Program-made: the position numbers and the translations under genes
The notes under the pieces: model-generated
Told to the model about the DNA's origin: nothing
The model's input: only the letters and a program-made list of their open reading frames with translations
Database searches by the model: none
Origin: an uncultured Gemmatimonadales bacterium
GTDB lineage: Bacteria > Gemmatimonadota > Gemmatimonadetes > Gemmatimonadales > GWC2-71-9
Direction of reading: 5' to 3'
Assembly (NCBI GenBank): GCA_963817715.1
Contig: CAWFPG010000004.1
Coordinates: 327,673 to 391,672 of the forward strand
Length of the DNA: 64,000 nt
Shown: positions 1 to 64,000 of the stretch, piece after piece
Position numbering within the stretch: the stretch's first letter is position 1
Layout of the letters: the number at the start of each line of letters is the position of its first letter

Positions 1-2502
1 ATTGCCTACCGGACCGTCGCCGACAAGATGCCGTGGGATGCCGGGCGTCGTGCCGACGTCGACGCCGAGCAGGCGGTCATCCAGGCGCGCCTGGCCGAGT
101 TCCCGCTGGCGCGGACGCGGCCCTACTTCGATGCCCACGAGTCGAAGCAGAAGGGGACCGGCGGGCTGCTGTCGGTGACGGTCAACCCCGAGGCGTGCAA
201 GGGCTGCAACCTGTGCGTGGAGGTCTGTCCCGACGGTGCGCTGGTGACGGTGCACCAGGACCAGGACAACCTCGCCCGGCTGCGCCGCAACTGGTCGATG
301 TGGAACCACCTGCCGGACACCGACGACCGATTCGTCACGATCCACGACATCGACGAGGGGATCGGCGTGCTGCCGACCCTGCTCCTGAAGAAGGAGGCCT
401 ATCGGTCGATGGTGGGTGGCGACGGCGCCTGCATGGGCTGCGGCGAGAAGACGGCGGTGCACCTGATCGTCTCGGCGATCCACGCCCAGATGGCCCCGCG
501 AGTGCGGCGCCACGTGGCCGATCTCGATGCGCTCATCACCACCCTCGACGGCAAGGCTCGTGAGCTGCTGGCTCGGCACGCCGACCTCGACGAGGCCGCC
601 GCCGCCGACACCAGCGTGGCGGTCCCGGTCGACGACGAGGCCCATCGCGAGCTGGCGGCGCTGACCGAGTCGCTGCGGGAGCTGCGCGACCTGCGGTGGC
701 GCTACACCGAGGGACCGAGCGGCAAGGGCCGGGCGCTGATGGCGATGGCCAACTCCACCGGCTGTTCGTCGGTGTGGGGCAGCACCTATCCGTACAACCC
801 GTATCCGTTCCCCTGGGTGAACCACCTCTTCCAGGATGCGCCCTCGATCGCCATCGGGGTCTTCGAGGCCCAGATGCGCAAGATGGCCGACGGCTTCCTG
901 GCGGTGCGCCGGGCCCGGGCCATGGCCGAGGGGCGCGCGGTGAACGGACCGGCCCCGGGCGAGCACGACTCACTCGACTGGCACGAGTTCACCGATGAGG
1001 AGTTTGCGCTCTGCCCGCCGATGGTGGCGATGGGCGGCGACGGGGCGATGCTCGACATCGGCTTCCAGAACCTCTCGCGGCTGCTTGCCTCGGGGAAGCC
1101 GATCCGCGTGGTGGTGCTCGATACCCAGGTCTACTCCAACACTGGCGGACAGGCCTGCACCAGTGGCTACACCGGTCAGGTCGCCGACATGTCGGCGTTC
1201 GGCAAGGCCCAGTCGGGCAAGACCGAGGTGCGGAAGGAACTCGGCCTGCTGGCGATCGCCCACCGCGGGGTGTTCGTGCACCAGTCGTCGCAGGCGGCCG
1301 CGTCGCACATGCTGGCCGGGGTGCTGCAGGGTCTCGGCAAGCGTCGGCCGGCGGTCTTCAACATCTACACGCCGTGCCCGGTGGAGCACGGCCTCGCCGA
1401 CGACTGGTCCCAGCACGCGGCCCGGCTGTCGCTCGAGAGCCGCGCGTTCCCGTTCCTGACCTACGACCCGGACGGCGGGAGCACCATCGCGGATTGTCTC
1501 TCGCTCGAGGGTAACCCGTCGATCGAGAGTGATTGGCCGGAGTACTCGCTCACCTACGTCAACGATGATGGGGTCGAGCAGGTGATGACCCTGCCGCTGA
1601 CGATCGCCGACTGGGCCGCCACCGAGGCACGCTTCAAGCCGCAATTCAGCGACGTCCCTCGCGACGACTGGCACGACGACATGGTGCCGTTCCACGAGTA
1701 CCTGGCGCTGGCACCGGAGGATCGCGCGGGGAAGGAGCCGTTCATCCACGGTGTCACCGCGGACCGCCGCCTGCGGCGGCTCCGGGTGTCGCTGACGATC
1801 GTTGGGCTCGCGCGGGAACGACTGGAGTTCTGGTCCCAGCTCCGGCAACTCGCCGGGGTCGAGGTGGGCGACAGCGTCCGCGAGGCCGTCTCGCGCGACC
1901 TCGACGACGACTACGCCAAGCGCGAGGCAGCGCTGCGGGCCGAGTTCGAGACCAACCTGGCCGCGATGCGGGCCAGCTATCCGCGGCAGATTGCCCGGCG
2001 GTTGGTGGAGAGTCTGGTGAAGCAGGGTGGCGGGGCGGCAATCGCCGAGCTGCTCACCTCGATCCCGGGAGTGGCCGCGGCCGCTGCCGCTGGCAACGGT
2101 GCCGCGGTGGCGGAACCCGAGCCGGCAACCGTCACGGCGACTGCCGCGCCACCGGCGACTCCGACTCCGCCGCCTGAGCCGGCACCCGAACCGACCGCGA
2201 CCGCCGCTGCCCCGGCCGCGGCGACCGACGACGACGATGACGATGACGGCCTCGAGATGGAGGCGTACATCGACACGATCCGCTGCACGACGTGCAACGA
2301 GTGCACCAACCTGAACAACCGGATGTTCGCCTACAACGACGACAAGCAGGCCTACATCAAGGACCCGACGGCGGGGACCTTTCAGCAACTGGTGCTGGCC
2401 GCCGAACGCTGCCCGGTGTCGTTGATCCACCCCGGGACGCCGCTCAATCCGAAGGAGAAGGACCTCGAGAAGTGGGTCAAGCGGGCGGAGCGCTTCGCCT
2501 GA
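1..2502 (+). CDS. pyruvate:ferredoxin oxidoreductase-type 2-oxoacid oxidoreductase, 5'-truncated by the window edge, with an extra C-terminal linker and ferredoxin-like domain
   Basis: The frame of ORF 28..2502 is open from nt 1. Motifs seen: CKGCNLCVEVCP (4Fe-4S), GDGACMGCGEKT and GGDGAMLDIGFQN...YSNTGGQ (TPP domain), NSTGCSSVWG. The tail has an Ala/Pro-rich linker, a D7 run and CTTCNEC...CP. Confidence 0.85.
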   Translation: MAYRTVADKMPWDAGRRADVDAEQAVIQARLAEFPLARTRPYFDAHESKQKGTGGLLSVTVNPEACKGCNLCVEVCPDGALVTVHQDQDNLARLRRNWSMWNHLPDTDDRFVTIHDIDEGIGVLPTLLLKKEAYRSMVGGDGACMGCGEKTAVHLIVSAIHAQMAPRVRRHVADLDALITTLDGKARELLARHADLDEAAAADTSVAVPVDDEAHRELAALTESLRELRDLRWRYTEGPSGKGRALMAMANSTGCSSVWGSTYPYNPYPFPWVNHLFQDAPSIAIGVFEAQMRKMADGFLAVRRARAMAEGRAVNGPAPGEHDSLDWHEFTDEEFALCPPMVAMGGDGAMLDIGFQNLSRLLASGKPIRVVVLDTQVYSNTGGQACTSGYTGQVADMSAFGKAQSGKTEVRKELGLLAIAHRGVFVHQSSQAAASHMLAGVLQGLGKRRPAVFNIYTPCPVEHGLADDWSQHAARLSLESRAFPFLTYDPDGGSTIADCLSLEGNPSIESDWPEYSLTYVNDDGVEQVMTLPLTIADWAATEARFKPQFSDVPRDDWHDDMVPFHEYLALAPEDRAGKEPFIHGVTADRRLRRLRVSLTIVGLARERLEFWSQLRQLAGVEVGDSVREAVSRDLDDDYAKREAALRAEFETNLAAMRASYPRQIARRLVESLVKQGGGAAIAELLTSIPGVAAAAAAGNGAAVAEPEPATVTATAAPPATPTPPPEPAPEPTATAAAPAAATDDDDDDDGLEMEAYIDTIRCTTCNECTNLNNRMFAYNDDKQAYIKDPTAGTFQQLVLAAERCPVSLIHPGTPLNPKEKDLEKWVKRAERFA

Positions 2503-3824
2503 TGCGGACCGGCAAGGGGTTCCGTCATGGGGTGCATCCTCCGGAGGCCAAGGCGCTCACCAACCAGCTGCCGATCCGACGAATGCCGTACCCCGAGGAG
2601 CTGGTGCTGCCACTGCGGCAACACGCCGGCGCGCCAGCCACGCTCTGCGTCAGGGTCGGCGACCGGGTGGAGCGCGGTGACAAGGTGGGCGAGGCCGACG
2701 GCTACATCTCGGTGCCGATTCATGCCTCGGCCGCCGGCATCGTCGCCGGGGTCGAGTTGGCCCCCCATCCCGACGGCTCGATGGCGATGGCGGTGCGGAT
2801 TGCGGTCGATCCCTACGCGCCCCAGGTCCCGAGGCCCCGACTGGTGCCCCGGTGGGAGGGGCTCAGCGCCGACGAGGTGGTCGCCGCGGTGCGCGATGCC
2901 GGTGTGGTGGGAATGGGCGGTGCCGGCTTCCCGACCCACGTGAAGCTGGCGCCACCCAAGGACCAGCCCGTGCACACCTTGATCATCAATGGTGCCGAGT
3001 GCGAGCCGTACCTGACCTCGGATCACCGGACCATGGTGGAGTATCCCGAGCGGGTGCACTTCGGCATCCGGGTGATGATGCAGACGCTCGGTGTGGAGCG
3101 GGTGGTGATCGGGATCGAGCGCAACAAGCCCGATGCGGTGGCGGCACTCGAGCGGACCATGCCGGACGACCTCGACGTCACCATCCTGCCCCTCACCGTC
3201 AAGTATCCGCAGGGCGCCGAGAAGATGCTCATCCACGCGGTCACCGGGGTCGAGGTGGGCTCGGGCAAGCTGCCGGTCACCGCCGGGGTCGTGGTGCAGA
3301 ATGTCGGTTCCGCCGCCGCGATCGCCGAGGTGTTCGAGACCGGCTTGCCGCTGATCGAACGGATCGTGACGGTCACCGGCCACGGCCTGCGCAAGCCCGC
3401 CAACCTGATCGTGCCGGTGGGCACCCGACTGCGTGATCTCTTTGCCTACTGCGGCGGGCTCACCGCCGATGCCGCCGAGGTCGTGGCGGGCGGACCGATG
3501 ATGGGACTGGCACAGGCCAACCTCGACGTGCCGATCACCAAGGGCACCACCGGGGTGGTCGTGCTCGCGCGCGATGAGACCCGCGGCGAACAGGTCTACC
3601 CCTGCATTCACTGTGGCCGCTGCCTGGACTCCTGTCCGGTCTTCCTCAACCCATCGCTGCTCGGTGACCTGGCCCGGGTGGGCCGCTACGAGGCGATGGC
3701 CGAGGCGCACCTCGCCGACTGCATGCTCTGCGGCTCCTGTTCCTACGTCTGTCCCTCGAACATCCCGCTGTCGCAGCTCTTCCAGGTCGGCAAGGTGGCG
3801 CTCCGGCGGCAGCGGGCGGCATGA
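2502..3824 (+). CDS. rnfC: Rnf electron transport complex subunit C
   Basis: The ATG overlaps the PFOR stop (TGATG at 2500-2504). 441 aa with GMGGAGFPT and two ferredoxin motifs, CIHCGRCLDSCP and CMLCGSCSYVCP. Confidence 0.9.
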   Translation: MRTGKGFRHGVHPPEAKALTNQLPIRRMPYPEELVLPLRQHAGAPATLCVRVGDRVERGDKVGEADGYISVPIHASAAGIVAGVELAPHPDGSMAMAVRIAVDPYAPQVPRPRLVPRWEGLSADEVVAAVRDAGVVGMGGAGFPTHVKLAPPKDQPVHTLIINGAECEPYLTSDHRTMVEYPERVHFGIRVMMQTLGVERVVIGIERNKPDAVAALERTMPDDLDVTILPLTVKYPQGAEKMLIHAVTGVEVGSGKLPVTAGVVVQNVGSAAAIAEVFETGLPLIERIVTVTGHGLRKPANLIVPVGTRLRDLFAYCGGLTADAAEVVAGGPMMGLAQANLDVPITKGTTGVVVLARDETRGEQVYPCIHCGRCLDSCPVFLNPSLLGDLARVGRYEAMAEAHLADCMLCGSCSYVCPSNIPLSQLFQVGKVALRRQRAA

Positions 3825-4822
3825 CCATGACGACCCCTCCGCTGATCGTCACCGCATCGCCGCACCTCAAGGCACCCGACTCGACCCCGCGGATCATGTG
3901 GCACGTGGTCCTGAGCCTTGTGCCAGTGGTCGCCGTGGCGGGCTGGTTCTTCGGGGTGAGTGCCCTGCTGGTGATTGCCGCGGCCACGCTCGGGGCGCTG
4001 TTGGCCGAGCGCCTCTTCGGGCAGGGCGGCACCATCGCCGACGGGTCGGCGGTGATCACCGGGTTGTTGCTGGGGCTCTGCCTGCCGGCCGGGATGCCGC
4101 TCTGGATGGCGATGCTGGGTGGACTGGTCGGCATCGGGATCGGCAAGATCGTCTTCGGCGGATTGGGGCAGAACGTCTTCAACCCGGCGCTCGTGGGTCG
4201 CGCGTTCCTGCAGGCAGCATTCCCGGTGGCGATCACCACCTGGCCCCAGCCGGGCCAGGGGTTCTGGACCCTGGCCGGCGACACCTTCGCGTTGCCGTTC
4301 ACCCACGGCGTGACCGACGCCATCACCGAGGCGACGCCGCTCGGCCTCTTCAAGTTCGAGGGGCGCCTCACACCGGTCCCCGATCTCTTCCTCGGGAACA
4401 CCGCCGGCTCGCTGGGCGAGACCGCCGTGGTGGTGATCCTGCTCGGTGGGCTCTACCTGGCGTGGCGCGGCTACCTCAACTGGCGGATCCCCGTGAGCGT
4501 GCTGGGCAGCACCGCGCTGCTCGCCGCGGTGCTCCACCTGATGAATGCGGCCTGGCCACCAGTGCCGTTCATGCTCCTCTCCGGCGGGTTGATGCTGGGC
4601 GCGGTGTACATGGCGACCGACATGGTCACCTCGCCGGTGACCAATGCCGGTCGCTGGGTGTTCGGGGCCGGGATCGGGGTGCTGGTGGTCGTGATCCGCA
4701 TCTGGGGTGGCCTCCCGGAGGGCGTGATGTACGCCATCCTGCTGATGAACGCGACGGTGCCGTTCATCGATCGCTTCACGCAACCGCGGGTCTTCGGGAC
4801 CGGGCGGAGGGTGCGGGCATGA
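3821..4822 (+). CDS. rnfD: Rnf complex subunit D (NqrB/RnfD family membrane protein)
   Basis: 333-aa polytopic membrane protein with ATGA overlaps on both sides. DAITEATPLG resembles the RnfD/NqrB flavinylation region. The position after rnfC fits. Confidence 0.85.
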   Translation: MTMTTPPLIVTASPHLKAPDSTPRIMWHVVLSLVPVVAVAGWFFGVSALLVIAAATLGALLAERLFGQGGTIADGSAVITGLLLGLCLPAGMPLWMAMLGGLVGIGIGKIVFGGLGQNVFNPALVGRAFLQAAFPVAITTWPQPGQGFWTLAGDTFALPFTHGVTDAITEATPLGLFKFEGRLTPVPDLFLGNTAGSLGETAVVVILLGGLYLAWRGYLNWRIPVSVLGSTALLAAVLHLMNAAWPPVPFMLLSGGLMLGAVYMATDMVTSPVTNAGRWVFGAGIGVLVVVIRIWGGLPEGVMYAILLMNATVPFIDRFTQPRVFGTGRRVRA

Positions 4823-5481
4823 CGGGCCACGCGCATGGCGGGCCACCGCCGACCGAAACGCCGCCCAAGGTCTCCTCGTGGCGACTGCTGGCCACCCTGG
4901 GAATCGCCGGGGCGCTGGCCGGCGGGCTGATCGTGACCGTCTACGCCCGCACCCTGCCGACCATCGAGGCGCACCGCGCCGCCCTGGTCGAGGCGGCGGT
5001 CCGCGAGGTGCTCAAGGAGCCGGCACGCCTCGACACCCTCTATCTCGTCGATGGGGCGCTGGTCGACGCCCTCCCCGATGGCACCGATCCGCGGGGGCTC
5101 GAGCGCGCCTTCCTCGGCTATGACGCCGATGGGGCGATGGTCGGCGCGGCGGTGACCGCCGCCGAGCCAGGCTTTTCCGACGTGATCTCGCTGATCTTCG
5201 GAATCGAGCCCCGCGACGGCACCCTGCTGGGCATGAAGATTCTCGCCCACAAGGAGACGCCGGGACTCGGCGACAAGATCGATCGGCCGGCGTTCATGGG
5301 CGAATTCGCCGGGGTCCACGCGCCGCTCGAGGGAGTGAAGGGCAGCCCTGCGACGCCCAACCAGGTGCAGACGATCACCGGCGCCACCATCTCGTCGCGC
5401 GCGGTGATCCGGATCATCAACAATGCCACGCAGCGGTGGCAGCCGCTGTTGCAGGCGTACCTGCAGGGAGGCGCCCCATGA
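4819..5481 (+). CDS. rnfG: Rnf complex subunit G (FMN-binding)
   Basis: The internal ATG at 4819 overlaps the rnfD stop. It has an N-terminal TM helix and an FMN-binding domain with the TGATISSRAV flavinylation motif. Confidence 0.85.
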   Translation: MTGHAHGGPPPTETPPKVSSWRLLATLGIAGALAGGLIVTVYARTLPTIEAHRAALVEAAVREVLKEPARLDTLYLVDGALVDALPDGTDPRGLERAFLGYDADGAMVGAAVTAAEPGFSDVISLIFGIEPRDGTLLGMKILAHKETPGLGDKIDRPAFMGEFAGVHAPLEGVKGSPATPNQVQTITGATISSRAVIRIINNATQRWQPLLQAYLQGGAP

Positions 5482-6116
5482 CCGCCGCGGCGCAGCCGGC
5501 GACCTTCGACGACTTCCTCCGGGGCGTCTGGCGCGAGAACCCGGTGGTGGTGCAGATGCTGGGACTCTGTCCCACCCTGGCCGTGACCAACAGCGTGGCC
5601 AACGGCCTCGCCATGGCGGGGGCGACAGCCTTCGTGCTGCTCGGGTCGAACGTGCTCGTGGCCTCGCTCAAGAAGCTGATCCCGCACGAGGTGCGGATCA
5701 CCTCCTATGTGCTGATCATCGCGACGTTCGTGACGATCGCCGACATGCTGCTCGAGGCGACGGTGCCGACCGTGCACAAGCAGCTGGGACCATTCGTGGC
5801 GCTGATCGTCGTCAATTGCATGATTCTCGGTCGTGCCGAGGCCTTCGCGTCGCGCAACGGCGTGGTGCGCTCCGCGATCGACGCGCTGGGCACGGCCGCC
5901 GGCTTCACGGTGATCCTGGTGCTGATGAGCGCGGTGCGCGAACTGCTCGGCACCGGCGCGCTGCTGGGCGTTGACATCCTCGGTCCGCACTTCGAGCCGT
6001 GGGTGATCATGGTGCTCCCGCCGGGCGGCTTCCTGACGCTCGGTGCGCTGATGCTGGTGCTCGGGTGGCTGGCCACGCGACGGCGTCGGTCCGTCGGGGC
6101 GGGGGAGGCGGCATGA
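5478..6116 (+). CDS. rnfE: Rnf complex subunit E
   Basis: The ATG at 5478 overlaps the rnfG stop. Typical RnfE/NqrD sequence (NPVVVQMLGLCPTLAVT..., LIVVNCMILGRAEAF). Confidence 0.85.
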   Translation: MTAAAQPATFDDFLRGVWRENPVVVQMLGLCPTLAVTNSVANGLAMAGATAFVLLGSNVLVASLKKLIPHEVRITSYVLIIATFVTIADMLLEATVPTVHKQLGPFVALIVVNCMILGRAEAFASRNGVVRSAIDALGTAAGFTVILVLMSAVRELLGTGALLGVDILGPHFEPWVIMVLPPGGFLTLGALMLVLGWLATRRRRSVGAGEAA

Positions 6117-6688
6117 AGGACCTCTCCTGGATCCTGATCTCGGCGCTGCTGGTCAACAACTTCACGCTGACCCTGTTCCTCGGGCTCTGCCCGTTCTTCG
6201 GGGTCACCGGTCAGGTGTCGACGGCGTTGCGCCTCGGCGTGGCCAACATCTTCGTGATGGTGATCACCGCGCTCGCGGTCTGGCTGCTCAACGCCTACGT
6301 GCTGGTGGCGGCGCCGTTCCTGCGCATCATCGCGTTCATCGTGGTGATCGCCTCGCTGGTGCAGATCGTCGAGATGGCGATCAAGAAGATCTCGCCGGCG
6401 CTCTTCCGGGCGCTGGGGATCTACCTGCCGCTGATCACCACCAACTGTGCCATCCTGGGGTTGGCGATCTTCCAGACCAACCGCGGCTACACCCTGCTCG
6501 AGGGCCTGGCCTTCGCGCTGGGCGCCGGGCTGGGCCTCACCCTCGCGCTGGTGCTGATGGCCTCGATCCGGGAGCGCACCGAGCTGGCCGAGATCCCCGG
6601 TGCCGCCAGGGGATTCGGGCTCACGCTGATGATCGCCACCTGCCTGTCGCTCGCCTTCATGGGCTTCGCGGGGTTGGGGGCCGGATGA
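6113..6688 (+). CDS. rnfA: Rnf complex subunit A
   Basis: The ATG at 6113 overlaps the rnfE stop. Typical RnfA/NqrE sequence (LLVNNFTLTLFLGLCPFFGV, LPLITTNCAILG). Confidence 0.85.
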   Translation: MKDLSWILISALLVNNFTLTLFLGLCPFFGVTGQVSTALRLGVANIFVMVITALAVWLLNAYVLVAAPFLRIIAFIVVIASLVQIVEMAIKKISPALFRALGIYLPLITTNCAILGLAIFQTNRGYTLLEGLAFALGAGLGLTLALVLMASIRERTELAEIPGAARGFGLTLMIATCLSLAFMGFAGLGAG

Positions 6689-6828
6689 TCACCACGGCGA
6701 TCGGGATCGGCGCCGTCGCGCTGCTGTTCGTGATCTACGGAATCGTGGGCGGCCGCGGCTGCACCGGACACTGTCCCGGATGCGGCAGCGCGTGTGCCAC
6801 GTACAAGGAGGAGACTCGTGTCGGTTGA
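6685..6828 (+). CDS. small Cys-rich single-TM protein (47 aa), not in the ORF track; NqrM-like or FeoB-associated-Cys-rich-like
   Basis: The ATG at 6685 overlaps the rnfA stop (ATGA). My translation is MITTAIGIGAVALLFVIYGIVGGRGCTGHCPGCGSACATYKEETRVG, a hydrophobic helix followed by a five-Cys cluster. It lies between rnfA and apbE. Confidence 0.45.
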   Translation: MITTAIGIGAVALLFVIYGIVGGRGCTGHCPGCGSACATYKEETRVG

Positions 6829-7813
6829 TGAACGCCTGGGCCCCAGCTGGGATCGGCGCCGCTTCGTCGGGGTCGGGATCGGCCTCTTCGTGCTTGCGGG
6901 GCTGCCGCTGGCCGCCCTGCGCCGCCGCCTCATGGTGCGCCGCTCAATGCCGGTGATGGGCACCATGGCCGAGCTCACCGTGGTGCATCACGACACGCCC
7001 CTGGCCGAACGCGCGATCGACGCTGCGTTCGACGTGCTGCGGCGCGTCGAGCGGCAGATGACCCGGTTCAGCGACGGCTCGGATATCGGCCGGGCCAACC
7101 TCGCGGCCGGCCGCGAGGGCGTCGCGGTGGCCCCGGCAACCGCGACCGTGCTGGCCCGGGCGCTCGAGTGGGCCTCGGCCAGCGACGGGCGCTTCGATCC
7201 CGCCCTCGGCTCGGTCATCGAGCTGTGGGATGTGGCCGACCGACACCAGCCTCCACCGGCAGGAGCGGTGCAACCGCTCGCCGGTCGTCAGTTCTGGCGC
7301 CACGTCGACCTCGCTCGTGGTCCCCGCTCGACCGCGGTCCGGTTCACCGACCCGGGCGTGCGCCTGGATCTCGGCGGGATCGCCAAGGGGCATGGCGTGG
7401 ACCTCGCCGTGAGGGCGCTCCGCGAGGCCGGCGTGACCGACGCGATCGTCAACGTCGGTGGTGACCTCTACGCGCTGGGCGAGGCCCCCGACGGTGGCCC
7501 CTGGTCGGTCGGGATCCGCTCGCCGCACCAGGCCGATATCATGGCGGCGACGCTGAAGATCAGCGACCGCGCCGTCGCGACATCGGGCGATTATGCCCAG
7601 TTCTTCACCTGGCACGGACACCGCTATCACCACCTGATGGACCCCACCACCGCGGTGCCCCGTGGTGGTCCGCTGCACAGCGTGACGGTGCAGGCCGACC
7701 AGTGCATGGATGCCGATGCGGCGGCCACCGCCACGTTCGGATTGCCACAGGGCGAGGCCGAGCGACTGGTCCGGTCGCTGGTGTCGCGCGCCGAGGTATT
7801 GCCCCTGGCCTGA
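6818..7813 (+). CDS. apbE: FAD:protein FMN transferase ApbE (flavin transferase), Tat-like signal
   Basis: LDLGGIAKGHGVD and ATSGDY motifs. The GTG at 6818 is preceded by AAGGAGG (6805-6811). The N-terminus RRRFVGVGIGLFVLAG looks twin-arginine. The ORF track's alternative start is 6794. Confidence 0.85.
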   Translation: MSVDERLGPSWDRRRFVGVGIGLFVLAGLPLAALRRRLMVRRSMPVMGTMAELTVVHHDTPLAERAIDAAFDVLRRVERQMTRFSDGSDIGRANLAAGREGVAVAPATATVLARALEWASASDGRFDPALGSVIELWDVADRHQPPPAGAVQPLAGRQFWRHVDLARGPRSTAVRFTDPGVRLDLGGIAKGHGVDLAVRALREAGVTDAIVNVGGDLYALGEAPDGGPWSVGIRSPHQADIMAATLKISDRAVATSGDYAQFFTWHGHRYHHLMDPTTAVPRGGPLHSVTVQADQCMDADAAATATFGLPQGEAERLVRSLVSRAEVLPLA

Positions 7814-7849
7814 ACACGACAGGCCTGACGTTCTGACCCGGAGGGACCG

Positions 7850-8200
7850 ATGAAAGGCACCAAGGTCTACTGTTCCGCCTGTGACCGGCAGGTGCGCGTG
7901 ATGATCTCCGAGGCGCCGGCCCACAACGGCCAGGCGACCCTGCACGACGAGGAGGTCGTCTGCCTCGAGATTGGCGACGAGTGCACCGGGGCGATGTGCC
8001 CGATCGGTGCGGCAGCTCCCGGCTCGATGGTGGCCCGTCTGGTGCGGCTCGGCCTTCCCACCGAGGGCCTGCGAACCGTGACCGCGACCTGCCCGACCTG
8101 TGAAGCCGAGGCCGAGATGGTGCTCTATGGCGGCGGCAAGGCGGCCTGTTCGGTCTGCGGGACCTCGGCGCGCTGGGTGGCTGATCACATGGAGGCGTGA
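7850..8200 (+). CDS. hypothetical Cys-rich (zinc-ribbon-like) protein
   Basis: 116-aa ORF with CSAC, CPTC and CSVC pairs plus [14 protein letters not shown] do not recognise a family. Confidence 0.5.
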
Positions 8201-8340
8201 GCGGGCCGAGGCACGGGGCACGCGCGAGGCGGCTGCGCCAGCCCCCTCGCCCCTTTCCGCAACTGTCGCTCCGGCTTACCTTTCCGTGTCTATGCACCAA
8301 CCGCCCCCTCGCCGGGGGCTCGAGAGGGGTGATTCACGGA

Positions 8341-8532
8341 ATGTCGGAAGTCATCATCCACGATGACGAGAGCTTCGAGCGGGCACTCAAGCGCTTCAAG
8401 AAGAAGTGCGAGAAGGCGGGCATCCTTTCTGACCTTCGCAAGCATCGGCACTACGAAAAGCCGAGCGAGAAGAAGAAGCGGAAGATGAACGCGGCCCAGC
8501 GGAAGAACCGTCGTGGACGTTCCCGTGCCTGA
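8341..8532 (+). CDS. rpsU: 30S ribosomal protein S21
   Basis: The internal ATG at 8341 gives [48 protein letters not shown], which is typical of S21. Confidence 0.95.
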
Positions 8533-8965
8533 GCTCCTCGCCAGGCTGCGCAGCGACCAGGTCGCCGCACGCAAGGCTGTTGACAAGGACCGGACCCTGC
8601 TGCTGGGGACGGTCCTTGCCGCATTGAAGAACCGCGAGCTCGAAGTGTCGCGCGACCTCACCGAGGACGAGGTCGTCGAGGTGCTTCGCAAGCAGATCAA
8701 GCAGCGACAGGATTCGGTCGAGCAGTACACCAAGGCCGATCGTCCCGACCTCGCCGGGCGGGAGCAGGCCGAGCTCGACGCGCTGCGGCACTACCTTCCG
8801 CCCGAGGCCGATCCGGCCGAGATCCGGGCCGCGGCCGAGGCCGCCGTCGCCGCCGGGGCGAGTGATCTTGGCAAGCTGATGGGGCGCCTGATGGGCCAGT
8901 TCAAGGGCAAGGCCGACGGCAGGACCGTCAACCGGATCGCCCGCGAGACGCTCGGCCAGGGATGA
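8513..8965 (+). CDS. GatB/YqeY domain-containing protein
   Basis: 150 aa with a YqeY-like sequence (LKNRELEV...[17 protein letters not shown]...[17 protein letters not shown]). The start is uncertain (GTG at 8513 or 8525). Confidence 0.8.
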
Positions 8966-11333
8966 CCGCCGACGGACAGGCGGCGGCGCTCGCTTCGCTC
9001 GAGTTCGCTGCCGTCCTCGAGGTTGTCGCCGGCCGTGCGGCGGGCGAGGTCGCCGCGGCCCGGCTCCGGGCACTCTGCCCCGGCACTGATCCCCACGCCA
9101 TCACCACCGAACTCGATCGCGTCGCCGAGGTGCTCACGTTGCACCGGCGGGGCGAACGGCTCGACGTGCCCCCCGTGCCGGCGCTCCGTGGTGCACTGGC
9201 CCGACTCCGGGTCGAGGGGAGCGTGCTCGAGCTGGGGGAACTGGCCGATGTCCGCCACAGCCTTGCTGCCGGTCGGGTGATCGCCACCGAGCTGGAACGC
9301 ATCGCGGAGGCGGCTCCTCGACTCGCCGAGCTGCGGGTGCCGCCCATCGCCACCACGATCACCCGCGACCTCGATCGCGCGATCGACGACGATGGCGAGC
9401 TGCTCGACGGGGCATCGCCCGCGCTGGCCGCTGCCCGCCGGGAGGTGCACGCATCGCGTGAGCGGCTCATCAAGCGACTCGAGACGATTCTCAGGGACCT
9501 CGATGCCGCCGGGGCAGGTGCGGTCACGATGCGAGGCGGTCGCTACGTGATCCCGGTCCGCCGCGATGCGCGCCATCGCCCCGACGGGATCATCCACGAT
9601 GAGTCCGGCTCGGCGGGCACGCTGTTCATCGAGCCGACCGCGGCGATTCCGCTCGGCAATGCGCTCCGGGCGGCGATCATTGCCGAAGAGCGCGAGGTGC
9701 TCGCGGTGCTCCGCGCGCTCACCGAGGCGCTGCGACCCGAACGCGAGGCGATCGTCGCACTGCACGAGATGAGTGTGTCGGTTGACACCATCGTCGCGCG
9801 CGCCGCATGGGCGTTCGACTGCGGTGCCGAGCGACCGGAACTGACCGGCCCGGGTGGTGCCCTCGCGCTGCGCGACGCGCGGCACCCGCTGCTGCTCGCC
9901 CGCGGCGTCGACGTGGTGCCGTTCACGCTGGTGCTGGAGCCGGATGAGCGCACCCTGCTGATCTCGGGGCCCAACACCGGTGGCAAGACCGTGCTGCTCA
10001 AGACCGTGGCGCTGGCGCTGCTGCTCACCGCCAGCGGGGTGATTCCGCCGCTGGGAGCCGAATCGGCGGTGCCGTTGGTCGATCTGGTCTTCGTGGACAT
10101 CGGCGATCACCAGTCGCTGCAGGCCGACCTGTCGACCTTCTCGGCCCACGTGGCCGAGTTGCGCCGGATCCTCGACGGCGCCGATCGGACCTCGTTGGTG
10201 ATCCTCGACGAGATCGGCAGCGGCACCGATCCGGCGGAGGGCGGCGCCCTGGCAATGGCGGTGCTCGAGGAGCTCACCCGGCGCGGGGTGCTCACGATCG
10301 CCACCACCCATCTCGGCGCGCTCAAGACCCTCGCCACCGCGGTCCCCGGGGTCGTCAACGGGTCGCTGCAGTTCGACGCGGCGACGCTCTCGCCGACCTA
10401 CCGCTTCACCAAGGGGATTCCGGGTCGCTCCTACGGGATCGCGATCGCCCGGCGTCTCGGCGTGTCAGCGGCGGTGCTCGACGCTGCCGAGGCACTGGTG
10501 CCCGAGGCCGAGCGCGAACTCGACCGGTTGCTGGCCAGCGTGGAGTCGCGGGAACAGGAGCTGCGACACGACGAGCACCGAGCTGATCGAGCGGACGGTC
10601 GACGTCGATCGCCGCGAGGCCGTCGTCGCCTCCCATGAGGCCTCACAGCGGGCCCGTGAGGCCGAACTCCGCCGCGCGGAGAAGGAAGCCGAGCGGGAGC
10701 GGGCCAAGCAGGCCCGGGCCTACCTGCTCGAGGCCCGCCGTCGGGTGGAGGACGCCCTGGCCCTGGCCAAGGGGGCGGCCGACGAGGCGGCGGCCCGGGA
10801 GGCGCGCCGGTTGGTGGAAGAGGGCATCCGGGCCGAAGGCGACGTACTCGACGACGACACGGTGGAGCAGGTGGCCCAGCCCGGTCAGCTGGCGGTCGGG
10901 GATCGGGTCCGGCTCTCCACCGGGGCGGCCGGCGAGGTTGCCGAGCTCCGGGGCGACGGCCGCGTCGTGGTGCAGGTCGGGCGCCATGCGGCTGGTGGTG
11001 AAGGCAACGGCGGTCACCCGACTGGCGCCGCGGGAGGCCGCGCCGGTGGTCCGGCCGACCCCGCGACTCCCCGACGAACCGGCCCGCGAGGCCGCCTGGG
11101 AGATCGACCTGCGCGGGATGCGCGCCGACGAGGCGGAGACGGTGGTGCTGGCGGCCCTCGACGGGGCGGTGCTGGCGGAGCAGCCGCATCTGCGCATCAT
11201 TCATGGCATGGGTACCGGGGTGCTTCGGGAGGTGGTCCGCGAGCTGCTGGGTGGCGACCGGCGGGTCGCGTCGTTCGACTTTGCGCCGCGTCAGCAGGGT
11301 GGCACCGGCGTGACGATCGCGGTGCTGGCCTGA
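8962..11333 (+). pseudogene. mutS2: endonuclease MutS2 (MutS ATPase plus Smr domain), interrupted by two apparent +1 frameshifts as given
   Basis: The N-terminal and ATPase part is in the frame of 8962 (GPNTGGKT, ILDEIGSGTDP). The coiled-coil/KOW part is in the frame of 10745. The Smr domain (EIDLRGMRADEA...IIHGMGTGVLR) is in the frame of 10635..11333. The span is 2372 nt, i.e. 3n+2. Confidence 0.8.
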
Positions 11334-13142
11334 TGGCCCGGATCCCCGACGAGCTGATCGAGCAGGTCCGCGACGCGGCCGACCTGCTGGAGATCGTCCA
11401 GGAGTCGGTGCAACTCAAGCGCACCGGCAGCGACTGGCGCGGGCCGTGTCCGTTCCACGGCGGCAAGCATCGCAACTTCTCGGTGATCCCCCGCAAGAAC
11501 CTCTACTACTGCTTCGTCTGTCATGCCGCGGGCGACGTGTTCACCTGGTATCGCGAGCGCTTCGGGATGGATTATCCGAGCGCGGTCCGCGAGGTGGCGC
11601 GGCGGGTGGGCATCGTGATTCCGGAGCAGGCCGAGCGGGCCGGGCCCGATCCGCGCGAACCGTTGTTCCAGGCCTGCGATGCGGCACAGGCGTGGTACGC
11701 GCGCCAGCTGCGCGAGGCGCCCGACGCCGAGTCGGCTCGACGCTACCTGCAGGGCCGCGAGTTCTCGCTCGACGCCGCGGCGGAACACGGACTGGGCTGG
11801 GCCCCGAAGGGCGACGCCTTCCTGGCGGCGATGCGCGAGCTGGGGATCGGCGAAGCCGTGCTCGAGGAGGCGGCGCTGCTCCAGCGACGCGACGACGGCT
11901 CCTCGTTTCCGCGTTTCCGCAACCGGTTGCTCTTCCCGATCCACGATCTCCGCGGCCGCGTGGTCGGCTTCGGTGGGCGACTGCTCGGCCCCGGCGAGCC
12001 GAAGTACCTCAACTCGCCCGAGACCCCGATCTTCCACAAGGGCGAGCAGCTCTACCACATCCATGTCGCCAAGCTGGCGATCCGCAAGGCAGAGTGTGCG
12101 GTGGTGGTGGAGGGCTACTTCGACGCCCTGCGGCTCTCGCTGGTCGGCCTCGATCATGTGGTGGCGCCGCTGGGCACCGCGCTCACCGAGGCGCAGGCCA
12201 AGTTGCTGCACCGCTACACCGGTGAGGTGGTCCTCTGCTACGACTCGGACGCGGCGGGGCTCCGGGCGACCTTCCGGGCCGCCGATGCGCTCCTCGCCGA
12301 GGGGGTGCGGGTGCGGGTCGCCACGATGCCCGAGGGACGAGGATCCCGACGATGTGGCCCGGCGGGGCGGGGCCGCGGCGGTCACCGCCCTGCTCGACGA
12401 CTCGGTCGACGTGCTGGAGCGCAAGCTGCAGCTCCTCGAGCGCCACGGCTGGTTCGCCGACGTGCACAAGGCCCGCGAGGCGCTCGACCGGCTGCTGCCG
12501 ACGTTGCGAGCAGCGACCGATTCGGTGACCCGCGAGCTCTACATCTCGCGGGTGGCCGAGCGCCTCGGCATTCCCCGCGACACCGTGGCCGAGGAGACCG
12601 CCGCGGTCCGGGCCCGGCCGGCGCCGCCGCCTCCACCACCGAGGAGCCAGCCGCCGAGTCGTCCGGAGGCCCCGCTCGCCGGCGTCCCCCGGACCCCCGG
12701 CGCGTCAATCGAGCGCAAGCTCCTCCGGCTGCTGCTGCATCGTCCGGAGTGGCTGGAGCGGGCCCGAGGGGAAGTCGCGCCCGACCGCTTCGCCGTGCCG
12801 GCCTTCCGGCAGATCTACGAAGCCCTGGTGGCCCTCCCCGAAGGCGCACCGGTCGGCGATGCCCTGGCAGCGCTCGACGATCGGGGCCGTGAGGTGTGGG
12901 AACGCCTTGTCGGGGGTGGCGAGCCGGTCAGCGGGCCCGAGGCCGATCGGGAGTATGTCGGTGCCCTGGCGGCGCTTGAGGAGATGCTCGTCTTCCCCGA
13001 GATCGGGGCCGAGACGGACCCGATGGAGATGAACCGACGCTGGCGGGCGCTCAGTCCCGAGGGGCAGGCCCGATTCCAGATGTATCTTGCTACCACCCGG
13101 CGGTCGCGACGCGGCCGCGGCCGAACCGATTCCGAGGAGTGA
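11333..13142 (+). pseudogene. dnaG: DNA primase DnaG, with one apparent +1 frameshift near 12335-12338 (a sequencing error is not excluded)
   Basis: The ATG at 11333 overlaps the mutS2 stop (TGATG). The zinc ribbon (CPFHGGKHRNFSV...YYCFVCHAAGD) and TOPRIM (VVVEGYFD, LCYDSDAAG) run up to ...VATMPEG. EDPDDVARRGG and the C-terminal domain continue in the frame of ORF 11679..13142. Confidence 0.8.
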
Positions 13143-13148
13143 CACCCG

Positions 13149-13865
13149 ATGCATCCAGACCTGCCCAAGCTGCTCGAGGTCCAGGGCAAGGATCGCCGAC
13201 TTGCCGAGCTGGCAAGCAGCCTCGCCGAGCTCGAAGCCGAGCGCACGGCCCTCGACGAAGCATTGGAGGCGGCACGCCACCAGATCGATTCGGCGCGGCG
13301 AGGCCTGGAGGAGAGCGCCACCCGTCGTGACGAGCGGGCCGAGAAGCTCGAGACCCAGCGGACCCATCAGGAGCGGCGCCGTGAGCGGCTGGAGCAGGAG
13401 CGCAACCCGCGAGTGGCCGCCCAGTTGATGGCCGACGTGGAACTGGCTCGCAGCATCCTGGCGCAGGAGGAGAGCGAGTGGTTGCGGCTGGCCGAGGAAG
13501 CGACCCAGCGCGAGGCGGCGGTCGCCGCCGCCGAAGAACAGCTGGCCGTCCTCGAGAGCGAGCAGGCCGAGCAGCGCGAGACGCTGGCCCAGCAGATCGA
13601 GACCGCCACCGTCGAGCACGATGCCGCGAAGGAGGAGCGCGAGGCAGCAGCGAGCCAACTCGATCGCACCCTGCGCACCCGCTACGACCGACTGCGGAAT
13701 TCGCGCAAGACGGAAGTGCTGGTGCCGGCGAACAACGCCATCTGCACCGCCTGCTACACCGCGATCCCGCGCTCGCGCATCGGGCAGCTGCAGGCCGAAG
13801 GTCTGCTGCTCGAGGGGTGCGAGATGTGCGGTGCGCTGCTGTACATGGAGGAGGTGACGGCCTGA
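13149..13865 (+). CDS. coiled-coil C4 zinc-ribbon protein (COG1579-like)
   Basis: 238 aa: a long Glu/Arg/Ala-rich coiled coil followed by a terminal CTACYTAIP...GCEMCGALL zinc ribbon. Confidence 0.7.
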   Translation: MHPDLPKLLEVQGKDRRLAELASSLAELEAERTALDEALEAARHQIDSARRGLEESATRRDERAEKLETQRTHQERRRERLEQERNPRVAAQLMADVELARSILAQEESEWLRLAEEATQREAAVAAAEEQLAVLESEQAEQRETLAQQIETATVEHDAAKEEREAAASQLDRTLRTRYDRLRNSRKTEVLVPANNAICTACYTAIPRSRIGQLQAEGLLLEGCEMCGALLYMEEVTA

Positions 13866-13870
13866 CCGTC

Positions 13871-15595
13871 TTGCCGGGAACCCGGCTGGCGCCGACGCCG
13901 CGCTGGCGTCTCGCCCCGGTCCCCGACCGCGACGCGGCGCGTACCCTCGCCGCGGCCCTCAACCTGCCCCTGCCGCTTGCCGCCCTCCTGGTGCAGCGCG
14001 GTCATGCCACCCCGGCAGCCGCCCGTAGCTTCCTGCGTCCCGACCTCTCCACGCTCAGCGATCCAGGTCGCCTCGCCGGCATGGCCACCGCCGTCGAGAC
14101 GATCACCTCGGCCGTCACCGCCGGCGAGACCATCCTGGTCCATGGCGACTACGATGTCGACGGCCAGTGTGCCACCGCGTTGCTGGTGCGCACCCTGCAG
14201 GCCGCCGGCGCCGACGTGCATGGCTTCGTCCCGAACCGGCTGCGCGATGGCTACGACTTCGGCCCCGCGGGGCTCCGGGAGGCCGAACGACTCGGTGCCC
14301 GGCTGATCGTCACCTGCGACTGCGGCATCACCGCGGTCGAGACGGTGGCCGCGGCCCGGGAACGCGGTCTCACGGTGATCGTCACCGATCACCACCTGCC
14401 CGGTGCCACGCTGCCGCCGGCACACGCGGTGGTCGATCCGCAGCAGCCCGGCGACCGCTCCGGTCTCACCACGCTCTCGGGCACCGGGATCGCGTTCAAG
14501 CTGGCCCAGGCGCTGCAGTCGCCACTGGGGCTGCCGGAGAACTTTCCCTGGCACCTGCTCGATCTCGTGGCGCTCGCCACGATCGCCGACGTGGTGCCCC
14601 TGGTCGGCGAGAACCGGGTCCTGGTCAAGCACGGCCTGCGGCTGCTGCCGCACTCGCGGTGGCCGGGTGTCCGTGCACTGCTGGCCGCCGCCGGCGTCGA
14701 TCGCGACGAGGTCCGCGCGGGCCAGGTCGGCTTCATCGTGGCTCCACGCCTCAACGCGACCGGCCGCATCGCGGAGGCCAGCGACGGGCTTCGGCTCCTG
14801 CTGACCGACGATCCGGCCGAGGCCGAGGCGCTCGCGACACGGCTGGAAGAGCTCAATCGCAACCGGCAGGCGATCGACCAGTCGATCCTCGAGGACGCCT
14901 TGGCGGTGGTGGAGCGTGAGTTCGGCGACCCCGAGCAGCATCGCGCCATTGTGCTGGCCGGCGATGGCTGGCACCCGGGGGTGGTGGGGATCGTGGCGTC
15001 GCGCGTGGTGGAGCGGTTCGGCCGACCGACCTTCCTGATCGGGCTCGACGGCGAGACCGGCAAGGGCAGTGGACGCAGCATCGAGCACTTCGACCTGCAC
15101 GGGGCGCTGGTCGCCTGCGGCGACCTGCTCGAGCGTTTCGGTGGCCATCACATGGCGGCGGGGCTCACGATCCGTCGCGATCAGGTTGCGGCGTTTCGCG
15201 AGCGATTCAATGCGCTCACGCGCGATCGACTGCCGGTCGAGCAACTCGGCCCCGAGCAGCGAGTGGACCTCGAGCTGGCGGCCGGCGACGTGAGCGAGGA
15301 CCTCGAGCGCTGGGGCCGCCACCTGGAGCCCTGCGGGATGGGCAATCCGGCCCCGGTCTTCGGGCTCCGCCGCGCCCGTCTGGGCGGGGTCCGCACCGTG
15401 GGCAGCAATCACCTCAAGGCCACTCTCGAGGCGGAGAATCATCGGCTCGACGCCATCGCCTTCAACTGGGCCGACCGTGCCGCCACCTTCCAGGATGACC
15501 CGGTCGACGTGGCGTTCCGGCTCGAGCGCAACGAGTGGCAGGGCCGCAGCACGCTGCAGGCACGAGTGCTGGCCCTCGGGCCCAGCGACGGATGA
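13871..15595 (+). CDS. recJ: single-stranded-DNA-specific exonuclease RecJ
   Basis: DHH/DHHA1 motifs: ILVHGDYDVDGQCA, VTCDCGI, VIVTDHH, GGHHMAAG. The start is ambiguous (TTG at 13871, or GTG at 13817 or 13826). Confidence 0.85.
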   Translation: MPGTRLAPTPRWRLAPVPDRDAARTLAAALNLPLPLAALLVQRGHATPAAARSFLRPDLSTLSDPGRLAGMATAVETITSAVTAGETILVHGDYDVDGQCATALLVRTLQAAGADVHGFVPNRLRDGYDFGPAGLREAERLGARLIVTCDCGITAVETVAAARERGLTVIVTDHHLPGATLPPAHAVVDPQQPGDRSGLTTLSGTGIAFKLAQALQSPLGLPENFPWHLLDLVALATIADVVPLVGENRVLVKHGLRLLPHSRWPGVRALLAAAGVDRDEVRAGQVGFIVAPRLNATGRIAEASDGLRLLLTDDPAEAEALATRLEELNRNRQAIDQSILEDALAVVEREFGDPEQHRAIVLAGDGWHPGVVGIVASRVVERFGRPTFLIGLDGETGKGSGRSIEHFDLHGALVACGDLLERFGGHHMAAGLTIRRDQVAAFRERFNALTRDRLPVEQLGPEQRVDLELAAGDVSEDLERWGRHLEPCGMGNPAPVFGLRRARLGGVRTVGSNHLKATLEAENHRLDAIAFNWADRAATFQDDPVDVAFRLERNEWQGRSTLQARVLALGPSDG

Positions 15596-16110
15596 CCCGG
15601 ATCGTGAGCGGCACCTGGGGTGGGCGGCGCCTGATGGTGCCGCGCGACCGACGGGTGCGGCCGACCGCCGAGCGGGTCCGCGAGGCGTGGCTGGCGATCC
15701 TCACGCCCGAGCTTGCCGGGGCGCGGGTGCTCGACCTCTTTGCGGGGAGTGGCGCCCTGGGGCTCGAGGCGCTGTCGCGCGGCGCGTCGCATGCCACCTT
15801 CGTGGAGATGCATCGCGCCTCGCTCGATGCCCTGGCGGCGAACATCGCGGCGCTCGACGCCGCCCCGCACACCGTGGTGCGGCGAGGCGACGCGATGCGG
15901 TTCCTCGACACGATCGCGCCGGGCACATACGACGTGGTGCTTGCCGATCCGCCGTTCACCATCGATTTCGCGCCGCGACTGGCCGAGCGCTGGCTGGCCG
16001 CCCCGTTTGCACCGCTGCTGGCGGTGGAGCATGCTCCCAAGGTCCAGGTCGCCGGCGGCGAGACGCGCCGCTGGGGCGACGTGGCCGTCACCTTCCTCCG
16101 GGCCCCATGA
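15592..16110 (+). CDS. rsmD: 16S rRNA (guanine966-N2)-methyltransferase RsmD
   Basis: The ATG at 15592 overlaps the recJ stop. MTRIVSGTWGGRRL...RPTAERVREA...LDLFAGSGALGLEALSRGA...ADPPF. Confidence 0.8.
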   Translation: MTRIVSGTWGGRRLMVPRDRRVRPTAERVREAWLAILTPELAGARVLDLFAGSGALGLEALSRGASHATFVEMHRASLDALAANIAALDAAPHTVVRRGDAMRFLDTIAPGTYDVVLADPPFTIDFAPRLAERWLAAPFAPLLAVEHAPKVQVAGGETRRWGDVAVTFLRAP

Positions 16111-16589
16111 CGCGCATCGCCATCTATCCAGGCTCGTTCGACCCGCCGACCCGAGGCCACGAGGACCTGGCCCGGCGGGCTCTCGGCCTCTGCGACCATC
16201 TCGTGGTTGCCGTGGCGATCAATCCCGGCAAGCAGCCGCTCTTCTCGGTGGAGGAGCGCCTGCGACTCCTGCAGGTGGCGCTCGGCGACGAACCACGGAT
16301 CGAGTTCGCGTCGTTCGCCGGTCTGCTGGCCGACTTCGCCCGCGAGCGCGGCGCCACGATGGCGGTGCGCGGTCTCCGGGCCGTGAGCGACTTCGAGAAC
16401 GAGTTCCAGATGGCACTGATGAACCGTCGCCTCAATTCGCAGCTCGAGACGGTCTTCATGGTACCGGCGATCGACCTGACCTATCTGTCGTCGTCCTTGG
16501 TGCGCGAGGTGTCCCGCTTCGGTGGCAGCCTCGATGGCCTGGTGCATCCCGAGGTGGCGCGCGCCCTGGCCGATCGATTCCGCGAATGA
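16107..16589 (+). CDS. coaD: phosphopantetheine adenylyltransferase
   Basis: 160 aa with the canonical YPGSFDPPTRGHEDL ... ISSSLVRE-type motifs and an ATGA overlap with rsmD. Confidence 0.92.
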   Translation: MTRIAIYPGSFDPPTRGHEDLARRALGLCDHLVVAVAINPGKQPLFSVEERLRLLQVALGDEPRIEFASFAGLLADFARERGATMAVRGLRAVSDFENEFQMALMNRRLNSQLETVFMVPAIDLTYLSSSLVREVSRFGGSLDGLVHPEVARALADRFRE

Positions 16590-17536
16590 GCCTGCGGGAG
16601 CTGGTGCGCCGTCGGGCGGCGGGGCTGGCCGTGCGGCTGGTCTTCCCTGAGGGAGATGACCCGCGAATCATCGCCGCCGCCGGGACACTCCGGGAACTGG
16701 GGATTGCCGAGCCACGGCTCCTGGTCGCGGGCGAGCGTCCGGCCCCCGACGACCCGGCCCTTCAGGCCGCGGCCGATCTGCTCCGGGCCCGTCGTCCGGA
16801 GGCGGTGCGCGATGGACTGCATGCGCTCGATCTGGCTGCCGATCGGCTGCGCTTCGCGGCCGCGCTGGTGGCCCACGGTGAGGCCGATGGTTGTGTGGCC
16901 GGCGCCGTTGCGCCCACGGCCGAGGTGTTGCGAGCGGCGCTCTGGGCGATCGGCATGCGCGACGACCTCGGCACGGTGAGCGCGGCGATGTATCACGGCC
17001 TGCCCGATGGCCGCATCCTCACCTACACCGACGTGGCGGTGATTCCATCGCCCACCCCGGCTCAGCTCGCCGCCGCGGGGGCCGCAGCGGCCGACGATCG
17101 CCGCGCCCTGGTCGGCGACGAGCCGCGGGTGGCCTTCCTTTCGTTCAGCACCCACGGCAGCGCTGAGTGTGCCGAGACCGAGGCGGTGCGGGACGCCCTG
17201 GCACGGTTCCGGGTGCTCCGGCCCGCGGTGATCGCCGATGGCGAGTTGCAGGTCGATGCCGCGCTGGTGCCGGAGGTCGCCGCCCGCAAGTGTCCCGACT
17301 CGCCGGTCGCCGGCCGGGCCAATGTGCTGGTCTTTCCATCACTCGACGCGGCCAACATCGGCTACAAGCTCACCGAGCGGCTGGCCGGGGCCACGGCGGC
17401 CGGGCCGTTGCTGCAGGGACTGGCGCGACCGATGTCCGACCTGTCGCGCGGCGCGACACCCGATGATATTGTGGATGTGGCGGCGATGGTGGCCCTTCAG
17501 GCCGCGAATCGCCCGGGATCTCTCCAGGAGCGTTGA
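16586..17536 (+). CDS. phosphate acetyl/butyryl-transferase family protein
   Basis: 316 aa with an ATGA overlap with coaD. It shows a PTA_PTB-like sequence (FPEGDDPRII, DGELQVDAAL, ANVLVFPSLDAANIGYKL). Confidence 0.75.
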   Translation: MSLRELVRRRAAGLAVRLVFPEGDDPRIIAAAGTLRELGIAEPRLLVAGERPAPDDPALQAAADLLRARRPEAVRDGLHALDLAADRLRFAAALVAHGEADGCVAGAVAPTAEVLRAALWAIGMRDDLGTVSAAMYHGLPDGRILTYTDVAVIPSPTPAQLAAAGAAAADDRRALVGDEPRVAFLSFSTHGSAECAETEAVRDALARFRVLRPAVIADGELQVDAALVPEVAARKCPDSPVAGRANVLVFPSLDAANIGYKLTERLAGATAAGPLLQGLARPMSDLSRGATPDDIVDVAAMVALQAANRPGSLQER

Positions 17537-17877
17537 CAACGATGTCCATCACGACGACGCAATCGCCCGATGGGGTGACGATGGTGACGGTCGAGGGCCA
17601 GCTCATCGTGGCGAATCGGCAGGAACTCAAGCAGGTGATCGCCGACGCGGTCGAGGCCGGTGCCCGGAAGCTGGTGCTCGACTTTTCGGCCACCGCCTAC
17701 ATCGATTCCTCGGGCCTCGGTGCACTGGTCTCGATCAACAAGCGGGTGCGCGAGGCCGGCGGCGAGCTGCGCCTCGCGGGTCTCAACGAGGACCTGCGCT
17801 CGCTCTTCGAGCTGACCAAGCTGGACACCCTCTTCGCGATCGCGCCGACCGCGAACGAGGCTCTCGCGGGATTCTGA
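17533..17877 (+). CDS. STAS-domain anti-sigma-factor antagonist (SpoIIAA/RsbV-like)
   Basis: 114 aa; LDFSATAYIDSSGLGALV is typical of a STAS domain with a phosphorylatable Ser. Confidence 0.85.
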   Translation: MTTMSITTTQSPDGVTMVTVEGQLIVANRQELKQVIADAVEAGARKLVLDFSATAYIDSSGLGALVSINKRVREAGGELRLAGLNEDLRSLFELTKLDTLFAIAPTANEALAGF

Positions 17878-17885
17878 GACCGGCG

Positions 17886-18332
17886 ATGGGATTTGCCGCC
17901 CGGCGCATCCCGGCGCCGTCACTCGGTGCCGCCCGATTCGAGCTCGTGCTGCCCACCGACCTCGCCCTGGTCGGCGAGGCGGTCGAGGCCGTGGTCGACT
18001 GTTGTCGCGCGCAGGGCCCGCTCACCGGCCGGGCCCGGTTCCGACTCCGCACGGTCACCGCCGAGGCGATCGTCAACGCGATGACCTACGGGAATGCCAA
18101 CGACCCGGGTCGCCGGGTGCTGGTGGAGGTCGAGGTGCACCACGAACACATCGTGCTGGCGGTGGCCGATGAGGGCGACGGATTCGATCACGCCAGCGTG
18201 CGCGACCTCACCGAGGTCGAGTGCCACGAGGCCACCCGTGGTCGCGGGTTGTTCATGATCCGACGACTCGCCGAGCAGGTCGTCTTCAACGACCGAGGAA
18301 ACACCATCTGGATGACTCTGCCCCGACACTGA
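17886..18332 (+). CDS. anti-sigma regulatory factor / Ser-protein kinase (RsbW/SpoIIAB-like HATPase)
   Basis: Internal ATG at 17886. It carries EAIVNAMTYGN (N-box-like), VADEGDGF and GRGLFMIRRL motifs, directly after the STAS gene. Confidence 0.75.
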   Translation: MGFAARRIPAPSLGAARFELVLPTDLALVGEAVEAVVDCCRAQGPLTGRARFRLRTVTAEAIVNAMTYGNANDPGRRVLVEVEVHHEHIVLAVADEGDGFDHASVRDLTEVECHEATRGRGLFMIRRLAEQVVFNDRGNTIWMTLPRH

Positions 18333-18349
18333 GCACCCTGCGCGGCCTC

Positions 18350-19858
18350 GTGCCGCAGTTGGGTGCATTGGCGGGGGCGACGCTCAGGCTCTGGCGGCTC
18401 GATGGAGCCACCTGGCGGCTGCGCGCCGGCCCCGACGCCGCGGCGCCCCGGGCTCCTCGTGAGCCGGGGCAGTCGGCTGCGGCGTTTGTCGCCATTCCCG
18501 GCAGTGCCGAGCTCTACCTCGAGGTCGTCCCGCACGACGCGCGGTCCCCCGATGCCCTGGTGGCCCGGGTGCTGCCGATCGTGGCGGCCGTGCTGCACGC
18601 CGACCAGGGACAGCTGGCGCTCACCACCGAGCTGGCCGCGCGCTACGAGGAGATCGACCTGCTCTACTCGATCGGCCAATTGCTGGGGCGCTCCGAACCG
18701 GTCGAACAGGTGGCCACCCACATCCTCCGCGAGGTGAGCGCCGTGATCGGTGCCCGCCGCGCCGGCCTCCGGATTCTCGGCGACGACGGCATGCTGCAGC
18801 TCGTGGCCCTCGTCGGCGACGGCGACGACGAGATGATTCCCGACGCCGTCTCGGTCGATGCGCCGGACGACGTGGTGGTCGCGCGTGCGGTGCGCACCCG
18901 ACGGGTCCAGAGCGGGGTGCAACCCGATTGGGTCGAGGGCGAGGTGCTCGTGGTGCCGATGGTCTACGCCGCCAGCGGCCAGCCGGCACGGGTGGTGGGC
19001 ACCCTCGCCCTGGCCGACCGGGCGGGTGGTGGCCGGTTCACCCGGGAAGAGACCAAGCTGCTCGCCGCGGTCGGGACGCAGATCGGTGCCGCGATCGAGA
19101 ACGCCCGGCTCGCCGCGGCCGAGCGTGAGCAGCTCCGGGTTGCCCGCGAGCTGGAGCTCGCGCACGACCTCCAGCTCAAGCTGATGCCGACCTCTGTCGC
19201 ACTGCAGGGCGAGGCCGAGGTCGCGGTGTGGAGCCAGGCCGCCGAATCACTCGGCGGCGACTTCTACACCTTCGCCCGTCTCGGCCACGGCCGGATCGGG
19301 GTGATGCTCGGCGATGTCTCGTCGCACGGCTTCTCGGCGGCGCTCATCGCGGCGCAGGTGATGGCCGCCGCCGGCATCCATGTGAACATCGACACGTCGC
19401 CCGACGCCACACTCGCCCTGATTCGCACCTCGCTCGAGGACGAACTGGCCACCACGGAGATGTACCTCACCCTGGTCTATGCGATGTGCGATCCCGAGGC
19501 CGGCACGCTCAGCTATTCGAACGCCGGGCATCCGTATGCCTTCCGGGTGCCGCGCACCGGCGATCCGGTGCGGCTCGCGACCACCGCGCCACCGCTCGGC
19601 CTGGTGGAACACGGCGAGTTCGGGTGCGCCGTGATTCCGTGGCAGGCCGGCGAGGACCTGCTGGTGCTCTGCACCGATGGCCTCACCGACGGTGCCCGGG
19701 CCGACGGGGAGCGCTACGGCGGCGATCGGCTGCTGGCACGCCTTGCGGCGGGGCGCGAACTCGATCCGGCGGCGCTGGTGCAGTTCGTACGCGACGACCT
19801 CGACGCCTTCGGCGCTGAACGCACCGACGACTGCACCCTGCTCGTGATCCGGGTCTAG
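18350..19858 (+). CDS. GAF-domain PP2C/SpoIIE-family serine phosphatase (RsbU-like)
   Basis: A GAF-like middle region, then a SpoIIE/PP2C region (GGDFYTF...GDVSSHGFSAAL...CTDGLTD...DDCTLLVI). The start is uncertain (GTG at 18350). Confidence 0.8.
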   Translation: MPQLGALAGATLRLWRLDGATWRLRAGPDAAAPRAPREPGQSAAAFVAIPGSAELYLEVVPHDARSPDALVARVLPIVAAVLHADQGQLALTTELAARYEEIDLLYSIGQLLGRSEPVEQVATHILREVSAVIGARRAGLRILGDDGMLQLVALVGDGDDEMIPDAVSVDAPDDVVVARAVRTRRVQSGVQPDWVEGEVLVVPMVYAASGQPARVVGTLALADRAGGGRFTREETKLLAAVGTQIGAAIENARLAAAEREQLRVARELELAHDLQLKLMPTSVALQGEAEVAVWSQAAESLGGDFYTFARLGHGRIGVMLGDVSSHGFSAALIAAQVMAAAGIHVNIDTSPDATLALIRTSLEDELATTEMYLTLVYAMCDPEAGTLSYSNAGHPYAFRVPRTGDPVRLATTAPPLGLVEHGEFGCAVIPWQAGEDLLVLCTDGLTDGARADGERYGGDRLLARLAAGRELDPAALVQFVRDDLDAFGAERTDDCTLLVIRV

Positions 19859-19859
19859 G

Positions 19860-20663
19860 GTGCGCCGTGTCAAGGCGCTCGGGCAGCACTTCCTGCACGA
19901 CCCCGGGCTGCTCGCACGGATCGCCGCCGTCACCGAGGCGGCCGAGGGCGACGTGGTCCTCGAGATCGGCCCCGGCCAGGGAGGCCTCACCGCGGCGCTG
20001 CTGGATCGCGGTGCCACTGTGGTCGCGATCGAGCGTGATGCCCGGATGGGGGCCGAGCTCACACGGCGCTTTAGCGATCGGCCGTTCGCCCTGATCGAGG
20101 GCGACGCACTGGAGCTCGACTGGCCGGCATTGGTCAGGCCGTGGACCGACGTGGGGGCCACCTGGCGGGTCGCGGGGAACATCCCCTACTACATCACGTC
20201 GCCGCTGCTCGAGATGGCGCTCGCCCCGCCGATGCCCGCGTCGATTACCTACCTCGTCCAGCTCGAGGTGGCCCGCCGCCTCGCCGCGGCCCCCGGGACG
20301 AGCGAGTACGGGGCGCTCACGGTTGGCGTGACGGCGGCCGCGGCAGCGTCGCTCGCGATGACCGTCGGGCGCCGGGCCTTCTCCCCACCACCCAAGGTCG
20401 ACTCCGCAGTGGTCCATCTGGTGCCCCACGCCGATCCACCGATTGCCCCGGGGCGGATCGCCGACCTGCGCCGACTGGTGGTGTCGCTCTTCTCCTATCG
20501 CCGCAAGCGGATGCACCGTGCGGTGCGCGAGGCGCTGGGGATCGATGCCCCCGCCGCCGCCGCGCTGCTCGAGCGGGCGGCGATCGACCCCGATGTCCGG
20601 CCCGAGGGGGTGACCGTCGAGGAATTCGTGCGGCTGCTCGGGACCATAGACGATGGTCGATAG
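19860..20663 (+). CDS. rsmA: 16S rRNA (adenine1518/1519-N6)-dimethyltransferase RsmA/KsgA
   Basis: LGQHFLHD, VLEIGPGQGGLT and NIPYYITSP motifs. Confidence 0.9.
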   Translation: MRRVKALGQHFLHDPGLLARIAAVTEAAEGDVVLEIGPGQGGLTAALLDRGATVVAIERDARMGAELTRRFSDRPFALIEGDALELDWPALVRPWTDVGATWRVAGNIPYYITSPLLEMALAPPMPASITYLVQLEVARRLAAAPGTSEYGALTVGVTAAAAASLAMTVGRRAFSPPPKVDSAVVHLVPHADPPIAPGRIADLRRLVVSLFSYRRKRMHRAVREALGIDAPAAAALLERAAIDPDVRPEGVTVEEFVRLLGTIDDGR

Positions 20664-20718
20664 ACGATAGACGATAGCCGATGGACCATCGACCATCGAC
20701 CAATGACCATCGACCCCC
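20642..20718. repeat. tandem heptanucleotide array, 11 units, consensus GACSATM
   Basis: Read directly: gaccata gacgatg gtcgata gacgata gacgata gccgatg gaccatc gaccatc gaccaat gaccatc gaccccc. It starts inside the last 7 codons of rsmA (stop at 20661-20663). Confidence 0.8.
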
Positions 20719-20747
20719 GCACCGGGCCGCTTGCTTCCGGGGGCACT

Positions 20748-20765
20748 TTGTGAAACATTTCACAA
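20748..20765 (+). promoter_or_regulatory. Rex operator (ROP box) TTGTGAA-ACAT-TTCACAA
   Basis: A perfect match to the Rex-family consensus TTGTGAA-N4-TTCACAA, ending 1 nt before the rex ATG at 20767. Confidence 0.75.
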
Positions 20766-20766
20766 C

Positions 20767-21402
20767 ATGCTCCCGCGCAAGATCGCCGACTCCACGGTCC
20801 GGCGCCTGGCGATCTATCTCCGCTTCCTCGAGGAATTCCAGCAGCAGGGCCGCGACACCATCTCGTCGGAGGCGCTGGCCAACCGGGCCGGCACCACCTC
20901 GGCCCAGGTGCGGAAGGACCTCTCATTCTTCGGCTCGTTCGGCAAGCGCGGGCTGGGCTACGACGTCGACGCCCTCGCCACCAAGCTCCGCTCGATCCTG
21001 GGCCTCGGCCATCGCTATCGGGTGATCATCGTGGGTGCCGGTCGGCTCGCCGGTGCCCTGGTCCAGTATGCCGGCATCAGCGCCCGCGGCTTCCAGATCG
21101 TCGCGGTGGTCGACAAGGATCCCGCCAAGGTCAGCAGCGACACCGGCGGACTCACGATCGAGGATGTTGCGGATCTCGAGGCGATCATCCAGCGTGAAGA
21201 GGTGGAGATCGCGATCCTGGTCACCCCGGCCGACCCGGCACAGGGGTTGGTCGACCGGCTGGTTGCGGCCGGGGTCACCGCCATCCTCAACTTTGCCCCG
21301 GTGCAGTTGCACGTGCCGCCGGGGGTGGAAGTGAAGAACGTGAACCTGGCCGTCGAACTCGAGACCCTCTCCTACGCCCTCGCCCACCGGGACGAGGCGT
21401 GA
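20767..21402 (+). CDS. rex: redox-sensing transcriptional repressor Rex
   Basis: MLPRKIADSTVRRLAIYLRFL...SSEALA...QVRKDLSFFGSFGKRGLGY...VIIVGAGRLG is typical of Rex (wHTH plus Rossmann fold). Confidence 0.9.
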   Translation: MLPRKIADSTVRRLAIYLRFLEEFQQQGRDTISSEALANRAGTTSAQVRKDLSFFGSFGKRGLGYDVDALATKLRSILGLGHRYRVIIVGAGRLAGALVQYAGISARGFQIVAVVDKDPAKVSSDTGGLTIEDVADLEAIIQREEVEIAILVTPADPAQGLVDRLVAAGVTAILNFAPVQLHVPPGVEVKNVNLAVELETLSYALAHRDEA

Positions 21403-22217
21403 TCGGTCTGACCCCGCACCCCGCCGGGACCCTGATCGACAAGGCGCTCGCGCTCCTGGCCGAGGGACCGCTCGATGCCGTGGCGGTGGCGACCCGGGTG
21501 ATGGGGCTGCCGGCCGCGCCGCCAGCGGTCGCCGAGCGGCTCGCCGCGGCGCTGCTCGGTGCCGACCCACGGGTGCGCCAGCAGGCCGATGGTCGCTGGG
21601 CGCTGGTGGCCGCCGCGCAGGGCTCCCCGCTGCTCGAGGAGTGCGCCTTCGCGGTGGTCGACGTCGAGACCACCGGGATGCGCCCCGGCGACGACGACCG
21701 GATCACCGAGATCGCAGTGGTGGTGGTGCAGGGGAGCCGCCGCGAGCTGGCGTTCGAGTCGCTGGTGAATCCGCGCCGACCGATCCCCGCGCGGATCTGC
21801 GAGCTCACCGGGATCACCAACCAGATGGTGAGTACCGCACCGACCTTCGACGAGATTGCCGACGAGCTCCTGGCCGCCCTGGCGGGTCGGGTGTTCGTGG
21901 CCCACAACGCGCGCTTCGACTGGGGCTTCGTGGGGCACGAGGTGCGCCGGGCGCGCGACCTGGTGCTCGACGGCCCGCGGCTCTGCACGGTGAAGCTGGC
22001 GCGGCGACTCTATCGCGGCGAACCGAGTTACGGGCTCGATGCGCTGGCCAATCGCTTCGCGCTCGAGTTCCCGTCGCGGCACCGCGCCGCGGGCGACGCG
22101 ATGGTGACGGGCATGCTGCTTGATCGCCTGGTCGCGGCCGCGCGGGATCGCGGCGTGCGCACCCTCGCCGACCTGGAGGTGCTGCACCGCACCCCCGTGC
22201 GCGAGGTGCCGCAGTGA
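21399..22217 (+). CDS. DEDDh 3'-5' exonuclease (DNA polymerase III epsilon-like) domain protein
   Basis: FAVVDVETTG, VAHNARFDWGFV and HRAAGDA (ExoI/II/III motifs), with an N-terminal region of about 85 aa of unknown function. Confidence 0.75.
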   Translation: MIGLTPHPAGTLIDKALALLAEGPLDAVAVATRVMGLPAAPPAVAERLAAALLGADPRVRQQADGRWALVAAAQGSPLLEECAFAVVDVETTGMRPGDDDRITEIAVVVVQGSRRELAFESLVNPRRPIPARICELTGITNQMVSTAPTFDEIADELLAALAGRVFVAHNARFDWGFVGHEVRRARDLVLDGPRLCTVKLARRLYRGEPSYGLDALANRFALEFPSRHRAAGDAMVTGMLLDRLVAAARDRGVRTLADLEVLHRTPVREVPQ

Positions 22218-23107
22218 GCAGGGCAACGACGCTCAAGGTCGGCGACCTGGTGGTGCACGCCATCGAGGCAGGCCACCAGCGGCTCGACGGCGGGGCGATG
22301 TTCGGGATCGTGCCCAAGCCGCTCTGGCAACGGCGGATCGAGCCCGACGAACGCAATCGCATCACCCTGGCGATGCGGCCGTTGTTGGTGGAGCACCCCG
22401 ACGGCCTGGTGCTGATCGACACCGGGCTCGGCAACAAGGAGGCGGCCAAGTTCCACGACATCTATGGCGTGGACAATGCCGGCGCCGACGGGCGCACGAT
22501 GCTCGAGGACGCCCTCGCCGAGCTGGGCCATGCACCGGGTGATGTGAAGATCGTGGTCGACACCCATCTGCACTTCGACCATGCCGGTGGCAACACCTTC
22601 ATCGCATCGGACGACGCCGAGCGGCGCGTGCAGGCGAGTTTCCCCAATGCGCGTTACGTGATGCACCGGCGCGAGTTCGAGTACGCCACCCACGCCAACG
22701 AGCGGACCCAGGGGAGCTACTTCGACCACAACTGGCGAGTGCTGGTCGAGGAGGACCGGGTCGACTTCCGCGACGGACCGGCGGCAGAGATCGTACCGGG
22801 GATCCGGACGATGGTCACCCCGGGGCACACCCCGTGGCACTGGAGCGTGCTGCTGGAGAGCGAGGGGGAGGCGCTCCTCTACCCAGCTGACACCGTCCCG
22901 ACGGCGGCCCACCTGCCGCTGCCATGGATCATGGGCTACGACGTGGAGCCGCTCCGCACCCTGGAGAGCAAGCGGGCGCTCTACACCCGCGGCGTCGCCG
23001 AGGGGTGGCGGGTGGTCTTCGAGCACGACGCCCGGGTGGTGGGCGGGCGGCTGGTGGAGGGCGAGAAGGGGATCGAGCTGGATGAGGTGGTGCGGGTGGG
23101 AGACTAG
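22214..23107 (+). CDS. MBL-fold metallo-hydrolase
   Basis: 297 aa with the THLHFDHAGG metal-binding motif. Confidence 0.8.
   Translation: MSRATTLKVGDLVVHAIEAGHQRLDGGAMFGIVPKPLWQRRIEPDERNRITLAMRPLLVEHPDGLVLIDTGLGNKEAAKFHDIYGVDNAGADGRTMLEDALAELGHAPGDVKIVVDTHLHFDHAGGNTFIASDDAERRVQASFPNARYVMHRREFEYATHANERTQGSYFDHNWRVLVEEDRVDFRDGPAAEIVPGIRTMVTPGHTPWHWSVLLESEGEALLYPADTVPTAAHLPLPWIMGYDVEPLRTLESKRALYTRGVAEGWRVVFEHDARVVGGRLVEGEKGIELDEVVRVGD
22997..23107 (+). repeat. direct repeat copy A (the in-frame 3' end of the MBL gene)
   Basis: These 111 nt recur at 24289-24399 with about 8 mismatches by hand alignment. Both copies end in ...gtgcgggtgggagactag. Confidence 0.85.
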
Positions 23108-23925
23108 CCGGATCCCGGCTCGAGCGTCACGTCTGCTGGACGCGGCACGACACCGCCCGGGGCGCCGAAGTGCGGCACGAGACCCTGGGCGGCCAGCGTT
23201 CGACCGGCATCGGGCATCACGAAGCACTGCTCCGTGCTGGACCAGTAGAGACACCCCGCTTCCGCGGCCGGGCGCTCGTTGGCAAACCGCTCGGCATCGT
23301 CCAGGGCGGCCAGCCAGGTCGACTTGGCGGCAGGGACGTCGAACGGCGTCGCCAGGTGCAGTCGACCGAACTCCTCCGGACGGTATCGCCCGCGACGCTT
23401 GAGCAGTTCGAGCAACGAAAGCGGAGTGAAGCCCGGGTCCTTGCCGACGGCGGCCCACACCAGGCCGGCGAGTGGCAGCACCTGCCGGTGTACGTACAGG
23501 ATGTCCACGAAGTCGCGGGGCTCGTCACGGCCCGCCAGGGCGAGCGCCTTGTTGATTGCCAGATCGACCGGGTCGAGCAGCAGTCCGCCGAGGGGATCAC
23601 GCACCAGCGGCATGAAGCGCCAGGCCGAGTCGTGGGCCCAGTCGATTCGAGTCGAGGCTGTGTCGCGACGGACCACTGCCCGGACGAATCCCGGGAGGCT
23701 CTGTTCGATCTCGACGACGAAGCCCGATGCTTCGAGCCTGCTCCGGTCCGTCGTGAATGTGCGGGCGACCCGCTCCTCGGAATCGTGAAAGAAATCGAGG
23801 TCGTCGCTGTAGCGCGAGCTGTGCGGCGCGAAATGCATCGCCGCTCCGCCGGCGAGATAGCGCTCGTCGGTGGGCGCGGCGGCGAGGGTCGCCAGCAACT
23901 CCTTCTGGAATCGGGTCAGCGGCAC
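23104..23925 (-). CDS. nucleotidyltransferase AbiEii/AbiGii-family toxin (type IV TA, DUF1814-like)
   Basis: 273 aa. SRYSDDLDFFH and DPVDLAINKALALAGR...PRDFVDI resemble AbiEii NTase motifs. Confidence 0.7.
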   Translation of the reverse strand: MPLTRFQKELLATLAAAPTDERYLAGGAAMHFAPHSSRYSDDLDFFHDSEERVARTFTTDRSRLEASGFVVEIEQSLPGFVRAVVRRDTASTRIDWAHDSAWRFMPLVRDPLGGLLLDPVDLAINKALALAGRDEPRDFVDILYVHRQVLPLAGLVWAAVGKDPGFTPLSLLELLKRRGRYRPEEFGRLHLATPFDVPAAKSTWLAALDDAERFANERPAAEAGCLYWSSTEQCFVMPDAGRTLAAQGLVPHFGAPGGVVPRPADVTLEPGSG

Positions 23926-24179
23926 AGCCGCTCCGCCAGCCGCCAGGCGGTCCGGTCGCCGTGCTTGCGAAGCTGCTCGGCGACCCAGGCCACGTCGTCG
24001 CGTCCGATCGCCAGGTCGGGGCGATACGACCAGAAGCAGGTCGCGTGGTAGCGGCGATAGGCACGCCGTGCCTCGCGGACCTTGACCATCCGGCGAGCCG
24101 TGTCGGGATCGAGCACGCGGCGGCTCTTGCGCCCGCCGCGGGCGCCGATCGTGGCGAGGTAGGTGCGGACATCGTTCAT
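23916..24179 (-). CDS. small basic protein (87 aa), putative cognate antitoxin or regulator of the AbiEii-like toxin
   Basis: It lies upstream of the toxin gene and overlaps it by 10 nt. The N-terminus is basic (GARGGRKSRR). It is not a canonical-length AbiEi. Confidence 0.5.
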   Translation of the reverse strand: MNDVRTYLATIGARGGRKSRRVLDPDTARRMVKVREARRAYRRYHATCFWSYRPDLAIGRDDVAWVAEQLRKHGDRTAWRLAERLCR

Positions 24180-24185
24180 GACATC

Positions 24186-24214
24186 AACGTATCCGGCTTA
24201 TGATGTAAAGTCAA
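24186..24214 (-). promoter_or_regulatory. candidate sigma-70-type promoter for the TA operon (possibly leaderless)
   Basis: The minus strand reads TTGACT-17 nt-TACGTT, and the -10 element ends 6 nt before the ATG at 24179. It lies in the only AT-rich patch nearby, next to an AATAGTAATAGT tandem hexamer. Confidence 0.3.
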
Positions 24215-24288
24215 TAGTAATAGTTGTTTAGCTTGGACATGCCGAGCTGCGCTGGCTGGAGGCCTGGGGAATCTCTCCTCTCGGCCTT

Positions 24289-24399
24289 GCCGAGGGATGG
24301 CGGGTGGTCTTCGAGCACGACGCCCGGGTGGTCGGCGGTCGGCTGGTGGAGGGCGAGAAGTGCGTCGCGCTGGACGAGGTGGTGCGGGTGGGAGACTAG
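24289..24399 (+). repeat. direct repeat copy B (displaced relic of the MBL gene's 3' end)
   Basis: It translates to AEGWRVVFEHDARVVGGRLVEGEKCVALDEVVRVGD*, against AEGWRVVFEHDARVVGGRLVEGEKGIELDEVVRVGD* for copy A. It has no upstream coding continuation. Confidence 0.85.
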
Positions 24400-24499
24400 G
24401 CTTCGTCAGTCCGACGATGGCTCAAGGTAGGACCCTGCCGATTTCGGGCGCGGTGCTTTGTAACAGTCCATCTCCGAATTGCTTGAAGTGAAGTTGCTA

Positions 24500-24510
24500 T
24501 CCCCCCCCCC
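24500..24510. repeat. homopolymeric C11 tract
   Basis: I counted 11 consecutive C, about 150 nt upstream of the lipoprotein gene start at 24660, in a lower-GC intergenic region. Confidence 0.9.
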
Positions 24511-24659
24511 CAGAATGAGTTGCGGGCCTACTAGGAATAACCCCAGGGGGTCCTGGGGCTTGCTCCCCAGTTCGCAATTCTGCACGTATGAATCGCGATC
24601 GTGCGGATACGCGGTCGTGACTCGTGAGGCGGTAGATCAGGTCTCGTGACTCGAGAGTC

Positions 24660-25802
24660 ATGATGCTCGGCTCGATGGATGTACCCCACAGCGTTGGGCT
24701 GCTTCTCCTCGTGGGGCTCGCGGGATGCGCCGCGCGTGGCGACGCGCCCGGGGACTCGAACATTTCCCCATCCAGCCCGGTGGTGATGCCGACTCTCGAG
24801 CGAGTCGCCTTCAAGCCCGACACGGGGAGTTCTCCATTCGGCAAGGTGCCGATCGCCGCAGATCCGAGCGGGGGCATCTACTACTACGGTCGCACCAACG
24901 GCACCCAATTGTTGACCCGGCTGGATTCGTCCGGAACGGCCATCGCCCGGTTTGGGAGCGCGGGCGCTGGCCCGGGCGAACTCTCTGGCGCCGGGGTGCT
25001 GTTGTCCAGCGGTGACACCCTGGCAGTCTACGATACGCGGAAAGCTGCCCTCGTCCTGTTCGGACCAGCCGGCGGAGTTCGTGGGGAGTTCAGGCTTGAA
25101 GCGCTCGGCTTCCCCTTGGCACTTGATGGTGACCGACTATTCACGAGTGATCTGGACGCGCCGCTGAGACACGAGCCTCCCGCCATTGTCGAGAGTCGTC
25201 TCGGCTCAGACTCCAGCTCGATCTTCCTGGGGGAAGGGGATCGGGCCTTCGTTGACGCAATTGTCCCCGATCCCTCGAGTTCCCCCAGTCATCTGCCTAT
25301 ACCGGTATTCACTGTTCGTGGAACACGGAGCGCGATCGGCAACCCACGCACGGGCAGGGTCACGGTCTGGGATGGGGCAGCGTCCTTTACGCTCCGACCT
25401 CCTGGCGAGGCGCCGAAGCGAGGTCCGCGTGGGCTTGAGGAAACGCGGGCGGCGCTCGAGGCGAGCCTGAACCAGTTGACCCCAGCAGGGCCGGCGAGGT
25501 CTCGCAGGAACACGGTGCTCCGCGAGCGTCTCGACACGCTGGCACGGGAGCAGCTTCCATGGTTCCTCTGGCCCGGGCTTCAGTTCGACGACCACGGACG
25601 ACTGTGGATCTTCAGCGACCGCGATGATTCTACCAGCGTGGATGTCTTCGCCGGCGAACGTCACCTCGGCCGATTGACACTGCCATGCTACCACCCTGAC
25701 AAGTGGGTTTCGCTCACTACCGGTTGGTTGGCGCTCCAGTGCAAAGGTGATCCCGAGGCCGATGTCCCCTATGAGCTGCAGCTATACCGCGTGGAGGGCT
25801 GA
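24660..25802 (+). CDS. hypothetical lipoprotein (possible beta-propeller)
   Basis: The signal peptide has the lipobox LLLVGLAGC. It is 380 aa with repetitive Gly/Asp-rich strand-like segments. No family recognised. Confidence 0.55.
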   Translation: MMLGSMDVPHSVGLLLLVGLAGCAARGDAPGDSNISPSSPVVMPTLERVAFKPDTGSSPFGKVPIAADPSGGIYYYGRTNGTQLLTRLDSSGTAIARFGSAGAGPGELSGAGVLLSSGDTLAVYDTRKAALVLFGPAGGVRGEFRLEALGFPLALDGDRLFTSDLDAPLRHEPPAIVESRLGSDSSSIFLGEGDRAFVDAIVPDPSSSPSHLPIPVFTVRGTRSAIGNPRTGRVTVWDGAASFTLRPPGEAPKRGPRGLEETRAALEASLNQLTPAGPARSRRNTVLRERLDTLAREQLPWFLWPGLQFDDHGRLWIFSDRDDSTSVDVFAGERHLGRLTLPCYHPDKWVSLTTGWLALQCKGDPEADVPYELQLYRVEG

Positions 25803-25897
25803 GGCGCTGCGACCCGCCTTGCCGGGTCCCGGCATCGGGCCCACGTTGGGAGGACATCCATCCGCCCCTCTCCCCACCCTCTGTCCTGCGAGGTCCC

Positions 25898-26350
25898 GTG
25901 CGCATTCCCCACCTCATCACCCTGCTGGCGGTAGTCGCCGCCCCAGCGATTGCCGCCGCCCAGGACAACAGGCCAGCCAACCCGCTCCCCACTCAGGTCG
26001 CCGCCAGCTTCCTGGAGAACGCCTCCAACGGTGACCTCGAGGCGGCCGCAGTGCTCCTCGCCCCCACCTTCGAGATCGACCACGTGATGGGCCGCCGGTT
26101 CGTGCAGCCCCAGACGCGTGAGGGGATGCTCAAGGCGTTCCAGGCCGCGCCGAAGCGCCGCTTCGAGGTGCTGGCCCAGGTGGCCGACGGCCCGTTCGTG
26201 CTGCAGAAGGTCCGCCCGATCGCCCCTGACGGGACCGCCGGCCCCAGCACCATGTGGATGTTCGAGGTCAAGGGCGACCAGATCATTGGCCTCTGGCACT
26301 TCGACGCGTCCTCGACGATGGCGGCCCGGACCGAGGCGGCCGGGCCCTGA
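25898..26350 (+). CDS. secreted NTF2/SnoaL-like fold protein (hypothetical)
   Basis: 150 aa with the signal peptide MRIPHLITLLAVVAAPAIAAAQ. Its size and pattern suggest an NTF2-like fold, but the assignment is weak. Confidence 0.5.
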   Translation: MRIPHLITLLAVVAAPAIAAAQDNRPANPLPTQVAASFLENASNGDLEAAAVLLAPTFEIDHVMGRRFVQPQTREGMLKAFQAAPKRRFEVLAQVADGPFVLQKVRPIAPDGTAGPSTMWMFEVKGDQIIGLWHFDASSTMAARTEAAGP

Positions 26351-26366
26351 ATCCCCGGCAAGGCAC

Positions 26367-26395
26367 TTGACCGGCAGCCCCGCTCCGGCTAGGTT
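26367..26395 (+). promoter_or_regulatory. candidate sigma-70 promoter of the infC-rpmI-rplT operon
   Basis: TTGACC (26367-26372), a 17-nt spacer, then TAGGTT (26390-26395). Confidence 0.4.
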
Positions 26396-26510
26396 GCCCC
26401 CGTTCCAAGAGAGCGGGATATCCGCTCCACCCCGAGCCAGCACCACGGGCAACCGGGTCCCAAGAGACATAAGCATCCAGCCCCACGGGGCTGCGGTGCA
26501 CCTCTTCGGA

Positions 26511-26543
26511 CACCCCGCCCCAATCGGCGGGGTGTTCGTGTTT
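26511..26543 (+). terminator. hairpin plus T-rich tail inside the infC leader (candidate attenuator)
   Basis: caccccgcc / ccaatc / ggcggggtg followed by ttcgtgttt. It lies between the candidate promoter and the infC start. Confidence 0.4.
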
Positions 26544-26602
26544 CAGGCCCAGACGAAAGGACCGAGCCACTGTCCAGTTTCGATCGCGAACGGCGCGTAC
26601 GG

Positions 26603-27091
26603 GTGAACCGGCAGATTCGCATCTCGCCGGTTCGGGTGGTGACCGCGGAAGGTGAGCAGCTCGGGGTGTTGCCGGTGGACGAAGCGCTGGCCGCAGCCCA
26701 GGAACGGGGACTCGACCTGGTCGAGGTGGCGCCGATGGCTCGGCCGCCCGTGGTCAAGATCATGGACTACGGCAAGTTCAAGTTCGAGGAAGCCAAGGCC
26801 GCGCGGGCGGCGAAGAAGAAGCAGCACGTGATTCACCTCAAGGAGGTGAAGTACCGCCCGGGGATCGATGACCACGACTTCGACTTCAAGACGCGCCACG
26901 CCCGGGAGTTCCTGGGCGACGGCAACAAGGTGAAGGTGACGATGATGTTCCGCGGCCGGCAGATGGCCCATCCCGAGCTCGGCCGTGCCGTGCTCGACCG
27001 GGTCGCCGGAGAGCTGGCGGACATCGGCAAGGTCGAGCAGGAGGCGAAGCTCGACGGCCGCAACATGATCATGGTGCTCGCGCCGAAGTAG
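26603..27091 (+). CDS. infC: translation initiation factor IF-3
   Basis: [30 protein letters not shown] and [19 protein letters not shown] are canonical IF-3 sequences. GTG start. Confidence 0.92.
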
Positions 27092-27120
27092 GCCGGGCGG
27101 GACGGGAGCTGGAGAGACAG

Positions 27121-27315
27121 ATGCCCAAGATGAAGACCAAGCGGGCGGCGGCGAAGCGGTTCACGCTGACCGGGACCGGCAAGATCAAGCGCAACAAGGC
27201 GAACCATCGCCACATCCTCACCAAGAAGGCGCAGGCCCGGAAGAACAAGCTGGGCAAGTCGACCCTGGTGAGCTCGGCGGACTACCCGCGCACCATCAAG
27301 CTGCTGCAGGGCTGA
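27121..27315 (+). CDS. rpmI: 50S ribosomal protein L35
   Basis: [24 protein letters not shown]... Confidence 0.95.
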
Positions 27316-27328
27316 GGAGAACGCACCC

Positions 27329-27682
27329 ATGTCTCGCGTGAAGAACGGCGTGGCGCACCACGCTCGCAAGAAGAAGATCATGGCTGCCGCCAAGGGTGGC
27401 GTCGGCGCCCGCAGCAAGCTCTACAAGGCCGCCAAGGAGAACGTCGAGCGCGGCCTGGCCTACGCCTACCGCGACCGGCGCAAGAAGAAGGGCGATTTCC
27501 GCCGGCTCTGGATCACCCGAATCGGCGCGGCGGCCCGGATGCACGAGCTGTCGTACTCGCGGATGATGGCGGGGCTCAAGAAGGCCGGCGTCGAGATCAA
27601 CCGGAAGGTCCTCGCCGACCTCGCCGTGCGCGACGCAGATGCCTTCGCCAAGCTGGCTGAGGTGGCGAAGGCCCAGCAGTAG
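27329..27682 (+). CDS. rplT: 50S ribosomal protein L20
   Basis: [17 protein letters not shown]...[19 protein letters not shown]... Confidence 0.95.
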
Positions 27683-27691
27683 GGGGCGGCC

Positions 27692-28750
27692 GTGGCCGAT
27701 CCCACCGACCTCGGGGCGCTCCACGCCCGACTCGCCGCGGTGGCCTCGCTCGACGCGGCCGCGCTCGATGCCGAGGAGATCGCGGTCCTGGGCCGCAAGC
27801 AGGGTGAACTGACCGCCCGCCTCAAGGCACTCACCTCGATTCCCGTCGAGGAGCGCCGCAAGGCGGGCGCGTCGTTGAACGCCCTCAAGCAGGAGTTCGA
27901 GGCCGCCTTCGCGGTGCGCCGCCGCGAGCTGGCTCGCGGCGCCAAGGCCGCCGAGCAGGCCGGCCTCGATCTCACCATGCCGGGTCGTCCCCGCTGGGTC
28001 GGCTCGCGCCACCCGGTCACCCTGGTCGTCGACGAGATCGTCGAGATCTTCCGTGGGCTCGGCTTCAGCGTGGCGCTCGGTCCCGAGGTGGAGACCGAGG
28101 AGCTCAACTTCCACGCCCTCAACTTCCCGCCCGACCACCCGGCGATGGACATGCACGACACCCTCTATCTCGACCAGGGGGATGCGGTGCCCGACGACGG
28201 GCAGCGCCTGCTGCTGCGCACCCACACCTCACCGGTGCAGATCCGGGTGATGCGCGAGGGGCCGCCGCCCTACCGGGTGGTGATTCCCGGTGTGGTCTAT
28301 CGCAACGACCCGTTCGACCCGTCGCACGCACCGGGCTTCGCGCAGATCGAGGGGCTGGCCGTCGACGAGGGGATCACCTTCGCCGACCTCAAGGCGACCC
28401 TCTCCCATTTCGCCCGTCGCTTCCTCGGGCCCGACACCACGGTCCGCTTCCGGCCCTCGTTCTTTCCGTTCACCGAGCCATCGGCCGAGATGGATGTCGG
28501 CTGCACGCTCTGTGGCGGCGCCGGCTGTGGCCCCTGCAAGGGCACCGGCTGGATGGAGATCCTCGGCTGCGGCATGGTGCACGAGCAGGTGCTCCGCAAC
28601 TGCGACCTCGATCCCGAACGGTGGACCGGCTGGGCGTTCGGCATGGGCCCCGGCCGGATCGCGATGCAGCGCTTCGGGCTCACCGACATCCGGCTGCTGT
28701 ACGGTGGCGACATGCGCTTCCTCGAGCAGTTCGGCGGGCTGGCAGGATGA
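27692..28750 (+). CDS. pheS: phenylalanine--tRNA ligase alpha subunit
   Basis: 352 aa with HPAMDMHDT, LLRTHTSPVQIR and FRPSFFPFTEPSAEMDV motifs. Confidence 0.95.
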   Translation: MADPTDLGALHARLAAVASLDAAALDAEEIAVLGRKQGELTARLKALTSIPVEERRKAGASLNALKQEFEAAFAVRRRELARGAKAAEQAGLDLTMPGRPRWVGSRHPVTLVVDEIVEIFRGLGFSVALGPEVETEELNFHALNFPPDHPAMDMHDTLYLDQGDAVPDDGQRLLLRTHTSPVQIRVMREGPPPYRVVIPGVVYRNDPFDPSHAPGFAQIEGLAVDEGITFADLKATLSHFARRFLGPDTTVRFRPSFFPFTEPSAEMDVGCTLCGGAGCGPCKGTGWMEILGCGMVHEQVLRNCDLDPERWTGWAFGMGPGRIAMQRFGLTDIRLLYGGDMRFLEQFGGLAG

Positions 28751-31119
28751 AGGCGTCGCGCCGCTGGCTCGAGGCGTTCCTGCGCCGGCCTCTCGACCCC
28801 CGTGAGGTGGCCGATCGCCTCGGCATGCTCGGCGCCCCCGTCGATGCGATCGAGCCGGTGGGCAAGGAGCTCGAACCGTTCGTGGTCGGGCTGGTCACCG
28901 AGGTGCGCCCGCATCCCGATGCCGACAAGCTGCGCGTCACCTCCGTCGACGACGGCAGTGGCACGCCACTGCAGGTGATCTGTGGCGCCCCCAACGTGAC
29001 CGCCGGCCATCGCTACCCGTTCGCCCGGCTCGGCACCGCCATGCCGGACGGCATGGTGATCGCGCGGCGCAAGCTCCGCGGCCAGGTCTCCGAGGGGATG
29101 CTCTGTTCGGCGCGCGAACTGGGGTTGGGCACCGATCACGACGGGATCCACACGCTCGACACCGACGCCGCGCCGGGCACCCCGCTGCTCGACGTGCTCG
29201 AGCTCGGCGATGACCGGTTCGACATCGACATCACCCCCAATCGTCCCGACCTGCTCTGCCACAAGGGCATCGCCCGCGAGCTGGGGATCGCGTACGACAT
29301 CCCGTTTCGACTGCCGGCGATTCCCGGCGAGGCGACGGTCGATCTTCCCGCGCCGCCGCGCTATGCCGACGAGGCAACGGTCGGCGGGGTGCGGCTGGCG
29401 ATCATCGATCGAGCCGGCTGCGGTCGCTTCCTCGGCGCGATGATTCGCGGCGTGACGATCGGCCCCTCGCCCCGGTGGCTGGTCGAGCGGCTCGAATCGG
29501 TCGGCCTCCGCAGCATCAGCAACGTGGTCGACGTGACCAACTACGTGATGCTCGAGCTCAACCAGCCGATGCACGCCTACGACGCGGCGACCCTCGCAGG
29601 GCCGGCGGTGATCGTGCGCGCCGCGCGGGCAGGCGGCGAAACCCTCCTGACCCTCGACGGCCAGTCGCGCGAGGTGCCGGAGGGTACGCTGCTGATCGCC
29701 GACGCCGAGCGGGCAATCGGCATCGCGGGCGTGATGGGCGGTGCCGACACCGAGGTGAGCGACACCACCAGCGACATCTTCCTCGAATGCGCCTGGTTCG
29801 ATCCGCGCCGGGTGCGTGCCGCGCGGCGGGCCGCCGGCCTCTCGACCGACGCATCGCAGCGCTTCGAGCGGGGCACCGATCGCTGGGGCGCCGTCGAGGC
29901 CTTCCGCCGGGCGGTGCGACTCCTGGTCACCGTTGCTGGTGGCACCGTCGAGGCGACCGCCGATTGCGTCCCGAATCCCGGCAACCCGCCGCGGGTCTTC
30001 GTCCGGCCGGGACGGGTGGCGCAGGTGCTGGGCGTGGAGCTGGACTGGCCCGAGATCGAGCGGTGCCTGGTGGCGATCGGTGCCACCGTGGTGAGCAAGC
30101 CCGCCGACGGTCGCATCGCCGTCGACGTGCCCGGCTGGCGACCCGACCTCGTGGCCGAGATCGACCTGATCGAGGAGATCGCCCGGGTGCACGGCTACGA
30201 CAACATCCCCACCGAACTGGCACCGTTCCGGCCCGGCGCCAGGGCCGATGATCCGGCGTGGGGCGCGGCCGAGCGGGTGCGGGGTGGGCTGGCGGCGCTG
30301 GGACTGCGCGAGGTGGTGACGCTCGCGATGCGGACCGAGACCGATGATGCCGCCCCGGTGATCCTCAATCCGGTCTCCGCCGATCACGCCCGGCTCCGCT
30401 CCGCGCTGCTGCCGGGACTGGTCGAGCAGGTGGAGGCGAACTGGGCGGTGCACACGCGCGACATCCGCCTCTTCGAGGTCGGGACCGTGTTCCGGGGCAA
30501 CGGTGCCGAGCGTCCCGGCGAGGCGCTCGAGGCGGCATTCGTGGTGAGCGGTGCCCGGCAGCCGGCCCACTGGAGCGGTGGCGGCGACGCAACCTGGGAT
30601 CGTTGGGACGCGCGCTGGATCTTCGAACGTCTCGTCGCTCTGGCGGATCCCTCCGCCACGGTCCAAGTTGAGGAGGGCCGTTGGGTGGCGCGATCAGCCG
30701 CCGGCGACGCCCTGGGCTGGTGCGGCGAGGTGGAGGCCGACTCGCCGCCGTGGGCGGCACCGCTCTTCGGGGGCTGCATGCAGGTGGCCACCATGGTGGC
30801 CGAGCAATCGGTCTTCCGACCGTTGCCGCAACACCCGGCGGTCAGCCGTGACCTTGCCCTCCTGCTCGGCGCTGCCAGGACCGTGGCCGAGGTCACGACC
30901 CTGATCGGCGAGCGCGGGGCGCGGCACGCACTCGAGTCGGTGACAGTGGTCGATGAATTCCGCGGTGCCGGACTGCCCGAGGGTCGCCGCAGCGTGGCGC
31001 TGCGACTGGTGTTCCGCGCCGCCGATCGCACCCTCACCGACGGCGAGGTCGACAAGGCCGTCGGTCGACTGGTCTCGATGCTGGAGCGGGAGCTTGACGT
31101 CACCCTACGCACGACCTGA
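28747..31119 (+). CDS. pheT: phenylalanine--tRNA ligase beta subunit
   Basis: The ATG at 28747 overlaps the pheS stop. MKASRRWLEAF, the tRNA-binding domain (KLRVTSVDDG...ICGAPN) and B3/4, B5 and FDX-ACB-like regions. Confidence 0.95.
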   Translation: MKASRRWLEAFLRRPLDPREVADRLGMLGAPVDAIEPVGKELEPFVVGLVTEVRPHPDADKLRVTSVDDGSGTPLQVICGAPNVTAGHRYPFARLGTAMPDGMVIARRKLRGQVSEGMLCSARELGLGTDHDGIHTLDTDAAPGTPLLDVLELGDDRFDIDITPNRPDLLCHKGIARELGIAYDIPFRLPAIPGEATVDLPAPPRYADEATVGGVRLAIIDRAGCGRFLGAMIRGVTIGPSPRWLVERLESVGLRSISNVVDVTNYVMLELNQPMHAYDAATLAGPAVIVRAARAGGETLLTLDGQSREVPEGTLLIADAERAIGIAGVMGGADTEVSDTTSDIFLECAWFDPRRVRAARRAAGLSTDASQRFERGTDRWGAVEAFRRAVRLLVTVAGGTVEATADCVPNPGNPPRVFVRPGRVAQVLGVELDWPEIERCLVAIGATVVSKPADGRIAVDVPGWRPDLVAEIDLIEEIARVHGYDNIPTELAPFRPGARADDPAWGAAERVRGGLAALGLREVVTLAMRTETDDAAPVILNPVSADHARLRSALLPGLVEQVEANWAVHTRDIRLFEVGTVFRGNGAERPGEALEAAFVVSGARQPAHWSGGGDATWDRWDARWIFERLVALADPSATVQVEEGRWVARSAAGDALGWCGEVEADSPPWAAPLFGGCMQVATMVAEQSVFRPLPQHPAVSRDLALLLGAARTVAEVTTLIGERGARHALESVTVVDEFRGAGLPEGRRSVALRLVFRAADRTLTDGEVDKAVGRLVSMLERELDVTLRTT

Positions 31120-31147
31120 CCTCGCCGCGCTCGATGAACTCGAGCGT

Positions 31148-31408
31148 GTGGTGACCCACCTGGCCGACGAGCTTGGCGGCTGGCGCCGTCGCTGCCTGAA
31201 GGCCGAGGCGGAGCTCGAGTCGGTGAAGGGCAAGGGAGGGATGGTGCCGGGCGACGAGCTGGTGCGGCTCCGCAGCCGACTGCTCGACCTCGAGCGCGAG
31301 AACCTCGAACTCGAGACCCGATTGGATCGTGCCCGGGAGATGCTCTCCCGGCTGCAGCAACGGCTGGCGTTCGTGGCCGAGGCCTCCGGCGATGAGGGGA
31401 ACGGATGA
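31148..31408 (+). CDS. small coiled-coil protein upstream of zapA (ZapB-like, hypothetical)
   Basis: An 86-aa heptad-rich ORF (LKAEAELESV...LDLERENLELETRLDRAREML). Its stop overlaps the zapA ATG (ATGA). The GTG start is uncertain. Confidence 0.4.
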   Translation: MVTHLADELGGWRRRCLKAEAELESVKGKGGMVPGDELVRLRSRLLDLERENLELETRLDRAREMLSRLQQRLAFVAEASGDEGNG

Positions 31409-31716
31409 GCGCCAAGGAATCGGTCCGGGTCACCGTGGGTGGCGAGGAGCTCGTGGTTCGCTCCGAGCTGCCGGCCGAGTACACCCGCGAGGTGGCAGCG
31501 CACTTCGACGATGCGCTGCGCCAGATCCGGGCGATGATGCCGTCGATCGAGGCCCAGAAGGCTGCCATCCTCGCCGGCCTGGCGGTGACCGACGAGCTGT
31601 TCCGGGCGCGCCGCACCGACGCGGAGATGGCCACCCGTGTCCGTGCGCTCGCCGATGATCTTGCGCGTCTGCTGCCGCCCGCCAAGCGCGGGTCGCGAGG
31701 CGGCGCGACCGACTGA
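31405..31716 (+). CDS. zapA: cell division protein ZapA
   Basis: 103 aa. VRVTVGGEELVVRSE...AAILAGLAVTDEL is typical of ZapA, and the pheT-zapA-rny context fits. Confidence 0.8.
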   Translation: MSAKESVRVTVGGEELVVRSELPAEYTREVAAHFDDALRQIRAMMPSIEAQKAAILAGLAVTDELFRARRTDAEMATRVRALADDLARLLPPAKRGSRGGATD

Positions 31717-31755
31717 CCGCAACCCGGCGCCCCGCGCCGGTGAGGGGATAGATCG

Positions 31756-33336
31756 ATGGACCTCTCTCCCGCAGTCGCGGGCGTTCTTGGCGCCGCACTC
31801 GGTCTCGGGCTCGGCGTCCTGGCCTGGAGCCTCGTGCAGGCCTCGCGCGGCCGCTCGCTGCGTGCCCTCACCGAGCAGGCCCGGAGCGACGCCGCGTCGC
31901 TCCGCTCCACCGCCGAGCACGAGGCGGTCCACGAACGCGAGCGACAGCTCTCCCTGGCCCGCGAGGAAACCGCGACGCTCCGCCGTGAGGCAGCCGAGGA
32001 ACTCGGCCGACGGCGCGGCGACATCGAGAAGCTCGAGCAGCGGATTGCCGAGCGGGAGCAGCGACTGGTCGAACGCGAGGAGCGGCTCCGCGCCGACGAG
32101 GCCGGACTCGTCGAGCAGCGCGACCGCCTCAGCGGGCGCGATGCAGCGCTCCGGGCGCGCGACGCCGAGCTGACCGAAGCCCGGGCCGAGATCGAGCGTC
32201 GCCTCGAGGTGGTGGCGGGACTCAGCGCCGAGGAGGCTCGCCGCCAGGTGCGTCAGGAGGTGGAGGACGAGGCGCGCTCCGGAGCACAGGCGCTTGCCCG
32301 CCAGATCCGGGATCAGGCCCAGCGCGAGGCCGAGCGCGACGCCCGCCGGATCATCGCCATCGCCACCCAGCGGCTCGCGGCCGAGCACACCGCCGAATCG
32401 ACTGTGGCTGCGGTGGCGCTGCCGAGCGACGAGATGAAGGGGCGGATCATCGGGCGCGAGGGTCGCAACATCCGCGCATTCGAGCTGGCCACCGGGGTCG
32501 ATGTGATCATCGACGACACGCCCGACACGGTGGTCGTGTCGTGCTTCGACCCGATTCGCCGCGAAATCGCCCGCCGGGCCCTGGAGGCGCTGGTCGAGGA
32601 CGGCCGGATCCACCCGGGCCGGATCGAGGAACTGGTCGAGAAGACGCGCGCCTCGCTCGATGGTGAGCTCACCGAGTTGGGGGAGCGCGCCGCCTACGAG
32701 CTGGAGGTGCACGGACTGCATGCCGAACTGGTGAAGTTGGTGGGCCGGATGCGGTACCGGACCTCCTACGGCCAGAACCTCTATGAGCACTCCAAGGAGG
32801 TCGCCTGGCTCGCCGGGATGATGGCCGCCGAGCTGCACCTCGACGTGGCGCTGGCACGGCGGGGCGGCCTGCTGCACGACGTCGGCAAGGTCCTCACTCA
32901 CGAGCAGGAGGGGACCCACGTGCAACTCGGCGTCGAGGTGGCCCGCCGCTGGGGCGAGACGCCCCCCGTGCTGAACGCCATCGAGGCCCACCACGACGAC
33001 GTGCCCCACGAGAGCAGCGAGTCGGTGCTGGTGCAGGCCGCCGATGCGATCAGTGGCTCGCGCCCCGGTGCCCGGCGCGAGGCGTTCGAGAGTTACATGA
33101 AGCGCCTGCGCCGCCTCGAGGAGATCGCCGACAGTTACCCCGGCGTCGAGAAGACCACCGTGATCCAGGCCGGCCGCGAGGTGCGGGTGATCGTCAAGCC
33201 CGACGACGTAACCGACGACGCTGCCCAGGCGCTCTCCGAGACCATCGCCCGTCGCTTTGAACAGGAACTCCAATACCCGGGACAGATTCGCGTGACCGTG
33301 ATCCGAGAGACCCGCGCCACGGATGTGGCCAAGTGA
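31756..33336 (+). CDS. rny: ribonuclease Y
   Basis: N-terminal TM helix, coiled coil, KH domain ([17 protein letters not shown]) and HD domain (LLHDVGK...IEAHHDD). Confidence 0.92.
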
Positions 33337-34223
33337 CCGCCCGCCTGCTCGACGGCAAGGCCATCGCCGCCGACATCCGTCGCGAGGTGGCCGAGCGCTG
33401 CGCCGCACTCACGCACCGGGGCATCGTCCCCGGCCTCACCGTGGTGCTGGTGGGCGACGACCCCGCCTCGCAGATGTACGTGCGCTCGAAGGGGAAGGCG
33501 TGCCGCGAGGCCGGGATGCGCTCCGAGACGATCCTCCTGCCGGCCGACGTGCCCGCAGCCGACCTGCTGGCGGTGATCGACCGGCTCAATGCCGATGCCG
33601 ACACCCACGGCATCCTGGTGCAGACGCCGTTGCCGTCGCACATCGATCCCGACCAGGTGATGCGGCGCATCGATCCGCTCAAGGACGTCGACGGCTTCCA
33701 TCCGATGAACGTCGGCAAGCTGGTGCTCGGCGATCCCACCGCGTTCCGCCCAGCGACGCCGGCCGGCATCCAGGAGATCCTGCGGCGCTCGGGGATCGCC
33801 ACCCGCGGCGCCCGTGCGGTGATCGTCGGTCGCTCCACGATTGTCGGTCGGCCGATGGCCAACCTGCTGATGCAGTCAGGTGAGGGCGGCGATGCAACGG
33901 TCACCGTCTGCCACTCGCGGACCCGCGACCTGCCGGCGATCTGTCGGGAGGCCGACATCCTGGTCGTGGCGATCGGGCGAGCCGACTTCATCGCGGCCGA
34001 CGGGGTCAAGCCCGGCGCCACCGTGATCGACGTCGGCATCAACCGGGTGCCCGACGAAGCGGCCCCCAAGGGCTACCGTGTGGTCGGCGACGTCGCCTTC
34101 GACGCCGTCAGCGAGATCGCCGGGGCGATCACCCCGGTGCCCGGTGGGGTCGGGCCAATGACCATCGCCATGGTGCTCAGCAACACCCTCCAGGCCGTCT
34201 CGCTGCAGCAGGGCGACGCGTGA
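33333..34223 (+). CDS. folD: bifunctional methylenetetrahydrofolate dehydrogenase/methenyl-THF cyclohydrolase
   Basis: [43 protein letters not shown] and PGGVGPMT motifs. Confidence 0.95.
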
Positions 34224-35482
34224 GCGGACCCGACGGGGCCTGGACTGTCCAGCGACTCTCCCGGACCCTCAAGGAGCGGGTCGAGTCGGACTTCCCGGCC
34301 ATCTGGGTGCGGGGCGAACTGGTCGGCGTCAAGCGCTACCCGTCGGGGCACTGGTACTTCGCGCTCCGCGACGAGCTTGCCAAGGTCGACTGCACCCTCT
34401 GGAGGTCGGCCGCGGCACGGTTGCGCGCGCCCCTCGAGGAGGGAAGCGAGGTCTTCGCGCTGGGTACCCCGAGCGTGTGGGAGGAGCGCACTGCGCTCCG
34501 CTTCAACGTGGTGCAGGTGCTGCCGGCTTCCGCGGTCGGCGCGGCAGCCCAGCAGGTGGAGCAGGTCAAGAAGCGACTGCTCGCCGACGGGCTCCTCGAT
34601 CCGGCCCGCAAGCGGCCGCTGCCGCCCTATCCGTCGCGCATCGCGGTGATCACCTCGGTGGCCGGTGCCGCGGTGCGCGATGTCATCACCGTGGCCCGCC
34701 GCCGCTGGCCGGGCGTGGAGCTGCTGGTGATCGGGGCCGCGGTGCAGGGCGACAACGCGCCGACCGAGCTGGTCGACGCGCTGGAGACCGTGGGACGGCT
34801 GGCCGCGATCGACTGCTGCATCGTCGGCCGCGGGGGCGGGTCGAAGGAGGACCTGGCGGCCTTCAACGACGAGGCCGTCTGTCGCGCGATCGCCGCGTGT
34901 CCGGTGCCGGTGATCAGCGCGGTCGGCCACGAAGTCGATGTCACCCTGGCCGACCTGGTCGCCGACGTTCGCGCGGCCACCCCGTCGCAGGCCGCCGAGT
35001 TCGCCCTCCCGGATCGGCAGGAAGTGGTGGCCCGCCTCGATGGTATCGCAACGGCACTGGAGCGCACCACTCGCGATCGACTGGCGCGCCGCACCGAGCG
35101 ACTGGAGCGAACCCGCGAACGGATGGGCAACGCCCTGCTGGCTCGACTCCGCACCGCCGAGCGGCGGCTCCAGGGGGCCTCGGCGCGGCTGGCGCCCGGC
35201 CTCGAGCGGCAGGTGCGGCGTCCCCGTGAACGACTCGCCAGGGTGGCCGACCGGCTGCGGCCGGCTCTCGACCGCCGGGTCGCCATCGCGCGGGCCGACA
35301 CCGAGCGACTCGCGGCTGCCCTGCACGCCCTGTCACCGCTCCGGGTGCTCGGCCGTGGCTATGCCGTGCCCCGCGATCCTGAAGGTCGGCTGCTCCGCCG
35401 GGTCGCCGACTTCGTCCCGGGAGCGCACTTCACCCTCAACGTGAGCGACGGCACGGTTGCCGCGCGTGTGGAGGAACGATGA
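34220..35482 (+). CDS. xseA: exodeoxyribonuclease VII large subunit
   Basis: 420 aa with an OB-fold N-terminus (VRGELVGVKRYPSGHWYFALRD), RGGGSKEDL and ISAVGHEVD. Confidence 0.9.
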   Translation: MSGPDGAWTVQRLSRTLKERVESDFPAIWVRGELVGVKRYPSGHWYFALRDELAKVDCTLWRSAAARLRAPLEEGSEVFALGTPSVWEERTALRFNVVQVLPASAVGAAAQQVEQVKKRLLADGLLDPARKRPLPPYPSRIAVITSVAGAAVRDVITVARRRWPGVELLVIGAAVQGDNAPTELVDALETVGRLAAIDCCIVGRGGGSKEDLAAFNDEAVCRAIAACPVPVISAVGHEVDVTLADLVADVRAATPSQAAEFALPDRQEVVARLDGIATALERTTRDRLARRTERLERTRERMGNALLARLRTAERRLQGASARLAPGLERQVRRPRERLARVADRLRPALDRRVAIARADTERLAAALHALSPLRVLGRGYAVPRDPEGRLLRRVADFVPGAHFTLNVSDGTVAARVEER

Positions 35483-35706
35483 GCGACACCCCGAACCTCG
35501 CCGATGACCTGACTCGGCTCGAGGAGATCGTGCGCCGGCTGGAGGACAACGACCTCGCCCTGGAGGAGGCCCTGGCGCTTTTCGAGGAAGGCGTCGGCCG
35601 GCTCAAGAGCGCCCAGGGCCGTCTCGGGCAGGCGGAGACCCGGGTGATGCAGGTGCTTCGTGAGGCGGGCAGCGACAAACCCAGGGTCGAACCGCTGGAT
35701 GGCTGA
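35479..35706 (+). CDS. xseB: exodeoxyribonuclease VII small subunit
   Basis: 75 aa; LEEIVRRLEDNDLALEEALALFEEGV is typical, with an ATGA overlap with xseA. Confidence 0.85.
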   Translation: MSDTPNLADDLTRLEEIVRRLEDNDLALEEALALFEEGVGRLKSAQGRLGQAETRVMQVLREAGSDKPRVEPLDG

Positions 35707-36613
35707 GCCGCTCGCCGACGCCCCTCCCGCGATCCTCGACGAGGCGCGTCGCGCCATCGATGCGCGCCTCGACGCGGTCGCCGAGCGCATGGCGATCGAA
35801 CATCCCGGCCGACTCGGCGAGGCACTCGGGTATGCCCTCCGATCGCCAGGGAAGCGGGTCCGTCCGGCCCTGCTGATGGCGGCGTTCCGCGCGGCAGGTG
35901 GCGAGGCGGAGGTCGATGTCTCGGGGTTGGCCACCGCCGTCGAGATCGTACACACCTATTCGCTGGTGCACGACGACCTGCCGTGCATGGACGACGACGA
36001 CCTCCGCCGGGGTCGGCCGACCACCCACGTCGCCTACGACGTCCCGACCGCCACCATGGTGGGCCTCCTCCTCGTGCCGGTGGCGGCCGAGGAACTCTCG
36101 CTGGCCGGGCGCGAGCTCGGGCTCGACGCCGCGGTGATCGGTCGGCTGGCGGCGGAGCTGTTCGAGGCCGGGGGAATCCGCGGCATGGTCGGTGGCCAGT
36201 GGCGCGATCTCGAGGCCGAGGGCAAGACCCTCGACCTGCCGGCCCTGATGGAGGTGCATCGTGGCAAGACCGGTGCGTTGATCGCCGCCTCGGTGGTGCT
36301 GGGCGGGATCGCTGCCGGCGCCGATGGGGGGCTCGAGGAAGCGCTGCGGTGCTTCGGGCGCGAGGTCGGCCTCGCCTTCCAGGTCGCCGACGACGTTCTC
36401 GATGCCACGGCCACCTCGCACCAACTCGGCAAGACCGCCGGCAAGGATGCCGAGGTGGCGAAGAGCACCTACGTCGGGCTCCTCGGCGTCGACGGGGCGC
36501 GTCAGGAGGCCGAACGACACCGTCGGCTGGCCCTCGAGGCGCTCGACGGCGAGGGGCTCGCCAGCGGGACGCTGGCCACCCTGGCGCGGTATATTGTGAC
36601 ACGGAGCTCGTGA
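35699..36613 (+). CDS. polyprenyl (farnesyl/geranylgeranyl) diphosphate synthase
   Basis: Two Asp-rich motifs, LVHDDLPCMDDDDLRRG and FQVADDVLD. The ATG at 35699 overlaps the end of xseB. Confidence 0.85.
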   Translation: MAEPLADAPPAILDEARRAIDARLDAVAERMAIEHPGRLGEALGYALRSPGKRVRPALLMAAFRAAGGEAEVDVSGLATAVEIVHTYSLVHDDLPCMDDDDLRRGRPTTHVAYDVPTATMVGLLLVPVAAEELSLAGRELGLDAAVIGRLAAELFEAGGIRGMVGGQWRDLEAEGKTLDLPALMEVHRGKTGALIAASVVLGGIAAGADGGLEEALRCFGREVGLAFQVADDVLDATATSHQLGKTAGKDAEVAKSTYVGLLGVDGARQEAERHRRLALEALDGEGLASGTLATLARYIVTRSS

Positions 36614-36694
36614 GGCCCGCCTGACGGTCCGATGCCGCCGGGAGCAACACCTCCCGTCGAGTTCCCACTTTTCATTCCTGCGCGCGGAGCGCCG

Positions 36695-38584
36695 ATGTCC
36701 CTCCTCGAACAGATTCAGGGTCCCCAGGACCTCAAGCGGCTCTCCCGTGAGCAGCTTCCGGAGCTGGCGCAGGAGGTCCGCGACCGATTGATCGAGTGCG
36801 TCTCGGTCACCGGTGGCCATATCGGCGCCTCGCTCGGCGTGGTCGAGCTGGCGATCGCCCTGCTCTACGAGTTCGACTCGCCCACCGACAAGGTGCTCTG
36901 GGACGTGGGCCACCAGGCCTACGCCTGGAAGCTGCTCACCGGTCGGAACGAACGGTTCGGCACGCTGCGCACCGAGGGCGGCATCTCCGGCTTCCTGCGG
37001 CGCGACGAGTCGCCGCACGATCACTTCGGGGCCGGTCACGCAGGCACCGCGATGTCGGCCGCCCTCGGGATGGCGACCGCCCGCGACCTGCAGGGCGGGA
37101 CCAACAAGGTGGTGGCCGTCGTCGGCGACGGGGCGCTCACCTGCGGCCTGTCGTACGAGGGGATGAACAACGGCGGGCACTCCGACCGCGACGTCATCCT
37201 GATCGTCAACGACAACGGCATGAGCATCTCGCCCAACGTCGGGGCGATCAGCAAGCTGCTCGGCAGGATCGTGGCCGATCCCCGCACCGACCGGCTGCGC
37301 GAGCGGATCAAGAAGGTCACCTTCAAGCTCGGCGATGTCTTCGGTGACAGCGTGGTGTCGCTGGCACGCAACGTCGAGGAGTCGGTCAAGAACCTCTTCA
37401 GCGAGGGGATGCTCTTCGAGGAGCTCGGCTTCCGCTATTTCGGTCCGATCGACGGCCACGACCTCGACAAGCTCTGCCAGACGCTGGCGCACGTCCGCGG
37501 GCTCGGCGGACCGCGGGTGATCCACGTGCTGACCACCAAGGGGAAGGGCTTCTCGTTCGCCGAGGCGAACCGCGAGAAGTGGCACGGACTGGCCGCCTAC
37601 GACCCGGTCACCGGCGAGGCGCGCAAGAAGCCGAGCGGGCCGCCGACCTGGACCCAGGTCTTCGGCGACTCGCTCTCGGCGCTCGGCGAGGAGCGCGACG
37701 ACTTCGTCGCGATCACTGCCGCGATGCCGAGCGGCTCGGGCACCGCGATCTTCCAGAAGCACTTCCCGAAGCGGTTCTTCGACGTCGGCATCGCCGAGGG
37801 ACACGCGGTAACCTTTGCCGGCGGCCTCGCGACCCAGGGTATCCGGCCGGTCGTGGCGATCTACTCCACGTTCCTGCAGCGCGCCTACGACAACATCATC
37901 CACGACATCGCGGTGCAGCAGTTGCCGGTGACCTTCTGCATGGATCGCGCGGGGCTGGTGGGCGAGGACGGCCAGACCCACATGGGCCTCTACGACATCG
38001 CCTACATGCTGGCGGTGCCGGGGATGACGGTGACCGCGCCCAAGGACGGCGACGAACTGGTGGGGTTGCTGCGGACCGCCCTCGACCACGACGGCCCGTT
38101 CTCGACCCGCTATCCGCGGGACAAGGCGCCCACGGATCCCAATCCGGTGGGCAGCGTGCCAGCGGTGCCCTACGGCACCTGGGAACTGCTCCGGCCCGGC
38201 ACCGAGGTGGCGATTCTGGGTACCGGGACGATGGTGCTGCCGGCCCTCGCCGCCGCCGAGCAGCTCGCCGCGGAGGGCATCGACGCGGCCGCGGTCAATG
38301 CCCGGTTCCTCAAGCCGCTCGACGAGGCGATGCTCGCCTCGCTGCTGGAGCACTGCCGGCTGGTCGTCACGGTCGAGGAGGGCACCGTGGTCAACGGCTT
38401 CGGCGCGATGCTCGCGGCCCGGTTGGAGCGGTCCCACCCGGCGGTACGGGTGCTTGCGATGGGCGTGCCGGACCAGCTGATGCCGCAGGCCCCGCGGGCC
38501 CGCCAGCTGGCGATGTTCGGCCTCACCCCGGAGGGGATCGCCGAGCAGGTGCGCGCCGCGCGTCGCGAGCCGGCCGTGCGCTGA
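36695..38584 (+). CDS. dxs: 1-deoxy-D-xylulose-5-phosphate synthase
   Basis: TGGHIGASLGVVEL, WDVGHQAY, GDGALTCG and DVGIAEGHAVTFAGGLA motifs. Confidence 0.95.
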   Translation: MSLLEQIQGPQDLKRLSREQLPELAQEVRDRLIECVSVTGGHIGASLGVVELAIALLYEFDSPTDKVLWDVGHQAYAWKLLTGRNERFGTLRTEGGISGFLRRDESPHDHFGAGHAGTAMSAALGMATARDLQGGTNKVVAVVGDGALTCGLSYEGMNNGGHSDRDVILIVNDNGMSISPNVGAISKLLGRIVADPRTDRLRERIKKVTFKLGDVFGDSVVSLARNVEESVKNLFSEGMLFEELGFRYFGPIDGHDLDKLCQTLAHVRGLGGPRVIHVLTTKGKGFSFAEANREKWHGLAAYDPVTGEARKKPSGPPTWTQVFGDSLSALGEERDDFVAITAAMPSGSGTAIFQKHFPKRFFDVGIAEGHAVTFAGGLATQGIRPVVAIYSTFLQRAYDNIIHDIAVQQLPVTFCMDRAGLVGEDGQTHMGLYDIAYMLAVPGMTVTAPKDGDELVGLLRTALDHDGPFSTRYPRDKAPTDPNPVGSVPAVPYGTWELLRPGTEVAILGTGTMVLPALAAAEQLAAEGIDAAAVNARFLKPLDEAMLASLLEHCRLVVTVEEGTVVNGFGAMLAARLERSHPAVRVLAMGVPDQLMPQAPRARQLAMFGLTPEGIAEQVRAARREPAVR

Positions 38585-38585
38585 C

Positions 38586-39452
38586 GTGACGCTGCGCGTC
38601 GGCATCATCGCCAATCCCCGCTACCCCGATCTCGGCGGGATGCTGCGCGAGGCCGTGGGCGGCATGACCGCGCGCGGCTGGAGCGTGGCCGCCGACGCGG
38701 AGCTCGGTGAGGCGCTCGAGCATCCGTTCCATCCCTTCGATCCGGCCGAGCTCGACCTGCTGGTCACCTTCGGCGGCGACGGCACCCTGCTGCGAGGCGC
38801 CCGGCGCCTGGACGGCCGCCCGGTGCCGGTGCTGGGCGTCAACTTTGGCCGGATCGGCTTCCTCACTGCCGTGTCTCGCGACCGTGCCGGTGAGGCGCTG
38901 GACCTCTTCGCGGCCGGGCACTACACCCTCTCGTCGCGCACCACGCTGCTGGGCACCGTCGGACCGATCGAGGGTGGCGGCGAGGAGATTGTCACCGCGC
39001 TCAACGACGTGGTGCTGCACAAGGGCGGGGTTGCGCGGGTGGTGCGCTTCCAGCTCAGCATCGATGGCGAGGTCGTCGGACCGGTCTCGGCCGACGGCCT
39101 GGTGGTCGCGTCGCCCACCGGCTCGACAGCCTATTCGATGAGTGCCGGCGGCCCGGTGGTGGTGCCCTCGATCGACGCGATGCTGGTGACGCCGATCTGC
39201 GCCCACTCGCTGTCGATCCGTCCGGTGGTGCTCCCCGGCACGGCGACCGTCAGGATCGAGCCGCTCGATCCCCATCCCCACGACCTGCTGGTGTCGTACG
39301 ACGGTCAGCAGACCCGCGCGCTGGGGCCGGAGCAGGGGCTCACCGTCCGGGTCGGTCCCGATCGGGTGGTGCTGGTGCGCTTCCCGGGCTTCGGGTTCTT
39401 TGCCAGGCTGCGCGAGAAGCTCCACTGGGGCGATCTCTCGGGCCGCGAATAG
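38586..39452 (+). CDS. nadK: NAD+ kinase
   Basis: FGGDGTLL, NFGRIGFL and SPTGSTAYSMSAGGP motifs. Confidence 0.9.
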   Translation: MTLRVGIIANPRYPDLGGMLREAVGGMTARGWSVAADAELGEALEHPFHPFDPAELDLLVTFGGDGTLLRGARRLDGRPVPVLGVNFGRIGFLTAVSRDRAGEALDLFAAGHYTLSSRTTLLGTVGPIEGGGEEIVTALNDVVLHKGGVARVVRFQLSIDGEVVGPVSADGLVVASPTGSTAYSMSAGGPVVVPSIDAMLVTPICAHSLSIRPVVLPGTATVRIEPLDPHPHDLLVSYDGQQTRALGPEQGLTVRVGPDRVVLVRFPGFGFFARLREKLHWGDLSGRE

Positions 39453-41114
39453 ATGCTGCGCTCGCTGCGAGTCCGCGACCTCGCCACGGTCGCCGACGTG
39501 ACCCTCGAGCTGGGCCCCGGCCTCAATGTCCTCACCGGGGAGACCGGGGCGGGGAAGTCGATGCTGGTCGACGCCCTGGCGCTGCTGCTGGGGGATCGCG
39601 CCGATCGGGCGGCGGTGCGGCCGGGTGCCAGCCGCCTGATGATCGAGGGGGAATTCGATGGCCACGGCACGGGCCTGGCAGCGCTGCTGGTCGAGGCCGG
39701 GCTCGACGTCGAGGACCGGCTGGTCGTCCGGCGCGAGGTGAGCGCCGAGGGCCGATCCCGCGCATGGGTCAACGGGTCGCCAGCCACGATCGGTACCCTG
39801 GCAACGCTCGCCACTGCTCTCGCTGATCTCCACGGCCAGCACCAGACGATCGAGCTCGCCCACGGCGACGTGCAGCGCGACCTGCTCGACGCCTGGGCCG
39901 ACGCCGGTCTGCTGGCCACGGCGGTGGCCGACGCGCATCGCGAACTCGGCACCATCCGGGAGGAAGCCGACGCCTTGGTCAGCCGCCGTGACGAGGCGGT
40001 CCGTCGTGCCGACTGGCTGCGTCACGTGGTCAGTGAGATCGATGAGGCGAGGCCGGTGCTCGGCGAGGACGCCGCCCTCGCCGAGGAGTCCAACCGGCTC
40101 GCTCAGGCCGGAACCCTCGGTGAGCAGGCCCGCGAGATCGCCGAGTTGCTCGATGCCGACCAGCTCGGCGTCAGGAACCGACTCGGCAAGGTGGCGCGTG
40201 CGATTGATCATCTCGCCCGCCTCGACCCCCCGGTGACCGAATGGCGCGCCCTGCTCGACTCCGCCTGGGCGGGGCTCGACGAACTGGCCCGACTCGCCGC
40301 CGACTATGCCGACACCGTCGCGGAGGATCCCGACCGGCTGGCCACGCTCGAGCGACGGCGCGACCTGCTGCAATCGCTGGTGCGCAAGCACGGCGGCTCG
40401 CTCGAGTCGGTGCTCGACACCCGCCGTGAGGCTGCCGAAGAGCTCGACCTCATCGATCGCGCCGCGCTCGACCTGGGGGGGCTCGAACGGCGCATCGCGA
40501 CCGCCACGGCTCGACTCACGGCTCGCGCCGTCGAGCTCAGTGCCAGCCGTGTCGAGGCGGCGGAGCGACTCGCGGGTGAGGTCTCCCGACTCCTGCCCGG
40601 GCTCGGGATGCCGGGGGCCACCTTCCTGGTGGTGCTGCACCCGCTCGAGACCATCGCGGTCAGCGGTGCCGAAAGCGTGCGCTTCCTGGCGCAGCTCAAC
40701 CCCGGCATGACGGCCCGCCCGATCTCCACGGCGGCATCGGGGGGCGAACTCTCGCGGTTGATGCTGGCGCTGAAGGTGGTGCTTGCCCGGCACGACAACA
40801 CGCCGACCCTGGTCTTCGACGAGATCGACCAGGGGATCGGCGGCGAGACCGGCAGCCAGATCGCCGCCGCACTCGAGCGCGTCGCCGTGCGCCATCAGGT
40901 GCTGGTGATCACCCACCTGCCGCAGATCGCCTCGCGGGCCGATCGCCACGTGCGCGTGGCCAAGGGCACCCGCGGTGGCGTGGCCACCAGCGATGTGACG
41001 ATCCTCCACGGCGAGGACCGCATCATCGAGGTGGCCCGGATGCTTGGCGACCCCGATGACGATCACGCGCGGCGGCTAGCGACTGCGATGGCGCGAAAGG
41101 CGGCAAGTCGGTAG
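39453..41114 (+). CDS. recN: DNA repair protein RecN
   Basis: The N-terminus has LTGETGAGKS, followed by a long coiled coil, then SGGELSRLMLALK and VFDEIDQGIGG. Confidence 0.92.
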   Translation: MLRSLRVRDLATVADVTLELGPGLNVLTGETGAGKSMLVDALALLLGDRADRAAVRPGASRLMIEGEFDGHGTGLAALLVEAGLDVEDRLVVRREVSAEGRSRAWVNGSPATIGTLATLATALADLHGQHQTIELAHGDVQRDLLDAWADAGLLATAVADAHRELGTIREEADALVSRRDEAVRRADWLRHVVSEIDEARPVLGEDAALAEESNRLAQAGTLGEQAREIAELLDADQLGVRNRLGKVARAIDHLARLDPPVTEWRALLDSAWAGLDELARLAADYADTVAEDPDRLATLERRRDLLQSLVRKHGGSLESVLDTRREAAEELDLIDRAALDLGGLERRIATATARLTARAVELSASRVEAAERLAGEVSRLLPGLGMPGATFLVVLHPLETIAVSGAESVRFLAQLNPGMTARPISTAASGGELSRLMLALKVVLARHDNTPTLVFDEIDQGIGGETGSQIAAALERVAVRHQVLVITHLPQIASRADRHVRVAKGTRGGVATSDVTILHGEDRIIEVARMLGDPDDDHARRLATAMARKAASR

Positions 41115-41140
41115 GCGACGGCCAACAGCAGCACGTGATC

Positions 41141-41171
41141 GAGGCCGGCTCCCCGTTCGGAGGCCGGCCTC
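41141..41171. terminator. hairpin between the convergent recN and outer-membrane protein genes
   Basis: gaggccgg ... ccggcctc forms an 8-bp stem. There is no clear T-run. Confidence 0.35.
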
Positions 41172-41191
41172 TCGTGCGATCAACGATCACC

Positions 41192-42733
41192 TCACCACAA
41201 CTTCTTGTATACCCTGAACCAGAGTCGCGTGGTCAATGCCACCGGTACCAGACCGGAGCCACTCGCCACCGTGCGCTCGATCGCGAGTCCGGCCTCGACC
41301 GGCATCCGGCGCTCGCCGTCGCGTCGGGTGCCGTCGTGGGCATAGCTCATCCCGAGGCCCACCCGCACCGCACTGGCGGCGGTGCCGTCGCCCATGGTCG
41401 CAACGTCGCCGCCGAACGGCGCGGCCTGGTCACCGGGGAGCGACCAGCGGTCCGTGCCGCGGTGAAACCACTGTACCGAGCCGGCGATGGCCAGGCGGTC
41501 GGCGAGTCGCCAGTAGGGCCGTGCCGTGAGGGTCAGCACGTCGCCGGGATTCCAGCGGAGTGATGCCAGCCGGGTGACCGGGAGGAGAAACTCGTCGCGG
41601 CGACCGATGCGCGCCTCCCGGGTGCCCGCCAACTGGCTCCGCCAATCGGCCGATGCGCGCACGCCGACCCGACCCCGACCGGTCTCGACGGTGCCTCGCA
41701 CGCGCAGGTCGAGCTGCCCATCGCCGGTGCCCGGATCGCGCAGGTGATCGGCACGGGGTGGTGTCCCGGTCGGCAGCACCGCGCTGCCGGTGAACCAGGC
41801 CCCGAACCAGCTGCGACGCTCCGCCGAGCTGCGCGACGCGAGGTGCCAGGTGACGCCCAGCTCGATGTCGCCGAGGCCGACCAGCGGCTGCTCGTCGAAG
41901 GTGGCCAGGTTGAACGCGTCGGAGGCAGTGAGCAGCGCGTCGAATTCGCTTTCGGTGATCGCCGCCGAGGGCAGTGCCAGCCCACCGGTCGGGGCAGCCA
42001 CGCCGAGCTCGTTGCCGAATCGGTCATGGTAGTCGGCTGCGGTCGCCAGTAGCGCGCTGCCGTCGGGTGAGTCGCCCAGTGGCAGCACCGGCGAGGCGCT
42101 GCTGGGGTTGACCAGCAGGGCGGCGACGGCGTCGTGAAACGCCGCGCCCTCCTGCACGGTCCTGGTGGCGAGCGCCAGGAGGTCGGGCGACTGATCGAAG
42201 TCGCCGGCGCTGATCCGGCCGGCGACGGCATCGAGCGACGCCTGGAACTGGTCGAGGTACGCACCACTCGACTGGTTGCCGAGCAGCGCCGGGTTGAGGC
42301 CAAGGGTGGCGTTGCTCACGTCGGGGGTGAGCTTCGCCTCGGTGCGCGCCGAGACGATCGGGAGCGAGGCGAAGATGGTGAGCCGGTCGGTCACCCCCAC
42401 GGCCAGGCCGATGGTGCCGACATTGCGCTGGCGCATCAACTGGGCGTCGAGAGCGCCCAGCGATCCACCGCTGGCCGGGGTACCCAGGATCGTCGTCAGG
42501 CGCTGCTCGAGGTCGGCCACCACTGGAGCCGCGGAGGCGGTGAGGGCCGCGGCGGCGACCGGATCGCCGAACGCACGCCGACTGCCGTCGGCGTACTCCT
42601 CCGACGCGGGACTGAAGCCACCGCCGAATGCAATGCGCAGGGTGCCCCGCGGGGCGGTGAGGTAGGGAAGCTGGCCCGCGAGCGGGGCGGTCGCCAGCAG
42701 CAGGCCGAGGGCGGGAAGGAGGCGGCGCATCAT
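41192..42733 (-). CDS. hypothetical outer-membrane beta-barrel protein
   Basis: Start at ATGATG (42733). It has the signal peptide MMRRLLPALGLLLATAPLAGQ, alternating strand-like segments and a C-terminal aromatic signature ...RLWFRVYKKLW. Confidence 0.55.
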   Translation of the reverse strand: MMRRLLPALGLLLATAPLAGQLPYLTAPRGTLRIAFGGGFSPASEEYADGSRRAFGDPVAAAALTASAAPVVADLEQRLTTILGTPASGGSLGALDAQLMRQRNVGTIGLAVGVTDRLTIFASLPIVSARTEAKLTPDVSNATLGLNPALLGNQSSGAYLDQFQASLDAVAGRISAGDFDQSPDLLALATRTVQEGAAFHDAVAALLVNPSSASPVLPLGDSPDGSALLATAADYHDRFGNELGVAAPTGGLALPSAAITESEFDALLTASDAFNLATFDEQPLVGLGDIELGVTWHLASRSSAERRSWFGAWFTGSAVLPTGTPPRADHLRDPGTGDGQLDLRVRGTVETGRGRVGVRASADWRSQLAGTREARIGRRDEFLLPVTRLASLRWNPGDVLTLTARPYWRLADRLAIAGSVQWFHRGTDRWSLPGDQAAPFGGDVATMGDGTAASAVRVGLGMSYAHDGTRRDGERRMPVEAGLAIERTVASGSGLVPVALTTRLWFRVYKKLW

Positions 42734-42770
42734 CGCACCAAAGGTAGCCGAGCCCGGTGGAATGTCGCGA

Positions 42771-42786
42771 TGGCATGATATTGGCA
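42771..42786 (+). promoter_or_regulatory. sigma-54-type (-24/-12) promoter candidate upstream of the first pilin-like gene
   Basis: TGGCATG-ATAT-TGGCA compared with the consensus TGGCACG-N4-TTGCW. GG and GC are correctly spaced, with two mismatches. It lies 87 nt upstream of the ATG at 42873. Confidence 0.5.
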
Positions 42787-42872
42787 AGCTGCTGTGCCCC
42801 TTGGGCCAAGCGCCGCCGGGCCTCGCCGGCCAGGGGCCACCACGATCACCGGGCGATGCACGGGAGAACGCG

Positions 42873-43322
42873 ATGCCCCGTCGGAACGGATTCACCATCA
42901 TCGAGCTGCTTGTCGTCATCACGATCATCGGCATCCTCGCGTCGATCGCGTTGCCACGCTACGCCTATCTCAAACAGCGCGCCTACCTTGCCGCCGTGAA
43001 GAGTGATCTCCACAATCTGGTGACCGCCCAGGAAGCCTTCTACGCGAGCAACGACGACTACGCCGGCTCGATCGCGCCCGGCAACAGCGACGTCCCGGGG
43101 AAGCGCGGAGCCGGCGCGGTGGCCTTCCAGTTCAGCCCCGGTGTCCGACTCGTTCGGATGCGCTATCGATACAACCGTCGGCGGGGGCAGGGCTGGAACG
43201 CGGTGGTCCGGCACCTGCAGATCAAGGATCGATCGACGGATCGCTGCGGGATCTATATCGGGTCGGATCGGTACTCGCCGAATCGGGCGGTGACCTCGCC
43301 CGGAGCGGTCGCCTGCTGGTAG
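42873..43322 (+). CDS. type IV pilin-like protein (prepilin-type N-terminal cleavage/methylation domain), copy 1
   Basis: MPRRNG|FTIIELLVVITIIGILASIALPRY is a class III signal with Glu5. It has a C-terminal Cys pair (C...ACW). Confidence 0.8.
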   Translation: MPRRNGFTIIELLVVITIIGILASIALPRYAYLKQRAYLAAVKSDLHNLVTAQEAFYASNDDYAGSIAPGNSDVPGKRGAGAVAFQFSPGVRLVRMRYRYNRRRGQGWNAVVRHLQIKDRSTDRCGIYIGSDRYSPNRAVTSPGAVACW

Positions 43323-43323
43323 G

Positions 43324-43782
43324 TCAGCGGCGCAACACGTCGAGCGAGCGACCCAGGAACGAATCGGCATCCATCGCGCTCGAGAGTCGCAGCGTCTGCC
43401 CCTGAAGCTCCCCGGTCAGCACGTAGCCGGACCCGTCGGGTCGCCAGTCGACGCCCTCATCGACCGGGCCAGCCTCGGCGAGGGAGCCAGGCAGCCTCCC
43501 GTGCTCTTCGGTGAACCCCTCGACCCGTCCCCGCTCCAGATACAGGGTGAATCGCAGCGCGGCCTCGCGTCGATCAGCGCTCAACACGCTGTCGGTGGCC
43601 GGGCCGAAGATCCACCCCGGTCGCGCGATCCAGATGTAGCCCAGGAAGCCCCAGCCGAGTGCCAGCGCCAGGACAGCCCGCCTGTTGCGGGGGGGCGGGA
43701 CCGGCCGCACGGCGGGGTCCTCGGCAGGCAAGACCTCCCGGACCGCCTCGTAAAGCGCCTCGCGGCGCTGCTGTTCGTTCAT
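43324..43782 (-). CDS. single-TM protein of unknown family, pilin-partner paralogue 1
   Basis: Starts MNEQQRREALYEAVREV, then a TM helix (AVLALALGWGFLGYIWIA), LRFTLYLERGRVEGFTEEHGRLPGSLAEAG and a C-terminal DADSFLGRSLDVLRR. Its stop is 1 nt from the stop of pilin copy 1. Confidence 0.55.
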   Translation of the reverse strand: MNEQQRREALYEAVREVLPAEDPAVRPVPPPRNRRAVLALALGWGFLGYIWIARPGWIFGPATDSVLSADRREAALRFTLYLERGRVEGFTEEHGRLPGSLAEAGPVDEGVDWRPDGSGYVLTGELQGQTLRLSSAMDADSFLGRSLDVLRR

Positions 43783-43892
43783 GTCGCCTCCCGGGTCGTC
43801 GCCGCCGGTGGATCTACCGACTACCGGGGCCAACCTTGCAAGAGGCGGACCGCCAGCATCCTGGCCCAAATGTTGTCATATTGAGAACGCGG

Positions 43893-43975
43893 GCTCGGGT
43901 GGCGGAATGGCAGACGCAGGGGTCTTAAACACCCCGGGGGGCGACCCCGTGCGGGTTCGAGTCCCGCCCTGAGCA
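43893..43975 (+). tRNA. tRNA-Leu (anticodon UAA), class II with a long variable arm
   Basis: Hand-folded: acceptor GCTCGGG/CCTGAGC, D-arm GCGGAATGGCAGACGC, anticodon arm GGGGT-CTTAAAC-ACCCC, a 15-nt variable arm, T-arm GCGGG-TTCGAGT-CCCGC and discriminator A. CCA is not encoded. Confidence 0.92.
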
Positions 43976-44002
43976 TGCTTCCTGTCTCACTCCGGAGCGA
44001 CC

Positions 44003-44446
44003 ATGCGGGATCGGCGGGGCTTCACCCTCATTGAACTGCTGGCGGTGGTGACGATCATCGGCATCCTGGCGTCGATGGCGGTGCCGCGCTACGCCTATCT
44101 GAAGCAGCGGGCCTTCATCGCGTCGATGATCTCCGACCTGCACAACCTGATCTCGGCCGAGGAGGCTTTCTATTCGGTGAACGGCGACTACGCAGGCGGA
44201 ATCACTCCCGGCGCCGAGGTCCCCGGCACCGGGGGCGCGGGCCGGGCGACGCTGATTCCGAGTCCCGGCGTATCGATCACGGTCACTTGGCACTACAGTG
44301 ACTCGAACGGCGAGGGATGGAGCGCAGTGGCAACCCATCCCGGAGTGACCGACCCGAACCGTGATCAATGCGGAGTGTTCATGGGCAATGTGAGCTACTC
44401 GCCCAGCGCCTCGGTGACCCAGCCGGGTGTGATCACCTGTTACTGA
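44003..44446 (+). CDS. type IV pilin-like protein (prepilin-type N-terminal domain), copy 2
   Basis: MRDRRG|FTLIELLAVVTIIGILASMAVPRY. It is paralogous to copy 1 along its whole length and ends with a C-terminal Cys pair (...ITCY). Confidence 0.8.
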   Translation: MRDRRGFTLIELLAVVTIIGILASMAVPRYAYLKQRAFIASMISDLHNLISAEEAFYSVNGDYAGGITPGAEVPGTGGAGRATLIPSPGVSITVTWHYSDSNGEGWSAVATHPGVTDPNRDQCGVFMGNVSYSPSASVTQPGVITCY

Positions 44447-44458
44447 GCACCGCGCCAC

Positions 44459-44938
44459 TCATTCGCGCAGCACCGTCAGGGCGTTGCCGAGGAAGCTGTC
44501 GGCGTCGGCCCGGGAGGGCAGCTGGAGTTCGAGGCTGCCGTACCGTCCGCTCAGCACGTAGCCCTCGTCGGTGCGCTGCCAACTGACGCTGTCTTCGACC
44601 ATCCCGGCCTGGGCGAGTGAGGTGGGCAACCGGCCCCGGCGGGCGACGTACTCCTCGACGCGGCGCCGCTGCAGGTACATCGCGAAGCGGAGGGTCGCCT
44701 CCTGCTTCGCCGGCGAGAGTGTCACGGGTGCCGAGGGGCCGAAGAAGAACTCGGGGCGGGAGGACCAGAGCCACGCGATGACGAGCCAACCAAGCACGGT
44801 CACGAGCACCAACAACCGGATCCGTTCGCGCCGCTGGCCGTGGCGCGCCGTGCGCGCCTCGGCCGGGGTCGGCTCTCGCCCGGCAACCGCATCACGGACC
44901 GCCTCCTCGAGCTGCCGCCGTCGTTCCGCCTCGTTCAT
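44459..44938 (-). CDS. single-TM protein of unknown family, pilin-partner paralogue 2
   Basis: Starts MNEAERRRQLEEAVRDAV, then a TM helix, LRFAMYLQRRRVEEYVARRGRLPTSLAQAG and a C-terminal ADADSFLGNALTVLRE. ATG at 44938. Confidence 0.55.
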   Translation of the reverse strand: MNEAERRRQLEEAVRDAVAGREPTPAEARTARHGQRRERIRLLVLVTVLGWLVIAWLWSSRPEFFFGPSAPVTLSPAKQEATLRFAMYLQRRRVEEYVARRGRLPTSLAQAGMVEDSVSWQRTDEGYVLSGRYGSLELQLPSRADADSFLGNALTVLRE

Positions 44939-44992
44939 CGCTCCCTCCCCGGGGATTGCGGTGCGGTCCCGTTCGTCCGAGACTCCGGTCCC

Positions 44993-45400
44993 ATGACCGA
45001 TCCCGCGCCGCGCATCATCTGGACCTTCCGGCTCAAACTGGCCACCGGCCTCGCGGTGTTCGTGCTGCTTGTCATGGTGATCCGGGCCCGCGCGGAGCGC
45101 ACCGGGATCGCCGCACGACGCGCTGCGTTGCGCGGAGCCCTGCAAGAGCTGGTCACGCTCCAGCAGGACCGCTATGCCTTCTCCGGGCGGTTTGCCACGA
45201 CCCTCGATTCACTCGCCGACTGGGTGCCTCCACCTGGCGTGGTGGTCAGGTTCACGGCCGATGACGACCAGGACTGGCGAGCCATCGCCACCGATCCTGA
45301 CCTTTCCGTACCACCGCGAACCTGCGGCGTCTACCTGGGGCGGCCCGAGAGCGCGCCGCATCGCGCGGTCGTGGAGGAAGGCGTCCCAGCCTGCTGGTAG
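44993..45400 (+). CDS. degenerate pilin-like protein, copy 3 (no G/FTxxE cleavage motif)
   Basis: 135 aa with one N-terminal hydrophobic helix (LATGLAVFVLLVMVI). The C-terminal part aligns with copies 1 and 2 (WRAIATDP...CGVYLG...GVPACW). Confidence 0.5.
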   Translation: MTDPAPRIIWTFRLKLATGLAVFVLLVMVIRARAERTGIAARRAALRGALQELVTLQQDRYAFSGRFATTLDSLADWVPPPGVVVRFTADDDQDWRAIATDPDLSVPPRTCGVYLGRPESAPHRAVVEEGVPACW

Positions 45401-45415
45401 CGTGCTGCGCGTCGG

Positions 45416-46183
45416 TCAGTCTCTCTTCCGCAATATCGTGAGGCTGTTGCCGAGGAAGGAATCGACGGCCATGCGATCGGTCAACCGCAAGGTGGTCTCA
45501 CCGATGGTCGCCGCGAGCGTGTAGCTCCGTTCGCCGGTCGCCTCCAGCCGGATCGCTTCGTCGCGCACCCCGGCCTCGCCAGGGAACGACGGCAGCCGCC
45601 CCGTGCGGGCAAGGAAGTCGTCGGTCCGGTGGCGTGCCAGCCAGAGGCCGTAGCGCATCGACGGTTCGGACATCGCGGCGGGAGTGGTGAACGGCGCCGC
45701 CTTCGGTGGGCGAAGGAACGCCGGTGGGCTGAGCAGCACGAGCACCACCAGCAACCACCCGATCGAGGCGGCGGCGAGCCACGGCGGATCGGGGATCGGG
45801 CGCGGCGGGATGGCCCGACGCTCGGTCTGGCGCCGTTCGGCCTGGCGACGTTCCTCGCGCTCGAGCACCGTCTGGTGCGCGTCGGCGAGGAGTTGGCCAA
45901 GCTCGGGATCACCCTCGGCTCCCCACATCGTTTCGCTCGGTGCCTGATCGAGCGGCTCGTCGGTGGTGGTGTCGCCCGGCATGATTGCCGTTCCCTCGGG
46001 GTCCGGCCCCAGCTCCGGTCCCTGCTCCAGTTCCGGTTCCGGCACGGCCTCGGCCATGGGCGCCGCCTTCGGCTCGGCCTTCGGCTTTGCCTTCGCCTTG
46101 GGCTTGGCCTTTGGCTTGGCCTTCGCCTTGGCGTTGGTGCGCCGCGTGGGGCGCTTCCGGTCCTCAGGCTTGTCGGGGGGCAT
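45416..46183 (-). CDS. single-TM protein, pilin-partner paralogue 3, with an N-terminal Lys/Ala/Pro-repeat extension
   Basis: The C-terminal half is paralogous to the other two (…FLARTGRLPSFPGEAG…MAVDSFLGNSLTILRKRD). The N-terminus carries AKAKAKPKAKPKAKAKPKAEPKA. The start is uncertain (46183 or 46057). Confidence 0.5.
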   Translation of the reverse strand: MPPDKPEDRKRPTRRTNAKAKAKPKAKPKAKAKPKAEPKAAPMAEAVPEPELEQGPELGPDPEGTAIMPGDTTTDEPLDQAPSETMWGAEGDPELGQLLADAHQTVLEREERRQAERRQTERRAIPPRPIPDPPWLAAASIGWLLVVLVLLSPPAFLRPPKAAPFTTPAAMSEPSMRYGLWLARHRTDDFLARTGRLPSFPGEAGVRDEAIRLEATGERSYTLAATIGETTLRLTDRMAVDSFLGNSLTILRKRD

Positions 46184-46550
46184 TGCCGGCGAGCGCGTCG
46201 GCGACCTGCTCGGGAAAGAGGCGAATGTCGATCGGCTTGGTGATGTAGCCATCGAAGCCGGCGTCGAGCGCCTTGTCCCGGTCGCCGGCCATTGCATGGG
46301 CTGTCAGGGCGACCACCGCGAGGTCGGCGAACGCCGAGGCGCGCAGTTCGGCCAGGAGGGCGAAGCCGTCCTTGCCCGGCATCTGGATGTCCATCAGCAC
46401 GAGGTCGGGACGCTGGCCCTCGATGGTGGCGAACAGCTCCTCGCCCCCGGGCAGCCCGGTCACGGCGTGCCCCTTCAGCTCGAGCAGGGTGCGGAACAGC
46501 TTCATGTTGTCGGGGCTGTCCTCGACGATCAGGATGTTCGCCACGGTCAC
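46164..46550 (-). CDS. stand-alone response regulator receiver protein (CheY-like)
   Basis: 128 aa with ILIVEDS, LVLMDIQMPG, ALTAHA and YITKP, a complete REC signature. The GTG start overlaps the upstream stop (GTGA). Confidence 0.85.
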   Translation of the reverse strand: MTVANILIVEDSPDNMKLFRTLLELKGHAVTGLPGGEELFATIEGQRPDLVLMDIQMPGKDGFALLAELRASAFADLAVVALTAHAMAGDRDKALDAGFDGYITKPIDIRLFPEQVADALAGNAPRQA

Positions 46551-48697
46551 TCCATCTGGTTGCGCTTGAGCACGGCCTTGACCCGAGCCACCAGTGAACG
46601 GGGTTGGACGGGCTTGGTGAGGAAGTCCTGGGCGCCGAGTTCGAGCGCCTCCAGCTCGGTGTCGTCGGTACGGGCGGTGAGCATGATCACCGGGATCTGG
46701 CTCAGGCTCACCCGAGCCCGCATCTCCTCGAGCACGCCGATGCCTGTGAGGTTCGGCATGTCCTGATCCAGGATCACGAGGTCGACCACCTTGGTGTCGA
46801 GGGCCTCAAGCGTTTCGAGTCCATCAGTTGCCTCGTGGATGGTGAACCCTTCGCGCTCCAGCACGGTGCGAAGCAACCGGCGCATCGCCGAGTCGTCGTC
46901 GGCGAGCAGGATCCCGGGCTCACCATCGCCGCCATCGCGCGCCTTGCCCTTGGCCGGCGGTGCCGGTGCGGTCGGGGCTGCGTCGGCGGGCAGCTGGAGT
47001 TGGGTCTCACCGAGCACCCGGTGGATCTCGTCGAAGGAGGTCATCCCGCGCCAGTAGCGGTCCAGGCCGCTCTCCCAGAGGGTGCGCATGCCGTACGGAC
47101 GCGAGGCCTCGATCAGCTCGCCAAGCGGGGCGCCGGCCTCGACCAACCGTGGCACTTTGCCCTCGATCGGGAACATCTCCATCACCGCAAGGCGCCCCTT
47201 GAAGCCGGTACCGCCGCAGTGCTTGCACCCGGGGGCCTGCCGTGGCTCGAACGGCCCCTCGTACCCTTCTGGTGGGCGCGCCTCCTCGGGCACCGCCTCG
47301 GGAGGCACCGGCTCGGCGCAGCGCTCGCAGAGACGTCGCACCAGGCGCTGGGCCATGATCCCCTTGATCACCGAGCCGATCTTGAACGAATCGACGCCCA
47401 TGTCGCGGAGGCGGGTGACCGCCGAGACGGCGTCGTTGGTGTGCAGCGTGGAGAAGACGAAGTGGCCGGTGAGGCCCGCCTGGATCGCGATCGTGGCGGT
47501 ATCGAGATCGCGGATCTCGCCGACCAGGACGATGTCGGGATCCTGACGCAGCACCGACCGCAGGGCGGTCGCGAAGGTGAAGCCCTGTGCCTCGTTGACC
47601 TGCATCTGGGAGATGCCGTCCACGTCGTACTCGACCGGGTCCTCGACCGTGACGATGTTGACCTTGCCGGTCTTGAGGTGATTGAGCACGGCATAGAGCG
47701 TCGTCGTCTTGCCGGAGCCGGTCGGCCCGGTGACGAGCAGCATCCCCTCGCGATGCCCCAGGATGCGCATCAGCACCTCTTCCTCCTCGGGCGGGAGGGC
47801 GAGGTCGGGGATCGAGGTCTTGAGGTTGCTCTTGTTCAGGATCCGGATGACCAGCTTCTCGCCACGCCGTGCCACCGGCGCGGTGGCCACCCGGAGGTCG
47901 ACCACGGAACCATCCACGCGAGCCGTCGAGCGACCATCCTGCGGCGTCATCGAATTGGTCACGTCGAGCCCGGCAACGATCTTCACGCGCCGCACCAGCG
48001 ACGGCCCGGCCGCCTCGGGCAGCCGCATCACCTCGCGGAGGATGCCGTCGACGCGATACCGGACGATGATCTCGTGGGACTCGAGTTCCGAGTGGATGTC
48101 GCTGGCCCCGGCCCGCACCGAGTCGGTGATCAGGGCGTCCACCAGCTTGGCCATCGGGGCGTCGAAGGCCGGGTCGCGATCCTGGCCCTCCGGTCCCTTC
48201 CCCTCGATGTCGAGTGCCGGGGCAGGGGCCAGCCCGAGCAGCAGGCGGTTGATCTTGTTCTCTGGCCGGTAGAATTCGTCGAGCTTCTCCGCGATCTCGA
48301 CCGGCGATCCCATCGCGTACTTGACCTGCCGCCCGGCCACGAACTCGAGTTCCTGCTCCGCGGTGAGGTCGCGAGGGTCGCTGGTCGCCACCGTGAGCGA
48401 GCGTTCGTCGAGGGCGATCGGCACCACCTGGTGCTTGCGGGCGATCGACTCCGGCACCATGCCGGCCGCATGCTTGTCGGCCGTGGCGACCGTCGCGATC
48501 GGAAGCCGGAACCGCTTGGCCAGCGCGGCCACCAGGTCGGCGTCGGTCACCAGCCCGGCGTCGACGACGGCCTGCCACAGGGTCGGCGATCCGCCGCCAG
48601 CGAGCATCGCGAGCCTGGTCTCATCGGCGAGCCCGAGTTCGATCAGGTACGCGCCGAGCCAGGCGTCGGGGAACGGAGTGGGACCGGGAGGCGTCAT
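46547..48697 (-). CDS. GspE/PilB-family type II/IV secretion ATPase with N-terminal T2SSE_N-like domain and C-terminal receiver (REC) domain
   Basis: ATG at 48697. It has Walker A (VTGPTGSGKTTT), GEIRDLDTA, STLHTN, a tetra-Cys motif (CERC...CKHCGGTG), and a C-terminal REC domain (LLADDD...LVILDQDMP...MLTA...LTKP). Confidence 0.85.
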   Translation of the reverse strand: MTPPGPTPFPDAWLGAYLIELGLADETRLAMLAGGGSPTLWQAVVDAGLVTDADLVAALAKRFRLPIATVATADKHAAGMVPESIARKHQVVPIALDERSLTVATSDPRDLTAEQELEFVAGRQVKYAMGSPVEIAEKLDEFYRPENKINRLLLGLAPAPALDIEGKGPEGQDRDPAFDAPMAKLVDALITDSVRAGASDIHSELESHEIIVRYRVDGILREVMRLPEAAGPSLVRRVKIVAGLDVTNSMTPQDGRSTARVDGSVVDLRVATAPVARRGEKLVIRILNKSNLKTSIPDLALPPEEEEVLMRILGHREGMLLVTGPTGSGKTTTLYAVLNHLKTGKVNIVTVEDPVEYDVDGISQMQVNEAQGFTFATALRSVLRQDPDIVLVGEIRDLDTATIAIQAGLTGHFVFSTLHTNDAVSAVTRLRDMGVDSFKIGSVIKGIMAQRLVRRLCERCAEPVPPEAVPEEARPPEGYEGPFEPRQAPGCKHCGGTGFKGRLAVMEMFPIEGKVPRLVEAGAPLGELIEASRPYGMRTLWESGLDRYWRGMTSFDEIHRVLGETQLQLPADAAPTAPAPPAKGKARDGGDGEPGILLADDDSAMRRLLRTVLEREGFTIHEATDGLETLEALDTKVVDLVILDQDMPNLTGIGVLEEMRARVSLSQIPVIMLTARTDDTELEALELGAQDFLTKPVQPRSLVARVKAVLKRNQME

Positions 48698-48820
48698 CGG
48701 CCTTCCTGTGCGAATCGGGTGAACACCCTGGAAAAGTGGCTGTTGTTCGCGGCAGCCGAAAAAGATACGATTCCGCGGCTCGTTTGCATCCTGCGTCCCT
48801 CGTCTCTGGAGTCCCGCGGC

Positions 48821-50092
48821 GTGTCCCGCTCCGCCTCGGTCACCGGTGGTAGCCATCGTGTCCCCGGTGACAAGTCGATCACCCATCGCGCCCTGATGCT
48901 GGCGGCGCTTGCCCAGGGTCGCTCTCGGCTCACGGGCGCATTGACCGCGCTCGATGCCCGCTCGACCGCCAGGGTCCTTCGGCAACTCGGCGCACGCATC
49001 TCCCCCCTGCGCGAGGGAGCCGTGGTCACCATCGAGGGGAACGGGGGATTCACCCAGCCATCTGGCACCCTTCACTGCGGCAATTCCGGGACCACAGCTC
49101 GACTCCTCCTCGGACTCCTTGCCGGGCAGCCAGTTGAGGCCCGGTTGAACGGCGACAAGTCGTTGCGGCATAGGCCTATGGCTCGGGTCACCGATCCACT
49201 TCGGGCGATGGGGGCCTTGATCACCACCCGGGACGGCCACCTACCACTCACCATCGGTGGGGGGCGTCTTCGGCCCCTCCACTGGCGGATGCCAGTGGCC
49301 TCGGCACAGGTCAAGAGTGCCCTACTGCTGGCCGGGGCCGCCGCCGGTGTTCCGGTCACCCTGGAAGAGCCAGCCCCCAGCCGGGACCACACCGAGCGCC
49401 TCCTCACCAGTCTCGGCCACACTGTCACCAGGACCCAGCGGGGACTCACCTTCGAGCCGACCGGCACCTTCCGGCCCCTCGATCTCGCCATCCCCGGTGA
49501 TCCCTCCTCGGCAGCCTTCCTGGTGGGCGCTGCCCTCCTCGGCCGGCAGGGACTGGTGCGGATCGCCGCAGTTGGCTGCAATCCGAGTCGGATCGGCTAT
49601 CTGGAGGTGCTGGGGAGGATGGGGGCGGCGGTCGCGGTCGAGCCGCTGGCGACTGCGGGCGAGCCGGTGGCCGATCTGCTGGCGGGTCCCGCTCGGCTTC
49701 GGGCCGTCCGGGTCACGGCCACCGAGATCCCGGCGATCATCGACGAGGTGCCGATCCTCGCCGCCCTGGCCGCCCGGGCCGAGGGCGAGTCGCGCTTCAG
49801 TGGACTGGCCGAGCTCCGGGTCAAGGAGAGTGACCGATTGGAACTGCTGGCGACCAACCTCCGGTCGGTCGGGGTCGAGGCGGTGGCCGATGGCGACGAT
49901 CTGGTGGTCGTCGGGACCGACCGGTCGCTCACTGGCCTCGTCCGAACCGAGGGGGACCACCGGATCGCCATGGCGTTCGCCGTGCTGGACCGGGACCGGG
50001 CCATCACGATCGACGATCCCGGCTGTGCCGCGGTCTCGTTCCCGGGCTTCTGGACCACGCTTGCCGCGGTGCGCCGCGAGGTCGACCGGTGA
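48821..50092 (+). CDS. aroA: 3-phosphoshikimate 1-carboxyvinyltransferase (EPSP synthase)
   Basis: VPGDKSITHRALMLAA, CGNSGTTARLL, LRHRPM and RVKESDRL motifs. The GTG start at 48821 is tentative. This is only the last third of the 1162-aa ORF. Confidence 0.9.
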   Translation: MSRSASVTGGSHRVPGDKSITHRALMLAALAQGRSRLTGALTALDARSTARVLRQLGARISPLREGAVVTIEGNGGFTQPSGTLHCGNSGTTARLLLGLLAGQPVEARLNGDKSLRHRPMARVTDPLRAMGALITTRDGHLPLTIGGGRLRPLHWRMPVASAQVKSALLLAGAAAGVPVTLEEPAPSRDHTERLLTSLGHTVTRTQRGLTFEPTGTFRPLDLAIPGDPSSAAFLVGAALLGRQGLVRIAAVGCNPSRIGYLEVLGRMGAAVAVEPLATAGEPVADLLAGPARLRAVRVTATEIPAIIDEVPILAALAARAEGESRFSGLAELRVKESDRLELLATNLRSVGVEAVADGDDLVVVGTDRSLTGLVRTEGDHRIAMAFAVLDRDRAITIDDPGCAAVSFPGFWTTLAAVRREVDR

Positions 50093-50772
50093 GCGGCCGC
50101 CTGCCGGTGGTGGCGATCGATGGCCCGGCGGCCTCCGGGAAGTCGAGCACCGCCCAGGCCGTGGCCGAGCAGCTGGGGCTGGTCCATATCGATTCGGGGG
50201 CACTCTATCGCACCGCCACGCTGCTCGGGATCCGGGCAGGGGCGACCACCGCCGACGGCGTGGTGGCCGCAGCGGATCGGGGCCAGGTGGCCCTGGTCCG
50301 TCGGGGGATCAGCCTCGCGGTGACGATCGGCGGCGAGCCCGCCGAGCCGGCGATCCGGGCGCCCGAGGTGACGGCCAGGGTGTCGGAGGTCGCGGCGATG
50401 CCGGCGGTCCGGGCCTGGGTCGACCAGCGGCTGCGGGCGGCGGTGTCGGCGTGGGGCGGGGGGGTGATGGACGGCCGGGACATCGGGACGGTGGTCTTCC
50501 CAGACGCGGCGCTCAAGGTCTTCCTCACCGCCACACCGGAGGCCCGGGCGGGCCGACGGCTGGCCCAGGATGGCCGGGACGGCGATGCCGAGACGGTGGC
50601 CCGTGAGGCTGGAGCCCTGGCTGCCCGCGACCGTCTGGACGCCGGTCGGGAGGTGGCTCCGCTCCGTCAGGCCCACGACGCGCTGGTGCTCGACACCACC
50701 GGGCTGGGGTTCGCCGAGCAGGTGGCGACGATCGTCGGGTGGGCGCGGGACCGCGGCTTGTCAGCGACCTGA
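50089..50772 (+). CDS. cmk: cytidylate kinase
   Basis: VAIDGPAASGKSSTA, GRDIGTVVFPDA and KVFLTA motifs. Confidence 0.92.
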   Translation: MSGRLPVVAIDGPAASGKSSTAQAVAEQLGLVHIDSGALYRTATLLGIRAGATTADGVVAAADRGQVALVRRGISLAVTIGGEPAEPAIRAPEVTARVSEVAAMPAVRAWVDQRLRAAVSAWGGGVMDGRDIGTVVFPDAALKVFLTATPEARAGRRLAQDGRDGDAETVAREAGALAARDRLDAGREVAPLRQAHDALVLDTTGLGFAEQVATIVGWARDRGLSAT

Positions 50773-50879
50773 CCACCGGGTATCCTTGAGGGCTGGTCCG
50801 CAAATAGGCGGACCTCCCAAGAGGATTCACCCTCAACCCGCGGCCCCCCGCGCGGCGACTTGCCACCCGCAGGATTCCC

Positions 50880-52868
50880 ATGTCCGAGACCGAGACCCCC
50901 CCGACCGCCCCCGAAACCACCGGGGACGACTCCGTGTCGCCTGTCAAGAACGAGTCGGCGACCGCTTCCGAGACTGATTCGGCGACCGCTTCCACGAAGG
51001 AGTCGGCCACCGCCTCCGAGGACGCGCCGGCGACCGCCACCGAGAGTGAGCCGGTGGCGACCGCCGTCGAAGAGCCCGAGGCGGAGACCGTCGACGAGCC
51101 GGTGTTCGCCATGGCCGATGTCCCGGGGATGCCGTTTGCCACGGTGACCGGGTTGCGCGTCCGCCCCGACCTCTACGACGACGAGTACTCGGACGACGAG
51201 TACGAGGCGATGCTGGAGCTGTACGAGGGGACGATGTCGCAGATCGCCGAGGGCGAGATCGTCAAGTCCAAGGTGCTGCGCGTCACCGACAACGCCGTGA
51301 TCCTCGACGTCGGCTTCAAGTCGGAGGGGTCGGTCCCGCTCGACGAGTTCAAGGATCCCCAGAATCTCCAGGTCGGCGACGAGGTCGAGGTCTTCCTCGA
51401 GCATCTCGAGGACCAGGAGGGCGCGGTCGTCCTGTCAAAGAAGAAGGCCGACTTCATGCGCGTCTGGGAGAAGATCCGCCAGGCGCATGAGAACGACCAG
51501 CCGGTCGAGGGCACCCTGATGAAGAAGATCAAGGGTGGCGTGGTGGTGAACCTGATGGGCGTCGATGCGTTCCTGCCCGGTTCCCAGATCGCGTTGCGGC
51601 GGGTGCCCAACATCGATGAGCTTCTCGGCTCGACCTACGAGTTCAAGATCATCAAGCTCAACAAGCGGCGGCGAAACATCGTCGTCTCGCGCCGGGTGAT
51701 CCTCGAGACCGAGCGCGCCGGCAAGCGCGAGAAGCTGATGAAGGAGCTCGAGGTGGGCCAGGTCCGGAAGGGCGTGGTCAAGAACATCACCGACTTCGGC
51801 GCCTTCATCGATCTCGGCGGTGTGGACGGCCTGCTGCACATCACCGACATGTCCTACGGTCGCGTCTCGCACCCGAGCGAGCTCGTCACGATCGGCAACG
51901 AGGTCGAGGTCAAGATCCTCGACATCGACTGGCAGCGCGAGCGGATCTCGCTCGGCATGAAGCAGCTGCAGAGCTACCCCTGGAAGGACGTCGCCGTGCG
52001 CTACCCGGTCGGCGCCCGGGTCCAGGGCAAGGTCGTCTCGATCACCAACTACGGCGCCTTCGTGGAGCTGGAGCCGGGGATCGAGGGCCTGGTCCACATC
52101 TCGGAGATGAGCTGGACGCGCAACGTCCGCCACCCGTCGAAGATCGTCTCCATCGGCGAGACGATCGAGGCGGTGGTGCTCAAGGTCGACGAGGGCGAGG
52201 AGAAGATCTCGCTCGGCATGAAGCAGACCGAGCAGGATCCGTGGATGGTGCTGCCGCTGAAGTACCCGGTTGGCACCCGGATCAGTGGCAAGGTCCGCAA
52301 CCTCACCTCCTTCGGTGCCTTCGTCGAGATCGAGCCCGGCATCGACGGCCTGATCCACATCTCCGACATGTCGTGGACCAAGCGGGTCCAGCATCCGTCG
52401 GAAGTGGTCAAGAAGGGCGACACCGTCGACGTCATCATCCTCAACATCGATGCTGACAACAAGCGGATCTCGCTGGGCCTCAAGCAGGCCACCGACGACC
52501 CGTGGCTCACCATCGGCGAGACGCTGCCGGTGGGCACCGAGCGGCGCGCCACCGTGCTCCGGCCGGTGGACAAGGGCATCGTGGTCGATCTCGGCGACGA
52601 CATCGAGGGCTTCGCCCCCGTGTCGCAGATGGGAATCGGTCCGGACCAGCAGCCCGAGGACGCGGTGGTCGAGGGACAGCAGGTGATTGCCAAGGTCCTC
52701 GAGGTCGACCCCATTCACCACCGGGTGGTGGTCGCGATCATCGAGTATCCCGAGGACGGCATCCCGTCGCCCGAGGAAGTGGCTGCCGCCAAGGCCGCGG
52801 CCGAGGCCAAGGCCGCCGAGGCCAAGGCCTCGGAGGCCGAGGACGACGAGGAGAGCAGCGACGCCTGA
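50880..52868 (+). CDS. rpsA: 30S ribosomal protein S1 (six S1 domains) with a possible ~100-aa acidic N-terminal extension
   Basis: Repeated S1-domain signatures (GxVxGxV...FGAFV(E/D)L..G(I/V)(E/D)GL(V/I)HIS(E/D)MS). The N-terminus contains SATAS three times. The true start is uncertain. Confidence 0.92.
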   Translation: MSETETPPTAPETTGDDSVSPVKNESATASETDSATASTKESATASEDAPATATESEPVATAVEEPEAETVDEPVFAMADVPGMPFATVTGLRVRPDLYDDEYSDDEYEAMLELYEGTMSQIAEGEIVKSKVLRVTDNAVILDVGFKSEGSVPLDEFKDPQNLQVGDEVEVFLEHLEDQEGAVVLSKKKADFMRVWEKIRQAHENDQPVEGTLMKKIKGGVVVNLMGVDAFLPGSQIALRRVPNIDELLGSTYEFKIIKLNKRRRNIVVSRRVILETERAGKREKLMKELEVGQVRKGVVKNITDFGAFIDLGGVDGLLHITDMSYGRVSHPSELVTIGNEVEVKILDIDWQRERISLGMKQLQSYPWKDVAVRYPVGARVQGKVVSITNYGAFVELEPGIEGLVHISEMSWTRNVRHPSKIVSIGETIEAVVLKVDEGEEKISLGMKQTEQDPWMVLPLKYPVGTRISGKVRNLTSFGAFVEIEPGIDGLIHISDMSWTKRVQHPSEVVKKGDTVDVIILNIDADNKRISLGLKQATDDPWLTIGETLPVGTERRATVLRPVDKGIVVDLGDDIEGFAPVSQMGIGPDQQPEDAVVEGQQVIAKVLEVDPIHHRVVVAIIEYPEDGIPSPEEVAAAKAAAEAKAAEAKASEAEDDEESSDA

Positions 52869-52890
52869 GTGCGGCGCGCCAGCGCGACGG

Positions 52891-52923
52891 GAAGGGCCGC
52901 CTCCAGCATGGAGGCGGCCCTTC
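52891..52923 (+). terminator. rpsA terminator hairpin
   Basis: A perfect 14-bp stem, gaagggccgcctcc / agcat / ggaggcggcccttc, 23 nt after the rpsA stop. The T-tail is weak. Confidence 0.6.
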
Positions 52924-52956
52924 TCGCGTGGCGGCCACGGCCAGCGGTCCCCCGCG

Positions 52957-53012
<56 letters not shown>

Positions 53013-53023
53013 AGCTTTCTCCC

Positions 53024-54577
53024 ATGACCGACATCGACGCTCGCCTCGCCGACCTGCATCACCGCCAGGCGCTGGCCGAAGAGGGTGGCGGCGCCGCCCG
53101 GGTCGCGGCGCAGCACAAGAAGGGGAAGCTCACCGCCCGCGAACGGCTCGACCTGCTCCTCGATCCTGGGAGCTTCGTCGAGCTCGACCGGTTCGTGGTG
53201 CATCGTGCCACCGGCTTCGGGATCGAGGCCGAGAAGCCGCTCGGCGACGGGGTGGTGACCGGGTGGGGCCGGATCGACGACCGGTTGGTCTATGTCTACT
53301 CCCAGGACTTCACGGTGTTCGGTGGCTCATTGTCCGAGACCCACGCCGCCAAGATCTGCAAGGTGATGGATCTCGCGGTCCGCAACGGTGCCCCGGTGAT
53401 CGGCCTCAACGACTCGGGCGGCGCCCGGATCCAGGAGGGGGTCGCCTCGCTCGGCGGCTACGCCGACATCTTCCTGCGCAACACACTGGCCAGCGGCGTC
53501 GTGCCGCAGATCTCCGCGGTGCTCGGACCCTGTGCTGGTGGCGCGGTCTACTCGCCGGCGATCACCGACTTCGTCTTCATGGTGCGCGGCACTTCATACA
53601 TGTTCGTGACCGGTCCCAACGTGGTGAAGACGGTGACCCACGAGGAGGTCACCTTCGAGGAGCTCGGCGGTGCCGACACCCATGCTGGCACCAGCGGGGT
53701 GGCCCACTTCGTCCACGACTCCGAGGCGGAGACGCTGCAGGCGATCCGCGCGCTGGTCGGCTATCTCCCCGCCAACAACCTCGACGACGCCCCGCGCGGT
53801 CCGCTCGATGATCCCGCCGACCGCCGCGAGGAGCGACTGCTCAGCGTGCTGCCGGCCAGCGCCAGCACGCCCTACGACATGCACGAGGTGCTCCGCGCGG
53901 TCGTCGACCACGGCGAGTTCCTCGAGGTGATGGCTCCGTTCGCCGGCAACATCCTCACCGGCTTCGCGCGGCTCGGCGGCCGGTCGGTCGGCGTGATCGC
54001 CAACCAGCCCGCGATTCTCGCCGGGGTGCTCGACATCAATGCCAGCGTGAAGGGGGCCCGCTTCATCCGGTTCTGCGATGCGTTCAACATCCCGCTGGTC
54101 ACCTTCGAGGATGTGCCGGGGTTCCTCCCCGGCGTGGCGCAGGAGCACGGCGGCATCATCCGCCACGGTGCCAAGCTGCTCTACGCCTACTGCGAGGCGA
54201 CCGTCCCCAAGCTCACGGTCATCACCCGCAAGGCCTACGGCGGGGCCTACGACGTGATGAGCTCGAAGCACATCCGGGGCGACGTCAACCTCGCCTGGCC
54301 GACCGCCGAGATCGCGGTGATGGGACCGAAGGGGGCGGTCGAGATTCTCTACCGCAACGAGATCGCGGCATCCGACGATCCGGCGGGTGAGGTGACCCGC
54401 CGGACCGACGAGTACACTGCCGCCTTCGCCAACCCCTATCAGGCCGCCGGTCGGGGCTACGTCGACGACGTGATCGATCCCCGCGACACCCGGCCCCGGC
54501 TGATCGACGCCCTGGCGACGCTGGCCGGGAAGCGCGACAGCAATCCCCCCCGGAAGCACGGCTGCATCCCGCTCTGA
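53024..54577 (+). CDS. acyl-CoA carboxylase carboxyltransferase (beta) subunit, propionyl-CoA/methylmalonyl-CoA type
   Basis: 517 aa with [35 protein letters not shown] and [11 protein letters not shown] motifs. Confidence 0.9.
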
Positions 54578-54658
54578 GTGGTGTTCCCCCCCGGGGGGCG
54601 AATCGTTACCTTTGAGGATGCCCCTCCACCCGCCCTCCCGGCGTCGGTAAGGTCTCGC

Positions 54659-55675
54659 ATGCTCCGTTCACGCCCTCACCTCTTCGGTCTTCTCGGTGTC
54701 CTTGCCGTGGCGATGCCCATCGCCGCCCAGCAGGTACCCGTGGTGCGGCCGATCTCGGCGGGGAAGACGGCGATGTCGCTGGCCGAGGCGCTGCTCCGCG
54801 ACGGTCGTCGCAAGGACGCGGCCGATGTACTTGGCCGCTGGCTCTCGGAGCACCCCACCGACGGACGGGCCTGGCACTACCTCGGCCGGATCCACCTGGC
54901 CGACGCCCAGCGCTGGCACCGCGCCGGCCATGAGGGCGATCCCGACGGTGGCATGCTGCTCGAGTTCGCCGGCGCGGCGTTCGAGCAGGCGCAGCACCTG
55001 CTGGCCGACAGCGGCACCGTCTATCGGGTCCTTGTCGGTGCCGAACGGGCGACGATCAGGGTCGAGACCGACGGCTGGGACGCCCTCCAGACGATGAACT
55101 TCACCCCCGAGGAACTGCCACTTCCGCCGGTCCTCGCCGAACTCGGCGACAACCTGCTGGAGAGTTGCCCCTCGAACGGTGTGCTGGTCACCGGGTCGAT
55201 GGTCGAGCTGGCTGCGGTGTGGGGGGCCTGGCTTCTGGACCGGGTCCACCATGCCGACCAGATCCTCCTCCGGCCCGACATGTACGCCTGGGATGCGCGC
55301 TATCGAGTCCGGATGGCGGCCGCGATGGGTGTCCCGATCGACCTGCCACTCCCCGAGGCGCTGATCGAGGTCTCCAACCACCGGCCGCTCTGCCTGACAC
55401 CGGCGGTCGATTCGGTCACCGCCCCGGCACTCGCGTGGCGCCCGGTCCGGCTGGTGCTCGCTGTCGGTGTCGATCATGCCCCACCGGCCGACAGTGGGGT
55501 ATTGAGCGTGCATCAGCTGGCGATCACCGGCCTGGCGGGTTCGGTCTGGAGCGAGGCGGCTCGCGACGTCTACGACCTCGCCGCGAGGCGCAACCGCGAA
55601 CTCTGCCACACCCTCCTCGCCGGTGGCGACCTGACGCCCAACCTCCCCGCGATCGCCTCCTGCCCGAAAGAGTGA
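54659..55675 (+). CDS. hypothetical secreted protein
   Basis: Signal peptide MLRSRPHLFGLLGVLAVAMPIAAQQ and one TPR-like stretch. No family recognised. The alternative start is the GTG at 54578. Confidence 0.5.
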   Translation: MLRSRPHLFGLLGVLAVAMPIAAQQVPVVRPISAGKTAMSLAEALLRDGRRKDAADVLGRWLSEHPTDGRAWHYLGRIHLADAQRWHRAGHEGDPDGGMLLEFAGAAFEQAQHLLADSGTVYRVLVGAERATIRVETDGWDALQTMNFTPEELPLPPVLAELGDNLLESCPSNGVLVTGSMVELAAVWGAWLLDRVHHADQILLRPDMYAWDARYRVRMAAAMGVPIDLPLPEALIEVSNHRPLCLTPAVDSVTAPALAWRPVRLVLAVGVDHAPPADSGVLSVHQLAITGLAGSVWSEAARDVYDLAARRNRELCHTLLAGGDLTPNLPAIASCPKE

Positions 55676-57171
55676 TCCGCCGGGTCCTGGTAGCCAATCG
55701 GGGCGAGATCGCCCTGCGCATCATTCGCGCCTGTCACGATGAGGGACTCGACGCGGTGGCCGTCTACAGCGATGCCGACCGCGATGCGCCCTTCGTGCGC
55801 CAGGCCGACTTCGCGGTGCGGCTGGGGCCGCCCACCCCCGCCGAGAGTTACCTTCGCATCGACGCGCTGCTCGAGGCGGCAGGGCGACATGGCGCCGATG
55901 CGGTGCATCCCGGCTACGGTTTCCTCGCCGAGCGGGCGGCCTTCGCCCGAGCGGTGGAGGAGGCCGGCCTCGCCTGGATCGGCCCTCCCTCCTCGGCGAT
56001 CGACGCCATGGGTGACAAGACCTCCGCCCGTCGGCTGATGGCCGAAGCGGGGGTGCCGATCGTGCCGGGTGGGGTCGCCCCGCTCACCGAACCGGCTGAA
56101 GCCGCCACCCTCGCCGATTCGATCGGCTACCCGGTGCTGGTCAAGGCGGCCGCCGGTGGTGGGGGGAAGGGGATGCGCGTGGTGCACGAACCGGGCGACC
56201 TCACCGCCGCGCTCGAGTCGGCCACCCGCGAGGCGGAGAAGGCGTTCGGCGACGGCAGCGTCTACCTCGAGAAGTTCATCGAACAGCCCCGCCACGTGGA
56301 GATCCAGGTCCTCGCCGATGCCGAGCGCACCATCCACCTCGGCGAGCGCGAATGCTCGATCCAGCGACGTCACCAGAAGCTGCTCGAGGAGGCGCCGTCG
56401 GTGGCGGTCGATGCTGCCCTCCGCGCCCGGATGGGTGAGGCGGCGGTCGCCGCGGCCCGGGCGGTCGACTACCGTGGTGCCGGCACCTGTGAGTTCCTGC
56501 TCGCGGCCGACGGCAGCTTCTTCTTCCTCGAGATGAACACCCGCATCCAGGTCGAGCACCCGGTGACCGAACTGGTCTACGGCGTCGATCTGGTGCGCGA
56601 GCAACTGCGGATTGCGGCCGGCAAGTCGATGACGGTTCCCGACCACCCACTCGAGCCGCGCGGCTGGGCAATCGAGTGCCGGATCACCAGCGAGGATCCC
56701 GCCAACGGCCTGCTGCCCAGTGCCGGTCGGATTCGCTGGCTGCGCGCCCCATCGGGTCCCGGCGTGCGCTGGGATGCCGGGATCGAGACCGGCAGCGAGG
56801 TGACACTGTACTACGACTCGATGCTGGCCAAGCTGATCGCCAGCGGGGCCACGCGGCAGGCGGCGATCGAGGCGATGGAGCGCGCCCTGGAGGAACTCAC
56901 CATCGTCGGCGTCGCGACCAACATCGCGTTCCACCGTGCCTTGCTGGCCGATGCCGACTTCCGTCGCGGTGCGATCGACATCCAGTTCCTCGAGCGTCGC
57001 CCCGACCTGCTCGCGCCGGCCGACGACGAGGCCACAGTGCGGCGGTTGGCGATCACCGCCGCCCTCCTCGAGGATGAGCGTCGCCAGAGCCGCCGGATCC
57101 GGATGGCGCCGACCGATGGTGAGGCCACCACGCGCTGGCGCGACGCGGCCCGGCACGACACCCGGCGGTGA
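55672..57171 (+). CDS. accC: biotin carboxylase subunit of acetyl/propionyl-CoA carboxylase
   Basis: The GTG at 55672 overlaps the upstream stop. RVLVANRGEIALRIIRAC, HPGYGFLAE, MGDK, KAAAGGGGKGMR and EMNTRIQVEHPVTE motifs. Confidence 0.92.
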   Translation: MIRRVLVANRGEIALRIIRACHDEGLDAVAVYSDADRDAPFVRQADFAVRLGPPTPAESYLRIDALLEAAGRHGADAVHPGYGFLAERAAFARAVEEAGLAWIGPPSSAIDAMGDKTSARRLMAEAGVPIVPGGVAPLTEPAEAATLADSIGYPVLVKAAAGGGGKGMRVVHEPGDLTAALESATREAEKAFGDGSVYLEKFIEQPRHVEIQVLADAERTIHLGERECSIQRRHQKLLEEAPSVAVDAALRARMGEAAVAAARAVDYRGAGTCEFLLAADGSFFFLEMNTRIQVEHPVTELVYGVDLVREQLRIAAGKSMTVPDHPLEPRGWAIECRITSEDPANGLLPSAGRIRWLRAPSGPGVRWDAGIETGSEVTLYYDSMLAKLIASGATRQAAIEAMERALEELTIVGVATNIAFHRALLADADFRRGAIDIQFLERRPDLLAPADDEATVRRLAITAALLEDERRQSRRIRMAPTDGEATTRWRDAARHDTRR

Positions 57172-58409
57172 GCGACGCGGCAACCGTAGCGATCCGGGGA
57201 ATCGCCGCCGGTGGAGACGGGGTGGGCTCCCTGGACGACGGCCGTACCGTGTTCGTGCCGCGCACCGCCCCGGGCGACCGGGTCACCGTTCAGAACATCC
57301 GCCTCCACGCCCGTTTCGCCCGCGCCGATCTCGCCGACATCGTCGAACCCGGCCCCGGACGGGTCGAACCGCCATGCCCCCACTATCTCGCCGACCGCTG
57401 CGGCGGCTGCCAACTGATGCATCTCGCGCTGCCGGCGCAGCATGCAGCCAAGCGGCGGATCGTCGGCGACGCCCTGCGGCGGATCGGCAAGCTGACCGTC
57501 GACGATCCCGATATCGTCGCCGCGCCGGAGCCGCTGGGCTATCGTGGCAAGGTCACCCTTGCGGTCCGGGGATCCGCGATCGGCTTCCACCGGCTCGGCG
57601 AGGCCGGGCGGGTGTTCGAGGTGACGCGCTGCCTGCTGCTGGAGTCCGGGCTCGACGCGTTGCATCAGGGCGTGCGCGCCGCGCGCCGACTCCTGCCGCC
57701 CGAGACCGAGCAGCTGGTGCTGCGTCGCGATGCCGAGGGCGGACGGCACGTCATCGTCCGCGGTGGGACCCAGGCCTGGGAGGGTGGCCGTGAGCTGCAC
57801 GCGCAGCTCGGCGAGGGGGTGGTGGTCTGGTGGCAGCCGACCGATGGAGCCGCCCGGGTGGTGGCAGGGAGCGACGAGCCCTGGCCAGCAACGGTCTTCG
57901 AGCAGGTCAACCCGGCGGTGGGCCGCCTGGTGCGACGACGGGCCGTCGATGCGCTGGTGGCCGGGGGTGAAGTTTCCGACCGTGGCGAGACAGCCGTGGT
58001 GGCGTGGGACCTCTACGCAGGGATCGGCGAGGCCACCACGATGCTGGCGGCACATGGCCTGGCGGTCACCAGTGTCGAGCGCGATCCGCGTGCCGTCGAG
58101 CTGGCGCTCCGCCGCGGTCCCCCGGGGCCGACCCGACTGGCCGGCGACGTGGCCGATCGGCTCGGTCGGCTCCCCCGCCCGGCGCTGGTGCTCACCAATC
58201 CGCCTCGCAGCGGCATGGCAGCCTCGGTCACGGCAGCCCTTGCGCGGAGCGGGGCCGTTCGCCTTGTGTACGTGTCTTGTGATCCCGGTACGCTGGCTCG
58301 CGACCTCCGCCGGCTCGGCGATCGTTTCCGCCTGCTCCATCTCAGCGCGTTCGACCAGTTCCCCCAGACGGCGCACCTCGAGTGTGTCGCCACCCTGGAG
58401 CCGTCATGA
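57168..58409 (+). CDS. RumA/RlmD-family 23S rRNA (uracil-5)-methyltransferase
   Basis: TRAM-like N-terminus, Fe-S Cys motif (CPHYLADRCGGCQLMH), SAM-binding fold (DLYAGIGE), NPPRSG and VYVSCDPGTLARD. Confidence 0.8.
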   Translation: MSDAATVAIRGIAAGGDGVGSLDDGRTVFVPRTAPGDRVTVQNIRLHARFARADLADIVEPGPGRVEPPCPHYLADRCGGCQLMHLALPAQHAAKRRIVGDALRRIGKLTVDDPDIVAAPEPLGYRGKVTLAVRGSAIGFHRLGEAGRVFEVTRCLLLESGLDALHQGVRAARRLLPPETEQLVLRRDAEGGRHVIVRGGTQAWEGGRELHAQLGEGVVVWWQPTDGAARVVAGSDEPWPATVFEQVNPAVGRLVRRRAVDALVAGGEVSDRGETAVVAWDLYAGIGEATTMLAAHGLAVTSVERDPRAVELALRRGPPGPTRLAGDVADRLGRLPRPALVLTNPPRSGMAASVTAALARSGAVRLVYVSCDPGTLARDLRRLGDRFRLLHLSAFDQFPQTAHLECVATLEPS

Positions 58410-58918
58410 AGTACTTCGTCACCGTGGGTGAGCGTGAGCTCGAGGTGACGGTCGATGGTGATCACGTCGCGCTCGATGGCGAGGTCGTCGCCGCGCGACT
58501 CGAAGCCGTCGACGGCACCCCGCAGGTGGTGCTGCACCTCGATGGTCGGCGTCACGTGATCGCGGTGGCTGGCCGCGACGCCGAAGGTTGGACCCTCGTC
58601 GAGCGGGGCGCTGTCAGCACCGTCGCCGCGATCGACGAGCGTACCCGGCATATCCGGTCGCTGGCCGGCAGCGACCGGGCCGGTGCCAGCGGTGGCGTGG
58701 TCAAGGCGCCGATGCCGGGGCTCGTGGTGCGGTTGCTGGTGGAGCAGGGCGATCTGGTGCGGGCCGGGCAGGGGCTGGTGGTTCTCGAGGCGATGAAGAT
58801 GGAGAACGAGCTCAAGGCTCCGGCCGACGGCGTGGTGACGGCGATCAGTGCCACCGTGGGAGCGGCGGTCGACAAGGGCGCGGTCCTGGTGGAGCTTGGC
58901 CCGAGGGAGGCGGCGTGA
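58406..58918 (+). CDS. biotin carboxyl carrier (biotin/lipoyl attachment) protein
   Basis: The ATG at 58406 overlaps the upstream stop. It has the C-terminal biotinylation motif LEAMKMENEL. Confidence 0.85.
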   Translation: MKYFVTVGERELEVTVDGDHVALDGEVVAARLEAVDGTPQVVLHLDGRRHVIAVAGRDAEGWTLVERGAVSTVAAIDERTRHIRSLAGSDRAGASGGVVKAPMPGLVVRLLVEQGDLVRAGQGLVVLEAMKMENELKAPADGVVTAISATVGAAVDKGAVLVELGPREAA

Positions 58919-59364
58919 GCATTCCCCCGGCCATCGGCTGGCGAACCGTGCCATGCGGTGTGGCGCTGCTGGCTCTGGTCCTGCTCACGGCACCGGCGTC
59001 GCTGGGCGCCCAGATGGCGGCCCAGGGCGCCGATCGGCTGGCGAGCTTCTCGGTCCCCGCCGCCTGTACCGACTCGACGCCGCTGCCACCCAACATCGAA
59101 CTCGATCGCGAATTCCGCTCCGCCACCCCGCGGGCCATCGTGGTGCCACCGCTCGATCCGGCCCCGCCGCCCCGTGGCTCGCTGGCCGTGCATTTCTTCG
59201 TCTCGGCGCGTGGCGCCGTCGATTCAGTGCGGATCGTCGGCAGCGCCGCCGAGGCGTACCGCCAGGCGCTGCGCGACCGGATGCTGGCGCACACCTTCTG
59301 GCCGGCGGTCTATCGCGATTGTGCCGTGCCATCCCGCGTTGCCATCGAATTCTTCTTTCCGTGA
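58915..59364 (+). CDS. hypothetical secreted protein with a TonB-C-like C-terminus
   Basis: The GTG at 58915 overlaps the upstream stop. It has a signal-like helix, and the C-terminus (LAVHFFVSARGAVDSVRIV...AVPSRVAIEFFF) resembles the TonB_C fold pattern. Weak call. Confidence 0.4.
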   Translation: MSIPPAIGWRTVPCGVALLALVLLTAPASLGAQMAAQGADRLASFSVPAACTDSTPLPPNIELDREFRSATPRAIVVPPLDPAPPPRGSLAVHFFVSARGAVDSVRIVGSAAEAYRQALRDRMLAHTFWPAVYRDCAVPSRVAIEFFFP

Positions 59365-59369
59365 GCCCC

Positions 59370-61044
59370 ATGCATCCCCGACATCTCTTCGTCACCGTCC
59401 TGCTGCTCGCCGCGTGCGCGGCACCTCATCACGATGTCCTGATTCGCGGCGGCACCGTCTACGACGGTACCGGAGCGCCGGGTCGGCTCGCCGACGTGGC
59501 GATCGACGGTGACAGCATCGTGGCGGTCGGCGATCTCGGCCGGGCCACCGCCGATCAGGAGGTCGATGCCACCGGCCTGATCGTGGCACCGGGATTCATC
59601 AACACGCTGAGTCATTCCGAGGTCTCCCTGCTGATCGACCCGGCATCGCAGAGCGACCTCCGGCAGGGGGTCACCCTCGAACTGCTGGGCGAAAGTTCGA
59701 TGGGTCCGCTCAACGAGCGGATGCGGCAGTCGATGCGCGCCCAGCAGGGCGACCTCCGCTACGACGTGACGTGGGCGACGCTGGGTGGATACCTCGACAC
59801 GCTCGCCAGTCGGGGGATCGCCACCAACGTCGCCTCGTTCGTCGGCGAGGGGACCATTCGCGACTACGTGATGGGCCTGGTTGCCCGGTCGCCGACCGCC
59901 GACGAACTCGCGGCGATGGAGCAGCAGGTCGATCTCGCGATGCGCGAGGGGGCGCTGGGACTCACCACGGCACTCATCTACGCGCCCGAGACCTTCGCCT
60001 CGACCGGCGAGCTGATCGCGCTCTCGAAGGTCGCGGCTCGGTACGGTGGGGTGTACGCCGCCCACATCCGCAGCGAGGGGGCCCGGCTCCTCCCGGCGAT
60101 CGACGAGACGATCACCATTGGCGACTCGGCCGGGTTGCCGGTGCACATCTATCACCTGAAGTCGGCCGGCGCGGCCAACTGGCCGATGCTCGACACGGCG
60201 ATCGCCACGGTCGACTCGGCTCGCGCCGCGGGCGACGCGATCACCGCCGACATGTACACCTACACGGCCGGCGCCACCGGCTTCGATGCCGCGATGCCGC
60301 CATGGGTGCAGGAGGGCGGCATCGACGAGTGGGTGCGGCGACTGCGCGACCCCGCGATCCGTCGCCGGGTCATCGCGGAGATGAAGCAACCCTCCGAGGA
60401 GTGGGAGTCGCTCTACCTGGCGGCGGGTTCACCGAAGCTGGTGCTGCTGCTTTCGTTCCGGACCGACTCGCTCAAGCCGTTGATCGGCCGCACGTTGGCC
60501 TCGGTGGCGGCGGAGCGGCATCAGTCGCCCGAGGAGACGATCATCGACCTGGTGATCCACGATCACTCGCGCGTCGGTGTCGCCTATCAGCTGATGTCGG
60601 AGGACAACGTCCGCAAGCAGATCGCCCTGCCCTGGGTGATGTTCGGGTCCGATGCGGCATCGATGGCACCCGAGGGGCCGTTCCTCAAGTCGCATCCCGC
60701 ATCCGCGCGCCTACGGCAACGTGGCGCGGTTGCTGGGTCGCTACGTGGAGGGCGAGAAGCTGATCCCGCTCGAGGAGGCGATCCGTCGCCTCACCACTCT
60801 CCCGGCGACCACCTTCCACCTGGCGCGGCGTGGGACGTTGGCGCCTGGGTACCTCGCCGACGTGGTGGTTCTCGACCCGAAGTCGATCGTCGACCACGCC
60901 ACCTTCGAGGATCCCCACCAGTTCGCGACCGGGGTGACCGAGGTCTTCGTCAACGGGGTGGAGGTGCTTCGCGGCGGCGAGCCGACCGGGGCCACGCCGG
61001 GCCGCATCGTGCGCGGCCCGGGATGGCAGCCGGGCAGCGACTAG
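59370..61044 (+). pseudogene. N-acyl-D-amino-acid deacylase (D-aminoacylase family amidohydrolase), frameshifted by a 7-bp tandem duplication
   Basis: MHPRHLF... signal, DVLIRGGTVYDGTG and GFINTLSHS continue to ...FLKSHP in the frame of ORF 58848. HPRAYGNVARLLGRYV...VFVNGV continues in the frame of ORF 60652..61044. Confidence 0.8.
60691..60704 (+). repeat. perfect 7-bp tandem duplication CGCATCC-CGCATCC
   Basis: Read directly at aagt-cgcatcc-cgcatcc-gcgcgcc. Deleting one unit restores ...KSHPRAYGN... in a single frame. Confidence 0.9.
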
Positions 61045-61841
61045 CCGAGCACCGCGACGACGTACGATCCGACCACCAGCAACCAGATCGCCACGTACAC
61101 CGGCACGAACCGCTGCCGCCACGAGAGGATCTCGGGGTGGGTGATCGGCTTGCCCTGGAACTTGCCGCGCGGCACGTGGAGCCGGAAGAAGGTCTTGTAG
61201 CTCTCGGTGGTGGCGATGGTGAAGCCGATGGCGCAGAGCGTCACCAGCAACAGCCGGTCGGTGAGCACCGTCATCGCCGCCGCGAATGCCGCCGCCATCG
61301 CCGGGCTCCGGAAGAACTTGAGCGTCTCGAATCCCTCCAGCGGGGCGTCCTTCCAGGCGCCGCCGAAGGCGCTGATCCAGCCGAACGCGCTGGCGATGAG
61401 CACCGTCGCGACCCATGGCAGCGCGATGTCGCTCGCATCGACGCGGCTCACGCCGTACACCACGGCGATCAGGATCGTCACGTAGCAGGCGCCGACCAGC
61501 AGGCGGGCACCGTAGCTCCGCACCGGCTTGCCGAAGACCGAGAGTTGCATCGGGATGAAGTACTTCGACTGGTCCTCGATCCGGATGAAGGTCTTGTAGA
61601 CCTCGGCCAGTGCTCGCTCGATCGCATACGTGGTGCCGAAGAGCACCACCCAGTCGCCCGGTCCGGCAAGCGGCAGGCTCAGCCAGCGCACCGCCAGCGG
61701 CGCGGCCACCGTGGCGACCAGCATGCTGCGCACGAAGGTGGCCCAGGTGAATCCCTCGTGCGGGGCGTCCTTGTACATCCCCCAGATCGAGGCGTGAGTG
61801 CCCGCCAGCAGTCCGATCACGATCGCCATCGCCAACGTCAT
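61041..61841 (-). CDS. polytopic membrane protein of unknown family with an internal duplication
   Basis: 266 aa with two repeats, each carrying (Y/W)KDAP(H/L)EGF (WGMYKDAPHEGFTWATFVRS and GGAWKDAPLEGFETLKFFRS). Its ATG overlaps the upstream stop (ATGA). Confidence 0.55.
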   Translation of the reverse strand: MTLAMAIVIGLLAGTHASIWGMYKDAPHEGFTWATFVRSMLVATVAAPLAVRWLSLPLAGPGDWVVLFGTTYAIERALAEVYKTFIRIEDQSKYFIPMQLSVFGKPVRSYGARLLVGACYVTILIAVVYGVSRVDASDIALPWVATVLIASAFGWISAFGGAWKDAPLEGFETLKFFRSPAMAAAFAAAMTVLTDRLLLVTLCAIGFTIATTESYKTFFRLHVPRGKFQGKPITHPEILSWRQRFVPVYVAIWLLVVGSYVVAVLG

Positions 61842-62809
61842 GATTCCTCCGAAGCGGCCGGCGGATCCGCCGGCCGGTGACAGGCCTCGACCAGCGCCAG
61901 GTCCCGACGCGCCAGCGCCAGGGTCATCGACGGCTCGCGTCCCTGCCGCAAGGCCGCCACGAAATCGGTGAACATCGCCCGGAAACCGCTGATGTCGCGG
62001 AAGCCCGGGAAGTGCAGTCGCGCGCGCCGTCCGGATACCCGCACGAAGAGGCCGTTCGACTCGAACGCGATCACCCCCTCGGTGCCGTAGAGGTGCGACA
62101 TCCGGAGCCCCTTGAGCGGCGTCGGTACCTCCCACGAGTGCGCCAATGAGCCGACCGCCCCACCCTCGAACTCGGCGGTGAGCAGCGTGGTCCGCTCCGG
62201 GGTGCCGGGGTCGCCGGCCACCAGTCCGCGGACGCCGGTGATCGCCGGGCCGAGTGAGGCGAAGAAGTGGACCCAGTGGATGCCGCCTTCCCAGAGCGCG
62301 CCGTGCATCCCGGGACGGTCGAGCCATGGCGGTGCCGCCTGATGCTTGACGGCATCGATTTGCACCAAGCGAAGATCGCCGATTACCTGCTCGGCGAGCA
62401 GACGCTGCAGGGTGCGGAGCAGCGGGCGGTAGTGGTAGTTCTCCGCGACCAGCACCCGGCGTCCCGCCGAGGCGGCCGCCGCTGCCACCTCATCGGCCTC
62501 GGCCACGGTCAGGAAGGCGGGCTTCTCCACGATCACGTCCTTGCCCGCAGCCAGTGCCGCCAGGGTGAGTCGGTGGTGCGAATCGGGCGGTGTCACGACC
62601 ACGACCGTCGTCACGCCCGGATCGGCGATCGCCGCCTGGTAGCTGTCGAATGTCCCGGCGCCGCCGAGGCGACGGTTGAAATCGGCGGCGCGGGCCGGGT
62701 CGCGGCTGGCATACATCCGGCGCACGTCCGGCATGCCGCGGAGGGTGCGGGAGTGCCGTTCGGCGATCCGGCCGCAGCCGAGGAAGGCGAAGGTGAGCGT
62801 GTCCGGCAT
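61838..62809 (-). CDS. Gfo/Idh/MocA-family oxidoreductase
   Basis: 323 aa with an N-terminal Rossmann fold (FAFLGCGRIAERH) and EKP (VIVEKPAF), typical of the family. Confidence 0.8.
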   Translation of the reverse strand: MPDTLTFAFLGCGRIAERHSRTLRGMPDVRRMYASRDPARAADFNRRLGGAGTFDSYQAAIADPGVTTVVVVTPPDSHHRLTLAALAAGKDVIVEKPAFLTVAEADEVAAAAASAGRRVLVAENYHYRPLLRTLQRLLAEQVIGDLRLVQIDAVKHQAAPPWLDRPGMHGALWEGGIHWVHFFASLGPAITGVRGLVAGDPGTPERTTLLTAEFEGGAVGSLAHSWEVPTPLKGLRMSHLYGTEGVIAFESNGLFVRVSGRRARLHFPGFRDISGFRAMFTDFVAALRQGREPSMTLALARRDLALVEACHRPADPPAASEES

Positions 62810-62816
62810 CAGCGCC

Positions 62817-64000
62817 TCAGGAATTGCCGCTCGCCACGCGCTGGGCGAGCCGATCGGCGGCGCGCAGCGCGTTGGCGGCGATGGTCAGGCTGGGGTTCAC
62901 GCCGGCGGAGCGGGGCAGGGCGCTGCCGTCGACCACCAGCAGGTTGTCGATGCCGCGGAAGCGGCTGTCGCCGTCGAGTGGTGCGGTGGTGGGATCGGGC
63001 CCCATCCGTACGGTGCCGAGCGCGTGCGACCAGGTGTCGATCACGTGGCGATAGACGAACCAGGCCCCCGCCCGACGGAGCACGCGGCGGGCGGTCCCGC
63101 GCAGCACGGCCGTGGCGTCGAGGTCGCGCTGGCTGTAGCGGTGCTCGATCACCAGCCGCGGCATGCCGTCGCGGTCGTGCCCGCCGTCGAGGCGCACCCG
63201 GTTGGTGGCCTGGGGCTGGTCCTCGGCGATCACCAGCAGTCCCGTCAGGTGGCTCACCAGTCCGGCCAGCGGCTTGAGTGGTCCCGGCAATCCGTCGCGC
63301 GCGAGCGAGACCGGCGGGGTGGGGAGCTGCTGCAACGCGCCGAGCGGTCCGCTCGGCCCCCCGCCGGCCGGGTCGCCGAGGTAGAGATCGTGAATCCCGA
63401 GCTGTTTGTGGAAGCGCTGCTCTGGATCGGGCCGGCGCCGGAAGAAGCCCAGCAGGATCTCGTTCTTGTGTCGCATCAGGTAGCGACCCACATGGTCACC
63501 GGCCGGATTGTGCTCGGCGAGTCCCGAGGCGAGCAGCAGGTGCGGCGTGGCGAGTGCCCCGGCAGCGAGGACAACCCACGGCGTCTCGAACCGGACTGGA
63601 GTGCCATGTCGTCGGTCGGTGCCCACGGCCACCACGACCCGACCGTCGGTCACCTCGAGACCGGTGATCACCGTCTCCGGGCGCAGATCGAGCCCGCGCG
63701 CCAGGAGCGGGCGGATCACCGTGGTGGCGAGGTCGTTCTTGGCCTCGATGGCACAGGCGAAACCATCGCAGGTCGGGCACGCGATGCAGGTGGTCCGGCC
63801 CGGGCGCTCGCCGGTGTTGATGGCCAGCGGCAGCGGGAAGGGGGTGAGGCCCTCGGCCCGGGCGGCCGCCGCGATTCGCTCCGAGACCGGGGCCAGCGGC
63901 AACGGGTCGGCCGGGAACGGCCCGCTGCGCGGCGGCTCGGTCGGGTCGATGCCGGCCTGGCCGGCCACCCCGATCAGCGTCTCGGCCTTGGCGTAGTAGG
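62817..64000 (-). CDS. GMC-family flavoprotein oxidoreductase, with its N-terminal part beyond the window edge
   Basis: C-terminal GMC features (CIACPTCDGFACAIEAKND, HALGTVRMG, VVDGSALPRSAGVNP). The reading frame remains open to nt 64000. Confidence 0.8.
   Translation of the reverse strand, partial: YYAKAETLIGVAGQAGIDPTEPPRSGPFPADPLPLAPVSERIAAAARAEGLTPFPLPLAINTGERPGRTTCIACPTCDGFACAIEAKNDLATTVIRPLLARGLDLRPETVITGLEVTDGRVVVAVGTDRRHGTPVRFETPWVVLAAGALATPHLLLASGLAEHNPAGDHVGRYLMRHKNEILLGFFRRRPDPEQRFHKQLGIHDLYLGDPAGGGPSGPLGALQQLPTPPVSLARDGLPGPLKPLAGLVSHLTGLLVIAEDQPQATNRVRLDGGHDRDGMPRLVIEHRYSQRDLDATAVLRGTARRVLRRAGAWFVYRHVIDTWSHALGTVRMGPDPTTAPLDGDSRFRGIDNLLVVDGSALPRSAGVNPSLTIAANALRAADRLAQRVASGNS

Follow-up and report, generated by a model that had tools for sequence, protein, structure and literature searches.

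We show that a gene of the pyruvate:ferredoxin oxidoreductase (PFOR) type in an uncultured Gemmatimonadales bacterium sits inside a complete rnf gene set, with rnfB on one side and rnfC on the other, and that the encoded protein ends in what looks like a ferredoxin on a flexible leash. We consider it probable (roughly 0.6) that this tail serves as a built-in shuttle that carries electrons between PFOR and RnfB. As the Rnf pump has its own RnfB, the tether probably replaces the diffusible ferredoxin, not RnfB. The features found in the window, i.e. the whole stretch of 64,000 nucleotides that was analysed, are collected in Table 1.

Table 1. Features of the PFOR-rnf region in window coordinates
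Feature	Position (nt)	Strand	Basis
PFOR-type gene, 3' part (833 codons)	1..2502	+	window start falls inside the gene
Second CxxCxxCxxxCP motif (CKGCNLCVEVCP), PFOR dicluster domain V	196..231	+	Fer4 match, fragment residues 59-81
CMGC, two ligands of the proximal [4Fe-4S] cluster, domain VI	430..441	+	alignment to 6CIN
TPP/Mg-binding motif GDG...VLDTQVYSNTGGQ, intact	1036..1151	+	aligned with ...VLDTEVYSNTGGQ of 6CIN; Pfam TPP_enzyme_C
Helical extension past the canonical PFOR core, including a ~50-residue helix	1792..2061	+	AlphaFold2 model
Ala/Pro/Val/Thr-rich flexible linker ending in an acidic patch	2071..2250	+	direct reading, AlphaFold2, homologue comparison
Tethered single-cluster [4Fe-4S] ferredoxin domain (predicted) and conserved C-terminal helix (IHPGTPLNPKEKDLEKWVKRAERFA)	2251..2499	+	Fer4_13
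TGATG, PFOR stop overlapping the rnfC start (ATG 2502-2504)	2500..2504	+	direct reading
rnfC, 440 aa	2502..3824	+	TIGR01945 512.7 bits (cut-off 246); Pfam RnfC_N, Complex1_51K, SLBB, 2x4Fe-4S
rnfD, 333 aa, ATGA overlap with rnfC	3821..4822	+	TIGR01946 324.6 bits (cut-off 207)
rnfG, 220 aa, ATGA overlap with rnfD	4819..5481	+	FMN_bind; TIGR01947 99.1 bits (cut-off 102)
rnfE, ATGA overlap with rnfG	5478..6116	+	TIGR01948 222.1 bits (cut-off 213.4)
rnfA, 191 aa, ATGA overlap with rnfE	6113..6688	+	TIGR01943 217.6 bits (cut-off 229.3); Pfam Rnf-Nqr
47-aa Cys-rich single-helix ORF (GCTGHCPGCGSAC), ATGA overlap with rnfA	6685..6828	+	reading frame
apbE (flavin transferase), probable GTG start at 6818 behind the ribosome-binding site AAGGAGGAG	6818..7813	+	Pfam ApbE, E 1.1e-74

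The PFOR frame is open from the first nucleotide of the window to the TGA at 2500-2502. The complete gene (G000:C4:325102-330174; L007 9103-14175) begins 2571 nt 5' of the window and encodes 1690 amino acids. Pfam domains follow in the order POR_N (42-265), PFOR_II (305-387), POR (502-695), Fer4 (~775-940), TPP_enzyme_C (1197-1278) and Fer4_13, which together with the alignment to 7PLM/1B0P reproduces the arrangement of single-chain, NifJ-type PFORs: pyrimidine-binding domain, domains II and III, dicluster ferredoxin and TPP-binding domain. Alignment of the full-length protein with the Desulfovibrio africanus enzyme (1B0P/7PLM, E ~6e-91) delimits two inserts of ~80-90 aa and a C-terminal extension. 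Thus, the protein shares domain order and cofactor motifs with the single-chain PFORs of D. africanus and Moorella thermoacetica (6CIN) but is considerably longer than their ~1170-1230 aa, owing to the inserts, a helical extension, a linker and the fused ferredoxin. Since its score against TIGR02176 (409.4 bits) is far under the equivalog cut-off of 911.35, we place it in a divergent long subfamily and call it PFOR-type, with pyruvate as the putative substrate. The motifs for TPP/Mg and for all three clusters are present when aligned to 6CIN and 7PLM (GGDGAMLDIG...VLDTQVYSNTGGQ, CTGCAQCWVQCP, CKGCNLCVEVCP, GACMGCGE, TGCSSVWG and YTPCPVEHG). GACMGCGEK pairs with GACAGCGE of 6CIN, NSTGCSSVWG and YTPCPVEHG pair with the remaining ligand motifs, and the domain V motif CKGCNLCVEVCP aligns with the M. 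thermoacetica protein. Judged from these intact cofactor motifs the enzyme looks functional, and we predict it to be catalytically intact.

Direct reading and modelling bear out the description of the C-terminal region given by the first-pass annotation, in which the ORF runs past its TPP domain into a helical segment, an Ala/Pro/Thr-rich linker, seven Asp codons and a single-cluster motif, CTTCNEC...CP. In an AlphaFold2 model of the last 345 residues, helices span model residues 110-129, 136-186 and 190-199 with pLDDT values of mostly 86-98, dropping to 63-74 in the last 20 residues of the helical extension. The values fall below 50 over model residues 203-283, i.e. in the linker, which is predicted to be disordered. 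The Ala/Pro/Thr-rich stretch extends from ~2071 to 2226 and is followed by the Asp codons at 2227-2247, while CTTCNEC and the distal CP are encoded at 2284-2304 and 2410-2415. Profile searches assign the tail to the ferredoxin family Fer4_13, both on the window fragment (residues 757-810, E 1.2e-8, 35.9 bits) and on the full protein (30.1 bits; cut-off 24.5 in each case), and this is the sole Fer4_13 domain in the genome. The AlphaFold2 confidence for the ferredoxin domain is low (pLDDT 45-63). Among solved structures, a PDB profile search ranks D. africanus ferredoxin I (1DAX/1FXR, E 2.7e-7) as the one most similar to the tail. This protein is a physiological acceptor of D. africanus PFOR.

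All 111 full-length homologues compared carry the motif CT[TS]C[ND]EC exactly 72 residues from their C-terminal end, and the four tail cysteines are invariant. Mean identity to the present protein amounts to 81% in the ferredoxin part and 51-56% in the adjoining structured parts, compared to 26% in the linker, so that the tail is the most conserved stretch of the C-terminal region and the linker varies freely. The fixed motif position and the difference in identity between ferredoxin and linker rule out that the tail is there by chance. The linker (36% Ala, 17% Pro) measures 42-68 aa with a median of 57 in the 29 of 61 homologues where its length could be determined. Taken together, the tail has the CxxCxxC...CP ligands and the Fer4_13 score of a monocluster ferredoxin, tethered instead of free-standing with ~60 aa, and looks like a [4Fe-4S] domain of this type on a disordered Ala/Pro leash of ~60 residues; cluster binding is predicted.

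The stop codon of PFOR overlaps the start of rnfC, and profile searches identify rnfC-D-G-E-A followed by apbE, in accordance with the first-pass annotation, as is the absence of an RnfB-like gene from nt 1-8200, where the only TIGR01944 match is the dicluster domain of PFOR itself. The conclusion drawn from that absence, that the operon lacks rnfB, does not hold. An rnfB gene encoding 280 aa is found on the same contig at L007 8264-9106, which places it 3410 to 2568 nt ahead of window position 1, and its TGA overlaps the ATG of PFOR (ATGA, at L007 9103). The encoded protein scores 59.6 bits against TIGR01944 (cut-off 68.7), but its alignments with RnfB of Acetobacterium woodii (9ERI_B, E 6e-58) and of Clostridium tetanomorphum (7ZC6_B, E 1e-45) cover the full length. 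Thus, all six Rnf subunits are encoded, RnfC, RnfD and RnfE scoring above their TIGR cut-offs and RnfA and RnfG slightly below. The Rnf complex is complete including RnfB, and ferredoxin:NAD+ ion-pumping activity is predicted from the gene content. No Pfam family matched the 47-aa Cys-rich ORF. The whole unit reads korA-korB-X-rnfB-PFOR::Fd-rnfC-D-G-E-A-(47-aa Cys peptide)-apbE, is tightly coupled and represents one translationally coupled operon from korA to apbE. It departs from the described contiguous orders (rnfABCDGE, rnfCDGEAB and rnfBCDGEA) in that the 5.1-kb PFOR gene splits rnfB from rnfC.

With the chain of PFOR, free ferredoxin and Rnf known from A. woodii (9ERI) and C. tetanomorphum (7ZC6), the present system has in common the six Rnf subunits and ApbE, a long RnfB of the polyferredoxin type, a PFOR with TPP and three [4Fe-4S] cluster motifs and, as we expect, electron transfer from a 2-oxoacid via ferredoxin to NAD+ with ion translocation. 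It differs in the placement of the PFOR gene between rnfB and rnfC, in the covalent attachment of the ferredoxin to PFOR instead of a free one, in the presence of KorAB and X in the operon, and in its host, which belongs to a mainly aerobic phylum and possesses PDH and OGDH as well.

The association of tail and Rnf is conserved. All 80 related species-level loci examined share the same operon order within the limits of their contigs, with rnfB directly 5' of PFOR wherever the contig reaches far enough. In a survey of 151 Gemmatimonadota genomes the tail was present in 24, and in each of these a close rnfC follows within ~10-90 nt. In 18 of the 24, rnfB is found ~5 kb upstream of it on the contig and strand that carry the tail, and in the remaining six on a different short contig. 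No genome of this class in the survey has the close RnfC without the tail. Canonical PFORs of ~1200 aa from other Gemmatimonadota are tail-less. The complete one-contig genome G136 provides a natural control: its PFOR, 66% identical and of the same clade, ends right after the long helix without a tail, has no rnf neighbours, and no RnfB or RnfC match was found in that genome. The korAB-X-rnfB-PFOR::Fd-rnfCDGEA layout also occurs in one Planctomycetota and one Rokubacteria metagenome-assembled genome. The tail thus accompanies Rnf within this phylum. The proposal of the first-pass annotation that the tail stands in for free ferredoxin and connects pyruvate oxidation with Rnf gains comparative support from the co-occurrence in 24 of 24 genomes, from G136 and from the other phyla, which falls short of proof.

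PFORs with their own C-terminal electron-accepting module are known from eukaryotes, namely the pyruvate:NADP+ oxidoreductases of Euglena and Cryptosporidium, in which the acceptor is a flavoprotein of the NADPH-cytochrome P450 reductase type and not a [4Fe-4S] ferredoxin, and which have no link to Rnf. We found no paper describing a tethered ferredoxin on PFOR. The gene order rnfB-PFOR-rnfC has been noted once, for the rnf2 operon of the Solemya velum gill symbiont (rnfB2-PFOR-rnfC2DGEA, with PFOR genes between rnfB and rnfC), where pyruvate was suggested as the electron donor of Rnf (Dmytrenko et al. 2014, PMC4287430). That description, from which the likeness to our locus is taken, is a single sentence in which the tethered ferredoxin, korAB, X/Y and conservation go unmentioned. 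We regard the Rnf-embedded tailed PFOR cluster, with its gene order, short X, tail on PFOR and tight coupling, as an uncharacterised kind.

Electrons might also flow the opposite way: Rnf would draw on the ion gradient and on NADH to reduce the ferredoxin tail, and this in turn would drive PFOR and KorAB towards the synthesis of pyruvate and 2-oxoglutarate in anaplerotic or partly autotrophic CO2 assimilation. This is the most serious alternative, albeit a fairly unlikely one. The genome encodes PDH E1alpha and OGDH E1, so ordinary aerobic pyruvate oxidation can do without PFOR. The unique contribution of PFOR and KorAB is reversibility, and both reversible 2-oxoacid enzymes are tied to Rnf in one cluster. 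In Rhodobacter and Azotobacter, Rnf is known to operate in the reverse direction. Furthermore, the sole published mention concerns a chemoautotrophic symbiont. On the other hand, neither nitrogenase nor another obvious strong ferredoxin sink was found in the genome, ATP-citrate lyase was not demonstrable in a search with little information, and the sequence itself sets no direction.

The tail also occurs outside rnf operons. In other lineages korAB adjoins Y proteins of 700-1245 aa, which are uncharacterised, annotated only as 'hypothetical protein' or 'ferredoxin', derived from PFOR and devoid of a TPP motif. Y carries the same ferredoxin tail (66% identity over 79 residues to the present one; P0158) behind a homologous pre-tail region, on a cofactor-less carrier in place of the predicted active PFOR. 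An hhalign comparison (99%, E 2.4e-18) shows X and Y to be homologous; X occupies the same operon position as Y and is, by this homology, a truncated Y. Each cluster has one tail: a short X accompanies a tailed PFOR, a long tailed Y a tail-less PFOR. There are 955 representative clusters of tails, and most of them have carriers of 700-900 aa. korAB precedes tailed Y in 49 of the 57 loci with room upstream, while among 60 metagenome loci with room downstream ~52 have no rnf gene in the flank and only ~8 have rnfB next. Since the tail thus sits mostly on Y beside korAB without flanking rnf, Rnf is not its universal partner and the module is not intrinsically Rnf-specific. The first-pass annotation had named a common, RnfB-independent tail in this PFOR clade as evidence against its view; this holds in part, namely for the tail on Y. 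The tail could accordingly be a private ferredoxin of KorAB- and PFOR-type enzymes that passes electrons to FNR, NfnAB, another reductase or a similar soluble acceptor, the rnf neighbourhood being one context of several and Rnf using free ferredoxin. A soluble electron route does exist, as the genome encodes a free 7Fe ferredoxin. We nevertheless find this improbable, given that among the 151 Gemmatimonadota genomes the tail never appears without an adjoining Rnf, that G136 has lost the tail, and that the PFOR gene separates two rnf genes, with stop/start overlaps at both ends.

A structural, protective or redox-sensing role of the C-terminal domain is quite unlikely, e.g. that of a lid against oxygen comparable to domain VII of D. 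africanus PFOR. Gemmatimonadota are mostly aerobes, and the C-terminal extension of the D. africanus enzyme is known to shield its clusters; however, a linker with ~60 disordered residues, together with a ferredoxin fold complete with all four Cys, points to a mobile carrier, and a shuttle fits better than a lid with a tail that other lineages have on another protein. Finally, the idea of the first-pass annotation that the tail substitutes for RnfB in an RnfB-less Rnf was prompted by the lack of rnfB within nt 1-8200 and is refuted by the rnfB directly 5' of PFOR, coupled to it translationally and kept in all relatives reaching far enough.

In the preferred reading, the tail as a built-in shuttle between PFOR and RnfB, electrons from pyruvate oxidation would pass from TPP through the three internal PFOR clusters to the tethered ferredoxin, which would then swing over to and contact the polyferredoxin subunit RnfB, possibly within a supercomplex. 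Rnf would hand the electrons to NAD+ while Na+ or H+ is exported. KorAB together with X may feed the same shuttle, so that the tail would perhaps serve KorAB as well, and the same tether wire could work in reverse.

The window opens within a long plus-strand frame that terminates with TGA at 2500-2502. Direct reading of the last 345 residues gives, in this order, the end of the PFOR core, a helical segment, a linker, a run of aspartates and a ferredoxin motif, which is the layout described in the first-pass annotation. The ferredoxin part comprises EAYIDTIRCTTCNEC...ERCP followed by a conserved IHPGTPLNPKEKDLEKWVKRAERFA terminus, and a profile search of the tail against ferredoxin families identifies it as Fer4_13 of Pfam ('4Fe-4S single cluster domain of ferredoxin I'; fragment residues 757-810, E 1.2e-8, above the gathering score). 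The TGATG overlap of the PFOR stop with the rnfC start and the downstream order rnfC, rnfD, rnfG, rnfE, rnfA were also read correctly at first pass. Each junction between the rnf genes is an ATGA overlap. A 47-codon Cys-rich ORF and then apbE lie 3' of rnfA. The positions of individual features are collected in the table.

Features of the operon. L007 is a 15-kb locus from the same contig (C4 of assembly G000) that covers the upstream side of the window; all other positions are those of the window unless a contig is named.
Feature	Position	Strand	Remarks
Non-coding leader, about 570 nt	L007:3834-4401		upstream of the probable korA start
korA, about 635 aa	upstream of rnfB		probable start MSMPDATAD...
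korB, 317 aa	upstream of rnfB		
Gene X, 335 aa	L007:7249-8256 (G000:C4:323248-324255)		upstream of the window, between korB and rnfB; no Pfam family
rnfB, 280 codons	L007: GTG 8264 to TGA 9104-9106	same as PFOR	GAGG ribosome-binding site before the start
Ala/Pro/Thr/Val-rich stretch	about 2071-2226	+	direct reading
Seven Asp codons	2227-2247	+	direct reading
rnfC ATG	2502-2504	+	TGATG overlap with the PFOR stop

The complete PFOR-type protein has 1690 residues and aligns with the PFORs of D. africanus (E about 1e-91) and M. thermoacetica (E about 1e-87). Full-length alignment to the reference PFORs assigns its extra length to two inserts of about 80-90 residues and to the C-terminal extension. 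The set of cofactor motifs is complete, with both CxxCxxCxxxCP motifs, the proximal-cluster ligands CxxC, TGCSS and YTPC, and the TPP motif GDG...YSNTGGQ. The score falls far below the NifJ equivalog cut-off, so that the protein belongs to a divergent subfamily whose substrate we can only infer.

Two small ORFs accompany apbE. The 47-codon ORF (6685-6828) shares an ATGA with the rnfA stop and terminates just within apbE; it encodes one hydrophobic helix and the motif GCTGHCPGCGSAC, matches no Pfam family and is possibly NqrM-like. A 116-aa Cys-rich ORF with several CxxC pairs (7850-8200) follows apbE after 37 nt on the same strand, and its only match is a sub-threshold zinc ribbon (Zn_ribbon_Brz, E 0.0077).

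The first-pass annotation had concluded that the operon lacks rnfB and that the tethered ferredoxin might take its place. The RnfB model, run against the entire assembly, matches a site that lies 3.4 kb before window position 1 on the same strand of the same contig; the stop codon of this rnfB overlaps the PFOR ATG at L007 9103. The product has a membrane helix at its N-terminus, the 'FeS' motif CGACGLPGC (PF04060) and a number of 4Fe-4S motifs. Two solved RnfB subunits align with it, 9ERI_B of A. woodii over residues 3-260 (E 6e-58) and 7ZC6_B of C. tetanomorphum over residues 4-264 (E 1e-45). With rnfB located directly upstream and coupled to PFOR, the operon is not without it, and a replacement of RnfB by the tail is refuted. 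The window simply begins inside the gene, PFOR, that parts rnfB from rnfC.

Further upstream lie korA, korB and gene X, with stops and starts that overlap or nearly touch; X is kept in all 51 related loci that extend to it. The leader in front of korA gave nothing significant against Rfam, and no sigma-70-like promoter is apparent in it. As a test of redox control we looked for the Rex box TTGTGAA-N4-TTCACAA, allowing 3 mismatches, and obtained no match in the 15-kb upstream locus. A scan of the plus strand of window positions 1-9200 for sigma-70 promoters and intrinsic terminators found nothing, and this absence of internal signals is weakly consistent with a single transcript.

The tail is conserved well beyond its surroundings. 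The motif CT[TS]C[ND]EC is placed exactly 72 residues before the C-terminus in 111 of 111 full-length homologues. Among 61 aligned relatives the ferredoxin part has a mean identity of 81% to this PFOR, the structured parts next to it 51-56% and the linker 26%. The linker is 42-68 residues long (measured in 29 of the 61) and consists of 36% Ala and 17% Pro. AlphaFold2 predicts a confident region rich in β-structure with a long helix, then about 80 unstructured residues and a small domain of low confidence. The nearest solved relative of the tail profile is D. africanus ferredoxin I, with 64 residues and a single [4Fe-4S] cluster. The tail is the sole Fer4_13 domain of the genome, which encodes a free 7Fe-type ferredoxin elsewhere.

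To place the fusion in its phylum we surveyed 151 genomes of Gemmatimonadota. A strong tail match is found in 24 of these, and in all 24 a close rnfC (65-81% identity) starts roughly 10-90 nt after the tail. In 18 of the tailed genomes a close rnfB lies about 5 kb upstream, sharing contig and strand; in the remaining six it is on another short contig. Close-type Rnf without the tail occurs in no genome of that class among the 151 searched. A separate family (G002-G032) encodes a divergent Rnf (RnfC 41-44% identity) and a tail-less canonical PFOR of about 1200 aa; its rnfB is on a different contig or far from rnfC. In the complete Gemmatimonadota genome G136, a PFOR that belongs to this clade (66% identity; locus L089:7111-11613, G136:C1, minus strand) ends just past the long helix, without linker or ferredoxin. 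Its neighbours are unrelated genes with no rnf, and a search of the G136 genome for RnfB and RnfC gave no match. In a scan of one genome per species the tail occurs in at least 570 species. The best 80 loci of that scan all keep the order korA-korB-X-rnfB-PFOR-rnfC-D-G-E-A-apbE as far as their contigs reach; a few of them, mostly short contigs, come from MAGs labelled as other phyla, and mis-binning or gene transfer may be the cause.

With the 88-residue tail as query, an exhaustive search returned 955 representative clusters (E <= 1e-10), among them long tailed PFORs of other phyla. Two loci of such PFORs that we looked up, from a Planctomycetota and a Rokubacteria MAG, are identical in layout to the operon described here: korAB, then a gene for about 330 aa, rnfB, tailed PFOR, rnfCDGEA and apbE. 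Downstream of apbE in these loci (L172/L173) stands a hemerythrin-domain gene in the Rokubacteria MAG and a gene with a weak CBS-domain match in the Planctomycetota MAG; a hemerythrin gene also follows rnfA in another locus, L090. Such neighbours may point to oxygen or redox sensing.

The largest group of tail carriers, which we call Y, consists of proteins of 700-900 residues that end in the tail, lack a TPP motif and match no further Pfam family; the region before the tail resembles the back half of PFOR. The AlphaFold model of X is confident (pLDDT 87) and has no significant fold match in the PDB by Foldseek (best, transketolase, E 0.098), while hhalign profile comparison shows X to be a truncated relative of the Y proteins, homologous to their middle part (probability 99%, E 2.4e-18). 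Three loci have the order korAB-Y(tail)-rnfB-PFOR. In two of them PFOR is complete, tail-less and about 1500 aa long, and is followed by rnfC onwards; in the third, from a Rhodothermales MAG, PFOR is cut by the contig end. Set against the X loci with their tailed PFOR, this indicates one tail per cluster, on either PFOR or Y. Across 80 metagenome loci, Y follows korB in 49 of the 57 with room upstream. In the resolved gene maps rnfB comes after Y in only about 8 of the 60 with room downstream, a count from 10 kb of flank in which the lack of a nearby rnf does not equal its lack in the genome. As adjacency to korB is common and adjacency to rnfB rare, the tail is primarily a companion of 2-oxoacid:ferredoxin oxidoreductases, with Rnf as one of its contexts.

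Individual matches of the tail search deserve separate mention. P0126 (2733 aa, 26 'tail' stretches) was discarded as a false positive, being an SprB-repeat surface protein. P0142 (1456 aa) joins a ferredoxin tail with RnfC and RnfD domains in one frame and is either a real fusion or a read-through of stop codons. P0125 (Riflebacteria) and P0133, both PFOR-like and about 1570 aa long, each have two stretches matched by the search, confirmed by Pfam as two Fer4_13 stretches in P0133 only.

The evidence fits a role of the tethered ferredoxin as a private low-potential carrier of the KorAB/PFOR enzymes. Its most likely partner in this operon would be RnfB of the complete Rnf complex, because PFOR is inserted between rnfB and rnfC with stop/start overlaps on both sides, because tail and Rnf co-occur perfectly within the phylum, and because the G136 relative has neither. 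Thus, while the substitution for RnfB had to be abandoned, the other part of the first-pass proposal, that the tail may replace free ferredoxin and link pyruvate to Rnf, stands as the best hypothesis. Taken further, KorAB-X, the tailed PFOR and Rnf might form one membrane-bound, ion-pumping 2-oxoacid:NAD+ oxidoreductase, or a reversed, gradient-driven 2-oxoacid synthase. The tethered ferredoxin would be its sole low-potential carrier and would spare largely aerobic hosts an oxygen-exposed pool of free reduced ferredoxin. We consider this tentative, with a probability of about 0.3.

As the genome encodes PDH E1alpha and OGDH E1, the module would serve either as an energy-conserving alternative when oxygen is low or as a gradient-driven way of obtaining reduced ferredoxin and reductive carboxylation. 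The search for ATP-citrate lyase (PF16114) gave no match in the genome or in the control genomes and is therefore uninformative. A role of this Rnf in nitrogen fixation is rejected, as nifH is absent from the genome above the cut-off. We also note a [NiFe] hydrogenase large-subunit gene (G000:C19:39503-41057, minus strand) split over two frames with one in-frame TGA; an assembly error, a frameshift or selenocysteine may explain this.

A similar gene order has been mentioned, in one sentence, for the Solemya velum symbiont, where PFOR genes lie between rnfB2 and rnfC2 and pyruvate is perhaps a donor for Rnf (Dmytrenko et al. 2014, PMC4287430). In full-text searches on Rnf of Gemmatimonadota and Rokubacteria and on rnfB-kor and PFOR-Rnf operons we found no description of a tethered ferredoxin or of the korAB-X-rnfB-PFOR-rnfCDGEA unit, apart from the gene order in that paper.

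For annotation, the operon is complete and Rnf systems of this kind should not count as RnfB-less. The usual picture of Rnf is of a complex in anaerobes that works with a pool of diffusible ferredoxin, and Gemmatimonadota are known mainly for aerobes; here, in a mostly aerobic phylum, the Rnf operon includes a PFOR with a leashed ferredoxin and a 2-oxoglutarate-type oxidoreductase. The alternation of the tail between PFOR and the dead paralogue Y offers experiments a natural point of entry. Should the parts work together, pyruvate oxidation would save energy that is lost with pyruvate dehydrogenase, or CO2 could be fixed into 2-oxoacids at the expense of the gradient; the system would also illustrate a safe way of channelling low-potential electrons in cells exposed to oxygen.

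Follow-up and report, generated by a model that had tools for sequence, protein, structure and literature searches.

A putative AbiEii-type toxin–antitoxin pair between two copies of a hydrolase gene end at an insertion hot spot in a Gemmatimonadales genome

We analysed a 64,000-nt stretch of DNA from an uncultured Gemmatimonadales bacterium (the window), in which the 3′ end of a gene for an MBL-fold hydrolase is present twice, with a putative toxin–antitoxin (TA) pair of the AbiEii type between the two copies. Most likely, host recombination at a hot spot for gene insertion left the locus as its scar, which would be an event of a known kind; we put at about 0.55 the probability that the repeat is the overlap left where such recombination, acting without a dedicated integrase, joined two versions of the hot spot. 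The movement of solitary TA pairs without a visible mobility gene is poorly documented. The locus offers a clean, datable example: the target gene is intact, a gene end has been displaced, and relatives show both an empty site and a TA junction that is conserved separately. Its setting is a hot spot flanked by two core genes, MBL and infC, and the phylum has been little studied.

The duplicated end of the hydrolase gene

The MBL gene (22214..23107, plus strand) is intact and encodes 297 residues that match Pfam Lactamase_B with E = 8e-17. By sequence the protein resembles the YtnP-type lactonases, at a score below the cut-off of that family (best NCBIfam match lactonase_YtnP, 188 bits against a cut-off of 425). 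The orthologue in the closest relative that we found, at the locus L001, is of equal length and is 89% identical in amino acids and 86% in nucleotides. A mosaic signal in this comparison was considered and rejected. The last 200 nt of the gene are the best conserved (0.91-0.96), but all lineages show nucleotide conservation here, which therefore gives no evidence of recent exchange. Exact-protein look-ups with the MBL and the toxin of the window returned no record. In a metagenome scan with the MBL, the closest match was 78% identical in amino acids and no TA pair adjoined the MBL.

Direct comparison identifies copy A of the repeat (22997..23107, plus strand) as the working 3′ end of this gene, comprising 36 codons and a TAG stop. 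Copy B (24289..24399, plus strand), about 1.3 kb downstream, is a displaced and non-functional end that has neither a start codon nor a gene body. Aligned without gaps, the two are direct repeats of 111 nt with 8 mismatches (103/111 identical, 92.8%), exactly as counted by hand in the initial annotation, and they have in common the terminus that it described (GGAGACTAG / GTGCGGGTGGGAGACTAG). Their blastn E-value is 1e-43, and in a repeat search the match stretches to 118 nt at 92% (22990-23107 / 24282-24399). No other long repeat of such identity occurs within the window, where the two longer direct repeats are 72-73% identical. The near-identical peptide that had been read from copy B is also borne out: it translates as AEGWRVVFEHDARVVGGRLVEGEKCVALDEVVRVGD up to the stop codon, the counterpart in copy A being ...GEKGIELDE..., and an in-frame stop stands about 20 codons upstream, where the gene body is absent. 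Similarity falls off sharply upstream of 22997/24289. A search of the repeat region against Rfam returned nothing at E <= 1, and generic scans detected no terminators or promoters.

Copy A matches L001 at six of the eight sites at which the copies differ, and the private substitutions number 6 in copy B and 2 in copy A. Copy B also carries a Gly to Cys change at a glycine that is invariant across 11 aligned orthologues. Relative to L001, the two copies have at least one change in common, at a codon third position (ATC/GTC versus GTG), and both end in TAG where L001 has TGA. The C-terminal tail of the MBL differs widely among lineages, and copy A, copy B and L001 all have LDEVVRVGD. Since both copies carry this clade-specific tail, neither derives from a distant former host, and both parents would have been close relatives.

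A minimal module between the copies

The spacer between the copies (23108-24288, 1181 nt) contains two genes and about 110 nt besides. The gene for the AbiEii-family nucleotidyltransferase toxin (273 aa; 23104..23925, minus strand) matches Pfam PF08843 with 34.1 bits against a gathering cut-off of 22.5 (E = 3.5e-8) and PADLOC AbiEii with E = 2e-5. Its stop codon overlaps that of the MBL gene in the palindrome CTAG (23104-23107). The toxin has 3066 homologues at E < 1e-10, mostly from Gemmatimonadota. Published work on the family describes AbiEii toxins as nucleotidyltransferases that require GTP and have tRNA as their target. Upstream, overlapping the toxin start by 10 nt, lies the gene for an 87-aa partner (23916..24179, minus strand), a putative antitoxin, to which we assign this role from its position. 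At ten further loci with the TA module the partner is likewise conserved in front of the toxin gene, as a full 87-aa gene in 8/10. It found no match in Pfam, NCBIfam, PADLOC or PDB and does not qualify as an AbiEi. As in the AbiE type IV TA systems, the toxin is an AbiEii (DUF1814) nucleotidyltransferase encoded in one operon with a second gene, which lies upstream and runs into the toxin start. The difference lies in the partner, which here has only 87 residues and matches no AbiEi, whereas canonical AbiEi antitoxins are much larger winged-helix proteins with a neutralising domain at the C terminus. On these sequence features we regard toxin and partner as a putative TA pair.

A candidate promoter of the TA operon (24186..24214, minus strand) has TTGACT as its -35 element (24214-24209), a 17-nt spacer with ATCATAAGC, and TACGTT as its -10 element (24191-24186). 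The same motifs with the same spacing lie upstream at six TA loci, and we base the assignment on this conservation rather than on the generic promoter scan, which did not call it. The ATG begins 6 nt past the -10 element, so the TA mRNA is probably leaderless.

The initial annotation had listed an AbiEii-like toxin, a small partner and a promoter as the only contents of the insert and had noted the lack of an integrase, and the ORF list and Pfam searches agree with this inventory. No spacer ORF of at least 40 aa matched an integrase, and no mobility gene was found in the insert or among its neighbours (Rex, an exonuclease, MBL and the propeller gene described below). The insert contains no transposase and no inverted repeat pairing its ends, and the duplication is 111 nt long, features that do not fit an insertion sequence or transposon. 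The insert (23108-24288) matches the minimal module, consisting of the promoter and two genes, of ten other loci. The module is complete, as the lengths of toxin and partner match those of their homologues. Being a bare minimal module, the insert has essentially no room for the remains of an island.

On the far side of the promoter, homology to two other loci with the module, L081 and L009, stops near 24214-24235. A junction filler of 53 nt (24236..24288) then separates the end of module homology from copy B. This filler has no homology to what lies past the TA promoter in L081 and folds no better than shuffled sequences.

Two versions of the MBL–infC hot spot

The genes further downstream in the window are infC and rplT, as judged by conserved synteny. 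The spacer between MBL and infC measures about 210-300 nt in most of about 160 related loci and reaches 8.6 kb, and is a general insertion hot spot. Pfam searches of 18 long ORFs from eight of its larger insertions identified an ATPase, DsbA, an outer-membrane protein, peptidases and propeller proteins and found no integrase; the genes were picked by a GC3-based procedure that is crude for lower-GC insertions.

L001 represents a different species-level lineage and is not conspecific with the window (divergence at fourfold sites 0.30). It provides the empty site that the initial annotation had predicted: the homologue of the window sequence from 24400 onwards begins directly behind its MBL stop, and the two repeats correspond to its single MBL end. 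The claim of an insertion footprint, with a displaced gene end beside an intact MBL gene, is thereby upheld. The sequence in question, segment X (24400..24659, plus strand), is non-coding and includes a C11 tract (24501-24511). It lies directly 3′ of the MBL stop in L001, with which it is collinear from the first post-stop base (MAFFT) and 82% identical over 108 nt (blastn). Next to it stands a gene for a secreted or lipoprotein-like protein of 380 aa, a divergent six-bladed propeller (DUF5128/NHL-like; 24660..25802, plus strand), which is 72% identical in amino acids to its counterpart in L001. Distant blastp links connect this protein with others that match DUF5128/NHL: at this hot spot in L024 and, by way of L009 and L082, in L116, and elsewhere in L082. 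The propeller gene is hot-spot cargo common to the window and L001, and its GC content is 0.62-0.66, against 0.70 for the window.

The other junction is found in L081. Here the module adjoins the MBL stop with the same 4-nt CTAG overlap and is followed by the infC leader, without a repeat. Between the window and L081 the divergence at fourfold sites is 0.386 in MBL, 0.378 in the toxin gene and 0.319 in the partner gene. The module is thus as diverged as MBL, which makes it an old resident of the MBL-adjacent position in this clade. In L009, too, the module adjoins MBL and no repeat is present, and the right-hand junctions differ. L024 has an orphan antitoxin in the hot spot. The module has been found between MBL and infC at least three or four times: in the window and L081, in L009, and as the orphan antitoxin of L024. 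The initial annotation had proposed a search for the same cassette at other MBL-type ends; it occupies this position in L081 and L009, but no repeat accompanies it there, and elsewhere the module occupies unrelated sites. The junction of copy A with the TA pair (as in L081) and that of MBL with segment X (as in L001) occur separately in relatives, and the window contains both junction types.

We favour an origin in which these two versions were brought together. In the first, as in L081, MBL would be followed by the TA pair, tail-to-tail against the MBL stop; in the second, as in L001, by segment X and the propeller-lipoprotein gene. DNA of a close relative carrying one version would have entered a cell with the other. 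One end of it would have recombined by homology, in MBL or on the infC side, and the other would have joined illegitimately at MBL codon 262, a process known as homology-facilitated illegitimate recombination (HFIR). Single-crossover integration of a circularised fragment would have had an equivalent outcome. The product would read MBL(copy A)-TA-filler-copy B-X, with an intact MBL gene, a dead gene end and the TA pair between long direct repeats, a pattern known from restriction-modification (RM) modules as insertion with long target duplication. Homologous anchors are present in MBL and infC, both of which are conserved. The joint itself (24288/24289) shows no clear microhomology, at most a CGGC common to both copies that lies just left of the repeat. 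We infer this mechanism from its product alone, since our searches turned up no conspecific donor or recipient genome and the closest relative available for comparison has an MBL of 89% amino acid identity. The 6 private changes of copy B and the 2 of copy A, the change that both have in common and the divergence of 0.30 from L001 would together date the event to after the split from L001, provided that copy B drifts neutrally and that no gene conversion has taken place between the copies.

The repeats should permit RecA-dependent loss of the module and thereby a return to the empty site, a loss that the addiction property of the module would counteract. The practical effect is small: MBL is intact, and the repeat probably does no more than allow homologous recombination to remove the TA pair.

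In T6SS effector-immunity arrays, HFIR is the proposed origin of displaced 3′ ends and of orphan immunity genes (Kirchberger et al. 2017, PMC5361080, which refers to de Vries and Wackernagel 2002 and to Prudhomme et al. 2002); Rhs C-terminal displacement is a further case of this kind. As in those systems, a conserved gene in the window would serve as anchor, a module would have been inserted after it and the old 3′ remnant shifted downstream, and no integrase was found. In the T6SS and Rhs cases, however, the variable 3′ end is a toxin domain, and orphan remnants are potentially useful as immunity genes or toxin tips. The piece displaced in the window belongs to a housekeeping-type hydrolase and has no evident use, and the mechanism is deduced.

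Other origins of the repeat

Site-specific integration would leave a similar arrangement. Integrase islands and CIMEs target the 3′ ends of protein-coding or tRNA genes, as the ICESt1/ICESt3 family does at fda. As in the window, their repeats contain the target-gene end, the replacement end keeps the gene intact, and integrase-less derivatives exist. An element with a tyrosine or serine recombinase, an attP mimicking the MBL 3′ end and an attB in the gene could have been reduced to a decayed island, or to a CIME-like element mobilised in trans. The classic att footprint consists of direct repeats that take in the 3′ end of a gene as far as its stop, of a target that is left intact and of an empty site in a relative, and all are found here. 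The imperfect repeat, at 93%, would also suit a copy brought in by the element. We nevertheless consider such an origin unlikely. The spacer is a bare TA module with neither integrase nor island remnant. When the last 160 nt of the MBL of each locus were compared by blastn with the 13 kb downstream, a duplicate of the MBL end was found in 0/75 related genome loci, many of which contain insertions; only the window has one. The long ORFs scanned in the eight larger insertions include no integrase. The module of L081 adjoins MBL without repeats and has diverged together with it, the module occurs elsewhere at unrelated sites that are not MBL-like ends, and both copies in the window carry the host clade's own tail. 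In contrast to integrase islands and CIMEs, the loci examined yielded no cognate element with an integrase, no recurring att sequence and no sign that the module is specific for this site. An integrase encoded elsewhere in the genome may still act in trans, as the window is 64 kb of a contig of about 1 Mb and the recombinase scans covered the insert, its neighbours and the long ORFs of the eight insertions. These results speak against the integrative element targeting MBL 3′ ends that the initial annotation had proposed. Nothing points to its decayed integrase island, given that the insert equals the minimal module of ten other loci and that the module in L081 has co-diverged with MBL. A duplicated gene end alone is no evidence for an integrase island.

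Alternatively, the AbiEii-type module could itself be mobile, in line with the unusually small mobile cassette that the initial annotation gave as its other option, and could generate long target duplications of variable length, as has been proposed for the life cycle of RM systems. Movement could proceed through damage and repair provoked by the toxin, or through host recombination acting on circular copies. Its family is dispersed as an isolated pair of genes whose boundaries are sharply conserved: it stands alone in at least eight other, unrelated contexts with no adjoining recombinase, and it recurs in the MBL–infC hot spot as described above. At a second locus (L085, L086 and L087) a repeat of 47 nt, with a single mismatch between its copies, lies on either side of the module. 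In a control, 2/11 TA loci but 0/399 random segments of 1.1 kb from these loci had flanking direct repeats of 40 nt or longer with an identity of 90% or more, the first count being biased by the inclusion of the window, which was selected for its repeat. The solitary contexts and this control also count for the favoured origin by host recombination. The remaining 9/11 loci have no flanking repeat. The repeat of L085 is ambiguous, since it lies in hairpin-rich sequence that recurs in the relative L172, where a TA pair has one copy of the repeat and similar hairpin repeats follow other genes; it may thus predate the module. To our knowledge, AbiEii toxins are not DNA-cleaving enzymes, which leaves no evident link between the module and DNA breakage. 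We therefore hold self-movement of the module to be unlikely. Among possible carriers, rhizobial megaplasmids have AbiEii genes that are only 33-38% identical, and no AbiEii genes turned up in phages.

The closest precedent for the arrangement in the window, whichever way it arose, comes from RM systems, which have inserted with target duplications of 46-423 bp, some overlapping gene 3′ ends, and without mobility genes (Furuta, Abe and Kobayashi 2010, PMC2853133); an earlier account of such insertions is that of Nobusato et al. (2000, Gene 259:99, as cited in PMC2853133). Furuta et al. looked for complete modules of less than 20 kb, direct repeats of more than 30 bp, a single copy at the empty site and no mobility genes. 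In the window the module is complete within 1181 nt, the repeat is 111 nt long, L001 has the empty site, albeit in another species-level lineage, and no mobility genes are found. The two cases thus agree in having a small addiction-type module, long direct repeats and a relative with a single-copy empty site. They differ in cargo and host, here an AbiEii-type TA pair in a member of the Gemmatimonadales. Moreover, the repeats are 93% identical, not near-identical as in the RM cases, so the event in the window is older. In the literature that we searched, 'insertion with long target duplication' denotes insertions of RM systems alone, and TA reviews mention it in no other sense. The locus extends the long-target-duplication pattern from RM systems to a TA pair. 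There is only a slim chance that the AbiEii-type module of Gemmatimonadota is a self-sufficient minimal mobile element that spreads by long, variable target duplications, a mode of spread that has been proposed, never demonstrated, for RM systems. If it were, the flanking repeats would serve later excision or amplification, and long target duplication would be a general mobility mode of addiction modules.

We rate a purely local origin as improbable, in either of its two forms taken together. Replication slippage or unequal exchange would have duplicated the MBL end in situ, independently of the arrival of the TA pair, or an older and longer duplication would have been partly homogenised by gene conversion. 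Such an origin would account for the derived states common to copies A and B, including TAG where L001 has TGA. A weak collinear similarity that continues for a further 57-60 nt upstream could also be what is left of a longer duplicate that has decayed, over about 57 nt upstream of copy B. However, this similarity is marginal: in global alignment it was equalled by 19/3893 random window segments (p about 0.005), and local alignment of the upstream extension was not significant. What lies between the copies is exactly the TA module, and what follows copy B is exactly the post-stop sequence of L001, an arrangement that indicates insertion with duplication rather than tandem duplication. A tandem duplication would require two further precise deletions, and we rejected models of this kind as unparsimonious.

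It is highly improbable that the locus is an assembly artefact, in which a strain with the MBL-TA junction and one with the MBL-X junction were fused into a chimera: the contig is metagenome-assembled and the two junction types do occur separately in relatives, but a chimeric join needs an overlap, and the filler (24236-24288) has none with the sequence at MBL codon 262. The copies also have 8 sites at which they disagree, some of them through changes in copy B that look like decay, and the toxin (P0001) lies on a contig of 993168 bp, which suggests a long-read assembly.

The repeated gene end and the module it encloses

The last 36 codons and the TAG stop of the MBL-fold hydrolase gene (MBL, 22214-23107) occupy 22997-23107 (copy A) and recur at 24289-24399 (copy B). 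Ungapped alignment gave 8 mismatches in 111 nt (blastn E = 1e-43), exactly the figure that had been estimated in the initial annotation. A repeat search lengthened the match to 118 nt, and within the 64-kb window no second repeat is both as long and as similar. Copy B is still in frame (…GEKCVALDEVVRVGD*), but an in-frame stop lies about 20 codons 5' of it and it has no gene body. Identity is lost sharply 5' of 22997 and 24289. The 57-60 nt preceding the copies show a weak collinear resemblance that is marginal, with 19 of 3893 control segments scoring equally, and local alignment of these stretches was not significant.

The 1181 nt between the copies contain the toxin-antitoxin (TA) pair and promoter that had been described from the sequence, and no integrase. 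An AbiEii-family ORF of 273 aa lies at 23104-23925 on the minus strand (Pfam PF08843 above the gathering score), and a partner of 87 aa, the putative antitoxin, is placed upstream of it at 23916-24179; for this partner, neither families nor solved structures gave a match. Homologues of the toxin abound in Gemmatimonadota (3066 matches at E < 1e-10), and the family is found as a solitary two-gene unit in many unrelated neighbourhoods, always with the partner gene upstream and in most loci 87 aa long. Homology between loci spans the conserved promoter to the toxin stop, and the window insert consists of this minimal module and 53 nt of filler, so no leftover sequence could represent the remains of a larger island.

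The promoter is sigma-70-like (24186-24214, minus strand) and is kept in five other TA loci as TTGAC(A/T), a 17-nt spacer with ATCATAAGC, and TAYSWT. The ATG follows 6-8 nt past this -10 element and the transcript is therefore probably leaderless; the ATCATAAGC motif is a possible operator. Toxin and MBL genes are convergent, and their stop codons overlap by 4 nt in the palindrome CTAG, both in the window (23104-23107) and in the related locus L081 (1553-1556), which leaves terminators no space between the two genes.

Empty and occupied sites in related genomes

The window belongs to a Gemmatimonadales metagenome-assembled genome. The core gene order in about 160 related loci (L001-L080 and L088-L167) is rex, DnaQ-like exonuclease, MBL, infC, rpmI, rplT. 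MBL and infC are mostly separated by a spacer of about 210-300 nt; some genomes have 0.8-8.6 kb there, filled with cargo of unrelated kinds (peptidases, DsbA, an outer-membrane protein, an AAA ATPase). The spacer is therefore a hypervariable insertion hot spot of Gemmatimonadales. A DUF5128/NHL-like propeller protein of about 380-400 aa is recurrent among this cargo.

L001, the closest available relative (MBL 89% identical in amino acids, 86% in nucleotides), is without the TA pair. Its homologue of the non-coding segment that begins at window 24400 starts at the first base past the MBL stop (82% over 108 nt, poly-C tract included) and leads into an orthologue of the 380-aa propeller gene. The empty site predicted for relatives is thus present. 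In L081, a 2.5-kb contig, the module directly adjoins MBL, the two stop codons overlapping in CTAG as in the window; about 400 nt separate it from infC, and this contig has neither an MBL-end repeat nor a propeller gene. The module also lies 3' of MBL in L009, a more distant locus (MBL 70%). The window has both junctions, each of which is found singly in relatives, and they overlap in the last 111 nt of MBL.

By MBL identity the loci group as ((window, L001), (L081, L002)); the module is absent from L001 and L002. Divergence between window and L081 at four-fold sites is similar for MBL (0.386), toxin (0.378) and partner (0.319), so the module has been joined to MBL throughout the separation of these two lineages.

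At the 8 sites where the copies differ, L001 agrees with copy A at 6 and with copy B at 2; at 8 additional sites it differs from both. Among the private changes of copy B, a Gly invariant across 11 aligned orthologues has become Cys, which looks like decay. The C-terminal tail of MBL varies in nearly every lineage and LDEVVRVGD is common to both copies and L001, so both copies stem from the clade of window and L001, not from some distant former host. Assuming that copy B drifts neutrally and without gene conversion, its 6 private changes in 111 nt, set against a four-fold-site divergence from L001 of 0.30, place the duplication well after the split from that lineage.

Origin of the arrangement

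The simplest explanation is recombination between DNA of one arrangement and a chromosome of the other. Incoming DNA with either MBL-TA or MBL joined to the non-coding segment would have met a chromosome carrying the alternative, one end being held by homology and the other forming an illegitimate joint at MBL codon 262; a circularised fragment integrating by single crossover would be equivalent. The TA pair may be an old resident of the site, as it co-diverges with MBL and has a genome-like GC content (0.68-0.70), while GC content is 0.60-0.66 in the block from copy B through the propeller gene, and this gene is just 72% identical to its L001 counterpart. Alternatively, the pair may be a newcomer, since the nearest relative is without it.

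The locus is a long-target-duplication insertion, a known type of event, here with a TA pair in Gemmatimonadales. Kobayashi's group described "insertion with long target duplication" for restriction-modification modules, with repeats of 46-423 bp, no mobility genes, an empty site in a relative and, in some cases, repeats overlapping a gene 3' end (PMC2853133); the window locus belongs to the same product class. The proposed mechanism is akin to the homology-facilitated illegitimate recombination put forward for displaced 3' ends at T6SS and Rhs loci (PMC5361080). The main worth of the locus is as a well-resolved example of such an insertion, and it warns against taking every duplicated gene end for an att site.

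The TA pair may instead be an autonomous mini-cassette whose insertion produces long target duplications. At a second locus (L085, L086, L087), copies of a 47-nt repeat that differ by one mismatch bracket the same TA family, and comparable repeats flanked 0 of 399 random 1.1-kb control segments. However, 9 of 11 TA loci have no flanking repeat, and in the relative L172 the hairpin-rich sequence to which the L085 repeat belongs is found again between adjacent genes. A purely local duplication of the MBL end would require additional precise deletions. The decayed integrase island of the initial annotation, or a CIME-like element, fits the footprint but fails each comparative test: an MBL 3'-end repeat was found downstream in 0 of 75 related genome loci, no integrase among the long ORFs of eight larger insertions, and no recombinase adjoining the module in the unrelated neighbourhoods examined. 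Of the initial interpretation, the insertion footprint that displaced a gene end is supported and the decayed integrase island is not; an integrase encoded elsewhere in the genome could conceivably have acted in trans. An assembly chimera is unlikely, given a joint without sequence overlap and the decay visible in copy B.

Further repeats and variable features

Around the TA pair of L085 (also L086 and L087), just 3' of an Smr gene, the 47-nt hairpin-rich direct repeats lie at 7495-7541 and 8838-8884. In L172, one small same-strand gene after another is followed by a similar repeat (1956-1986/2767-2798 and 2789-2951/3560-3723), an arrangement that resembles a cassette array, perhaps integron-like or CALIN-like.

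At the MBL-infC hot spot, a second displaced gene end is seen in a different genome, L009, where a perfect 26-nt direct repeat (4551-4576 and 6350-6375) comprises the last 8 codons and stop of a 385-aa propeller-like gene, the second copy lying just past the TA promoter; the repeats enclose 1.8 kb with a 218-aa ORF and the propeller-like gene. Within its 8.6-kb insertion, L024 carries a homologue of the 87-aa partner (13388-13651, minus strand; 71% aa) as an orphan, with no toxin gene and an opposite-strand DUF5128 gene filling the expected toxin position. In the window, the propeller gene and infC flank a 150-aa ORF (25898-26350) without a family match. L001 lacks this ORF and instead has about 400 additional nt, with a small signal-peptide-like ORF, 5' of its own propeller gene. 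The C11 tract at 24501-24511, in the non-coding segment 5' of the 380-aa gene, is interrupted in L001 (CTCCCCCCC) and could be phase-variable or reflect homopolymer sequencing uncertainty.

Elsewhere in the window, a 202-nt direct repeat of 73% identity (42881-43082 and 44011-44212, 1130 nt apart) may represent paralogous genes or another rearrangement footprint. The only tRNA gene of the window, tRNA-Leu (anticodon TAA, 43893-43975), lies between its copies, directly 5' of the second. A 179-nt direct repeat of 72% identity (51939-52117 and 52200-52378, spacing 261 nt) is probably internal to a gene.

Follow-up and report, generated by a model that had tools for sequence, protein, structure and literature searches.

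A predicted inner-membrane partner of type IV pilins at a pilB-pilA locus of Gemmatimonadota

The closest described counterparts of the locus analysed here are the pilB-pilA loci of the type IVa pili (T4aP) of Myxococcus and Geobacter. Several bitopic proteins of pilus and type II secretion (T2SS) machines also invite comparison. PulM/GspM contacts the major pseudopilin, the N-terminus of PilN binds the cytoplasmic PilM, and TcpR/BfpC are the ATPase anchors of type IVb pili. Geobacter PilA-C (Spc) is thought to bind and stabilise its pilin. Pilus motors also have CheY-like regulators, among them PilG and PilH of the Pil-Chp system and the PilB-binding PatA-type receivers of cyanobacteria (e.g., PMC11181946 and bioRxiv 10.1101/2021.06.11.447907).

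The window, 64,000 nucleotides of the chromosome of a soil bacterium of the Gemmatimonadota, carries three tandem gene pairs, each consisting of a plus-strand pilin gene and a minus-strand partner gene (Table 1). The original prediction placed all six ORFs correctly, and the coordinates reproduce its spacing of 1, 12 and 15 nt between the convergent stop codons of pairs 1, 2 and 3; that the convergent transcripts overlap is something we only infer. A tRNA-Leu(UAA) gene lies between pairs 1 and 2, 27 nt 5' of pil2 on the same strand, with the type-2 pilin gene directly behind it; its position is identical in the related loci L001, L003 and L022.

Table 1. Features of the pilin/partner region (window positions)
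Feature	Position	Strand	Description
Signal-peptide protein, family unknown	41192..42733	-	513 aa; divergent from pil1; context only
pil1	42873..43322	+	Type IV prepilin 1, 149 aa; canonical MPRRNG|FTIIELL signal; PF07963 35.9 bits
par1	43324..43782	-	Partner 1, 152 aa; 45 % identity to par2
tRNA-Leu(UAA)	43893..43975	+	ARAGORN; Rfam RF00005 52.8 bits
pil2	44003..44446	+	Type IV prepilin 2, 147 aa; MRDRRG|FTLIELL; PF07963 37.3 bits, TIGR02532 35.6 bits
par2	44459..44938	-	Partner 2, 159 aa; predicted cytoplasmic helix, TM helix, periplasmic α/β domain
pil3	44993..45400	+	Pilin-like paralogue 3, 135 aa; degenerate N-terminus, pilin C-terminal domain with Cys pair
par3	45416..46183	-	Partner 3, 255 aa; N-terminal extension rich in Lys, Ala and Pro; single TM helix; conserved periplasmic domain
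CheY-like receiver	46164..46550	-	Single domain; PF00072, 95.5 bits
PilB/GspE-type ATPase-REC	46547..48697	-	PF05157 MshEN, PF00437 T2SSE 394.6 bits, PF00072 REC 107 bits

All six are genuine genes. Their GC3 (0.81-0.89) and GC2 (~0.5) are like those of flanking bona fide genes, and all are under purifying selection, with dN/dS between 0.09 and 0.35 against the orthologues of L001, a relative at 65-86 % identity (pil2, 0.09; pil3, 0.14; partners, 0.29-0.35, with par3 at 0.34). On a Logan contig of identical sequence, independent gene calling returns the same six products (255, 135, 159, 147, 152 and 149 aa). Whether the minus-strand ORFs code had been named beforehand as a test that could refute the prediction; GC3 (0.85-0.89 in the partners, 0.855 in par3), dN/dS and the independent calls agree that they do. 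High-GC genomes give many long antisense ORFs, and the window of this one (70 % G+C) has 167 ORFs of at least 150 aa; the partner ORFs might on that account be spurious frames. That reading has next to no probability: partner and pilin ORFs do not overlap one another, and it is refuted by GC3, by dN/dS, by a family of at least 1000 homologous clusters (at 50 % identity) and by AlphaFold2 (AF2) models with pLDDT of 92-95.

The plus-strand genes encode type IV pilins. The products of pil1 and pil2 have canonical prepilin signals and pass both PF07963 and TIGR02532; pil3 lacks a class III signal, its degenerate N-terminus being hydrophobic and devoid of Gly-1, Phe+1 and Glu+5, a condition conserved in L001, L003 and L022. 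Profile matches and alignment thus uphold the proposal of two class III signals and a C-terminal Cys pair common to all three proteins. The three are also paralogues, as had been supposed (pil1 and pil2 are 54 % identical; pil2 vs pil3, BLASTP E = 3e-12), and a 202-nt direct repeat (73 % identity, spacing 1130 nt) is common to pil1 and pil2. The N-terminal helix of pil2 is nearest to those of Geobacter PilA-N and Myxococcus PilA.

These pilin genes keep company with the gene of a PilB-type motor, presumably under control by phosphorylation. The ATPase gene is the first of a minus-strand operon; its start most likely lies at 48697, where an AGGAAGG motif precedes it, giving 716 aa. Its nearest solved homologues are the PilB proteins of Geobacter (5ZFR, 5TSG) and Myxococcus (3JC8), and its L001 orthologue is 88 % identical (dN/dS 0.12). 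With the Myxococcus and Geobacter loci the region shares a PilB-type ATPase (MshEN and T2SSE domains, CxxC...CxxC motifs) and class III prepilins that have PilA-N/PilA-like N-terminal helices and a C-terminal disulfide pair. A point of difference is that the window ATPase fails to reach the equivalog thresholds of TIGR02538 (PilB) and TIGR02533 (GspE) alike. Further differences are its C-terminal receiver and the CheY-like receiver and unannotated partner encoded after it, and pilC, pilD, pilT and pilMNOPQ are not nearby in the window. The CheY-like gene shares 4 nt with the end of the ATPase gene and 20 nt with the beginning of par3; its translation shows the acidic pocket and the phospho-acceptor Asp, Thr and Lys, and the phospho-acceptor residues are complete in the ATPase-fused receiver as well. 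A single-domain receiver encoded with, and presumably acting on, a PilB-type ATPase is also what PilG/PilH and the PatA-type receivers present; here, however, PilB and one receiver form a single polypeptide, the gene of the second overlaps that of a membrane protein or lies immediately before it, and the cassette has no gene for a chemosensory kinase (CheA) or an MCP.

The absence of platform, secretin, prepilin peptidase and PilMNOP genes from the window, part of the original prediction, is sustained by a domain search of 40 other window ORFs, in which T2SSF/PilC, secretin, peptidase A24 and PilMNOP domains were all missing; the syntenic 20 kb annotated in L001 has none of them either. A complete type IV pilus machine is assumed to be encoded elsewhere in the genome. 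Gemmatimonadota homologues of PilY1, the T4aP tip protein, have been reported (PMC13190605), which is consistent with this assumption. The divergently transcribed 513-aa protein matches nothing in Pfam or NCBIfam; its homologues lie beside recN in L001, L003, L006, L020 and L022, but in most co-directional loci they are not neighbours, and the protein stands outside the conserved cassette.

The minus-strand genes likewise prove to be paralogues of one another (par1 and par2, 45 % identity; par2 vs par3, BLASTP E = 1e-21), and par3 matches the partner HMM with E = 1.9e-44. The family has no name in Pfam, NCBIfam, PDB sequences or the source annotation: the three window partners have no Pfam or NCBIfam match, and 50 family members none in Pfam; a PDB profile search with the partner yielded nothing at E <= 10 beyond six chance-level matches, PilA-C not among them; and PilN, PilO, GspM and GspL do not figure among the best 50 Foldseek matches listed. 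The partners accordingly stand outside the named T4P and T2SS assembly families, where the original prediction had left them.

AF2 models of par2 (pLDDT 92.2 at full length; pLDDT 95.2 and pTM 0.84 for the domain only) predict, with confidence, a helix in the cytoplasm, a single TM helix and a small α/β domain in the periplasm. The partner is, on this model, a bitopic inner-membrane protein whose periplasmic domain of ~90 residues (a helix, a three-stranded sheet and two short helices) has a minimal pilin-like topology. Its short, conserved, amphipathic cytoplasmic helix bears the motif L..A...V overall, and K..L..A in a distant clade. Having neither a prepilin cleavage site nor Glu5, the partner would stay in the membrane.

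Like PilN/PilO and GspM/GspL, it is an N-in, single-pass protein of about 150-180 aa with a short, conserved cytoplasmic N-terminus and a periplasmic α/β domain, encoded between an ATPase and a pilin gene. Because PulM/GspM touches the pseudopilin and the PilN N-terminus binds PilM, the partner may be a functional analogue of PilN and GspM. The predicted fold is, however, not the duplicated αββ ferredoxin-like fold, Pfam and NCBIfam matches are wanting, and pilM and gspL are absent at the window locus.

The partner had also been likened to the post-helix region of pilins, and here the outcome is divided. The fold points weakly the same way: the sole whole-domain PDB match, top in both Foldseek searches, is 4D40, a type IV pilin (TMq 0.51, TMt 0.52-0.55, over 87-88 columns), but its Foldseek E of 0.2-0.6 is not significant, and hhalign comparison of partner with pilin profiles reaches 8.5 % probability only. 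An improbable extension of this likeness makes the partner a structural, non-cleaved pilin-like subunit that forms with PilB-REC a reduced filament system, either as a membrane-retained base or anchor for pilin polymerisation or as a heterodimer partner after the manner of Geobacter PilA-N/PilA-C. Besides the 4D40 match, the succession of TM helix, amphipathic helix, G-x-x-P loop and β-sheet is that of pilins, in the same hhalign register; pairing with the pilin is strictly one-to-one, with co-duplication; and, as in PilA-N/PilA-C, the pilin gene adjoins a small partner gene and the pilin N-terminal helices are most similar to PilA-N. Against it, Gly-1 and Glu5 are missing, the helix is interrupted past the TM segment by a proline-rich linker, the protein extends 40 residues into the cytoplasm, and the profile probability is low. 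Unlike the PilA-N/PilA-C arrangement, moreover, the pilins of the window have full length (147-149 aa) and globular domains of their own, and the partner has a cytoplasmic helix and TM anchor and matches no PDB chain by sequence, the PilA-C chains of 6VK9 included.

In 27 distinct loci (the window, L001, L003, L005, L006, L008-L011 and 18 metagenomic loci) the partner gene directly adjoins the pilin gene without exception, down to partner identities of about 25-30 %. The proposed pairing is thus conserved, but the convergent pair is not the conserved unit: convergence and triplication are limited to one sub-lineage, the two genes are co-directional in 23 of the loci, and most relatives have one partner gene leading into one overlapping pilin gene (by 4 nt in L005 and L008-L011, five of the six gene-called co-directional loci). 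In L005 and L009 the upstream gene, a receiver by annotation and homology, overlaps the partner gene likewise. Every locus whose contig reaches that far has a receiver gene directly upstream of the partner, most with PilB-REC upstream as well; the conserved unit is receiver, partner and pilin, usually with PilB-REC first. Four loci (L006, L010, L019 and L023) have no cassette ATPase, and the link to PilB is therefore not obligatory. The 4-nt overlaps imply similar, probably low, expression of receiver, partner and pilin. An overlapping pilin gene 3' of low-abundance regulators would be unusual for a major pilin.

The cassette always adjoins aroA-cmk-rpsA, a constancy that indicates vertical inheritance. 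This housekeeping region (aroA, cmk, rpsA, recN) is highly syntenic and its gene order is conserved anyway, so that the adjacency might be synteny only and the partner an unrelated envelope protein lying between receiver and pilin genes. Such a coincidence is very unlikely in view of the unbroken adjacency at these low identities, the 4-nt partner/pilin overlaps, the far-side neighbours (PPK2, amylases, TadE/G, an unknown signal-peptide protein), which change while the pair stays intact, and the history of the pair itself, which was duplicated together twice. Neighbor-joining trees of partner and pilin are congruent, the split into types 3, 2 and 1 included; the pair therefore duplicates as a unit. 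par1 and its L001 orthologue form a group that is sister to the par2 type, and par1 is missing from L003 and L022, which have two pairs only; par1 is a younger duplicate of par2, and pil1 of pil2. In the window sub-lineage an inversion or replacement made the pilin gene convergent to the partner gene, after which the pair was copied whole: types 3 (with its non-cleavable pilin) and 2 arose first, and type 1 later from type 2.

The invariance of the receiver-partner-pilin core also lends itself to a different interpretation, which is unlikely but deserves more weight than the others: that the trio serves signalling and not assembly. With its pilin-like domain and TM helix the partner would monitor the pool of its pilin in the membrane, or the state of that pilin, and then sequester or release the CheY-like receiver, in a feedback or surface-sensing circuit for which PilS sensing PilA, or the PilG/PilH receivers of Pil-Chp, may be functional analogues. 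The four ATPase-less cassettes, in which the cytoplasmic helix motif of the partner is kept, the 4-nt overlaps and the intact phospho-acceptor residues of both receivers all suit such a circuit. The cassette, however, encodes neither a histidine kinase nor an output domain, and the pilin genes of the window lineage are now separate, multiplied transcription units, as would be expected of structural subunits more than of a sensor ligand.

The reading we prefer, with a confidence just short of even, is that the region is the Gemmatimonadota T4aP pilB-pilA locus and that its lineage-specific, unannotated partner is an inner-membrane protein dedicated to the pilin, as its partner or adaptor. The order of the cassette is receiver-fused PilB-type ATPase, CheY-like receiver, partner, prepilin. 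The TM helix and periplasmic domain of the partner would touch the membrane-embedded prepilin or pilin, and its cytoplasmic helix the receiver protein, the receiver-fused ATPase, or both. An adaptor of this kind would link phospho-signalling to the supply of its pilin to a type IV pilus machine whose genes lie elsewhere, filling the role that PilN/PilO or GspM/GspL have in canonical systems, though as an unrelated protein. The position of the pilin gene behind regulators could instead mean a sensory or minor-pilin role. The cassette as a whole points to a new candidate pilus accessory protein and not to a new kind of machine.

Six open reading frames without mutual overlap lie between 42.8 and 46.2 kb of the window, as three convergent pairs that each oppose a plus-strand pilin gene (pil1, pil2, pil3) to a minus-strand gene for a membrane protein, referred to here as its partner (par1, par2, par3; see the table). 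Their coordinates are the same on re-reading as in the original prediction, and gene calling done independently on an identical Logan contig yields these six products too. The convergent stop codons are separated by 1, 12 and 15 nt. Because long open reading frames are cheap in a high-GC genome (the G+C content of the window is ~70 %), the six were given an explicit coding test: in all of them GC3 is 0.81-0.89 and GC2 ~0.5, a codon-position pattern that recN and the ATPase gene share, and dN/dS against the orthologues in L001, a related locus that is 65-86 % identical, is 0.09-0.35. By both measures the minus-strand frames carry the coding signal expected of them, and the notion that they are a non-coding artefact has a negligible probability.

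Features of the pilin-partner region (window coordinates)
Feature	Position	Strand	Description
pil1	42873-43322	+	type IV prepilin (by sequence)
par1	43324-43782	-	partner
tRNA-Leu(UAA)	43893-43975	+	between pair 1 and pair 2, 27 nt upstream of pil2
pil2	44003-44446	+	type IV prepilin (by sequence)
par2	44459-44938	-	partner
pil3	44993-45400	+	pilin paralogue (by C-terminal domain)
par3	45416-46183	-	partner
CheY-like receiver, 128 aa	46164-46550	-	second gene of operon
ATPase MshEN-T2SSE-REC, 716 aa	46547-48697	-	first gene of operon

The plus-strand genes are paralogous to one another and so are the minus-strand genes, as had been proposed: pil1 and pil2 are 54 % identical, par1 and par2 45 %, and significant BLASTP matches connect pil2 with pil3 (E = 3e-12) and par2 with par3 (E = 1e-21). 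A textbook class III signal had been read in two of the pilins and not in the third, and the family models agree. By the criterion of a short basic leader ending in Gly, followed by Phe or Met, a hydrophobic helix and Glu at +5, pil1 (MPRRNG/FTIIELL) and pil2 (MRDRRG/FTLIELL) qualify as canonical type IV prepilins; they score 35.9 and 37.3 bits, respectively, with PF07963 (cut-off 21.2) and 34.1 and 35.6 with TIGR02532 (cut-off 16.3), and their N-terminal helices are nearest to those of Geobacter PilA-N and Myxococcus PilA. The N-terminus of pil3 (...PRIIWTFRLKLATGL) has no Gly-1, Phe+1 or Glu+5, and the protein matches no Pfam or NCBIfam model; it retains the pilin C-terminal domain with its Cys pair, and it is by this domain only (E = 3e-12) that it reads as a pilin paralogue. 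The same degeneracy of the N-terminus is conserved in three other genomes (L001, L003 and L022), and pil3 is therefore a maintained, presumably non-cleavable pilin paralogue.

The partners belong to a large family without a name. No Pfam or NCBIfam model matches par1-3 at E <= 1, and no Pfam family is common to 50 diverse members (E <= 0.1); PDB sequence profile searches with the partner profiles gave nothing, or six chance-level matches with E > 1, and the annotated members in the sources examined are called only "hypothetical protein". When 1.84 billion cluster representatives were searched with a profile built from nine sequences, at least 1000 proteins matched at E <= 1e-3, of which 434 reached E <= 1e-10 and 48 reached E <= 1e-30; the relatives among the matches listed are, with few exceptions, 150-220 aa long. 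Conserved in the alignment are an L..A...V motif at the N-terminus, a stretch rich in Arg with a hydrophobic segment after it, a turn, RP(A)W.F.P, and a helix, EASLR.ALY...R...F....GRLP..L.EAG, followed by β-strands and a C-terminal DSFLG.S.

The full-length AlphaFold2 model of the partner, built on the family alignment (pLDDT 92.2), has a helix at residues 3-19, a long helix at 25-60 that holds the TM segment, a linker, a helix at 76-101 and then three β-strands, with two short helices at the C-terminus. For the periplasmic domain by itself the model reaches pLDDT 95.2 and pTM 0.84, and the fold order is H(26 residues)-H-E-E-E-H-H. The Arg-rich segment and the conserved helix 3-19 precede the single long hydrophobic helix, and the model and the positive-inside rule together point to a bitopic, N-in protein with a short conserved cytoplasmic N-terminus. 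In this predicted topology the partner is like PilN, PilO, GspM and GspL; it differs from them in having no sequence match to their family models and no ferredoxin-like (αββ)x2 periplasmic fold in its model, and none of their chains is among the best 50 Foldseek PDB matches of either partner model. As first proposed, the partners match no named T4P or T2SS assembly family. The PDB profile searches also give no homology to Geobacter PilA-C/Spc (nothing, or only chance-level matches with E > 1), and PilA-C pairs with a truncated pilin of ~60 aa, whereas pil1 and pil2 encode 147-149 aa.

For both partner models the best Foldseek match in the PDB is 4D40, a type IV pilin head domain from Shewanella, aligned over 87-88 columns and nearly the full length of both chains. 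TMq is 0.51 for the domain, TMt ranges over 0.52-0.55 and the probability over 0.75-0.92, with E no better than 0.2-0.6; Neisseria PilE and PilV come only at low rank. Alignment of the partner profile with the pilin profile by hhalign has a probability of 8.5 %, which is not significant, but still pairs TM with TM and the partner helix with α1C, in register; N_methyl and T2SSG find no match in the partner proteins. Of the original suggestion that the partners have a region resembling the post-helix region of pilins, the fold topology is echoed by the models, and homology to pilins is not demonstrated. The prepilin cleavage motif is absent from the partner, which has a cytoplasmic extension of ~40 residues and must therefore stay anchored in the membrane; that its function is structural, either as a pilin-like anchor retained in the membrane or as one half of a heterodimer, is possible, if rather improbable. 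In the N-terminal ~100 residues of par3 (minus strand, within 45416-46183), part of its cytoplasmic extension, a repeat of Lys, Ala and Pro (KAKAKPKAKPKAKAKPKAEPKAAP) occurs together with an acidic stretch rich in Pro and Glu; the repeat is missing from the par3 orthologues of L003 and L022, so this tail is variable and probably disordered.

That par3 ends an operon encoding an ATPase and a CheY-like protein is confirmed by gene order and by overlaps of 4 nt (ATPase/receiver) and 20 nt (receiver/par3). The ATPase (PF00437, 394.6 bits; PF05157, 62.8 bits) finds PilB, GspE and PilF in the PDB at E = 1e-93 to 1e-113; it is most similar to the solved PilB of Geobacter and Myxococcus and then to GspE, the PilB structures scoring slightly better. 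With 487.4 bits against a PilB equivalog cut-off of 675.65 (TIGR02538) and 489.5 bits against a GspE cut-off of 630.25 (TIGR02533), it belongs to the PilB/GspE family but is assignable to neither equivalog. The translations of the receiver domain fused to it (hence PilB-REC) and of the separate receiver both show an intact acidic pocket as well as the phospho-acceptor Asp, the Thr and the Lys.

A Pfam scan of 40 further ORFs of the window and the precomputed gene annotation for the 20 kb of L001 that are syntenic with it contain no T2SSF/PilC, secretin, peptidase A24 or PilMNOP domain; for the window ORFs this agrees with the earlier statement that a PilC/GspF platform, PilMNOPQ, a secretin and a prepilin peptidase are absent from the 64 kb. 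The scanned surroundings are housekeeping only: Rnf, S21, MutS2, RecJ, KsgA, Rex, IF3, PheST, RNase Y, FolD, XseA, IspA, Dxs, NAD kinase, RecN, AroA, Cmk, S1 and carboxylases. Homologues of the T4aP tip protein PilY1 have been reported in Gemmatimonadota (PMC13190605) and lend indirect support to the presence of T4aP machinery in the phylum. A literature search on the receiver-partner-pilin cassette, PilB-receiver fusions and Gemmatimonadota pili found nothing specific.

Three other features of the window deserve brief mention. A 513-aa signal-peptide protein ending in ...RVYKKLW (41192-42733, minus strand) matches no Pfam or NCBIfam model and probably represents an undescribed family of outer-membrane proteins; its homologues adjoin recN in L001, L003, L006, L020 and L022. 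A patch of lower GC (23104-25802; 0.646 vs ~0.70), with an AbiEii-like toxin ORF at 23104-23925 (minus strand) and a 380-aa ORF at 24660-25802 that has a weak codon signal and no Pfam match, may be a small acquired island. A partner-switching module at 17238-19858 (plus strand), an RsbW-like HATPase_c_2 kinase followed by a GAF-SpoIIE phosphatase, is unrelated to the pilin-partner finding.

The pairing of pilin and partner is conserved in other genomes, as the original prediction required: gene-neighborhood comparison places the two genes side by side in 27 of 27 distinct loci. A related genome (L001/L002, an uncultured Gemmatimonadales MAG with a 65 % identical par2 orthologue) repeats the arrangement of the window: the three convergent pairs, tRNA-Leu, recN and the gene for the 513-aa signal-peptide protein are all there. 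The convergent pairs number only two in L003 and L022, one of type 3 (par3/pil3 and orthologues) and one of type 2 (par2/pil2). The operons that encode distant partners (~25-35 % identity) are co-directional, in the order MshEN-T2SSE-REC -> REC -> partner -> N_methyl pilin, with a 4-nt partner/pilin overlap in L005, L008, L009, L010 and L011 and a like overlap between the partner and the gene upstream of it in L005 and L009. One Gemmatimonadota lineage, L006/L007 (11036-13211, minus strand), has REC -> partner -> pilin, without PilB-REC, convergent on TadE-TadE-TadG (Tad/VWA) pseudopilin genes that come after the same tRNA-Leu. In the co-directional lineages, the gene that lies downstream of the pilin gene and convergent to it is repeatedly one for a PPK2 polyphosphate kinase (L005, L008, L009, L010).

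Nineteen metagenomic loci, retrieved with a degenerate DNA pattern designed by hand to cover two motifs of the partner and read by hmmsearch and phmmer, extend this comparison. The partner is encoded in 18 of the 19, in each case with a pilin directly beside it (17 co-directional, 1 convergent); a CheY-like receiver directly precedes it in all 11 loci that extend upstream, and PilB-REC is visible in 6. Wherever the contig reaches, the cassette is flanked by aroA and then by cmk and rpsA, which marks it as a part of the chromosome inherited vertically and not as a mobile element. So constant a setting invites the reading that the adjacency of partner and pilin is mere synteny, which, with the two genes overlapping in five loci and duplicating together (as follows), is decidedly unlikely.

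NJ trees of the partners and of the pilins are congruent and each unite the convergent-type loci in one clade, in which type 3 branches first and type 1 (par1/pil1), present only in the window and L001, is a young sister group to type 2; duplication has thus acted on the pair as a whole. A direct repeat of 202 nt (73 % identical, spacing 1130 nt) supports a young type 1/type 2 duplication. A single event, either inversion or pilin replacement, produced the convergent orientation; the C-terminal domains of convergent-type and co-directional-type pilins do not align. Invertible (phase-variable) pilin cassettes were considered and rejected: no inverted repeats flank the pilin genes, and their orientation is the same in four independent genomes.

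In the window lineage each pilin gene is a separate transcription unit. The tRNA-Leu(UAA) gene, overlooked in the original prediction, recurs in L001 (10965-11047), L003 (2678-2760) and L022 (5394-5476); in the window, L001 and L003 it lies 26-28 nt upstream of the type-2 pilin gene and on its strand, and in L022 too it directly precedes the type-2 pilin ORF. With pil2 directly behind the tRNA in 4 of 4 convergent-type genomes, the two may be co-transcribed, which would uncouple pilin from partner expression. A bldA-like role for the tRNA is unsupported, there being no TTA codon in the six genes or in the ~17,000 codons of the window's called genes. Rfam found the tRNA only, and no riboswitch or known sRNA near the pilins; a promoter consensus scan, which is uninformative for this phylum, gave no match.

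There is no evidence of bidirectional terminators at the convergent junctions, which have no terminator-like site and folds no more stable than those of shuffles (z -0.4 to -1.3). The divergent start codons of par2 and pil3 are 54 nt apart (44938-44993), a spacing kept in L001 (9946-10001), and the promoters of these two genes must overlap or sit within neighboring coding regions. From the lack of terminator-like structure and this tight spacing, overlap of transcripts at their 3' ends is likely; transcription of the minus-strand operon may continue into the pilin genes in antisense, possibly as one long transcript through all three pilin genes. In so packed a layout, transcriptional interference could act as an additional switch between expression of the partner and that of the pilin.

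What does the partner do? The reading that we tentatively favor, at somewhat less than even probability, is that it is a dedicated inner-membrane partner of its pilin, linking the pilin to the receiver, to PilB-REC or to both. Its basis is the receiver-partner-pilin core, usually accompanied by PilB-REC, the 4-nt overlaps of the ancestral layout and co-duplication, together with the small, pilin-topology periplasmic domain and the bitopic, N-in architecture that the model and the positive-inside rule predict. TM and periplasmic contacts of the partner would hold or present the membrane-embedded (pre)pilin, its conserved cytoplasmic helix would be a docking site for the CheY-like receiver, for PilB-REC or for both, and phosphorylation would thereby gate the use of the cognate pilin. 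In canonical machines such a role is filled by PilN/PilO or GspM/GspL; the same role is proposed for the partner, yet it falls outside those families. The main alternative is a sensory circuit, in which the partner would report the state of the pilin to the receiver: the ATPase is dispensable in four loci, where the cassette lacks it (L006, L010, L019, L023), and the pilin gene overlaps and comes after those of low-abundance regulators. Such a circuit is distinctly less probable than the linking role. There is also a bolder, improbable reading: the partner would be a new class of non-cleavable, membrane-retained pilin-fold protein, forming with its cognate pilin, receiver and PilB-REC a self-contained, phosphorylation-gated filament or pseudopilus module without a PilMNO alignment complex.

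The cautious interpretation originally placed on the locus stands, and the finding is genuine. This is no new kind of machine but a type IV filament locus whose pilins and PilB-type motor can be recognized; what is new is a large, unnamed, phylum-associated family tightly coupled to pilins and phospho-signalling, and the unusual PilB-receiver fusion. The conserved receiver-partner-pilin cassette is the real discovery and the triplicated convergent geometry its least general aspect, mainly an evolutionary curiosity that predicts extensive antisense overlap. Type IV filament machines are among the best-catalogued of bacterial nanomachines, and to our knowledge their core parts list is regarded as essentially complete; here, an unannotated family is tied to a pilin and a receiver gene in all 27 loci, usually beside a PilB with a receiver domain of its own. 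The family is a concrete target for annotation, as a new Pfam or NCBIfam model, and for genetics in cultured Gemmatimonas. If the partner does connect phospho-signalling with pilin handling, it would amount to a new way of coupling ATPase to pilin, replacing PilM/N/O or GspL/M, and two-component signalling would gate pilus extension directly in the Gemmatimonadota, an abundant and poorly studied phylum of soil bacteria.
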